Shown here in pieces: positions 1-64,000 of a stretch of 64,000 bases of DNA. A program made the position numbers and the translations under genes. Source of the stretch: Iphione sp. A-MEVVRFRX5. Taxonomy: Eukaryota. Within the stretch, counting starts at the first letter, position 1; each line of letters begins with the position of its first letter. A model generated the notes under the pieces. The model saw nothing but the letters and a program-made list of their open reading frames with translations. It did no database searches and had not been told where the DNA came from. The stretch covers positions 113,398,001-113,462,000 of the forward strand of contig OZ320313.1 of the NCBI GenBank assembly GCA_976226885.1. The letters are read 5' to 3'.

Positions 1-419
1 AGGTATTGAACATTGCAAATTGAGGTTTACCATTCATTGCGGATTTAATGGAAAATCATTGTCGCAGTCTGCTGGCCTGGCAGATCAATCGTCAGGCAGA
101 AATGTGTGCCTATCAGCTGGAGTCCCTCAGTCACTGTCACTTCCTCGGTGGCATCGATCCACGAAGGCCAAGGATGTAGTGGCAGAATGTGTTGAGTGTC
201 AGTCAACGGGGGATGCAGTGATCATGGTGGCTCAATAATCGAACCCCTGCTGGTGATGTTAAGGGCAGGCGGTAGCAGGTCATACTTAGGCGTCTTACTG
301 TTCGATAATCATCAGTCTCTGGACTGTAATTATTCTCATCGACCTTGAGCAGTCGCGTGGGCCTCACACGTCCAGGATGGCCATGTGATGATCACAAAGC
401 GCTTTATTCCCTCCCGCAG

Positions 420-483
420 CCGTGAACGGGTCAGGTACTATGGCAAGTGTACCACGAACTGAAGAGAAACGGCTTCCAGCACA
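420..483 (+). CDS. SORBS: SORBS candidate internal exon ([20 protein letters not shown])
   Basis: ctcccgcag acceptor and CA|gtaagt donor; phase 1 in, phase 2 out, which matches the exon at 4116. Confidence 0.6.
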
Positions 484-3400
484 GTAAGTTTTCATTCGCG
501 AGGAGTAGGTTAACATTGACATACTACCGCATACATTGCTTTTTAGGAGTCGGCCGCGACAAAGGTATGCTTGTTGTATTGGAGCTCACATATTTTGAGG
601 AAATTTGAATTAATACGCTAGAGACACATCTATATTACTCATGACATACAACATTTATATTTTTGAAAAATGGCCGTTTGGAGGATGTCATCAAGAGCTC
701 CTTGTTGGATCCGGCGTTTGTAATCACAGGAAATCATTTCAGTCCGACACTGCCTTCATCGATGAACATTACTCCCTTGGCGTTTTAAGATTGACTGCCA
801 AATGGCTCCACTTGTTTGAACAGATTGTAGCATTTTGTCATCAGCCAACACCATTCGAGATGATACTACAGCCTTGTCAACTTTCCTCAATGTTGTGACG
901 ACTTTTGTCTTGATTTCCTATCTCTCACTACACGGAGGGTCTCGGAAGCCCCAGACAGGAAGACAGGGGAATGTCTCAGCAGGATTTCAGGAATAAGTAC
1001 AATGCTGTTGTGGCCTCATTGCAGAAGTACTATGAATGTATGTACGGAACAGAACCACGGTATGTCTAACATTGTTACCCCACTTACCTCTCGAAAGTTA
1101 CAACCACTTATGTGGAAATGTACAGCATGTTAAGAAGGCAGACTGATAGACCGTTTGGCGAGGTGCCTTATAATGCACTAAGCTACGACAGTTTTAATAT
1201 TGGAATATAAACACTGTCAATAGGGCTTAAATAATGTCTCATTACTTTAGCATACTAGTGACGTAATTCTGTGATCGGCCGGCTGTGAGAATTTGATCTT
1301 AGAATGTTCTGGCACCCCTGTTGAAGATGGCCATGCTCTGTGCTGTGTGATGAAATAAGGAGAGTTGACCGTGATGTCAGTTTGATTAAAGGGGGGCGGG
1401 GGTGTATTGACCGTACCGTCTGGTGCTGGTGGTAATTCGAGGACAACTGAGTTGTAGTGCGATATTGTGTAACATGTCCCACTGCATTCCCGCCGCCGGG
1501 ATGGGGCGCCGATTGAGCGGACCTGTGCGGTGAGTCTGTCGCCGCCAGCCGCCTTTACACGCCTGTCGATGGTGTCGTAAGGGTGTGTGGGTGTGTGTGT
1601 GTGTGTGGGGGGGGGGGGGGGGTTCGGTCGGCAGGGTTAGGGGTGGGTGGGTTGTGTGTGTGTGGGGGGGGGTCGTCTGGACTACGGGCGGAATGTATAG
1701 CATGCAACACAAGACTTCTGAAATGCGGGACAGCTGCTTTACTAGATACCCTTTTGTTGTTAACATTTTTACATGTACAGTTGGCATACCAGTCTCCCAT
1801 ACTACTAGGCATGAACTTACGTCGACGAATCATTAGTTTTAGAGATACTCTCCCGCCTGTTTTTCGCAATAAACGGATTTTTACAAATTGGATTTTTTTC
1901 CATTTTTTTTGGGGGGGGCGGGAAAACTTGATAGATCGTTAGATTCATTCATAAAGTGAAATGTTGAGGACAAAGATGTAAAGTTAATAAGGAGCACATG
2001 CTCACTGCTAAACGTTATTAAGCCCATTAGATATAAAGAACTGTTTCTGAGATACTGGTGGTAAGTGGTGTCCACTACACTGGTCAGTATCAATAGCGCC
2101 ACAGTTTTAGTACTCCTGTATTGGGCTGAAATGCAGGGATTCTGCGGGTACTACGCGTCACTTCATTCATCTTACACATGATACTGGTCCACTGTACTTG
2201 TCGCTTTTTGAATCAGTTCCATTACTCTGTGATGTGCGGCCAAATACAGGTCCATACATATTTGTTTTTGGCTGGCTGTAATTTTTAACATGAACATTAC
2301 CAGCTTTTAGAATTAACAGTATCCTGATCATATCTTTTTTTTTTTTTAGTAGTAGTAGATGTTAGATACCGGGAGAAGCATAGCTATTACAATATATAAT
2401 ATATTTATAAATATATATGACTCCTTTGAACGAGACTACTAGGCAATTGTGGATGATGTAAGCGCGAATTGAGTGGAGATTTTAGAAACCTCTCAGACTG
2501 AGAGGGAGGTTTATGACATGATCAACAGCATCTGCTGTTGGGATATTGCTCATTGTGATATCAAGATGAACTGGATGCTCTCCACAGGTTGACATAAGTG
2601 TGGTCAGATCAATAAGAAATGCAATTTATTGCATGGTTTCTGCGCAGAGCTTCTTCGTGTATACTTGTATATTATCATATTTCTTCTGATGGTATTTGGT
2701 TTGAAATACACGTCGATTCTAAGTGAGACCGGAGAAAAAACTGCACGTTTGTTGTTGCTATGATAATCAGTTTGGTTAATCACTATGACTAGTATTCATA
2801 GGTCCTCGTTATGAAGCAAGCATATATAGATATATATATATATCGGTATTTTGATAACCGTTTCATCTAGAAAATAACTTCGAGTGGGAAATTAAGAAAT
2901 GTTTGAAATATAATACGTCCCTCTCAGAATGCCGCAAAGCTATGTCGAACCACCATATTGAAACATTTGAATATTTACGGAAGGGTAAATTATAAATAAT
3001 CTATTTAATGGAACGGTGGTACGTATCTTGCCAGTTTTAACACGTTATCGAATAATCAGACAGATGAAATCAACTTCCCGAACATTAAAACCATAGCTAC
3101 CAGGACCATTAAAGCATCTGTCGTGACTCAGTATGCTATAGGGAATCGCACAATCCATAGAGAAATCTATAGTATAACGAACGGAACACGTGAGTATTTT
3201 ACAGTAGTCCCCATATTTCGGCTACTATTGAATACTTGGCGAACGCAGTATGGGAGAATGGCAACATATTCCCGACGTAACTGAGCTTGTGTTAACGTTC
3301 CCATTGACATCGAATTGAAAGAGCAGTTGCTACTAGATGGTATTAGAAACTTCATTTTTACCTGATATTCGGTAGAGGGACTACTCGTCAGCATGATTTA

Positions 3401-6400
3401 GACAACTTTGACCGCGAGAGTACCATGACGATGGAGCATATTCTGTGCGTAGATTTAAAGCTATTATGAAGTGGAGATAGCAGACATTGTGGGGCTGACT
3501 GGCTGCTGAGCGAGCAGATCGCCACGTACGTATAATTAGGTACAATGATAGGCCATAATAGATTAACTGAAGTCACCTTGGGGTTCGGGTGGCCCTCTGT
3601 AATTTAAATTGCTGGCCGTTTTCCATGAAGTTTGCCTGTTTATAAATGTTGATTGAACAAATGCTGAGTACATGTATTTGATAGGCCCAAGTTATATTTG
3701 TTTACCCTCGTGTCTATGTTACATGGATTCTCTCTCTCGGGAAAATCAGCTTTTAGGTTCGGGGTAATAATGTATACTGAGTAACCCTCGGTAACACCAC
3801 CCCTTAACAACTGCCAGTAGTCTTAAAAGTCGGTTTAACGTCCCAATGTTTTAGACTAGTACAATAGCTTTCAGGGATTAGATTTATAATATTAATTTGA
3901 TAATATATGCAGTACGTGCACATTGTGTATAGTATGGAGAATGTAATAGAATACCGTAGAGGGAGTTTTATGGCGTTTACGTACATACAGGCTGTCACTA
4001 TGTAATGACAGTGTGGACGGGCTTCTTCTGCGCGATGGTCTGTACCTTTGATCCTGTTGAAATTGTTGATGGAAGGATCCCTAAGTAATTGTTATTTTTC
4101 TCCTTTTTATTTTAGGTCATGGTCTCCTCCTCACGTGCGATATCGAAATGAAGTGTACAGGAACCAACCCAAGAGTATCGCCGATTACGAGCCGGGCCAT
4201 TCCTCCATAGCGCTACGGGAAAACAGAGTGGTAGGTTGACGGTTAGGACCATTTAAATAAAATAAAAGATAAAGATAACATATAAGTCGTAACTCTATGG
4301 TTAGTCACTCTAACGACGTATCTACTCTGTTTTGTTTAGAGTAAGTCGCTCTTACGCGTATTTTTGCCTCTTTGAGTTAAAATTACGTACTGCTCTTATT
4401 GTGTTGTTGTTGAACTTAACTTCTCTGACCGACTCAGTGCTTTGTGTGTCTCTCTGAGAGCGCCGCTCAGTCTCAGACAAATCTTTACTGTATGTGTTCA
4501 CCAATAATAATAATAATTAGGCTTCTCGTTATTAGAGAACCTTTAATTAATTCCCCCAATGGAATACATTACAATCTAATATGCCTCCGCTCTCTATTAA
4601 ACTAAAAAAAGCACATCCTGTTCTACCCAGTCACAAATAATTCCCATAAAATATGTATCAACAACTATAGCTTATTCAGATAACAACTATAGCATATTCA
4701 GATAAGTTAAGTCCTATACACATATCACGTAACTTCTAGGTAGGTCTTGACAGTCCCCCTACTACTTGATATTATAACGGTACGTTTAAGCCTGGGAAAG
4801 TTCACCTATTTGTAAAGTATCTTACCAATAGCATTCATTATGAGAATATATTATACACATTTCAGAGTGTCTTCCATTTGCGTAAAAAAGAGTTAACCGT
4901 AAGGAGCATGGTCTTATGAATGCCACTTTACCTTTTCGTCCATCCCAAGTAGTTTTTCGTTGTGAATTGCGTCTTTAAGCGTGTATCCATATCCACTACC
5001 CCTCCAGAACTATTTTTGAAACATGTACCTTACTTCAACTGCATGTTGGTTTCATGTGACAAAAAATATTAGTGTAGTAGTAATGTACATCGTTAGGGTC
5101 TGTTAGACGTGTATTGCGTGAATACAGTTACCTTTCGACCTTTCAAATGTATGTGAAGAACAAATTTCTATACGTTTGTACGGAATGTAAACCTGCATGT
5201 CCGTTGTCTCAGTGAAAGCATTTTCATTCAGTAGCATGTCGTGCATTTACTCTAATAATAGGATTGTAGCTGTGGCAGTGAAACGAATTTGAACATTATG
5301 TATATATTCTTGCACGGCATTTGAAATAATTTTCCTGAAGAATGCGTCCTCATCGTTAGTCTTAATTGGGGACATAGCTGAGGTATTTTCCAACCCAAAA
5401 TATCACCTTTTTTCTGTCATGAACACATGGAATGTAAACATCCAACCAGACGAATAAAATGGTCGCTATAGTAGATTTATAGGTGTGTGCCTTCTAGTTG
5501 GAAAGAATGCTTGGACTATTTTGATGCTGTACCTAGTAGTATCACTGAGGTCCTCGCTGTAATTGGCTGATCCTTTGTGCTCATCGATGACTTCTTATCA
5601 AATGTGCTCTTTGGTTCGGTGTGCACTGGTACCCCCAGTATGTAGATGCAGACAAGAGGGAACGAACCCCCAAGAGCCCCCGAACCCCCACCCGGAGCAC
5701 TCCGAAGAGCCCCCGGAGTGTAAGCCAGGTGAAATTGAAGGTGAACCACCTACCTTTAGCCCAGGACTAGCTTGTTGTGGTGTGTCGCGTGCTGTAAAGT
5801 CTGCACCCCTTACCGTCTGCACTAACAAGTTTGCCCTAACCCAGTGTTGTCCTTTTCGCGGGTAACCTGTACATAAAACTGTATGTAACATTCAATTGCA
5901 CTTGGGTACAGTTAAAGATGCAACTACATGGCCGTAAAGGAAAGCCGGTTCATTTATGTCGGAACTCGCCTTTTAAAAATCTGAATAAAGAAACCGCTAC
6001 CAAATATGGTTTTACCCATTTCGAGCAATTTGTTTTCAGCGGGGAATAGAAATCTTTGCTCAGCAAAATGAAATGGTTGATTTTGGAATCCAAACCTTAT
6101 CGCTGCTCTGTGCTTATACACTCTTCTCTCTTGGACTACTTGGCACCCCTTTTTCCACTACTTTTGTCTTTATATTGTAGTATTGTTTCCCTCTGCTTTT
6201 CTTGTAGACACAAGGTGTATCATACCTCAACCTCAGCCACTCAAAGGCTGCTTTCTAACCTGGCTTCATTCTTGTGCATTGTTCTGTTTGAGATGACGGC
6301 GCTCTAACATGCATCCCAGATGTTGCAGTCACTTCTTTTTGTCATATACTGTCGACCGTGTCTAGACCTATGGAACTAAGTAGCCATGTACATTTTTGAC

Positions 6401-9400
6401 CAGCAATAGTAAATAAATCTTTTTTTTCATAGTCTTGTCACATGTATGTATAGAATGTATATCTGCGCTACTTTTTGCGTTACATCTTTCGCACACCTAC
6501 AGTTTGAAGCTTAGCGTAGCTTTAGAACACAATTGTAGTACACTCTGCAGATCGGGTTAATTTTCCATATCTAGAAACTTCAACAGTTTAGCTATAACCC
6601 GATGTTGTTTCGCTAAGTCATCTGATGTAGCTATTGACGTATGAAAGGATCATGAATAAGTCTACTACGCATGTATTGAGCCATACGTTGTCAAACACAT
6701 GGCGCCGTACGCTCGCCTGTGAGCCATATGGTCCCTTGACACCCACTAATATATGGACACTTCGACTCAACTATTCCTTTGTCAGTCTAGACTTTTGATC
6801 GGAAATAGCATGAATGACCGAACGTGTCGTTCGAAAAAAAATTAAAAAAGTATGCAATATTTTTACCCCCATGCCCCTCATCCAGTGTTTTAACTCTTGT
6901 TTTTCGTGCTTAGACAAATGTACCTTATTTAACAACCGTATATACTAAGGAAACTGGTAGATGTAAGGATTAAATTGACTGGTTATCATTGCCTGTTTTT
7001 TGCCTTATAAAAAGTTAAGCAGTTTTGGGTAGTATGGTAAACTCTAGAGTCGAGTCTCGTTTCATGTAACATGCTTTATACATATGCCAGACTTAAATAG
7101 CCAGACCTTTAGTACGGTGCTATATTTCAAATTATTATTTTACATACAAACACGGATATTTATCAGGAACCATCAAACATATTCCACATCACTGTTGTGG
7201 AAGACGAGATTCAGCTTTACACTTAAACACATGCATCGGTTACCTGTTAGAATAGTGTTTGCACATTTAAAACAGCTAAATACCATAGGGACAGACTGTG
7301 ATATGGCAAGCAAGTTGTACGTGTGTGTTGTCACAGGTTGTTTCAGCTGCTGCTGCTGCTGCTGCCGAGTATGTTAACTGTACACTAATAACACTGATGT
7401 TTGGTACTGTTTGTTTGACGCGCACCCGCACGCACCACAGGACGAGTCGTACATAGAGGTATGCTATTCATCTCTCATAACACTCATATACTTCCTTAAA
7501 AATCCTCAAGCGCACGTTACCAGTAAGTCGCCCTCAGTGGCTATAATAACAAGCGGCCATAACGACGTTATGTCCCCATGTCCCTATGTCATACACTTAG
7601 GAGGAGATGTTCATTGTGTAACCACCATATTGACAAGTGCTCATTAGTCTACAACACCCAACCACCGCCCCCCGATGTATATACTTGTTTATATTAATTT
7701 GCATTCTTTCTATGATACTTATACACATTGTATCTTTAGGTTTCCATGTAAGCGTGTCGCCATGGGCTGTGTTTCCAAGACAGTTTTCTTAATCCTGTTA
7801 CTTCCGAATCAGCAGGAAGTATGGTCATAGTCTCTCCATGTATGTGGTGTTTTTCGGCCCTGAAAACGCAGAAAAACAGCAGAAATAAGCCAATAACCAA
7901 GCAAATTGGCCTGATATGAGGTAAATATCAGGCAAATTAGGCCGGAAAATGGTGAAGTTCAGGCAAAATCAGTGGACAAATGGTGAAATTCAGGCAAAAT
8001 CGGTGGGAAAATAGCAGAATTGATGATTACATGTGCAGTAATGTGTTCTTTTCTGCATGAAGCACAGGTAACTAACTAGCTGTTTCACAATCGTTTTCCC
8101 TATACCACTGTGGAAAGCATGGCTGTTTCCGTGGAAAATATGGGACATTTCACATTTTGAAACACAGCCCACACAGACATGTTACACATGACATGTAACA
8201 CACATGCATGGAAACACTTCTCCTGTTAACATTATCCCCAAGAAACACGTTGAAAATACGTCAACATCCTCGACGCATACTCGCGTGCATGGAGACATGG
8301 CGTTAAGTTGGACGAACAAAAAACTATGCATGTATCCATTTATGTCATTGTAGTTTCTAATGCACTTTTGTTGGGTGTCTTATTTTTTTCTCTGTTATTG
8401 TTGTTGGCATAGATATGATTCCCGTTTCTTTTGTTATTTGAGTTAATGTGGTGGGGGCTGCGTCCTGCTTTGTTGACAGGTGTTGATAATTTGACTAGCG
8501 GTGTATGGGCGACTCGTGGAGGCCCACCTGTTTCAACCACCTGAGTCGGGTATGCTCAATGAGGCGTGACAAAGGCGCCACTCCCTCTATTATCCGTCCG
8601 GCGGCGCTCTTGGTAGCTGATATTAATTAAGAGAAAATTGCGCGAGGTGGGCAATAGAGAGAGCGAGAGAGAGAGGGCCGTGCTAATGAAGGTTGATTGC
8701 AAAGTGGGAAAGAGCGTGCACAGTTTCCTCACAGTATACCAGCAGCCTGTCCGTGACCGATATACTGTAGAAGGGAGGACTAGCCACAAGAACGGTGGTA
8801 TTTAGGTAAAATGTCGCAGCCAACTTCCCACCGGTACTCCCTCATGTGTGCACATGATGGCGATTGCTGCACCAGCTGCCGCCACGGACGCGCCGGGGGC
8901 GGTGGCGCCTGCTGCTACTGCTGCTGCCGCAGCGGCGGCGGCGGCCACCGTCCTGTGGGTGGGAGTCAGTTGATGAGGTGGTCCCGGGCCAGGAGGAGGT
9001 AGCATCTGTGGGGAGCGTGATGGGTCCGCCTGACCAGTAGCCTGCATCACCTGCCCTGAAACTAGGTCATCTTCAAACAGCCAACCTTCCCCACTACTAC
9101 CACTGCTAAGCCGTGGCTGCAGTTGCTGCTGCTTTCAGGTACGGCAGCGGCTGCTGCTGCTGCTGCTACTGCCGCTCTTGTTGCCACAGTTGCTGGCACG
9201 GCAGCAGCTCCTGCTGGATTGGCGCTTGGCAAGCAGTGAGAGCACGCCTACCGTAGCACGAGCACTCGGCCGGACAAGCCCATCAACATGCAACTTCGAC
9301 CCAATAGAACCGCACCTGTAAAGACAGGCCACTACAGGTGAACAGAATGTTGGGTTTAGAAGCTCACCATGGCCACTTTTAAAACGCTGCAAAGATGGGC

Positions 9401-12400
9401 TATTTAACTACTGACTTGACACTGTGAAGAAACCTCTAAGGTAAGCGAGCCGCACAGGTGAAAAAGGTGAGCAGTTTTTCTCAGGTAAGCCTCCGTAGAC
9501 ACAGGTACTGCTTGTGCCTACTGTTACTTGAGGGGGCGGACTCGCCGCTGTCAGTTCCTGCTGTGTAGAACACAGACAAAGACTGACACTCTTATCGCAC
9601 TGCCTCCCGAGTTGTCATTCCTCATGCCCTTGTGGACGTATACGGCGGCTGACAGTCCTTCAGAGCTAATCATTGCTGGCTTGCTTATAGCTGGGGTTAG
9701 GAGGGAAGGACTTAGGTAGCCAGAATAAGCCGCGTTCACCCCAACCGAATTACATAATACAAAGGTCGGTCCAGTATCCATGGCCAATTTTCAGAAGCAA
9801 TTACCTTGAACGATGGATGATCCGTTGTTTGGGGTATCGATCCACTGCTTTGGCTGATAAACACGGCGCTGTCATTCCGTCCTATTCTGGATGGCTTCAA
9901 GAGCTGGAAATGTCAGTCGGACACGTTGCATGGTTATTCACCTCATGCCAGGAAATCTTTTGATCCTATTTTCAGGGGAAGTATTGATTTCTGTGGTGAT
10001 GACTGACTAGATAACGGGAACTTATGTTGATATTTTCCTGTTGTGGGTATGTGGGGCTCAAAGCTAAGGGATCAGTGTGCTGTTTGTAAAGTGCAAATAG
10101 AGAAAACAAGGAAGTGACGCTGTATTGCCAATAGGTCAACATGCTGTGAGAGTGTACGCCTAAAATCTATATGACGGTTTAATGACGTCATACCACCCCC
10201 TTTTCACTCGCAGCTGCCAGTGATAAAGTATTATAGACTTCCAAATCACCCCTAAGGGAATCTATTGGTCGATCCGAAATAGCTGCGATATTTCACCAGG
10301 CATGTGATAGTAATTGGCGGTGAGGGGTATTTGGGAGAGTGTGGTTTGCCCTTTCAGGCAAGAACTAATAACGAGGCTAAATGGTAGACGCGTAGTAAGG
10401 CTGTGCACGAGATTAGACCACCTGTGCGTCAGTGTGGTTAGTAGGGTAGATATTGAATGTAGGATAACCCATCATTATTATCCCCAGTTCTTAAAAAAAC
10501 ATTGAAATGAACATTCGGCAGGTGTAGTTCATGTACAGTTTAATTGTTCATTTAAAAACTCACAGACAGCCTGTGGTCTGCAGCAGTTTACAGTCACCAT
10601 GGGAATGTGTACTCACAAAGTTGGTCAGAACATTCTACTGGTCATCGTTGTCCACAATAGCATTTCACCACGAACCATATATAGTCATGTTTAACAGATA
10701 CATGTACAGGTACATTTTAAATATATGTGAGCATACATGTCAGATGCACGTGTGTCGAATGTGCGACTGTACACCCGTCACCACTTGTCACATTTAGGAA
10801 CAAGATGATCGATACCAAATCGTGACTGCCATGTCAGTTGTAGTCGTGTTTCCTTTTGGGCTGTGGAGTGGAAGATCGTGTCTTCCAGCCACCTTTGCAC
10901 ACAACATTTAAGGTCTTTCTAGTCCCCCCTCACCCCCCTAACCCCCCTGCTCCCTGGTTGCGGCCCATATCTTTTAATATTAGGGAACTAGTGGCCATTG
11001 ATTTTGCCCGCGAGGACCGCTGCGTCGTGCCCCGCCCAGGTAGGAGGACGTGCCGGACGTTATTTACCTGCTTCTGCCGGGCTCGCTGGCCGCCAGCCAT
11101 GCGCCACTTGTTTTGCGGAAGCTGGTGGGTTGCTATGGAAACAGCTAGGCATCTGGCCGTCCCGCTTGATACCTATAGAAAGGCAGCTGTTGGGAGAGGG
11201 GGCTGGGCCTGCTCACACGAGACGTGGGTTAGGCCACCATTTCTCTGCTGACTACCTTTACCGCTGATCGTTTCTTTTGTAGGCCGGGGCAGTAAACATG
11301 TTCTCACACTTGAGACACGAGCCCTCGAGTAGCCTACTAGTCTTGAACATTGTGGAGTATGTCTGAACGTCAGTATCGATTTAACAACCAAAACGATCAG
11401 TCAAAATCAGCTGGCTGGCTGGTCGCGGGCTCCTGAGTAGAATATTCATGAGGGTGTAAGGAGAGGTTCAGATGAGCTGCGGGTTTCCATTATCATTTTA
11501 ATGACTGATTGTAATGAATAATTGCCTCGCACAATATGATGTTAGTAAATTGAGATTGGAGCGCCGTTCCCTCGCACAATAGGCGTATAATCAATTCATG
11601 AATGTATAAACCGCATGAGTGACCGTCCATTTTTTTTTCTATATGCTGTTGCGTATTGTCATTTGCAGAGCCAGCATCTGTACAACCCTCCGATCGAGAA
11701 GCCCGGGCAACACAGCAAGCAGTGAGTATTGCTTTATTTAAAAAGGAGTCACTACCAATTCTGAGCGATTATGTCGTTTTAAAAATAGACAAGATCATGA
11801 TTTGACACGACCTTTTTACGTGTTTGTAGCGTTTGAGTAATTGATATACATTTAAACGTACTTAATGATTTATTTACGGAGAGAACATTTAAAGAAAGGA
11901 GTTTATTGTGTTTTTTCTTAGTATGCGACATGGGATCTATAGGTAAGCTGGTACATAAGCATTACAGAAAAAGTGCGTGGCTTCAAAGAACCCTCTTGGA
12001 CCTTGATTGTTGGGAAATTCATGTACATTTATTTGCTTTTCAATAGAGCAGCCAAACTTTGTTTTAATAAATTCGCAGGCGTTTTATCATTAAATCATTG
12101 ATTACCTCCTCGATGTTGTTATTATGCCCTTTTTGTTCCCTTGCTTACGGGGAGGAATACTTAGCAATGCATTGGGCTGACGCTCCAACCTTCTCACAGT
12201 CCATCCGAACCTTGTGAACTCCAAAACTAACGGCCCTAGAGCCCTGCAACTTTCATGGAATGTTTCCTTTTGCGAACTCAGCAGTATACTTTGGAGTTGC
12301 TACTTGTTAAAATAAAACAAACAAAGCTCATATTAAGATATTTCCGTGTGTGTACTGTTACTTTGAGACTACATGACAAGTGGTAACCGGACAGGACCAT

Positions 12401-15400
12401 ACTGGTCAGCTTCGTAAGATTTATTACAGACCACTGTTTGTTCCCTTTATTAATTTCCAATCTTGTTCTTGCCAACAATAGTATCCTGAAGGAACACCAG
12501 TCCGAGCCAGATATAAGGAAAACCAACCGGCCAGTGACTCCGGTCACTGAGGTTGAGGCGAAACAGGCATACAAGAAAATCCAGCAGGGTGGAGAAATTC
12601 CTATCTATGGTCTTCGGCTTCCCTATCCAGAGAAAAGAGGTAAGGTCACGGTTTGGCTCTTTCCATAATCATAGTGGAACTTCTCGCTGGTTTACGACCA
12701 CATCAAAAAGTACAAATCGAAAACTCTTCAGGTCAGCGGTTTTGGTACGCCAAGAATATTGCATGTTGGAGAAGTCTAAATTGTCATAGTTTTTTGAGTA
12801 GGCTTACTATTTAATCGCAAGCAGTTCGCACAGGGGTGTGGAAACAAAGCTTAAACTAGTGGAAACAAAAGACTTCAAACCAAATACATATTTATATATA
12901 TACATGTACTCATTACAAATGTGTTGGGTTGTCCAGAGCCAAAGGATGAGACTCCCTCGTACTTTCCTTCTCTCATATTTATGTTGTGTTTTCTTACCTG
13001 TGATACTGTCGTTTGAATTTACTTTCCTCATGGCTGATTTGGGCTGTGGTAATCTTTCATACCTCTGCCTCCTTGTCAGTGGTTGGTGTCGTGTAATTTA
13101 TTGTCTTATTCTTTGTCTTTATTAGTTCGTCATGGTAATTGTTAAACTGTTCATGTCCGTATTCACTTCCTATGAAATAAGTTACCAATTAGAAAACGAT
13201 CACTTTGTTAGCTACATATCACCTGCCTGTCACGAATCACACCAAAAGCTTTTTACTGCTTATGAAACAATCGTGCGTTATGCAAATCACAGGATCTACT
13301 CCTATCAGCACATCGCAGTCCGTTTGCGGAGCCTTCTGTCCCATTGGGTCTTGTTCCACTATATGCTTTGTGACTGGAATACGCACGACTAGCGGCAATA
13401 CAGGTAGACTCTAATAAACCAGAGGACGAAGCCCGGAATAAATTCATTCGCCTTGAGGTTTCCCAACACGATGCAAGACGCGCCAGATCGCCGCCGGAGG
13501 ACATGCATATACATGTATGTGTAGAACTTGGCATTCGGCTGAGTATCTGTTAGGACGCTATCTCAGTTGTTGCGAGATATTCCTGCTCAACCCGAACTGT
13601 AGTTTCTAGCCTAGTAGCTGCTGTCCATCTTGAAGTGATCACATTCCATTATGGCAGTTCAGCTTATAACATGGAGTTCACATCATTTGAAATCACTGGG
13701 TTTTCAACACCTAGTAGACTTTCTTTTGCGAATCACAGTGCAGTATTGGGCTGGCACCTTTTACATTTCCAGTAAACCAGTTTGTTTCCCCCTCATTCAC
13801 CTCACATAGGACACCTGAATTTACGGAGTTGGGTCCCACCTCCCACAACACCCCTCTTAACTGCTTTCAGTCCAGTCCACTCTGATCTCACTGTCACACT
13901 CAACTTTCAAATCCCGGCCGCTCTGTTATCAAACCAACACAAGCATACTTTGAAATGAAATAATTTTAACACTGAAAGGTTTTGAAGCATCATTTTTTTG
14001 CCACATAATGTCGTCAGGTATCTCAAAAGTATTTCATAAGCCATATTGCTTTAACAAAAGACGCTTTCCAGATTGACACCAGACAGTAACTTTCATTACT
14101 AATACTTTACTAATAACCTTTGTTGCAGCAAGTTGGCTTGAAGGGCAAGACCTAGCTGCCGGGTATCCCCATCAGGGTCTCTCTACCCTTTGTAAGAAAC
14201 AGGACACCTTGAAAAAGCATTTAATACATGGACAGTATCACCCTGTAAAAACTAATCATTTGATAGGAAAAGGAACTGCCCATTTAGATGTGGTGTGCAG
14301 TCAAATTCTCCACCCAGCAACACCCCCTTCCCTATCTGATAGTAAAAGGAAACCCACCCTCTCTACACGCACAGTTATCAATACTAGCAACCCAATCCCA
14401 TCCATCCAGTCACCTACCCTATTTACTGGCTTGGTAAAGGATTTGCAAAATTTAGCGTGCCTCCCAAACCACTGTCTGTGTTCGCGTCACCGTCAGAGGG
14501 CTCAAACTAAGTGTTTAAAAGTAGCTCAGAAACGTACCCATAAATTACAGTTACGGAGACTTAGTCCGTCCGTTTGCGGTAACAATGGATTAAGGGAACT
14601 TTTGCACCTGGAACAAGGCACAGAGACGGAGAGTATGGCGGTAAGAAAAGAAAGTTCCAGACCCTTTTCCTTTACCAGGGCACATCTGGGAGATTTTGCG
14701 TATGATGAAAGATTCCTGAGCAACGAGGCAGAGCTGATGGACAGCAGCAACGATAGCAGGTATTATATGACCTCTTTCTCTGACCAGGAGCGATCTGACC
14801 CCCAGAGGGAAGCATATCAAAATTTACACCAAGACATTTCAACACAAGAAGCTTTCACAGCAGGAGAAGAGTATCCCCAATATCAGTATGAGACAAGCCC
14901 GTCCGTAGATATCGGGCATCACTTCAATAGGAACGAATTCTGTAATCTACAACAGGGGAAGGGCTTGGAATATGAAATAAAGAGACCCGAGGTGCTAGAG
15001 CTTTTCAGGAAGTACTACGCCGAAGGCTCTAAAGTGGCTGAAGACATTCTGTCCAATGCCTCCTCAGAGAACTTTGCGGACGATGAAGATGAGCAAAGGA
15101 AGAGAGAAAACTATCGGCTGAAGGTGGAAAATCATTACCGACGTCTAATGGAGGAAGGAGTCATGTCCCCTGGGGCCGAGTACCTGTCTGATTCCTGGGG
15201 CTCGCAAGCTGAAAAGAGCCCATCCCCCTTAGACAACTCTAACTACCAGATCGGCATCACCCAGTCTGATTGGAAGGCCATTGACCACCACAGGACGCTG
15301 TCCCAGGAGAAGGTGGCCGTACCTGACGCAGCCGTCACAACTGCAAGGTTGCCTAGTGCACTGAAGCACTCGAGGGATCCAAGTCCCAAGGCACAGGATA

Positions 15401-18400
15401 AAGGCAAAAAGAAGGTGCGGGTTAGGAGACATGATTCCCTTATCAACCAAGATGCAGAGACTCAAAATCCAAAGCCGTGTGTCTGCCGGTCTCGCCTTTC
15501 ACAAGGAGAGCCGCTTTTTGAAGGCGAACCAGATCTTTTAGAGGAGACCAAAGGTAAAGTTCACACTACCGGCAGTTGCACGGTACCTTTCAGTCGATAC
15601 CGACCAGACAGTTCCCCTAGTTATTACGGCACCCGTCAGGACCGTTTATCCCTGGACAGAGACGACCGCGCTGACCCTGGCCTATCGCCGGGTGAGGAGG
15701 ATGGCTATATTCCAGGTGGATATGATCGCGACGGTTCGTTCTTGGATCTGCGACACGATGCTACTTACCGAATTACAGGACGCCCTCCATCATCGCCTAT
15801 GATCAGGGCGCGGTCGTCGGCAGGGTCGCAGCCGTCACCGCGACGCGTGTACGGCCACCACATCGCCTCCCCGGGTCGTTCAAGTCCCGTCTCTGAGGTG
15901 TCCACCGGCTCCTACCAGTCGTCACCGAAAGGATCGCCTCGGCGGCAAAAGCGGCCTGCCGTCGACGACTTTTACGTTCACTTCCGGCGGCGCTCGGAAC
16001 TATCGGAATGCAGCGATCGGTCTTCAAGATTAGACCCACAAACCTACCAGTCCTACGCAGCAGGCATACTGCACTCCTCACGCAAGTCGGAGCGCTTCCT
16101 TCGCTTGCAGAAGCACTACGCAACACTGGAGAGGATCACGGAGATTGAAGAGCGAACGCGGAGCAGCAATGAGCAGAGCGGACGGCGACGCTTCAACACG
16201 GTCAGCCTGAAGGCGCTCTCCAAGGCGCTCGGCCGACTTCCCTCTAGAGTACAGGATATTCTCCTCTCGAAATACAAGCTGGAAAGTCTAGAGGAGCTGC
16301 AAGAACTGTATGCCGAGTTGGAGGAAGCGCGAAAGCTCGAGGAGTTCTTCTTTGACACGGGGAATCTGGAGGATATCCAGTGGAACCCCTGGAAAGACCC
16401 AGGTCTAAAGACGAAAGGTATGACTATTCGTGACCTGTATGAGATATACGAAAAGGGACGAGGACCCATGAACACACGAGTGGTCAGGCGGGGAAAGAAA
16501 AAGGAGGAGGTCAAGAGAGAGATGTCCTTCAGAAAGCTTTGCGAAAAGTACTGTCACCTGGATGAGGTGTCGATGAGGGAGCGTGTGATGGAGGAGTGGT
16601 GGAGTCGCAGGTCACACTCCCGCAGGGGGTCGGACGCCTCGTCGGTCATGTCGTCAGCCAGCACCGTCGGCTCCTACCTCCACATCATGGAGCAGGCCTC
16701 CAAGAAGGCCAAGGAGCGGCCGCTCTATGGCTACCACATCGCCGAGCATCCCAACAAGTACGAGGTGCACGTCGAGAACGTACGGCGCCTCTCCAAGTCG
16801 TGCCCGGACGTGTCGGCCCCCTCTGCCCTGCACGTCCGCTCGGCCTCCCAGCCACAACCCAGCGGTCGGAGGAAGGATGGAAGGACCTTACCACCAAGAG
16901 CCTCGTCCTTTAAGAGATCCGGCTTTGGCGACGAACGGAATGCCGTGTACAGAGTACAGCTGCATGACAAGGGAGAGGCTTCTTTACAGGAGGACCATGC
17001 TAACTACGTCGAGCGAAGAGACGTAGATAGTCTCCGCATAGTCAGGCCACCCTCAGGTCGAAGCTCTGAGTCGGGTTACGATAGCATTGACGGAAGGACA
17101 ACTAAAGACTTGCGATTAAAGCCCTCTGGGTACAGCACGAAAGACGGGAAGCGTTATGTTGAAGAGCTCGTCTCTGATACTTCGAATATAGTCCCGGTGG
17201 CTGGGACGGAGGTGTTGGCTTACCCCGTACAGTGGGACGGTCGACCCTCCGGCGCGCGGCCCAGAGCGGCAGCAACCGCGCGCGGATGGCAGTCGGAGAT
17301 CAGGGGAGTCGTGGGTGGAGATGAGGAGCCAGGCCTCGGCCGCCATACCCATACACGAAACCAGGAGCCGGTCAGGAGGTACGGAGCCTCCACGGCAGAC
17401 GCCCTCTTCACCACCGACGATACACAGGAGAGAGCCAGGAGGATGAAGATTCGCGAGGAAAACTTTCGAGAGCGACAGCGCTGGCGCAAAGATTCTAAAC
17501 CCCATCCTGGCGCTGTGGCGTCTGCGTTGTCTATTTTCGAGCCGTCGAGTTACAGTGCCAAGGTGGTGCCTAACTGGAAGGTCCCCGCAAACAAAGTACA
17601 TCATCACAAGCAGCAAGGCCGACCCTCCCTTCAAGTGGATGTGTTGCGGGAGGAGGAGGTGGGCAGTGGTAGCCCGCCGAACTCTGGTTTGACAGCACGG
17701 GACGCTGCGGAAGGATCGTCCAACAATAGCCAAAGCTTATCTCCGGCGGCGCAAGCTCTATTCCCAGGAGAAGGGTACAGTCAACTGCCATACACTGACA
17801 TTGTCGGCGTGCCTCCAGAGCGTCCAGCGCCTCCCTCCGCGTCAGACCTCGCGCCCAGATACGTGCGGTCCTTATCGGCGGGGGCAGATGAGCAGCCCTA
17901 CTCTTCAGGATCGCACCGGGGCAGTGAAAGTGATTTTCAAAGCACGCGTCACTCCTTCGAGCGGCGGTCCTATCTGCTGGACGACAGTAGACCTGCACCA
18001 AGGACAGCGCTGACTCAGCGCTCCGTGAACACTCCACTAGGACGTTACGAAGCTAAGATTCGGAGCAAGAGCGCTGAGCCGCTGCCGCCGCCGCCGCCAC
18101 TACGGCCCAAGTCGGCCGTCGACCCTTCGCTTGCCAGCGTAGACAACTCCAGTCTGAGACGTAAAGACCTATCGAAGAGCACACCGTGCTTGAATGATTA
18201 CCGCCCAGCAGATGATGGACTCAGCGTAAAGAAAGCCTCAGGGACGACGAGCAGCTCACCGGAGGGGCGTGGAGCTAGTGCTGAGCCCATTTATGCGTCG
18301 GTTCCAGCTCGAGAGGATAGGCTCAAGGAGGCGGCGACACGACGGGTCGGGACGGACCGTCAGCGCCCGGGACTACAGCATTACGTTAACAAACGGCATA

Positions 18401-21400
18401 CCCAGAGTGCGGACCATTGGGCACCTCGGATAGAACGGAGGTGGGAAGTTGAAGGAGCAGCAGGAGATCAGGTAGAGAGTGCTGGTCCAGTGAGTCATGT
18501 GATCCACCGTCAGTTCACAGACGGCGACACAGGTGAGAATTTAATGGCGGGCAACGGTGCTGCTAGAGAAAAAGGAAGCCTGTCGAACGAGCGCACGCCT
18601 TTCAATCACGGGAACGACACGACCTTCTCCGCCCACGCGAAGCCCGTCCCTCTGGAAGGCCGTCCCTTTCTACTTGCAGGTACGCAGCAGTCATCGCCCT
18701 CTTCCCACTCACAGTCGCCCACCGTGTCCACTCTGGCGACGTCCCTCTCTTCCAGCCAGCCGTCAGATGATACCGCCACGCGAGGTCGCGGGAGAAACCT
18801 GTCCGCGTTCCGTCAAGAAATTGAGGACGAATATAGGAAGATTTACGACATGACCAAGAAGGCCGCCATGTATGATCACAGCGCAGATCCGGCAGGTTTC
18901 CCGGACGGACCTTTCAAAGACAGCAGTAGTAGCGACCGACAGCGGGCCATCTCTGCTCCCAGCCTGTCCTACAGGGCCAGCGTCGACTCCGCTCGTTTCG
19001 ACGGGTCGCACGGCCCTCGCGATACGGGGGACATGCTGTCTGGAAGCAACGACACGCTCATCATACGAGGGAGCGACCCCGACCTGCTGGCCGAGTCGGC
19101 TCCCAGGACATACAGTTCGGTGAGGCGCATGAAGAATCTTTTCGAAGAACAGAGGCTGGAGAAGTCCCAGTCGGAGCCCAATCTGGCCCAGGAGGTCGGT
19201 GAATATGACATGGGACCTTCTCGCAGTGCGCGCTCCGTCGAGAATGTTATCACTGGAGGGTCTGAGCTTTCTAGGAGTCCCAATTTCCAGGATTTGAGAG
19301 CAAAGTACGAGTCGGGGTACGTATCGGAAGCACACAGCCCGGTTAAAGAGGTGAGAACAAGTACCGGCGAACTTCACGGTCTACAGCCGTACACCTCAGC
19401 GAGTCCTCATCAGCACAGAGCGACCGTGGAAGGCAAACGCCCACCCGCCTATGGTCAGAGTCAGCCGAATGTGGGGACACCAAACCACAGTAGTTCCCCC
19501 CATATGCCTGTTGCCAAGTACGGACCTCAGAAGTCGGCCCAGCGCCCATGGGACGTCGTTAGAACTTACTCACCACCACCCAGCGAGGTTGAAAGGAACC
19601 TTAATGCTATTGAGGGCCTTGGGCAGGAATGGGAGCGCGACAAATACAAATTGTCCCAGCGGACAAAGTCCTCTCCGTATAAACAGCAGGACAGCGACAG
19701 CCCACAGGTTTGGCGAGAGTTCAAAGATCCGTCGCCGGTGGAACCGTCTCCCCCAATCACACCACTTAACCGTCCTCCCAATCCACCTCCGTATATTCCA
19801 CCCCCTGAGTTCAAAGCCAGCCAAAAGTCTAAAGGCAGCAGCCACGTACTACGCAACAGTACCCCAACACCAAGTAGGTTAGGACCCTCCCCAACCTCAC
19901 CTTATTACCTGGATCGGGAGACCGGTCAGAGTGAGCCTTCAAGTAGTATCAGTGACCGGCAGCAGGTGGCGCCCCCGAATGCCAGGACGCCCTCTGGCAG
20001 CTCAGCCCCACTTTCACCTTCAAGCACACAGGACGCAACTAGCCACTTCGAGCAGACAGGTGCCTTACTTTAGTACTAATCGTTGTGCAGTCAGTATGGT
20101 GGACAGAGCACATCTCCCTCTCCTTCACTGTTCTCCCACGGCTTCCCTGTGGCTTCAGTCGGTGTTTCTCCAGCATGCCTTTTAAAACAGTATTTTCTTT
20201 TCGATAGGGTTCTTAGCTCACCTCCTTCCCGTCAGTGTCTTGGTAATTGGAATCACTGTCACATCTCCAAGGGGTGTGTGACTTGGCTTTGTCACATGGG
20301 TGGCTTTGGACTCGGTTGCTTGATATTTATACACTGCACGCAGAAGGGCATACACAATTGCACCGAACACGCGATATATATTTTTTTGGTTTCTTCTTTT
20401 CGGTACTGAGCACTGTACACACGTGTTCCGACGGTGATGGTATTGCCTCCTTGCCACGAGACTTCTATGTTGGCTTGGTCTCGCAGGCTTGCTTCTCTTC
20501 ACTGGGGGCACTGCCCGTATCACCAGGAAATGTTTATTCTATGCTCCAGTTTTATATTGTTTTTTTTTTCTAAAATGGTGAATTTGCTTTCTTCTTACAG
20601 CTGGATTTTCCGCTCTTTATTCACTTCTGTATGGGGGTATGTTTTAAATATCCTTTGAATACTTCCTTGCATCTTGACATTGTTGTGATTAGTTTTCTTG
20701 AATGAATGAAGCCCTCTAAGGAGGCTGAGTATGGAGGCAGAACTCTTCCAAGGAGATACTTTTTATGTGATTGCCGTCAGTTCATCCAAGGCAATCTTTG
20801 CACGAACAAAATTCAGAGATCGCGTACACACTGTATTATTTAGATTGTATGTTCAGTTATGCAGTGATAGACTCTCCACTGCTGCATCCTTGTCCTGTAA
20901 TCCCCTAGCGGTTATCTCGCGAACCAGAAAACATTGTCGAGCATGCAGTGCTGCCCCCTGTCAGTCGTAGGTAGACTGTAAATACAATACCGCCCCAGTG
21001 TAGACAGGCAGTGGCAGTTTATGAACGCATGATAGGTAGCAAGGTTTTTCTTGACATATTGTAACGTGTTGATAAAAGTAGACTTTGTATTGTCATCTTG
21101 TTTAAAGGATTTGCACAATAGACTGTTAATATATTGGGCCTTTCGGTCCATTCAGGAGCATCTTGGCCGAAGGGCATATATGTGATGTTTGTTGAATTTC
21201 TGGTTTCTGTATCGCTATAATAGATGTTGTTTGTAAGTTGAATCTGCCTACGTACATCAGTCGGCTCTGTATCAATCTTCCAATTATACGTATAATTCTT
21301 TATTGTTGTATTCTCTTTTTTCAAAACTCATCCTTGTTCCTACCAACTTTTCTTTGCGTCCCCCAGAACCTGCCGAATCCAAACCAATCGGGCCCGACCC

Positions 21401-24400
21401 GAAGGCTCCCCCACCCCCAGCCAAGTCTACGGCAAGCATAAGTCTGCAGAACAAGTCAACGGCTAAACTCAATCTCAGCAAAGCGCGCTCTAAAAGCCTA
21501 TCTGGCATAGAGAACACGCCACCGCCGAGAAACACTATCCGTACGGCCAGCATCAAAGGTAGTCACCTGTGTGTCGCCGCCGCCGCCGCCGCCGCCGCCG
21601 TCGCCGCAGCTGCACTAGCCCCCCACCCCCTCCACATAAAAACTATACATTTGAATCCTAATCCTCGACCTATGATGGCCCGCCTTGCCCCCCCCCCCCC
21701 CCGTTAACATATTCCTCCGGAGATACGATGTACATCTTGTATTTTTTCAATTCCATTCGCTGCAAAACTGCTGTACCCCAAGCTTCATGCACATTGGCCG
21801 ACTGACAGTTATTAATTTCAGCTGATTATACATGTAGTTTGATACAAGTAACCCTCAATGTGGCCGCTTTTCAGGCCTGTCGTGGACGGTCTTAATGCTT
21901 GCATCTACCAACTATGCGCCCCGCTCGCAGTGTGCCCACCGCGTGTATAGATCGGCAGCTGCTCCGTGCCCTGTGTGTTGTCCCCATGCCTGCTTATCGA
22001 CTTCCAACTAATACAGGTGTTCATTTGTAGCCTGGACTAAAGGACAGGTGTTTGGTCGGCTTTTTTTAGCCATACTATAACCATACTGATACACTTACTG
22101 GCCATTGCCCTCAGCCCCTGAAGTTTACACTGAAAAGGTTCCTATGTAAGTAACGTTTAGATCGATAAATCTCAAGAAATAAAAAAAGGGAGAAACCACC
22201 ATAGAAGCATAGCACATCACATTTGCATAGCACATTTGTTGGGATCAGTGTCATTTGAAAGAAAAAGTGCCAGTGGCTGAGGAGTAAGCTGTAAGATATT
22301 CATGCTGAAATATTGACTTATTTCTTGCTTTGACATTGAATCGTGTGTATTTGGTCCGAGATACTCAGAATAATTCACTGTTCAGTTCGACACGTACCTG
22401 AAGTTCCTGCTAAAGATTCCTAGGAAATTCAAACACCTCTTATTCAATTTGTATTGATACGTGAAATTGTATATTCTGGAAAAAGACGTTTTTATCATTG
22501 CTCACCCTCCCCCCTTTGATGGGAAAATGTTGTCGTGTGAATCTCGGACCAGGTATGTGAATGCGAAACCCAGTTAATCCGTCCCTTTTTGTATAGACTG
22601 GACTAACACATGACTCATTTATTTCCACAAATCTTTGAAAATATGTTATTGAGTTGTTTGCATAGTGTTATGCTTTGTTCGTTAATACACTGATAAACGT
22701 TTCGTGCAAAACAAAATAATTAATTGCATGTAAAATGTAAAACACACCGGATAAAATATATTAAAGTGTGAAGAAGATAGAACACATAGATAATTCTTAG
22801 CCAGATGAGGTTAACTAGGCTTACCGAAAGCAATGCCATAGCAAGCATCCTGAACTAAAACTTTCTGTCCGTGAAAATAACTTCACCCATTTTTTTTAAA
22901 TTTGTTTTAAAATTAGTTTTATTCAGGTCATTTTAAGATATTCATTTATTCATCCCTTGCTCAGCTCAAGCAATCACAGGAGACAGGAGACGGGGATCGA
23001 CCACATATGCCGCAAGGCGTGGTGCGTTTTTTTTCCTGAAGTAAGCTTAGTTTAGTATGATGTGTGTTGGAGCCGAAAATCGACACGCGCTGCTATACGC
23101 ACGTTCATTGTGTCCATCCCACACAGAACGTCATGGAGCGTCATCTCCATCACCCGGCCGCCCCCACCACCACTCGGCGTCTGACATTACCGGATACGGA
23201 AGCAGCCCTACCGGGCCGCCGCCAGGGGCCGCCATGGGCACGCTGGACCGCAGGCGGCGCGACGAGGAGGCTGCTCGCAGGAAAGCACAGATGGTGAGTA
23301 GAGACGCCCTCTGGCGTTTTATTAACTGACAGCCTGTTTATTATAAAATGAGGTCAATATACAGGCTCCCTTCTTTTTTTGTGTGTGTTTTATCCAGTTG
23401 ATTAGAGGATTTCTTTTCTTTTTTCAAGTCCGTATATTTGTAAAATTTGATTATCCAATTACAGTCAGCTGTATTGACACAGTCAGTTAAGGCCGTAGAT
23501 ATCTGCAGGATTTCAGTATTGAGAACTGTCACCTGTGTGTGTGTTTGTGTTTTAGCGTGCGTGTGTTTTAGCGTGCGTGTCTGTGTTATAAGGGGCCCTG
23601 GTATGCGTATTTCCGTTAAGCTGAAAACTCACAACAATCTCGAGCCCGTCCGGATTGCTGGTAAATACATGTAGTTTACATGCAACTGTTTATGTGGTCC
23701 TGCCTTTTATAGTAATAGTCCTCCGTCCAGAGCCCCCTTTTAAGCCGTCATGTCTACTTTTATTTCACTCCATCTCCTTTAAAGCATCCGTTTGGTCCGG
23801 CGGGGTCTGTCCTCTTGATGTTGGCCGGCGGGTTACGACCGCCTGGTGGCCTATCTGCAATGAACAGTTTCCGCGCTCTATCCATCACCATCGGCTCACT
23901 TGCCAGCTACCCTGACACTGCTGTGCCACTCTAGACACTGGTCGCACCAGTAACTGCTAACCCCCAACCCTGATGGTCTCAAAGATTGATTGTATTTCTA
24001 AAATGAAAGAATATTCGTTTTGTTCATCGAAATGTATTTAATGTAATTCAAAATTTTCTTTAACCGTTATATATTGCCTTAGCATATATAGACGTGGTCG
24101 ATATCGTTCCAACATTGAAGGCAGACCTAGTAGGCGGTAACGAATTACCAAGCAGTCACATTTGCGTACAAATGTTGTGGTTTGACCCAGATCAAGTCAT
24201 AAAACAGTATTTGAAGGAAACAAAACTTGGCTTTGGCCATGGTAATGATTTACAGCGACGTTAGATTGGCTGGTGGCTACTGCAGGCCTTCAGAGGGTGC
24301 GTGATCGACATGCGGACACGAGCAGCTCACGGCGGGGGGCGACGAGCAGAAAAATAAACCCGCTCTATAACAACGCCCATACCAACCCCACCTCACAACC

Positions 24401-36400: not shown

Positions 36401-39400
36401 GTACAGTAAGCACCGCATACTAATGCTGATGTGTATTGTCCCTACCCACAGACCCCAGCAGAAGTCGCCTATCCCGCCAGCTGCTGACAGGTTCGAGGAG
36501 GTGGACTCCATGTCGCTGCAGCGCCCCAAGAAGAAGGCCGGGTACACGCCGAAAGGCAAGGCCCAGGCTCTGTACAGCTTCACAGCCCAGAACCCCAAGT
36601 AAGTAGATTGACCGGCGTCAGCCTGACCTGGTCTTACCCAAATAGGCATGTGATAATTCTGCGCATTTATGGGGGCCCATGTATGTACTCCATTTTCATG
36701 ATTGTCCCCGCTGGTGTCAGAGCGAGCCGCAGGTCACAAATGGCTGGTGAGACCGTATTGGAAATAGCAAACCATTCTGCTGTCCCCTTCCTGCTACCAT
36801 TTATGTATGCACTGGCATATCATGCAAAGTATTAAGGAAGCTTGCAGGGAGAGTAGAAAGCCGTAAAGAGTTTTTTCATATTCATTAGATATCGTTTTGT
36901 CGACGGGAGGATCCTATAGAATGGGTGAATTGCCAGCTTGATTCTTGAAATTATTCTTTACATTTCCAATTGTTCCGGTTTCATTGTGATGAATACCAAG
37001 GTGTTGCCCAGTGAGGCTAATGGATCCGCTCTTTCTCATATACCTGTACCTTGTTTTGATAAATGTTTGGGGATACAGAAAAACAAGTCAGTACAGTATA
37101 ACTACCAGCTGTGCTTATTGGGAGATCTTAAGTGATGGTATAAACCTGCCCTAGAAAGGAGTGTAATGAAACGTGAATTGTTACATACGCAGCCAAAAGA
37201 ATATCGATTCAGAAAAGTCCGAATATTCAAATAGTCGTTCGTATCAGCACCTCACCGACTCGAAACTTGTATAAGACGCAGGTAATGAAGAACCATGATT
37301 GAAAAATACACTCGTTAGCATGTATCACTTCGAAATGACTTTACTCTAATAGAACCTTCGCAATTTTTCAGCCACAGTCAGCCCCGCCCAATTGGAACAT
37401 ACTCCCTGGTTATTCATGCATTTTTTCCTGCCACAAATATTGATTTTCCACGTATCTCATGCTTGCTTAACCGAACTCCCCTGTCAACTGGACGATTTTA
37501 GGTGAAATAGAGTATGTCCGCTTAATTGGGGTTGACTGTAGTACATATACGTGGACAGAATTAAATCTTGTTGTGAGTATTACTGTATTCAGAAAGCATA
37601 CTTACTCCAGATAGCAGTCTTTCTCCGCAAGTGATGGTCTTTTAAAGATTACTTTTTTTTGTACAAATTGCTTTCACAGGGAGTTGTCCTTCAAAAAGGG
37701 AGATATCTTGTACTTGCTGAGGAAAATCGACAACAACTGGTACGAAGGTGAACACCACGGGCGGATGGGCATCTTCCCTGCGAATTACATCAAGGTAGGA
37801 CCTAGTGCCAGTTCTAGTGTAGAGCACTTTCCATCTCTAATAGGAAACACGGCAGTGTATTTGCGTAATTACTTCACAGGAGACAGGCGGTAGAGAGTTC
37901 AAGATGATGTTAAGGACACAGTAGTGCGTTTTCGTCACAACTAATATCGGATCAATTTGGAGACTTTCACTTTCAGCTTGCGGAACACGATTTCCTTGAA
38001 ATTATTTTGTTAATCAGGAGGTGCCTGCAAAATCTTTAAATACCATTTTTCTGCAGAAAAGACATTAAACAAGGCCTGTCCCGACATGACTTGTACTGAC
38101 CCATGTACCCAAATGTACATACTAGTCACGTTTTCCTACAGTACATAGCTTGATTCATGAATGTTGTAAGGGATTGGTGTAAAAGATTTGACACCTAAAT
38201 CTCAGATGGTCAGATTGCAGTATAAAATTTATGTGATATAATTAAATTAACCCTTGTGAAAGCAAATGCATGTAGTGTGTAGTTTTCGCTGAGGTGTTTT
38301 TTAATAAGCGTTGTGAACGGTAAATAGTCAGAATGGGTGAGAGCGTGCTTTCCTATGAAACTCCCATTATAAAAGGTTTGTTAACACAAAAATATCCATA
38401 CCTTTTGAAGCAACGGTTCAGTTTGTGTCACTTGAAAAGTAAATTGCGTTTTTGACAGTTACTTTAAGGCACGAACTGATACGGTTCGTATGTGTTATTC
38501 TTAAAGAAAGCGTTTTTAGAGGGCTTTACCCTAGGCACACAGTGTCATGTATGGGATGCTTGTAAATGCAGTGGCCGATGGTCTACCAGCTTTCTTGGGT
38601 GCGTATATGTAGATACATGTATACATGTGCATATGTAAGCATGAAAGAACGTACTGCCTGGTCAGGATATGGTTAGCATTGATTTTCATGTTGACCTTTG
38701 ATCTCTTCCTGTGAAATCATTGTGATTCCAAAGGGAATTTAGCTATATGAGGAGCAGTTCAGGGTAGGCAGTTTAATTGATAAATAATCCTAGGCCCAAT
38801 GCTTATGTTTCTGTATTATATATATGTACATTGATGCATACATCAATTTATCACTCTACGTAGCCAAGGATTAGTAAACTTCTTCCTTATGCAGGCCGAC
38901 CATTTGAAATTGGTTCATGGGTATTAAGTTTTTTTCTCTCAAGAATCTAGGGTAATTTTGCAAGAGTTGACGGTGAGGTATGAAGTTGGAGCTGGTGGGA
39001 AGGTGGACTGGACCAGTCTAGAGAGGGGTGGTTTTCTCTGTTAATAATGACTGAGAGAAGGGGGTTCGGTGCGGACCCCCGCTTGGTCAGGAGGGGGGTG
39101 CATCTTAGAATTCCCAAGTCATGCCAAATTGGCTCATATCATGAAAATGATGAAAAATTAATTCGCATACTCTACCAACCGGATACTGAATATGGGAGGT
39201 CTAGACCCTAGATTGTAGAGAATTTGCGTATATACATGACTTAATAGCCTCCTGGGATGGGTCTTTCAGTGCAGGTGGCGTTATCATGTCTGGTAAGGAA
39301 ATTGGGGGGGGGGACGTGTAAATTTGTGTAAACATGTGTACAGGTGTATGGCAGTGCACATATAAGCAGACAGGTATACATTCACCATCTGCTATATTTT

Positions 39401-39757
39401 TGCACTGCACATAATATAAGCACATATAGATAATGATAATATAGATACTGTACAGCATCCCGAGAAGTGAGGGCAATTGAACCCAACCAGATGTTACCAT
39501 GAGGAAGTCATGAAGGACATACCGGCACATGCTAACATGTGCATACTCATCCAGTTGTAGCAATAGCAGAGTATGGCGCACAGACAGAGACAGGCCGACA
39601 GGGAAATATATATCCTGGCAAATGCAGCCAGGTTAAATAAACTCTTCCAAAAAAAGTCCCCTGTACATGTTCTTAGCGTTCATAAGTTATGCTATGTATA
39701 CTTTTTATGAATTGTGTTGTGCGAAACACTGAATATTAATTCTTTCATTTATGCACC

Positions 39758-39822
<65 letters not shown>

Positions 39823-42800
39823 TCGCGCGCACGGTGCACGGATTAGTGGATATACCCACAAATTCAGTGTCTGTTTTTCCACGGAAATACATGCACATTC
39901 AGATATGTCTACGCTCCAATTAACGTTAGCCGCAAATATGACCTGTCATTAAACATTTTTTGCGACGCGCAGAATCAGGATGAGGAGAGCACCATTTCTC
40001 ATACCTACAATATGCACAAATACATTTTTAAACCCTTCGCTGAGACGATCCCTACGAACGCATCTCCTTTGCTTGAGTGAATATATTGTTTTGTGAGGCG
40101 CGTCCTGTAAAGCGGCTGACCACTTGTGTAACATCTGCCCTTCTACAGGTGACCACCACTTTGGAGACGGCTCATGCGGCCGCCTTCAGTCGGGAAGGGA
40201 CGGCCACGGCCAAGTACAACTTCACCGCCCAGACCACGGTAGAATTACCGCTCCGCAAGGTGAGAATCGCCTTTCTGATCAGCTCTTCTTCAGGGGTTCT
40301 CAACCCTTCGGTTGCTACCTAAGCTTCGGTCACCGTGCCATTTTGAGTTGGTCCCCATAGGCTCTGTGGGTGACTTTTTAGATTTTGTTTTATATGCTAA
40401 ATGTACAACATTTTACAAAAATTCACAACTGTACTTCAGTCAGCAAGTCATCGTTTTTACGAAAATTGTCTTCAGTGGCTGATACTGTTGTATGGAGGCA
40501 AAAGTTTGGATCGCTAACAAAAAGGTTAGGAACCCCTGCTCTGGTTAGACTTAAGAGCTGCAAGTGTCCGAAAGAATCCATATTTACACATTCATGTGTA
40601 TTTAGTAGAAACCTGCAGAGGTAAATTAGCTAGAGACCGGCCAATTGTGGTCTTCAAAGGAGTTACCTACATGTATTTATTCCTCGCTTCTGAGGTACAC
40701 CTGCAACTGTATCATTCCCAAACCAGGGCGAATTTCCAAATGTACACTGCATGATCATGTGATGCAGGGTACAAGCTCATTTGATAATCGAGAAGTCACA
40801 TGACTTTCATTTTTTTTAGGAAAAGGGGCATATAAGTCGATTTGATTTTTCTTTTTACAGAGAAATTTAATAATTTACGATTAAACTAGTAACAGGATAG
40901 AATCAATTAGGCATTTAATCATTTCAAGCACATAGTGGAGTCATATTAATTCATACTTACCTTTGAACAAAAGTGTCTTTTTGAAAAAGGTTAAACACTC
41001 AGAAATCAGAAGTAAACAACATCTGTCTACTTCATGCCCGTGCAAATTTCGAGTTTCATATGTACTCTTTGATGAAGTTAAAAACAGGTTGCCAGGAAAC
41101 CAGAAGTTGTGAAGCATAATGGCAGATGGCATGTTTACAAAATTCATCAGTACGAAACCATCAAAAAGGTATTATTAAATAAAACTGTTAACAAATATGT
41201 AGGGAATGAATACTCAACTGTTAGAGTATTTGGGACCTGGGACTTTTGGTCTCTTTTCAAGATTGGTTTCCCCTGTGATGTGAAGAAATCTGAAGAAAAC
41301 ACACGCTACAGTCAAGACTCGATATCCAAATGCTCTCTTTCACATAATTTTGTGTGGATACTGAATGATTTCGGATATCGAATACAGATCTTATAGTAAA
41401 AAGGCTTTTGTTTCACAGTAATTTCGTACCTAGATTGAAGAGGGACGTTTTATTGAATGAGTCAGAACGTTCCTCTCATTTTATACATGTGAGTAATGTA
41501 GTTCCGTTAGAAGTGGTCATCTCCATATGAGTGCTTACCTGCGGCTGCCACACCATTTTGCACACTTGCCAAGAGAATAAAATATCGGTCAACTTTGAAT
41601 TACGCATCGTGTTGCCTTTGTCCGTAGGGCGAGCTCGTGCACCTGATTAGACGGGTCGACGACAACTGGTTCGAGGGCAGAGCGGGCGGCCGACAGGGCA
41701 TCTTCCCAGTCGCCTATGTCGATTTGATCAAGGAGCCCGACACGCCGTTCGGCACGCCCATGTCGTCCGTGGCGCACACCCCAATGACGGGTAGGTGGCT
41801 CCGCCTAGCGGATACTGTTTGAACTAAACTACGCTCCCGCCGTCTAAAAAGCCGTGTATTCAAGAGTGTTCTCCGCCGCCTCCCCGCCTTACTTTATATA
41901 CGACAGTGGGTCGTCGTCTTATGTTTATCCAGAAAGAAAGTCTCTCTTGAAATTCAACTTTGTCTTGTATTTGGCCATCTGTTATTATTAGGTGCGAGAA
42001 AATACTGGTAGTCGAGACTCATGCTATCATTTTAGGGTTCAGCAATTTATACACCAAACACACCAGTTAAAGATAAACATTAAGATGAATGGCCCACTGA
42101 TACATGTATATTAAGTAGGTGTTTTTCTTAACATGTGCAAATTATTTTCACTTATTCAGATATCCGCCAATGGAATTTGCAGTTATTTTTCCTGCACAAA
42201 CACAATAGGAAGTACATGTATCCTGTTGTGTATCTGGGTCCATTGGTGTTCTTCTGATAGAATTAATATCAATTTGTACTTAAGTTAACCTCATTTTACC
42301 TACAGAACGACCCCTGGAACCTGCCTCCTTTTGGAGCTTCCACAATGAGAGTTCTTGCATGCACATTATACAGTCTTTTGCACCATTTTATATACATATG
42401 TGTACATGTAACTGACGGGGACCAAAATCCACTTCTCCTGTTGCCCACCCATGTTGGTATTTGGTGATCATGCGAGGAGCCGTACTGTTTTGATATTGCG
42501 TATGTAAGCATTTTAAGAGATATCTCACGTCAGTTGATGCGCAAGAAATAAGGCTTATTTTTCGTCCAAGTAAAATGATGACATAGGCCTTTTTTGCGAA
42601 GGTAGTGAAAACCGCTCCTTCAGGCTGCAATCTTCCTGTTTACTTCAGTGTGGTGAGTTTTATTTTTTTGCACTCGGAGCGGTCAGAGGCCATTTGGACA
42701 GGATGTTACCAGGCCTTCGGTCCCTGTTTCTAATTCGCGCAAGCCAGATTATCCATCATTGCTTGCATGGCCCTCGTTACAGCTGCTACTCTGCCCTCCT

Positions 42801-45800
42801 TCATCCTGCTGGCTAATAAAACAGAGGGCATCCCCGGTCTTATAGAAAGGCATCGGAGATTTTTTTCTCTCACCAAAGAGCACAAAACATCAGTTCCGAC
42901 GGTTATTAATTGTTTCTCCGTTTGGTGTGTGCGCTCTGTCGAAAGGTATATTAGGATTATGATATGGGTCCTTGTTGTCAGTGGGGATGGGTTAGTGCAT
43001 TCAGTTTCTTTCTTCATGGTTTCATGTGACCTCTCGTGCTAGTCGTCCGAAAGCCAGTTTAAAGCATTTAAAAACTCATGTAATGTTGAAAAGTCTTGTG
43101 ACGTAGTAAAATGACAGACAGAGAGCGCCCTCTTCGTAACAGGAGCCACTCGACTCATTGACAAGCCTAAATCACTAGAAGTAACGCCAGTGAACCCGCA
43201 GTAAGGCGTTACGATAGGCTGCTGTGGGATCGCAGCGGTTCTCGATTGAATCCCAAGAATAGTCAAAGCCCCATCTCCATCCTGAGATGTTTACCCTTCG
43301 GCCCGGAAGTGCCTGGAAACTATCCGGCGTGGTAGGCGGCGTGCGGCGCCCGGTTATTGGTGTAGGCCTGGCTAGGATGCTACGAAAACAAGCCAGTGGT
43401 TATCACCAGTGCATGGCTCGGCCCAGCCAACTCACTGGAGGGAGGCCACGCAAACCCTTCCGCGGGTTCAGCAGCATTTGGGGGCACGGCTGAGCTTCCT
43501 CCTGACGCATCTCCTCGAAGTTCCTAGAAGTTAGACGCCGCCGTGGCAGCGGCCAAGCCCTCTACGTGATCTAAAGACTGAACCACGCGTACACCCCTTG
43601 AAAACAGATAATGGACTCGTCCGTAGTTGAACTTTTTTCATCCCCGCAACGCCGAGTCGCTCAGTCCTAAGTTCAACCTGCTCAGCATGGGCCACTTGGA
43701 GCTTTGCGTTATAACACGAGCAGGGTCGATGCATTAGTTGGCAGACGTCTTTGACATGTTTCCCGCGCTCGTTCCACAGGCAGTGATTAGTAGTAAAAAG
43801 AACACCATACATACGAACTTCTGAAAGTCTCTATGTATACTTCATACTATATTTAACACAGCAAAACTAACGTGTAGTCAATGCAGAACTGTACCAAATG
43901 TCAGTCTTGTAGCGCCCTACAAACTTGGGCTAAAGAGTACCCAGGATGAAACAAAAAAGACTGGTATCTGCGTCTATCGAGGCACCGCTCGGTGCTTCTA
44001 GGTCACACTGTTACGCCCCAAATTCCTTTTGTCGTTACGTCATGTTCAAATGCTTGCTGAACTGTCATAGGGGCTTCAACTGAGCTACAGCTGTCTCGTC
44101 GTGACACTGAAGGAAAGATTACCAAAAAATTTACCCGGTCGGGTAAATTTCGGTATAGAACGCCTGCAGAAGTCAGTATTGTAAATGACGTATGAGAGGC
44201 AGATACCATCATGACAGATTTCCCCATGAACAGAGCGCTGCAATGTTCGCCCTAAAAGCGACCGTAACAGATAACAGTTAATGAAGAACACGCACCCCCA
44301 GACCCACTACATACCACATATATGACACTACTGTGTGGTCATGGAATGCTTTGGTTTGTTTTATAAAGCATGTGTTCGACAGTTTGTCTCAGCGTTTTAA
44401 TATTTTTTTCCATACAGACAGCTTGGAATCAAAATAAACTATTCAACTTCGTTGATCCAAGACGTAAAATTTATAATCAGTAAGCAGGTAGATCTGAAAA
44501 CCTGTAACATAGTTTTGGTTCTATTTTAAACAACTAAACCTACTAAAACACACCTCGTTATTGAGTTCTGTCATATCTGTATGGAGTAAGAAGCCTATAT
44601 GTCAGATATATAAATAATTATTGGATGTTCTTTTCCTTCCAGTGTCCTAGTGCTGGCAGATGGCAGTCAGGAGTGAACGTCACCATTCTACATTCTAATC
44701 CACCCCTTTAAGGCAGCATGGATGGCAGAAATATACTGATCATGTAATTCATAGGCTAAGCAGACTAGGAGAAGTCAATTGCAAAAGTTAAGCATGCCAT
44801 GGTACCCATGATTACACACTGTATACCCCGCCTCTTCATTAACGCTCAAAACAAAAAGCATGGACCAAGTTTGGTTGGTTTTCATTTGTTTAGCATTGTC
44901 GCTGTTGAATAAGCCATGAATTACATGATCGGTTTCATATTTCGTATTGCCTTCCAAAACCCAGTTGCTCATATGCCCCCCACTCACTGACATACTGACC
45001 AGTCGGCCCCCTCCTCTCCTTCCTTCGCGTTACTTGTTTCGCCTGTTTCGATGTGTATGCCGCTGTTGTCGTCGTCCTATGGCGTGAACTACATGCAGTC
45101 TGCCTGTCTCGTTTCTCCCGCCCTTGTGCCTGCAGGCTCGCCTGGTCCCCTTTCCCCAGTCAGTACCGTCTCGAACGGTCCGGCTCCAACCATCCCGGAC
45201 GCGCCGGACTCTCCGCGCGGCTTCGACCAGTATGACCCGTCCGGCGGCTATGGCTACTTGTCGTCGTCGGCGGCGGCGGGCGCTGCGCGGTCGGGCTCTC
45301 CGGGATCTCAACATAGCTACCGCTCATCCAGTCAGGAATACCACGCGCCACGTTCAGCTGGACTTGTTGCCAAGGCACCCGCTTCGTACGGTACTTACAA
45401 CGGCAGCTCGGGAGGTACCCCCGGCAGCAGCGGCGGCGGCGCCACCCTCCCGCGCACGCAGGACGCGTACGGAGCGTCATCCTACGGCAAGGCGGCGCAT
45501 GACGCGTCGGGCTACGGCTATCGCGACGACCCGACGGCCCGCGCACACTACGGCATGCCTAATGGCGGCAGCGGTGGCAGCGTCGGCGCCGGCGACGGGA
45601 CGTACGCGACCGTTGGCTCCCGAGACAGTTACTCCTCTTCCTCTAGGGGTTACCGGGAGGAAGAGCCCAGATACCCAAAGTAGGTCCGATTTGAACTTAG
45701 GAAGAATGTAGTAACAGGGTAAGAAGCCTACACCCTACAAAGAAATATATCAGTTGTACAAAATGAAGCGTGTACATCATCACGCCAACTTGTAGTTGAG

Positions 45801-46107
45801 ATATTACTCGTGTTAGTACAAACGATACGAAAAGAAATGCTAATTTAAGCTAGTTTTCACCACCGCCCCTCCCTCGCAGTCCTGGGAGATAGCTGTTGTT
45901 TCCACAGGCCACTAACTCAGTGTTTGTTCCGCCTGCAGGTACCGTGCCATATACCGCTACTTGCCGCAGAACGAGGACGAGCTGGAGCTGAACGAGGGCG
46001 ACACCATTTACGTCATGGAGAAGTGTGATGACGGCTGGTACGTGGGCCTCTCGGCCCGTACCAAGGAGTTTGGCACCTTCCCGGGCAACTATGTGCAGCC
46101 TATCTAG
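420..46107 (+). CDS. SORBS: Multi-exon SORBS-family adaptor gene (CAP/ponsin, ArgBP2, vinexin homolog); 5' end probably outside the window
   Basis: Exons join in consistent phases with GT-AG boundaries. Three C-terminal SH3 domains; the third ([36 protein letters not shown]...FGTFPGNYV) is typical of [23 protein letters not shown] resembles the post-SoHo SORBS motif (RSIFEYEPGKSSI). Confidence 0.95.
547..564 (+). CDS. SORBS: SORBS candidate 18-nt microexon (Q-SRPRQ-R)
   Basis: ttgctttttag|GAGTCGGCCGCGACAAAG|gtatgc; phase 2-2, no stop. Confidence 0.55.
955..1059 (+). CDS. SORBS: SORBS candidate cassette or alternative first exon (..[30 protein letters not shown]; ATG at 971)
   Basis: Open frame ending CG|gtatgt in phase 2, compatible with 4116. 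The ccccag acceptor at 953-954 gives a 105-nt symmetric exon but has a weak pyrimidine tract. Confidence 0.5.
1583..1672. repeat. Compound (GT)n / poly-G tract, G-quadruplex capable
   Basis: gtgtgt... runs with a G16 stretch and further GGG runs. Confidence 0.85.
4116..4230 (+). CDS. SORBS: SORBS exon with conserved [18 protein letters not shown] motif
   Basis: Strong pyrimidine tract with tttag acceptor; GTG|gtaggt donor; family motif. Confidence 0.9.
4660..4703. repeat. 22-bp tandem duplication
   Basis: aacaactatagcttattcagat / aacaactatagcatattcagat. Confidence 0.9.
5639..5719 (+). CDS. SORBS: SORBS exon [27 protein letters not shown]
   Basis: cccccag acceptor and AGT|gtaagc donor; 81 nt, phase 0-0; repeated TPKSPR proline-directed kinase sites. 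Confidence 0.7.
7441..7458 (+). CDS. SORBS: SORBS candidate 18-nt microexon (DESYIE)
   Basis: caccacag|GACGAGTCGTACATAGAG|gtatgc; phase 0-0 between exons 5639-5719 and 11669-11721. Confidence 0.55.
7763..8171. mobile_element. MITE-like non-autonomous DNA element
   Basis: 13-bp perfect terminal inverted repeats tgggctgtgtttc / gaaacacagccca; internal ~31-bp tandem units (aaatggtgaa.ttcaggcaaaatc.gtgg); no ORF; no clear target-site duplication. Confidence 0.6.
8556..9510 (+). promoter_or_regulatory. Candidate internal promoter / alternative first exon of SORBS
   Basis: GC-rich island with GA and GCT/GCG repeats, short Ala- and Cys-rich ORFs, and a cluster of 5' splice-site-like sequences at 9338-9505. 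Confidence 0.35.
11129..11142. promoter_or_regulatory. RFX X-box-like motif GTTGCTATGGAAAC
   Basis: Close match to the X-box consensus GTTGCCATGGCAAC inside a GC-rich intronic patch. Confidence 0.45.
11669..11721 (+). CDS. SORBS: SORBS exon [17 protein letters not shown]
   Basis: tttgcag acceptor and CA|gtgagt donor; phase 0 to 2, bridging its neighbours. Confidence 0.8.
12482..12639 (+). CDS. SORBS: SORBS exon with [21 protein letters not shown] motif
   Basis: aatag acceptor and G|gtaagg donor; phase 2 to 1. The motif resembles a block I recall from invertebrate CAP proteins. Confidence 0.88.
13126..13134 (+). CDS. SORBS: SORBS candidate 9-nt microexon (V-R-H)
   Basis: Long U/C tract, then ttattag|TTCGTCATG|gtaatt; phase 1-1. 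Confidence 0.4.
14129..20059 (+). CDS. SORBS: SORBS giant exon (5931 nt, 1977 codons), mostly low-complexity / disordered
   Basis: tttgttgcag acceptor at 14127-14128 lies in the frame of the 1954-aa ORF. CAG|gtgcct donor at 20060 is phase 1. Without that donor the ORF stops at TAG 20071-20073. Confidence 0.8.
20601..20636 (+). CDS. SORBS: SORBS candidate 36-nt mini-exon ([12 protein letters not shown])
   Basis: tttgctttcttcttacag acceptor and GGG|gtatgt donor; phase 1-1, no stop. Confidence 0.45.
21367..21558 (+). CDS. SORBS: SORBS exon [20 protein letters not shown]...RTASIK
   Basis: Pyrimidine tract with ccccag acceptor; AAAG|gtagtc donor; 192 nt, phase 1-1. Confidence 0.8.
23127..23293 (+). 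CDS. SORBS: SORBS exon [11 protein letters not shown]...[14 protein letters not shown]
   Basis: cacacag acceptor and ATG|gtgagt donor; phase 1 to 0. Confidence 0.85.
26915..26989. repeat. Compound (GT)/(GCGT)/(GCTT) microsatellite
   Basis: Direct reading. Confidence 0.85.
27372..27457 (+). CDS. SORBS: SORBS exon [28 protein letters not shown] (coiled-coil-like)
   Basis: Strong tract with cctacag acceptor; CT|gtaagt donor; phase 0 to 2. Confidence 0.9.
29006..29143. other. Assembly gap (138 N)
   Basis: Run of N flanked by TC-rich sequence, likely a collapsed microsatellite. Confidence 0.95.
30423..30605. other. Assembly gap (183 N)
   Basis: Run of N preceded by GA-rich sequence. Confidence 0.95.
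30780..31630. promoter_or_regulatory. CpG/GC-rich intronic island (candidate internal promoter or enhancer)
   Basis: High CpG density, (GCC)n and (CG)n runs in otherwise AT-rich intron; no convincing ORF. Confidence 0.4.
34482..34601 (+). CDS. SORBS: SORBS symmetric cassette exon [39 protein letters not shown]
   Basis: gtccgcag acceptor; weak CAG|gtcaac donor; 120 nt, phase 2-2, protein-like. Confidence 0.7.
36452..36598 (+). CDS. SORBS: SORBS exon: QKSPIPP motif and start of SH3-1 ([14 protein letters not shown])
   Basis: cccacag acceptor and AA|gtaagt donor; phase 2-2. Confidence 0.93.
37680..37794 (+). CDS. SORBS: SORBS exon: remainder of SH3-1 (ELSFKKGD...NWYEG...GIFPANYIK)
   Basis: Canonical SH3 motifs; tttcacag acceptor and AAG|gtagga donor. 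Confidence 0.96.
38934..39222. mobile_element. Small MITE-like element with imperfect inverted ends
   Basis: ttctctcaagaatctagggt versus accctagattgtagagaa (reverse complement ttctctacaatctagggt). Confidence 0.35.
39761..39820. repeat. (AC)30 microsatellite
   Basis: Perfect dinucleotide run. Confidence 0.97.
40149..40259 (+). CDS. SORBS: SORBS exon: start of SH3-2 ([19 protein letters not shown])
   Basis: ttctacag acceptor and AAG|gtgaga donor; phase 0-0. Confidence 0.94.
41628..41790 (+). CDS. SORBS: SORBS exon: remainder of SH3-2 ([17 protein letters not shown]...GIFPVAYV)
   Basis: SH3 motifs; tccgtag acceptor and G|gtaggt donor; phase 0 to 1. Confidence 0.95.
43997..44285. repeat. Decayed fold-back element centred on a perfect hairpin at 44127-44150
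   Basis: aaatttacccg-gt-cgggtaaattt has 11-bp arms; residual symmetric words (ctgttacg, ctgtcat) lie further out. Confidence 0.35.
45136..45679 (+). CDS. SORBS: SORBS exon: Gly/Ser/Tyr-rich linker between SH3-2 and SH3-3
   Basis: cctgcag acceptor and AA|gtaggt donor; phase 1 to 2. Confidence 0.9.
45939..46107 (+). CDS. SORBS: SORBS last coding exon: SH3-3 and stop
   Basis: gcctgcag acceptor; [10 protein letters not shown]...[15 protein letters not shown]. Confidence 0.97.
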
Positions 46108-47354
46108 TACGTGTCCCATGGATAATACCATAGAATAGGTTTTAATGCTTCTCAACAGCTTAAACTGTTATTAATTACTGTAGAGAGACTCGAAAAAGGC
46201 CTTTGTTCTTTTCCAAACTGTCCCTAATTGAGATGTCCCCATTAGAGACTTCTTTAAATATATAGCAAATAGAATCTGTTTTTTCTAGCTACTAGTATAT
46301 ATATTTTGTTTAAAAATAAAAGTGATTTAAAGGTCAAATTAACATCTAGCTTGTCCATACAAACAGACACATACGGAATCAGTGAGTTTATAGATTTTAA
46401 GGCACGAAGCTGTATCATAGTCTGCTCACCCAGGTAGAGCTACATGTAATTGGTTCTACTTGATGCTGGTGGGGTACACTAAACCTCATAGGTCCCCTCC
46501 CTCGTTGTCCCCTGCCTCATAGAGAAGAGGGGAGGGGGGGGGGGAACACTGCTGTCCAACCATCCGACCCTCTGTCACAACCCTATTAGTCATAGAATTT
46601 CAGTATGCTTAAATCAGACTTCTTACTGGCTCATGCTGGTGTAATTCAAAGCAATGTAAATAACAAGAGTAATGGAAAACGTATGCACATGTGTATCAGA
46701 GAGAATATGGAGCTACATGCATGCGCCCCATACAGTGACAATTAATTCCACTTGATTGAACAGCAGGAGGGGGACAATAGACCTTGCAGGTCCTTGTTGT
46801 TTTTTATTGTGTGTGTCTCTTTTGTGTGTGCTGTTTTACCTCTCTGACTTCAACATATTTTTCTCTCGATGTTTTGCAGGAGATGCCGACATACCGTTAC
46901 TTCATTTGGTGCTGTGTAGCTTGCTATTAACCGACTAGTAAATGACCATGGGGAGGTTAGCCAAGCCTTTTCACGTGAAGACAAAGAAGGAGAGGACAGT
47001 CCGCAGTCGGGTGTGGGTGGTGATGAGAGACAGAAGAAAGGTTGAAGGCTGTTAATACCAAGTACGCCTTGGAGGGCCCTTCATTGATTTCATAGAGCTG
47101 TTCATCGGGATCGCCGTCTTCACTGTCGTTGTTCATGCTGTTGATCTTAGTCCTGAGGGCTTCACCTTGGCTGAAGTCCTTAACCATCCTCATCGTCTTT
47201 CCCCGCCATCCTCATCGCTAGCATCCATCGTATTCGTTATAATAACCATGGCCCTTGTTGGTGACTCCCTGCTGCTTGCATGTAAGATAGGCAAGCCCAC
47301 GTTTTCGCCGTGAACATCCATCCCGTCACCCTCGTCTCCTCCTAGCATTAAATC

Positions 47355-47425
47355 CACCACCACCACCACCACCTCCTCCTCCTCCTCCTCCGCCACCACC
47401 ATCATCCTCATCTTCATCCTCATCA
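47355..47425. repeat. (CCA)/(CCT)/(CAT) trinucleotide tract
   Basis: Direct reading. Confidence 0.85.
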
Positions 47426-50142
47426 CTGGTCGCTAGGAGAAGAACGACAGGAGACGGACAGACGGTCGACTAGCTAGTCGCTCGACTCCCCCGCTTACCC
47501 CCTCTACACACAGGAGATCATACTATGTACAAAAGACAAGACAGCGCGCCCTGCTGGAGAACGGGGCACCTCTTGAGGCAGTTGAAAAGCGCCCTAGTCA
47601 GGCCCAGTGACAAAGCTGAGCCAGCAGCAGCAGTCGTCGCGACCTCTGTGCTCAGATTTCTGGCTCATAATGAGACCTCGTGGCGACCTGAGACGCCTGC
47701 ACAGAGAGTACCCGGCGGAGTAGGAGTAGGACGTTTTCCCGTGACGCAGGAGTTTGGATTCTGTATCTGAGTTCGAGGACGCTGTAGAAAGAAGGCTAAG
47801 ATTATAGTTCTTTCCGAGGCATCAGTGGTCAAAATGGCCTTCGTTTGCACTGACAAGACAGTAGCTGATCGCTCGCTGTAGGAAAAAAAAATGCCACTGT
47901 TTTATGAAGGTAGCTTTATGCAGGGAGTTTATTCGAGAACAAGCAATGACTGCTTTCTTTAGACAAGTTAAAACGCTTGTATTCTTTTTTTTTCACGCTT
48001 CACGTACTGCATGACAAGCACGACACGGAATACGGATACTGCCGTTTTGTTTGCTCCTTTCAACTCCTCACCTTTCGAGAGACTGGCTGTCTTTGCTGTG
48101 TCCAGCCTGAAGTCGCGCCAAGTGCGATGAGGGTTAATGCTGACCGGTGACTACTATACAGGCCTTTGCAGGTTACGACCCTGGATCTGAAGGGTTATTG
48201 TGAATAGGTTTGATATCCTCAACCATGCAAGGGAACAGGCAGCGATATGGCGTCTCATTAGTGAATGCTAGCGTTGTCTTGTCCTGTTAACAGTGGAATT
48301 TAGGCAATGGTCGATGCTTCCTCGCTACGATTTTGCTCTCCCCCCCCCCAATTTTGTTAATTCGCTGATATGTTATATATTGTTCCGTGTTTCTTTTTCA
48401 GTGCGAAAGTTTTTGCATGAATGAGCATGGCCTTTGTTTAGTACTCTTTCGACGGGTGGATACACCATATACACGTTACAGACGCGTGTACCTTCAACCG
48501 ACTTATCGCTGTAATTAACTTAACCTAGCTGTACTGGCTGATTGTGAGAGGAGACTCTACGTGTTGATCTCACCAGGACACATTAGCCACATAATAAACA
48601 TTACACGCGGCTTCATCTCAGAGTAAATTCATCGTCAGTATTAATTCAAATCTGCGCTCGACAACATTATATTGAATGCTCCCCCTCCGCATTTAGCGTA
48701 ATTTGAAATGTATGCTTGTAGGTCCTAATGTATCTAGTGTTCTAAATATCATTAACAGTAATTTAAGTATGTTTGTTTTGTTCTTATCACTTACCATGAA
48801 TTTGTGTAGCGGCGTTCTGCATTTGTTACTTGTGCACTTGTTATGAAGAAAGACAAGAATCATTGTATGGAGGTGAACGTTAAGTTTATAGTAAAAAGCA
48901 CAAATTTGCTGATTGAAGCAGACAAAGACTGTGTACTTGTACTTGAACAACAGATTTTCACACTATTGAGTTCCGTTATCAGGTAACGATTTTTAAACAG
49001 GTAACACTCACAACAGCGGACACTGCTTGAATGACCATATGGGGTATTCTGTTGATGTTTATCATCTTTGGCCTGCGGAATGTATTTCCATATCATGCAG
49101 GTATATTTCTGTTGGTTTTCTTTTTGAAAGATAGAAACCCCAACGATGGCCACATACAAAGCTCGCAGATTGGGTTCTTCTGCAAAAAAAAACACTAGTA
49201 AGAAATCATGCCGATGTTAAACCGCTCGTTTCGTTCTCTGACCCATGGCCCTTTTAACAGAGGCCCTGGATCGATAAAGGTGCGATTGGTAGGGAATGTG
49301 TCCTACCACGGAGACACGGGCGTCAATCTTAAAGAATCCACTTGAAGACTTTCTTGTTTTGGAGGCGGCCTTATGTACCATAGGGAGATGCTTGCTGACT
49401 ATGGAGAGGTTGGACGAAAGCTATAAAGGAATACATAGTTAAAAGGATATTCCGATGCTTGAGCCCGCCCCCCGAGTGGGGGTTGTATATTTGAGTAGGT
49501 GGTAGATGTGTATGTAGATGACTATTCTGGTTCACGGATAATGCCGGCTCTCCTGTAAATCTTGTAAAGTTGCACTTCAGATATACAGTGTATCATATAT
49601 TTAATTACAAGGGTTGTTGATAGAGGTTATGTCATATGTTATATGTACCTTCATGGTTTCATTTCCCCTTTTGTTACTTCAAGATACAAATCTATTTATG
49701 AGCAGTACAATAACAGAATGGCTTAATCGTACTGTGTTTATGACTCGTGCTAAAGTACAGACGTTCGGCTTTGGTTCATTGTGGTAAGTTGAACACCATC
49801 ACTTCTAAGATGCGATAAATTGTATTTGTTCTGTTTCCCGTATTCTGCTGGTTATAACTTGAATTTACTAAATCGATTTTATGGTAACTTTGATAGCTGT
49901 CATTTCAAACGAAGCGACCGTATAGGAAATGTATTACATCATTATGGATTTTTTTTTGTATTTGAAAATTGAATCTCTCGCCGAGAACGGTCATTTATAA
50001 GTAGACGATCATTTTTCACCAGTACTTCATTTACGGTAATTGTCAGAAAGTTGCCCTACCCTTTCCTTGTCTGCGTAGGTTTCCTTATGGAATAATAATA
50101 ATATCCTTTGATGCTGTCTGCCAATATTTAAAATTTTCCTGA

Positions 50143-50148
50143 AATAAA
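50143..50148 (+). terminator. Candidate polyadenylation signal for SORBS (alternatives at 48593 and 50446)
   Basis: AATAAA in AU-rich context. Confidence 0.3.
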
Positions 50149-50895
50149 CGTACTGCCACAAAGATAAGTGTTGTTTTTGTTAGTACTCAACAAAATTCAA
50201 AACAAAAGGCCTTCGTCGTGTAAAAATGTATAGTACATGTATGGTATAGAAAGGATCTCCTCCGTTAAAGCAGTGATAGAAGTGCTCACATTTAGTAATT
50301 ATCTTATTTGTATCATTCTTGAATGAAAATATTCTAAAAGGTTTACTCTGCTTCCACTGCAGAAAGTATTATAATTTTTCTCGCTGACATTGATTTCTTT
50401 AGCATTTTAAAATGATTTCTACAAGTTTTGCAAGTATACAATGTAAATAAATAAGACAATGACTACTGGAAACTTCATACTTCCCGTATGCAAAAATAGG
50501 AAAGCATGAGGCAATGCTGAAACATTGTAATAGAGCTGTTGGAAGTCAACTTTCTCCAAGACTTCAGATAGTCTAGTAGTGGTATATATTACACCAAGAA
50601 GTCGCACACCGTACCACAAATACGGCAGACAAAGTGTCCGACAGATAGACTGTCCAAGTAAATCCGGACGTCTCTCATTTAGAACTGCTCTCCCGTTACG
50701 TAGCTGAGCTAAACAGTTAATGTTAAATATGTTGATATACACCGTCCAACCTGCTAGAGACGTTTCTGCGGTACACCAATCGAACGTAAAGCCGACCTGT
50801 ACTCAGTCTATGCTAGCCATTTCCCAAGATAAAATGGGTCTATTCCTGTAGTACCGATTTCCCACTAGTATTCTGGCGACCAGTGCTGCCGTCAT

Positions 50896-50896
<1 letters not shown>

Positions 50897-50961
<65 letters not shown>

Positions 50962-50984
50962 TCTCTCTCTCTCCCTCTCTCTCT
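50897..50984. repeat. (CT)n microsatellite, about 44 units with two CC interruptions
   Basis: Direct reading. Confidence 0.97.
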
Positions 50985-53078
50985 GTGTATAATATATCAA
51001 CATATGGTTAAGATGGATAAAAAGTATTAAAAAAAATTATAAGTACTTTCTCATTTTCCTGGTGGTAAGCATTACTCCATCACTGCTATGATACACCAGA
51101 CCTACTGCTCTGTATGTCCATTCCTTTTCAATTGTCCTTTGTTCTGTTTCTGATGTGTGTCTGGACTTGATAACTTTACAGGCTATTAGGAGCGACAATC
51201 ACACATAGAAAACGTTTCTGACCTGCAAGAGTATGCCCTGAAAATGCTTTAAAAATAAGTATAATTTAGATGGACGCCTTCTCGTTTCTTTTAAGAATCA
51301 GAGAAAATGTCGTAAGATGTATTGTACCTTTTCAGATAGGATAAAGGTCTTCTGTGAGAGTTTAGAGAGTATTGAGTTATTATATGATTCCCCTAATTCT
51401 TTATCAATGATTACCACAGAATATTATATCGCGAAGCTGCCCCGCACTGTGCTCCCTTACCACTCGTCCGAACGCTGACACCCGGGGAGACGTATGGGTA
51501 AGAACAAGACAGTAAAAAGAGAAGCCGACTACTGCGACCAGCAGACCAGCTGCTGTGGGTTGCTCGTACCACGGCCCCTCATTGGAGCAGCTCACGGCGA
51601 CGGCTGGTAGTGCAGTGAGCTTCTATATTGGAGCTCGCGGTACTGAGCCATGCCTAAATTTGGCCGCCGGTGGCTCTGTTTGACCCGCCGTGGTTGCTGC
51701 TGATACTCGCTGCTCCTTCCCACCGTCTTTCTTCACCTGCCTCGGCACCGACTAGCACTCCACTGCTGCTAGCCTGTCTAGACTAGATAGTTGAACCCTG
51801 AGTCCACCAAGAGTATAGATTATACTGCTGGTGCACATTATATCCCCTTAGCGTCATAGGCTGGTTAAATAGTAGTTCGCTCGGCATACCTTGAGTTCTT
51901 TTAATACAATATGATGGTACTGATGAAAAATAAAACCATAGAGTAGCATGTAATTCTCGTGTTCAATTCAAAGCCGTAAGTAATGGCGCTAAAGATAGGC
52001 CTGCTGGATTGAAAACAACACAAAATGAAGGAAACTATGTTGTATTTCTCTACATGAACCAAATGTACAAAATGCATAGGCTCAATTGACTTTGATTGGC
52101 AGTAAGTATATGAACGTATTTGCTCGACCATTCATTTTCTCAAAACCCCTTCCTTTTTTCGGATGCAGAAGATTTTGAGTATTGACGTGCTTGTTCAAAA
52201 GGAAGGGTAGTTGGCATGGAAATGCAGCACCTGACATTTCTTGAATTTTACATTTACATATATATACCAGGGATCTTTTTTCTACAACAGCGAGCCAGGA
52301 AAATGTCATGACAATCCATTAGAAATAGGAACAATTATGAAACAAACCCGAGTTATGGCAAATTCTCTTTCAAAGCAAAGGCAGACTTGAATACCATCAG
52401 CTTTTTTACAGCATTTGAATCGGGTACGTAACAAAAGTACCATATTCATTGACTAGTCAAGGCAGGGTAGGATTTTTCTCCCGCGACAACAATGTGGTTA
52501 TTTCGCTGAAATCACGCTATCTACGAAAAAGGTCTTCACACGGCATACATCGGTGTTGTATAGGACGGGGGATCGATTTTACACGTAACAGTTTATATAC
52601 ACACAGGCAATAAACAAGGTAAAATAAAATCAAGGGCAATCACAGGTAGACTTATCAATCATCATAGACATTTGTACAACAGTGTAGCAAACACCAACGA
52701 AGACGCCTGAGAAGAGATTGGTTGATCAGCTATCTCACAACAGAGATACAGAGTCACTGCGTAAATGTTACACATCGCCACATAGAGAGGTAGCAGGGGT
52801 GGTTTGCCTTGCCGTTCAACTTTAGTAGCCGACGTCAGGAACAAAAGTGGAAGAAACAAATTTAGGTATGAGTGGCAAACACCGGTCAAACTTTACAGTA
52901 ATACATGTACATGTATATAGGTTTGTGGCACACCTCTTAACGCTAAATGCTGAGATTCCAGAACTCACAATATATGATTTATAGAATAAACGCTTTCACG
53001 ACAGAATCCACACACCTAGGTTAAATGCACACATACCTATATGCAACGTTCACTAAATTATATTTTGACTTTTTCTCG

Positions 53079-53084
53079 TTTATT
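53079..53084 (-). terminator. Candidate polyadenylation signal for the minus-strand gene
   Basis: TTTATT on + (AATAAA on -), about 285 nt past the stop. Confidence 0.3.
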
Positions 53085-53367
53085 TGTATCTAGGTTTACG
53101 TGCATTTTGTCAAACATACCAATTCATTGGTTCATATTTCGTACTTCTTTCTAAAAAAATTCGGCGGTGTTTCAAATCTCATCCTTTTAAGAATGAAGAG
53201 ACTCAGCGACCAGAAACGTATACAATAATGTCCGTATATTCGGCGATCCTTACTTAGCAGAGGGCACTTCACCACTAGAATCGTACGGCCGTTCTGTCTC
53301 CTAGAACAGGACACTTCATCGGAGGTCTTCTTGCAGCTACGAAGATAGGACATGAGGCAAAACGGCT

Positions 53368-53654
53368 CTACAAATCACAAAAGCCCTCGCCCTCAGTGAA
53401 CTCGGGTGCATCGTAGTACACCTCCCCATTGGTGGCAGGAGGTCTGGGTGACAGGCGTTGAGGTGGAGTTGCTTGCACAACCGCGGCGGACCCGCTTGAT
53501 GACGTCGGTCCCGACGCCTGCGAACCAGCGGGCGATGGTTGATGGATACCGGATGATGCTCCACCCGCTGCTTCCGATGTTGGCGCAGCGCCCCAAGCGG
53601 GCTGCTTGGCGTTGAACTTGATTGACGGTACTGGTGGAGCCACACTCGAGACAG
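53368..53654 (-). CDS. Last exon of SYNPO2/MYOZ-like gene (...GEVYYDAPEFTEGEGFCDL-stop)
   Basis: tccgtcag acceptor in phase 1; TAG at 53370-53368. Confidence 0.88.
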
Positions 53655-56600
53655 CTGACGGAGAATAAAGTAAATTGGACATAAATGATAGATAATGTCT
53701 AAAGACAGCCAGATACTTACATTATTTCTCTGTAACAACACAATCATTGTCTTTATTGGTGTCCTACCGACGGAAAGAGAAAGAGAGAGGCAAACTAAAG
53801 TTCCACCAATAAAGACAAGGTTTTCTCTCCACTTCAACTCTTTATACTTGAAGGTAATAAAACATTCATGATGGATTACAATTACACGTATAACCGACTA
53901 TTGCCCGTCATTTTCCTCATAGCTACCAGGAAATATCAGACTATATAAACGACCTTTATTACTTTCATCCTGTGCAGGCAGTTTAGGCCGCGCTTTAAAA
54001 TTGTTTCGGGAAATACACCCATGATTCAAGGTTTACTCACCGGAGGTGTTGGGTGCTGGCCCGCTGACAGATGACCATCCCTTGATCTTCTTGTTGTAGT
54101 TCTGGGTGAACTTGTTCTGCTGGGCAGGTTGCGCCCCTGCTAATGACGTTAGGGATGTTGTCGGTGTCACCTTGCTGCCCGGGGTCCAGCCGCCCAGCTG
54201 GTCACCGTGGATGGTGTTCCGCTTCTGCAGATGACTGAAGGCGGCGTCAAGGTTGCCTTTCGAGGCGGCCTCCCAAGGAGTCATAGCGGGTTTGCTGATC
54301 ATTTCCTGTAGACGCGCCTTGGGCGGGCCTTGAGGCTCGGCCGACAGAGGCCCGGTCTTCATATTGGCGTCCTGCATGGCGCGCTGCATCGCAACCTGCC
54401 CGACGATCTTCTCCATCACCTCTCGGTTGGGACCCGACTGCTGCGGCTTCTCGTCGACGATCCACTGCTCGGCTCGCGCCCTGCGCTTAGCGAACAGCTT
54501 GCCGCCCTTGCCCTTCATGTTACGCAGATCGTTGGCCAGACTGAAGCAGACCTGTGGCGACACTTGGTTGTGCAGGCTCTTCTGCTCAAAGAGGCGCATC
54601 TTCTCAAACTCATCGTGGCTCAACGCCTTCGACGACTCCTTGTCTTTCGCCGAAGGGATAGCGGGCGCCTGCCATAGCTTAGGTAGGGTAGGCATTGGCG
54701 GAGGCGGGGGTGGTGGTGGAGGTGGTGGTGGTGGAGCGGCAGCAGCGGGGGCAGCAGGGGCAGCTGATGGAGGTTCCCAACTGGGTTTGGGGGCTTCCCA
54801 CGTGGGTTTCGGTACTTCCCAGGAAGGCACCTCAGCCGGTTGGCTTGGGGCGGCAGGGGCAGCACCCGCTGCGCTCGGGGGCTGCCATGTGTGCGACGGC
54901 TTGGGCGCTGGCGCTCGGCTCCGCTGGCCGACGACGCCTGGTCGCGGAGGCTGTGGCTGAGGCTGCTGCTGCTGCTGTGACTGAGGCTGCTCAGAACCTG
55001 TGCCCCAAACAGGCTCGACGTGACCCCAGGAACTCGCGCGAATGTCAGGTTGGCCCCAGCTTCGTTCGTATGGCTCCTGAGGGGCCATCTGTGGTGGTGG
55101 GCGCTGCTGTCCAGCCATTTGCTGTTGCTGTTGATTTGGCGGTTGCCAGGTGTGCGGCGCATTCCAAGGTGACGGCCGGTAGTACTTTTCACCCGCTTCT
55201 CCCTTTGACTTGGGGGGTGCCGCCATGTCCACGTCATCAAGAGGGAGTGGTTCGAGACCTGCCACCCAGCGGGCTGAGCCCTGGCGGCGCTTCATGAACA
55301 TGGCGTGACCGCGCGCGCGCTTGTTCTGCGGCGCCATCAGCGACATGGCGACGCGGCGCGCCATTTTGATCTGCTCCTCGATTGTGGGGTACTTGTGTTG
55401 TGGGTCGTCGTAAAAGGATGAGTCTGCATAGATCTTTTCTGTAATAGCAAGGTCCACAAGAAACGAAAATTAAGATTTTCAATATTTCAAGGCATGGCCA
55501 GTGACCTACTCATCTCTAGAAGTATTTATAAAATGAGCCAAACTTACATTAGATCATGGGACTGTAGATATATGATAATGGGCATTACTCAAAATCATGA
55601 CCATTCTATTTTGCCTACGTCATTGAGTGCTCTTACATTCGTTTTCCAATTTGAGGTGAGCTCCACAGTGAACAGGTTTCAAATATCTGACCTGATGTTG
55701 GTAAAGATGACGCGTACTTACCATTACGTTTCGCCCACTAATCAAGAAATGTTTGAAGCATTTACCGTGCATTAAACAAAAGAATGCATTTCGTTCGTTG
55801 TAATACATGACGTCCTAAACCATATACATTGTACATGTATGTATATGTTACTATACACACTCTACACTAAATTGTTGTATATTAACCGGCAACAGGTCAC
55901 ATTGTGATTTGACACAGGTCAAGAAAAAAAAAACATGCAAACTGTTCCCAGATGCAACCAAGTGCGGATGTTCTTTTAAGCAAGGTGTACTTATCTTGAA
56001 CAGTGAAAATGATAAAAAGCGACACCAAATGTTTTTAGACAGCATGAGGGAGGCAATATACTAGACAAAATGAACTACAGATACGGGTTAATCTCTACAC
56101 AGGAACCACCGTTTACACCGTAAACGCACTGATGATTAACACTTAACTTTCATCGTAGGGACAGGACCGACGAGTGCAGTTGCACCAAGTCCTGTTAGGA
56201 AGACAGCAATGGTTTAAAGCTCGACACAGTGGAACAGGACAAGAAGTTGCCTCCGCCGAGGTTTGCATGACAGGATGGCAATCAGAGATGAGACAGGACT
56301 AAAGTCAAGTAACCGACAGACAGGCAGGACCAGCTTTCTTTTCCAAGCAACAACAAAGAAAATTACAAAGATATTACAGACGGAAGGGATATATGTGTAG
56401 TTTCCTTACAGGCTAAAGCTGATTGGATTAACAGTACCGATAAGCATTGTTTTCGGACCAAAATTAAACAGCAAAGCACCTCTGTAGGTAAGCAAAATAT
56501 TTTATATCAAAGATGCCTTGTTGAAATGTTAACAAGGCCTAGAACCAAATCTCTGTGTTTCCGGTAACATACTAGAATAATATAGGGTTGGTAGGTAGGT

Positions 56601-59600
56601 AAGATTATATATATACATTGTACATGTTTATATAGAGTCAAAACCTACCACCCCTTGGGTCCCAATAAAAGTAGTCTGATTAGTGAGTTTAGTCTGAAAT
56701 CGATAATTCCTAATTATAGGAATCAATAGTTCTGTTCCCAGTAAAAATAGTCTGATACTGAATTTGGTCGCAAATTGGAGTAGTCTTAAATAGAGTTTCC
56801 ACTGTATATATTTTTCAGTGATAATTTATACTGAAAAGAACAAATGTATATGGCAGCATCACTTCTACTGCTTAGATTTTAATGAAACTGGTACCACATG
56901 AGACGGAAGGTTCTAAGGAATAAGTGGGTGTATAGTATGAGTTTTTTATTCACTCTGAAGATATAATCAAAACAATAAAGTTAACAAATTACAATTGTCG
57001 TAATTGGTAATAAAGGTAACAAATTACAATTGCCGTAATTTAGGGTCAGTCGGGTTAGCAGAAACACAGATATTTTTTCAATAGGCCCAATTACAGTATG
57101 AGGATAAGCAATGCACTGTAAAGCTGAACTATTCAATCCCTTGTCTTAATTTCAAATCGCTATACATATACATGTGTCCACATCCACATACCCGTATACG
57201 TTTTAATTTTTACCTCATACATCGTTTTTTTTCTCTTAATATGAAATCAATTAAACGCAAGTCCATGTACTGCTCGTGTTGCTGCCTTTATAACTTTGCG
57301 GCACATAATTTAAAGTGCTAGTTAGCGATAGAGATGGAATGTTAAAATAGTGGTTATAAAAATGTTTATGCATTATATGGGCGTTTCCAAGAGAGGACAT
57401 TTTTTAACCATCACTTGCTCGGTTGCACAGAAGGAAATAGCGGGAACAGCAGGTTTATAACATCAAGAAGTCATACATGTACTTAAAAATGGTTTGATAA
57501 TGGCGACTTACTTTTCCTTGCCAAAGTAGCGGGTGAGTCTGGTGTCGATGTCTCGCTGTCGCGGTCGCCGTATATAAGTTTCTGGATGTCGAGCGGTAGG
57601 GGAGGGTCATCCATGTGACTGCCACGGAAGTCGTCGGCCGTTATCGGAACGTCCTCTCCCAGATCTACTGTGACCGGCGACGGCTCCCGTTTGGGCTGCG
57701 GATTCGGCGGCTGCCATTTGCTGGCAGTGCTAACGCGAGGCGACGGCGCCCGCTGAAAGCTCGGTGCCGGCTGGGGTGCGGGCTTGGGGGCTCCTCCTCC
57801 CGAGGGATTCCATATGCCCTTGGGCTGCGTTGGTGTCACCTTGCTCACTTTGAACATGGGCGGCGCCACGGTCATCCGGGGCGCCACGTTCTCCTTGGCG
57901 TCTTCCATGTCGAGGCCGATTGTCATGGTGATGGAGCGATCGTCGTTCTTCTGCACGTTCACATTGCTCGGAGCGCTCACCACGATCTGGCTTTTGCCCG
58001 GGCCGCCGCTAGGAGTCCACTTGGACGCCGTCGCGGCCGACGTGTTGAAGTTGGAGACCTGGAACATGGGTTTGGGCGCAAGCGGCGACGGTGAACGTCG
58101 CTGCGCCGGCGACGATGACACCGGACCGAGCGTTGTCTTGGTAACGCGCTGTGTGGTGCGTTGGCTAAACGTAGTATCGCCTACCTGGTCGGTGCGCGTC
58201 TCGGTCGTCACGTGCGTGGTGGTGTCGCCCTCTTGGAAAGTATCGTCGTGGCGAGAGTAGCGCGAAGCCGGCGTGATGTGGCTGTTCACCATGGGCCGAC
58301 CCATGCCGGGCGGTGGGCCCGACACCTGCACGTTAAACTGGGCCGGGGGCGCCGCCGCCGGAGGTGCCGATGGGGCGCCCATTGATGCCTGGAGCGCCGA
58401 TGGCGCTATAGGCACGAGCTGGCTGCCCAGGGACGCAAAGGCCGCATCTACTGCCTGATGACTATCTGCACCTCTGGAAACAATCAAGACAAACAACTTA
58501 CTCAGCATCATTTATCTCCATTAGCTGATGTGACATATTTAGTACATGTCCTTTAACGTTTGGATCGAAGGAATCGAGGTCGTTAAAATCCATTCGACGG
58601 AACAAATTTAAACATTTTTGTTCAGGATACTAGTCGCCTTGAACCATCACAATAACAATCATTATCAACCGCAAGGAAAATGAAAAGAAATCCTATCATT
58701 GTCCGTCAGTGCCAAACTATTACCCCCTTCGGTCATTCGCAGAAACGAATATTCCGCAGGCACTAAATGCCGTTACACAATTTTACGGGATTTCCTTCAT
58801 ATAACTGATTCTTAATTGAATCCCATTAGGTTTCTATACGCAGTTAGCTGAAACAACTTTTTCTTTTCGTAGGCTACTCTCCACGCAGGCAGTCACATCG
58901 AAAATTTGCCCCTCACATGTGACGACTTTGGTCGCACCCTAGCATCCATTAACGTCTTACACCAACCACTGGAGCTCAAAGATATTTTCATATTTAATCT
59001 CTCCTCTAAAATACCACCTCTGAAAAGGTATGGTTTTACGCAGCTGTGACTGGATGCATATATATGTAGGCCTACTTAGATTAAACAGTAATTCTGTCGG
59101 GTCTCCCCTCCCCCCAATCTGCACCTCCACATGAAAGATTCAAAATGGGGTTCCATAGCAGCAAATGATAAACAAAGAATGAGCCATAAGCAGGTGTTAT
59201 GCTTAGACCTAACACTTGATCTAGTCATAACTAGGGTTTATTTACAAGGGAAAACACGGCTTTACTAGGGACACACTTTCTATATGAATGAGAAAGGACC
59301 TAGCTCGTGAGAAACATTAAGAAGCCCCCAAACCGCTTAACCACTCCGTCCTAGAGATCTATTCCATTCAATGGAACATGGAAGTAACGACTGCATTATT
59401 TCTGCTGACCCCTTTTGGCCAGTCATCGCCCAGTATAATGGTATAAATAGCCCTCTCCCAAAGTTTGCCAAGCAGTCCGGAGTCTATTAATTGATGCCAA
59501 TTGTTGTGAGGCCATTCAAATCTCAGAGCCATATAACAATATAATTGACCCATATGGACAAAGTGTGCACAGTCGTTTGTCTCTGGTTACTGACAGACAC

Positions 59601-59952
59601 TTTTTGTAAGATCATAAAAGTACTATGAGCTCGAAGATTTGGCGTGGTTCCAAGCGAGTGTATCTACATGGTTTCAAGTCCTTGTCGTCGCGGGACGTTT
59701 TGCGTGCTAACGTTACAGCACTGTCGCTTCTGACCAAAATCTATCGTTGCACCAATTCCACAAGATCACAATGAAAAGAAACCCTAGGAAAAGAAAGCTC
59801 GTGCGAATCATTAACACAACGCTACCCTTTCTTGAAATCATCACAACCACCACCATCACTGGGCACCACAACGTAGGGCCTACTTACGTCCAGCCCTCCT
59901 GCGGAGAGGTCGGTGTTTGACCGTTTTGACGGAGAACAATCAACTTTCCCAT
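53368..59952 (-). CDS. Synaptopodin-2 / myozenin(calsarcin)-like actin / Z-disc protein, four coding exons, about 903 aa
   Basis: Exons 59952-59888, 58473-57512, 55438-54041 and 53654-53368 join in phases 2, 1, 1 to give 2712 nt. Motifs: SL..P.N..ARG..MFMKRR..S.RW; GKGGKLFAKRRARAEQWIVD; TPWEAA; NYNKKIKGW. Confidence 0.8.
54041..55438 (-). CDS. Exon 3 of SYNPO2/MYOZ-like gene (1398 nt; conserved motifs, Pro11 tract, Trp repeats)
   Basis: tattacag acceptor and G|gtgagt donor; matches the 474-aa ORF. Confidence 0.92.
56536..57087. mobile_element. MITE-like element with about 37-bp imperfect TIRs beginning GGCCTA; contains a 2 x 35-bp tandem duplication at 56974-57043
   Basis: Left end ggcctagaaccaaatctctgtgtttccggtaac versus reverse complement of right end ggcctattgaaaaaatatctgtgtttctgctaac. 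Confidence 0.6.
57512..58473 (-). CDS. Exon 2 of SYNPO2/MYOZ-like gene (Pro/Ser/Thr-rich)
   Basis: gtttccag acceptor and A|gtaagt donor; 962 nt, phase 2 to 1; matches the 342-aa ORF. Confidence 0.88.
59888..59952 (-). CDS. Probable first coding exon of SYNPO2/MYOZ-like gene (MGKLIVLRQNGQTPTSPQEGWT)
   Basis: aacaATGG Kozak context with an in-frame upstream TAA; AC|gtaagt donor in phase 2, matching exon 2. Confidence 0.6.
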
Positions 59953-62900
59953 TGTTGGTGGACGTCGAAACTCATAACGTTATGTTCACTGAATCCTCCT
60001 TGTCGACTGCATGTTCATGTTGTTACTATCACTGTGTAGAACAGAGAACCAGTCATCACATTTTGCAGAGTATCCTTTCCCCTCCGCTCGTGCATTTGGC
60101 TCCTTCATCCATAACCACTGGGCAGATCCAATATGTTTACCACTGATGATACCATCCAACTGCAAGCCACTTTGTCCCGTAACCCGTTTAATGGAACTGA
60201 TCAAGTTTGGGCACGGCGACAACTGACACGAACTGTCGAGCTTGTAGTTGGCGTGTCTGCCGTTCGGAGGACCCCACCCAGCGGCTGCTACCGGAACTCA
60301 TCATGCCCACAGGTCACCTACCAACCCGTCCGCACTCGAGCTCACTTGTCGTACAGGAGTCGGTAAACTGACTGTGCCATGCAGCAGATGTTCTGCTTCC
60401 ACCTTCCCATGCAGACAAATATCCCAACTCCCTTCGCACGCCACCGGCGGGGAGCGTATAATCACCGCCACGACCGATGCCATGTATTTAATATTCAAGA
60501 CGGGCACTCCTGACAGCTAGTGTAGTATGTAACAACCGGAAATAAACATCGCAATACATTTATACATATTCTGCCATAAAATATAATAAACCGAGGGCCG
60601 GGCACTCAAAGAGACCTTGTTGCAGTGCCCAGAGATCTTGTCTCATTTTTCATGTCTGTGTTGGTAAAGACCAAAACATATTAGCAATAAATCTGTGGGC
60701 AGGTGAAGAATTTTGTCGCATTTTATGAATGTCTGTGTCGCACATTTTTTGCCAAATACGACAGGTTGCCCAGCCCTGAAACCCCACCCTTCTCCATACT
60801 TGTCGCGAATGAGTACCTAGGAGGGGGATTTTATCTATACAACTGTCATTTACACTTTTCCCTTCTATTTTTCATTGGAAGGGAAGGGGATAAGGCAGTT
60901 TTCATTGGTGGCGGGATTGCATGGCCCATCATGTGGCACGTCCCGTCGTGACTAGTTGGGAAAACCTATACGTATTGAGAACAATGAGAAAAAATATGAC
61001 AAAAAATTACTACACTGAAGCCATGGGACATCCATAGGCCTACATATGTGTTTATGCACGTCTAACTGCACTTATGCTGAATTGCCAAACTTCTGTGGTT
61101 ATCGTTCAGCAATGGCTATAGTCGTTCAGATAGTATCACTTACAAGACAAAAAGGTTAGCCTTCAATTTGCGGTATAGGTAGTACGTCATTTACCAGATC
61201 TATATTGGTCTACATTTCAGTGAGGGAGCTTTTTGAAATGGCAAAATCAGCCCTTAAGATATTAATACATAAATTCAACCCCACTAGTTAAGTTAATTCT
61301 ATAAAATACAAGCTACATATATCAGGAAATAGAATAAAAATGCAGCCTTGCCTCTGCGAGTCATTCATATCTTTATGGCCATCTTTTATCTGACAGGGTC
61401 TTCATCGCACACCTGTCACTCGTCCTTGCTAAAAAGTAAATATGTTTGATCCACTTGGACATTTACATCCCCAGGTAATAGGCACTCTCGCCATTATGTG
61501 CATGGTGTTCGAGCAATGTACTAGTCTTTAGTTTTTCCTCTTTCACTTTTCCTTGCCGGGGTGGGAGGTAATCTAATTCTCTTGAGACGCGATGGATGCG
61601 GGAAGCAGCTACGCATGTTTTGTTCACTTGAAGAAACTAATTGTACTCTTTGCTCGAGTCCTAGCCAGACATGGTTAACTAGCTTCCTTCTTGTGTAATG
61701 TCAAGCTTACCTAATGATGGTGAGGGCAAGATGCATGTGTGGCTTTGCTCTATTATCATAAGATGTTATTCTTCATGAGCAGACAACATAGCATAATCGA
61801 ACATGGCTTTGGTTGATCACACTACTCTCTCTTCCTTATGACCTAGTTACACTATAAAATGTGTTTACATACTGAAAATGAATGTCTGGGCAATCAGCAT
61901 TGGGCTTATGCCCTTCACATTAGGCCTGTAGGCAGGGCTTTTTGTGGAGGTGGAGGTACAGAGGTGGAACTACATTCAGAGAGGTGGAACACCTGGTTAG
62001 AGAACTTTGAAAATTTACATGCACATATCTCCTCTACTGCTCATCTAACTCATTTTCTCCATCTCTCTCATCATCACTCTGTATTTCCTCCTCTGTCTCT
62101 CTCTTCCTCTTTCTCTCCCTCTCCCTTCCTCCCTCTCCCTATGTCTCTCTGGTTTCATCATAATTTTTCTCTCTAGATGAAACTCATGGCCTTTATGGGG
62201 GGTATGGGATGATACCCTGATACCTCCTTGACTACAGCCCCGAACTTTTCAGAAAACAGAAGAGCGGATATAGTCTGACTATGGATTTTGTAGGTTGCTG
62301 CGCTTGTAAGAATGTACTCCCATAGTAGTCTCGAGCTCCTGTCACACCACCATAAATACACAAATACGACGTCATTGAATACTGCAAGTCATTTCATAAA
62401 AGAAAGTATGCTATCGCTTCACCCTCCCTCCAAAACAGGTTCTCATCCACGCCAAGACAGCTCACGATGACCAAGAGTGCCGTGCTGGCCCACATCAGGG
62501 TCCACCGTGTTGTTCTACTTAGATGACTCATTGATTTGCCACAGAGAAGCAGAGGTGGTGGCATGAAATTGCTGAATTCACACCGTGATCATCCTCCACA
62601 TGCTACAGGCTTTAAGTCAGTGCCATCAAGTGCCTGGAAAAATTCATCTATTCCCTCTTTTTAAGATCCATCCCTGGGTTCAAAGATGACATGTGCTCAA
62701 CCTATCCATAGTAGAGAAAAAGCCGAGGCTGTTACTGACATGTGGGTTGTCTGGCAGGTACGATGTAGGCGACATTCGAGTTGCTGTTGGGTGGGGCGAT
62801 AAAACTATATTTAACCTGCAACAACCAATATGCTTGTGTTCACATGTGCTCAAGCGACTATTGTGGGTTTTGATCCTTTAACCAGAAACCTGACGGCCGC

Positions 62901-64000
62901 TTATTATTTGTTGCCCTACTGTCCACTCTCGTTATACATGCAGTACAAATTCTTGCATCAATAATTTTTCAAGAAAACTTTACTGAGGGGGTCAAACCTT
63001 CATGAATTGTCCGGAGAGCCTCACTCGTTCAAGACCTTTGCCTATACTGTTGTACATGTGTGTGCAGTCTTTACAGTCACTGAAAATTAGAGAAAGACAT
63101 CCACGACTTGTGCGCCGACGTTCAGGCACGTCTGGCATACCCGGAAGATATCGGTGGACTTAAAAACTCTGAAGTCAGACAGCAGACGTCATGAAAGTAA
63201 CCCAAGAGACGACCATGTGGCTAGAGCTGGTATCAGGTCAGAGGATACCTACGGCAAAGCCTATCATCAGTTGGCCTTTGTGCCTTTCCATTCTGTGCGT
63301 CTGTACACCTGTACAGATCCAACAATCTAGAACTGCCCCCAAAATCATGTGATTCATGTAGTTTCCAACCCTACGAATGCATTCACAATTTCTAAACTTA
63401 GGGAAGCAATTGTCTCACCTCTAAGTTTCTGTGTTTCTGACCTCCTATTCAGTTGGATCTTTATATTAAAACTCCAGAACCAAGCATTCAAGATTTCGAA
63501 ATGTTTTCAAAGACATTCAATATCATGGCCCCATCATACTGACTAATTTTGAAGATACATGTAACGACTACAGCAACAAAGAAAATGCAAACATATTTCT
63601 GTCTGCGTGAATGGTGCTGTATTAAGACCAGTGGGATTGGACATGTTGCTGGTGGCAAGGGAACCTCGACTTTTTGTTGTACCGTACATGCCCACCAGTA
63701 TCAACAGGCGAGGTGATGCACTCAAGAGTTCACCCTTGATGCTCCACCAACCCTTTCTGTAAAGAAATTGCAACCAAAGTACTGTCACAGTTCATTCGTT
63801 GATAAGATGTGTTTCAACTATATATATATATATTTGTAGAATCGGCGGGGAGAGTTAAGTGCTTCGGTTCGTATTTCTGGTGACCTATTATTAAGAGGAC
63901 TGTACACATGTATTTGAACGAATGGGTGATGAGAGTCTCGGGAAAAGCACCTCATCTAGAGGCCACTTACTGCGGGATATAACAAATCGTATCAACGTCC

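What the first reader, a model, noticed from the sequence alone, without database searches (positions are those of the whole stretch)
14129..20059. 5.9-kb frame-preserving giant exon in a SORBS/CAP gene
Seen: an uninterrupted 1977-codon frame between a phase-1 acceptor and a phase-1 donor, so it can be skipped cleanly (12639 to 21367). It encodes more residues than all the other exons combined. Known: giant alternative exons define neuronal giant ankyrins, and vertebrate SORBS2 has a much smaller neuron-specific insert (nArgBP2). Inference: a giant SORBS isoform with about 2000 mostly disordered residues acts as a spacer or scaffold. The donor is weak and an in-frame TAG lies 12 nt beyond it, so the exon may also serve as a terminal exon giving an SH3-less protein.
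Basis: partly seen in the sequence, partly recalled or inferred. Interest (0 to 1): 0.75.

Follow-up and report, generated by a model that had tools for sequence, protein, structure and literature searches.

The report
Giant conserved exon in SORBS/CAP gene
The 5.9-kb open frame is a real, strongly conserved giant coding exon in the middle of a worm's SORBS/CAP cytoskeletal-adaptor gene; similar giant forms are already in automated gene annotations of snails, ribbon worms and insects but have not been studied, and no RNA data could be obtained to show when the exon is used.

Summary
Window 14129-20059 (+) is an uninterrupted 5,931-nt (1,977-codon) frame between an AG acceptor and a weak GT donor, both phase 1, with TAG 12 nt beyond. 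Chance is about 1e-34.

The gene is a true SORBS/CAP orthologue. A SoHo half-domain lies 8.5 kb upstream of the window, and three SORBS-type SH3 domains lie at 36-46 kb.

The exon sits in the same intron, as a phase 1-1 exon of 5.7-8.0 kb, in at least three other spiralian genomes. In the nearest relative dN/dS is 0.11, and 0 in a ~275-residue helical core.

That core (window 15991-16818) has no Pfam family. [quoted passage not shown] These come from gastropods, a bivalve, nemerteans, an annelid and insects; 21 also carry the three SH3 domains.

So the giant isoform is real and ancient in protostomes, and already present in automated annotation. It is a new member of a known kind.

Not shown: alternative skipping, tissue specificity and use as a terminal exon, because no RNA run was listed.

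The parts
4117..4221 (+). Upstream conserved SORBS/CAP coding exon fragment (boundaries approximate)
   Evidence: 60% identity to Lineus longissimus SORBS-like isoform X8 residues 1211-1245. It is also conserved in insect CAP proteins, in the same order along the protein.
12482..12639 (+). Exon immediately upstream of the giant exon, with a phase-1 donor GAG|GTAAGG (5' boundary inferred)
   Evidence: Sequence. It is 79% identical to the exon upstream of the giant ORF in L001 and L002, and 57% in L003. It is homologous to residues 13-55 of the Nucella protein and to insect CAP.
14097..14128 (+). 3' splice site: two TACTAAT branch-point boxes (14097-14103, 14108-14114), a pyrimidine tract and TTGCAG
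   Evidence: The same tandem TACTAAT...TACTAAT...TTGCAG arrangement is seen in L001, L002, L003, L010 and L011.
14129..20059 (+). Giant coding exon, 5,931 nt, 1,977 codons, phase 1-1
   Evidence: Orthologous uninterrupted exons at the same position: L001 5,706 nt and L003 7,950 nt, both phase 1-1; L011 is also phase 1-1 by reading its acceptor and donor against the open frame (length not computed). dN/dS is 0.106 between two copies in the nearest relative.
14129..14640 (+). Weakly constrained N-terminal ~170 codons of the exon; only the first motif, WLEG.DLAA, is conserved
   Evidence: Identity across 19 homologues is 3-11%. pN/pS is 0.47 here against 0-0.18 elsewhere. In L002 this part is split off by a short intron.
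15409..15447 (+). Conserved basic motif [12 protein letters not shown]
   Evidence: 78% mean identity across 19 homologues.
15991..16818 (+). Conserved ~275-residue helical core module (exon residues 621-896), with no Pfam family
   Evidence: Alignment A1 has 25 invariant columns. AlphaFold2 predicts it all-helical at mean pLDDT 61. A profile search finds 185 proteins at E<=1e-3 and 64 at E<=1e-30. It is single copy in this genome. There were 0 nonsynonymous against 20 synonymous differences in the nearest relative.
17473..17529 (+). Conserved motif [18 protein letters not shown]
   Evidence: 66% mean identity.
19045..19080 (+). Conserved motif [12 protein letters not shown]
   Evidence: 76% mean identity. 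It is also recognisable in the Nucella protein.
20060..20086 (+). Weak donor GTGCCT followed by a conserved CTTT..TACTAAT box; in-frame stops at 20071-20073 and 20077-20079
   Evidence: 24 of 27 nt are identical to L001 although the proteins are only 46% identical. The CTTT-NN-TACTAAY box is also present after the donor in L010 and L011, always with TAA in frame.
20601..20636 (+).
   Evidence: The flanks are cag| and |gtatgt. The peptide is identical, with only synonymous changes, in L001, L010 and L011, and similar in L002. It is absent from every annotated protein fetched.
21367..21558 (+). Next coding exon, phase 1-1
   Evidence: Sequence. It is 72-79% identical to the exon downstream of the giant ORF in L001 and L002.
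36456..37797 (+). Two exons encoding SH3 domain 1 (36456-36599 and 37678-37797)
   Evidence: Pfam SH3 E 1e-11 on the second exon. Collinear with mollusc, nemertean and annelid proteins.
40143..41792 (+). Two exons encoding SH3 domain 2 (40143-40280 and 41628-41792)
   Evidence: Pfam SH3 E 2e-5. 62-71% identical to annotated SORBS proteins.
45937..46104 (+). Last coding exon, SH3 domain 3
   Evidence: Best solved-structure matches are the human SORBS1 third SH3 (2lj0, 2lj1, E 1e-26) and vinexin (2ct3). The next family is 13 orders of magnitude weaker. Pfam E 3e-14.

Best explanation
Window 14129-20059 is one genuine, giant internal coding exon of the single SORBS/CAP (sorbin-homology adaptor) gene of this spiralian genome, probably an annelid. 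It lies between the SoHo-side exons and the exons for the three C-terminal SH3 domains. It is orthologous to the central region of the 2,000-4,800-residue CAP/SORBS isoforms annotated in molluscs, nemerteans, annelids and arthropods, so it dates back at least to the protostome ancestor.

Shown: the exon encodes a Ser/Arg/Pro-rich chain low in hydrophobic residues. It contains a ~275-residue conserved helical module and about ten short conserved motifs. All of it except the first ~170 codons is under strong purifying selection in the nearest relative.

Inferred: the long isoform is an extended scaffold. It places extra docking and phosphorylation sites, such as RRHDS, RRGSD and RKDSKP, and the helical module between the SoHo end and the SH3 end of an adhesion and cytoskeleton adaptor.

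Inferred: inclusion is regulated. The exon has a very strong 3' splice site with tandem TACTAAT boxes, and a conserved weak donor followed by a conserved intronic box. It is flanked by short introns (1.5 kb and 0.54 kb), and its phase 1-1 symmetry is kept in every relative examined.
For: Open frame, splice sites and phases. Chance excluded.

Gene identity. SH3-3 best matches human SORBS1 and vinexin. SH3 Pfam hits fall on three exon groups. A SoHo half-domain sits on the same strand 8.5 kb upstream of the window (L004:1509-1598, Pfam Sorb E 2e-4). It is collinear with the Sorb domain of the Lineus protein, which scores 32.1 bits, above the cut-off.

Conserved position. The same upstream and downstream exons flank the giant ORF in L001, L002 and L003. 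The exon is 5,706 nt in L001 and 7,950 nt in L003, both phase 1-1, and L011 is phase 1-1 by reading its splice sites against the frame. Conservation starts exactly at the acceptor (WLEG.DLAA), and there is no ATG before codon ~170.

One polypeptide. The Nucella, Biomphalaria, Lineus, Paralvinella and Potamilus models are collinear with the window, from the upstream exon through the core to the SH3 exons. 21 representative proteins have both the core and three SORBS-type SH3 domains. Insect CAP proteins show the same order of ex4117, upstream exon, core and SH3.

Selection. dN/dS is 0.106 overall, 0 in the core and 0.124 outside it. Windows after codon 190 give 0-0.18.

Vertical inheritance. 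The core tree recovers arthropods, molluscs, nemerteans and a clade joining the window with the annelid Paralvinella.
Against: There is no RNA evidence for this species, because no run was listed. Inclusion, skipping, tissue specificity and possible internal splice sites are therefore all untested. The annotated models in other phyla are automated predictions. The Paralvinella annotation actually splits the locus into two gene models around the giant exon, and one arthropod-like model ends at the giant ORF without SH3 domains. The structure prediction of the core has low confidence (pLDDT 61, pTM 0.38). The scaffold function is inference from composition and from what is known of the family.
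Confidence: 0.85

Rival explanations
1. The exon is, in some or all transcripts, a terminal exon. The weak donor is not used, translation runs 4 codons into the intron (…QTGALL stop), and an SH3-less SoHo-plus-giant-region protein is made. This could coexist with the main explanation.
For: The donor GTGCCT is weak and conserved. An in-frame stop follows within 4-7 codons in WIN, L001, L010 and L011, and the TAA of the TACTAAY box is always in frame. 24 of 27 nt after the donor are conserved against L001. Drosophila CAP has an annotated isoform, CAP-PP, that lacks the common SH3 exons (PMC7259718). Vertebrate sorbin lacks all SH3 domains (PMC5706990). One annotated relative ends at the giant ORF.
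Against: No AATAAA or ATTAAA was found between 20060 and 21366. The first stop is not conserved between the two close copies, which read GAFL-stop and GAFLYY-stop. L002 and L003 read on for 16-19 unrelated codons, so there is no conserved C-terminal peptide. Many annotated relatives join the region to the SH3 exons. The conserved box is equally explained as an intronic splicing element.
Confidence: 0.2
2. The exon is constitutive in all long transcripts, not a skippable cassette. Short isoforms arise only from internal promoters, as for Drosophila CAP-PE/N.
For: Every long annotated isoform fetched contains the core. Strong purifying selection and a very strong acceptor argue for frequent inclusion. 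Drosophila has short SH3-only isoforms.
Against: Phase 1-1 symmetry is kept in three relatives despite length changes from 5.7 to 8.0 kb. The weak donor and the adjacent intronic block are conserved, which is a hallmark of regulated exons (own knowledge). RefSeq lists 45 or more isoforms for the Biomphalaria gene.
Confidence: 0.35
3. The open frame is a separate gene nested in a SORBS intron, or a relic of a mobile element, and is not part of the SORBS protein.
For: Prokaryote-style gene callers list it as a stand-alone ORF with no Pfam domain. The Babylonia RefSeq model P0041 has the core but no SH3 domain.
Against: There is no start codon for the first ~170 codons, yet conservation begins at the acceptor. 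It is single copy. It sits at a conserved position between the same exons, with conserved phases. 21 annotated proteins join it to SORBS SH3 domains. It has no transposon domains.
Confidence: 0.03

Closest known systems
Automatically annotated giant CAP/SORBS isoforms of protostomes. [quoted passage not shown]
   Same: The same gene family, the same order of conserved exons, and the same ~275-residue core module (E 1e-6 to 1e-64 against the profile). The three SORBS-type SH3 domains are at the C-terminus.
   Different: These are predictions without published characterisation. Outside the core, similarity to the window is limited to short motifs. Region length varies several-fold. The window's own species has no such annotation available to me.
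nArgBP2, the neuron-specific long isoform of vertebrate SORBS2 (1,196 aa)
   Same: It is a SoHo...3xSH3 adaptor lengthened by an alternatively included middle exon, detected only in neurons (PMC5938024).
   Different: The vertebrate insert is far smaller and carries a zinc-finger motif. No zinc finger or any Pfam domain is found in the window's exon. Sequence homology between the two inserts was not tested here.
Giant ankyrins (480-kDa ankyrin-G, 440-kDa ankyrin-B); own knowledge
   Same: A single multi-kilobase, frame-preserving exon inserts a long, mostly extended segment between folded domains of a membrane-cytoskeleton adaptor.
   Different: Unrelated sequence and gene family. Neuron-specific inclusion and function are experimentally established for the ankyrins. 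The ankyrin exons are vertebrate innovations, whereas this one is old in protostomes.
Drosophila CAP (CG18408)
   Same: It is the single protostome SORBS orthologue, with 23 transcripts and 20 polypeptides, including an SH3-less isoform, CAP-PP (PMC7259718).
   Different: Whether the fly's long isoforms contain the core module was not checked here. The published work used C-terminal antisera and short isoforms.

Membership tests
SORBS/CAP (sorbin-homology adaptor) family | [quoted passage not shown] | tested here: met
   The domain is not in the window. On the same strand 8.5 kb upstream, L004:1509-1598 (…WYKQMYKTLH…) matches Pfam Sorb positions 22-39 of 42 at E 2e-4 and 21.3 bits. That is below the 27-bit cut-off because the domain is split by an intron. 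The preceding exon, L005:7329-7535, is 51% identical to the stretch that runs into the Sorb domain of the Lineus protein, which scores 32.1 bits. The exon-wise genome scan with the family alone found nothing.
SORBS/CAP (sorbin-homology adaptor) family | Three C-terminal SH3 domains of SORBS type | tested here: met
   Pfam SH3 hits fall on 37678-37797, 41628-41792 and 45937-46104. SH3-3 is closest to human SORBS1 and vinexin, E 1e-26, with the next family at 2e-13.
SORBS/CAP (sorbin-homology adaptor) family | All parts belong to one transcript or polypeptide | tested here: inconclusive
   The window is collinear with single annotated proteins of Lineus, Nucella, Biomphalaria and Potamilus. There is no RNA for this species.
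Giant alternatively spliced exon (giant-ankyrin or nArgBP2 type) | Single uninterrupted, frame-preserving exon of several kilobases | tested here: met
   5,931 nt, phase 1-1. 5,706 nt in L001 and 7,950 nt in L003, both phase 1-1.
Giant alternatively spliced exon (giant-ankyrin or nArgBP2 type) | Inclusion is alternative and tissue-specific | not testable with these tools
   The look-up of sequencing runs listed no RNA run, so read laying could not be used.
nArgBP2-specific insert of vertebrate SORBS2 | [quoted passage not shown] | tested here: not met
   No Pfam family at E<=1 on the whole exon. Cysteine makes up 0.8% of residues.
Protostome CAP/SORBS giant-region core module (unnamed; alignment A1) | Match to the 280-position profile, including the invariant [15 protein letters not shown] motif | tested here: met
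   The window scores 421-427 bits over profile positions 2-279, but it is one of the 23 sequences the profile was built from. The independent evidence is that the motif is invariant in the other 22 sequences and that the profile finds 185 proteins.

The most novel reading that the evidence does not exclude
The ~275-residue helical module and its satellite motifs may form an undescribed, ancient domain of CAP/SORBS giant isoforms. It would be shared by annelids, molluscs, nemerteans and arthropods, and possibly all bilaterians, and would have its own binding partner. In addition, the conserved weak donor plus the CTTT..TACTAAY box may be a splice switch. That switch would choose between a giant SH3-bearing scaffold, a form with the 12-residue hydrophobic microexon, and an SH3-less truncated protein.
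Probability: 0.3. Interest if true: 0.6.

Novelty: new member of a known kind. Interest (0 to 1): 0.4.

Why it matters
SORBS/CAP adaptors have been studied almost entirely as proteins of about 1,300 residues or fewer. This locus and its relatives show that protostome CAP genes carry a selected 5-8 kb single exon, so the gene's main coding mass is a region nobody has characterised. That region includes a conserved helical module without a Pfam family.

The finding also shows how gene callers mishandle the locus, giving stand-alone ORFs or split models. It supplies precise, testable splice elements: tandem branch points, a conserved weak donor box and a 36-nt microexon. These can be used to study how very large exons are recognised.

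Tried and rejected
RNA evidence: the look-up of sequencing runs with the whole exon listed no RNA run. The cap is one search, so read laying was never used.

Domain and fold searches that gave nothing:
- Pfam on the exon.
- Two ESM Atlas searches, which returned only weak disordered look-alikes scoring 0.82 or less.
- A PDB profile search.
- AlphaFold2 of the core gave only a low-confidence all-helical model, so no fold search was run.

A genome-wide exon-wise scan with Pfam Sorb found nothing. The SoHo exons were found only by tblastn with the Lineus protein on fetched upstream DNA. My first SoHo regular expression was too narrow.

A paper search for the assembly and run accessions of the relatives found nothing, so the closest relatives remain unnamed.

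Rejected readings:
- Tandem-repeat protein.
- Transposon or multicopy element.
- Independent nested gene (see the rival explanations).

Left out: I did not build, translate or search any joined, spliced protein model. Exons were searched one by one by reference. The N runs at 29006-29143 and 30423-30605 were left as they are.


Full report
**Observation**

The + strand is open from 14077 to a TAG at 20071-20073. The acceptor reads TTGTTGCAG|C, so the exon starts at 14129. The donor reads ACAG|GTGCCT, so the exon ends at 20059. That gives 5,931 nt, or 1,977 codons, in phase 1 at both ends.

The upstream exon ends at 12639 (GAG|GTAAGG, phase 1). The exon at 21367 begins in phase 1.

The other five frames carry 57-105 stops. 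Shuffles never gave more than 245 open codons. The chance of such a frame at this composition is about 1e-34. The stretch is GC-rich and A-over-T skewed compared with its flanks. It has no tandem repeats and is single copy in the 1.18-Gb genome.

**Which gene**

Three SH3 domains are encoded downstream on the same strand, at 36.5/37.7 kb, 40.1/41.6 kb and 45.9 kb. Pfam confirms them exon by exon. The last one is closest to the third SH3 of human SORBS1 and vinexin (E 1e-26), with the next family 13 orders of magnitude weaker.

The SoHo domain is not in the window. An exon-wise family scan of the genome missed it. I used the Lineus longissimus protein P0229, which carries PDZ, Sorb and three SH3 domains, as a probe on 40 kb fetched upstream. 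This found collinear exons, including L004:1509-1598 (…WYKQMYKTLH…). That exon matches the C-terminal half of Pfam Sorb at E 2e-4. The gene is therefore a bona fide SORBS/CAP orthologue that starts at least 20 kb before the window.

**The exon is conserved as an exon**

A word-based protein search found ORF calls of 1,600-2,650 residues on unnamed contigs, 34-50% identical over up to 92% of the query. These are prokaryote-style ORF calls on animal DNA, which explains why they have no Pfam domains.

In three fetched loci the same upstream exon (57-79% identity) and downstream exons flank the ORF. Between the conserved acceptor and donor, the exon is 5,706 nt in L001 and 7,950 nt in L003, both multiples of three in phase 1-1. 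L011 is also phase 1-1 by reading its acceptor and donor against the open frame, though I did not compute its length. In L002 the first ~130 codons are split off by a short intron.

Conservation begins exactly at the acceptor (WLEG.DLAA). The window has no ATG for the first ~170 codons. This argues against a separate gene.

**Selection**

The nearest relative's assembly holds two copies, on contigs L001 and L010, which are either haplotypes or very recent duplicates. Between them dS is 0.128, dN is 0.0136 and dN/dS is 0.106. The core shows 0 nonsynonymous against 20 synonymous changes. Outside the core the ratio is 0.124.

In windows of 190 codons, only the first window is relaxed (0.47). All the others lie between 0 and 0.18. 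The low-complexity parts are therefore constrained too.

**What it encodes**

The composition is 12.8% Ser, 9.3% Arg and 8.1% Pro, with 74% disorder-promoting residues.

Conservation across 19 homologues is concentrated in residues 601-900, at 50-56% identity. There are also short islands: [48 protein letters not shown] and [12 protein letters not shown].

The core (window 15991-16818; alignment A1) has 25 invariant columns, including [15 protein letters not shown]. AlphaFold2 predicts only helices, at low confidence. Pfam, PDB and the ESM Atlas give nothing.

**How far it reaches**

A profile search of 1.84 billion representative proteins found 185 proteins at E<=1e-3 and 64 at E<=1e-30. The named ones are:

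- A bivalve: Potamilus.
- Nemerteans: Lineus and Tubulanus.
- An annelid: Paralvinella.
- Arthropods: Choristoneura 'cbl-associated protein' isoforms of up to 3,647 residues, Apis dorsata, Cephus (about 4,600), Phymastichus (4,825), a Timema 'SoHo domain-containing protein', Darwinula and Strigamia.

Twenty-one representatives carry both the core and the three SORBS-type SH3 domains.

The Nucella, Biomphalaria, Lineus, Paralvinella and Potamilus proteins are collinear with the window. In insects the order of exon 4117, upstream exon, core and SH3 is the same.

A maximum-likelihood tree of the core recovers arthropods, molluscs and nemerteans as separate groups. It also recovers a well-supported clade that joins the window with Paralvinella. 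This fits vertical inheritance and other agents' unchecked note that the genome is an annelid's.

The giant region is therefore ancestral to protostomes and is already present in automated annotation. I found no paper that describes it. Published fly work uses short isoforms and C-terminal antisera.

**Splicing signals**

The acceptor is preceded by two perfect TACTAAT boxes and a pyrimidine tract in the window, L001, L002, L003, L010 and L011.

The donor is weak: GTGCCT in the window, L001 and L010, GTGCAA in L002 and GTTACA in L011.

In the window and L001, 24 of the 27 nt after the donor are identical, although the proteins are only 46% identical. A CTTT-NN-TACTAAY box follows the donor in the window, L001, L010 and L011, always with its TAA in frame. 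This fits a regulated donor. It also leaves open read-through to a short C-terminus.

Against a terminal-exon role: no AATAAA or ATTAAA lies in the 1.3-kb intron. The first stop is lost in L010. L002 and L003 read on into unrelated codons.

The flanking introns are short, at 1.5 kb and 0.54 kb. From my own knowledge of large-exon splicing, that is what intron-defined recognition of a very large exon needs.

**A missed microexon**

A comparison of the downstream introns found a 48-nt block. It resolves into a 36-nt exon at 20601-20636, flanked by cag| and |gtatgt, in phase 1-1. It encodes [12 protein letters not shown].

L001, L010 and L011 encode the identical peptide with only synonymous differences. 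L002 encodes AGFNELYKLLYG. None of the annotated proteins I fetched contains it, so it is probably alternative.

**What could not be done**

No RNA run was listed for the exon. Expression, skipping, tissue specificity and terminal-exon use therefore remain untested. Homology to the vertebrate nArgBP2 insert was not tested. That protein is described as 1,196 residues with a zinc-finger motif and a neuron-only exon (PMC5938024), and no such motif is present here. The N runs in the window were left untouched.

**Verdict**

The exon is an orthologue of an old, annotated but unstudied giant region of protostome CAP/SORBS. It is a new member of a known kind, of moderate interest. The useful additions are the conserved helical module, the selection data, the splice elements and the microexon.

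Noticed in passing
window 20601-20636: A conserved 36-nt phase 1-1 microexon encodes the hydrophobic peptide [12 protein letters not shown]. The peptide is identical, with only synonymous changes, in three other loci, and it is absent from all annotated relatives fetched.
   Followed up: partly
window 20067-20080 (also L001, L010, L011 just after their donors): A CTTT-NN-TACTAAY box, which looks like a branch-point consensus, lies 8-21 nt downstream of the weak donor and is conserved across species. Its TAA is always in frame. Its function is unexplained: it could be an intronic splicing element or a stop for a read-through form.
   Followed up: partly
window 14097-14114: Two perfect TACTAAT boxes 4-5 nt apart sit ahead of the giant exon's acceptor. 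They are conserved in all five related loci examined.
   Followed up: partly
L004:1509-1598, L005:7329-7535, L006:9384-9575 (G000:C1:113368001-113398000): The SORBS gene continues at least 20 kb upstream of the window, including its SoHo exons. The Lineus orthologue's isoform X8 starts with a PDZ domain, and weak collinear matches reach -20.6 kb. The upstream 'synaptopodin/myozenin-motif' gene noted by another reader at -23.6 kb might therefore belong to the same transcription unit.
   Followed up: partly
L009 (Paralvinella palmiformis, GCA_025642065.1) 1-18726: The GenBank annotation splits the orthologous locus into a SoHo-bearing model and an SH3-bearing model, with the break in the giant-exon region. 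This is an example of gene callers mishandling this exon.
   Followed up: no
L002 about 2640-3110: In one relative the first ~130 codons of the giant exon are separated from the rest by a short intron. This is the same segment that is weakly constrained elsewhere.
   Followed up: partly
L001 and L010 (same assembly, ERZ25767047): Two copies of the whole locus lie on different contigs, 97% identical in protein and 94% in introns. They are haplotypes or a very recent duplication. Synonymous divergence in the exon (0.128) exceeds intron divergence (about 0.06).
   Followed up: no
window 54036-55469 and 57486-58511, minus strand: Two long open frames (478 and 342 codons) belong to a convergent neighbouring gene, the synaptopodin/myozenin-like gene of other notes.
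   Followed up: no
window 29006-29143 and 30423-30605: Two runs of N lie inside the long SORBS intron between the 23-kb and 36-kb exons. They were left as they are.
   Followed up: no
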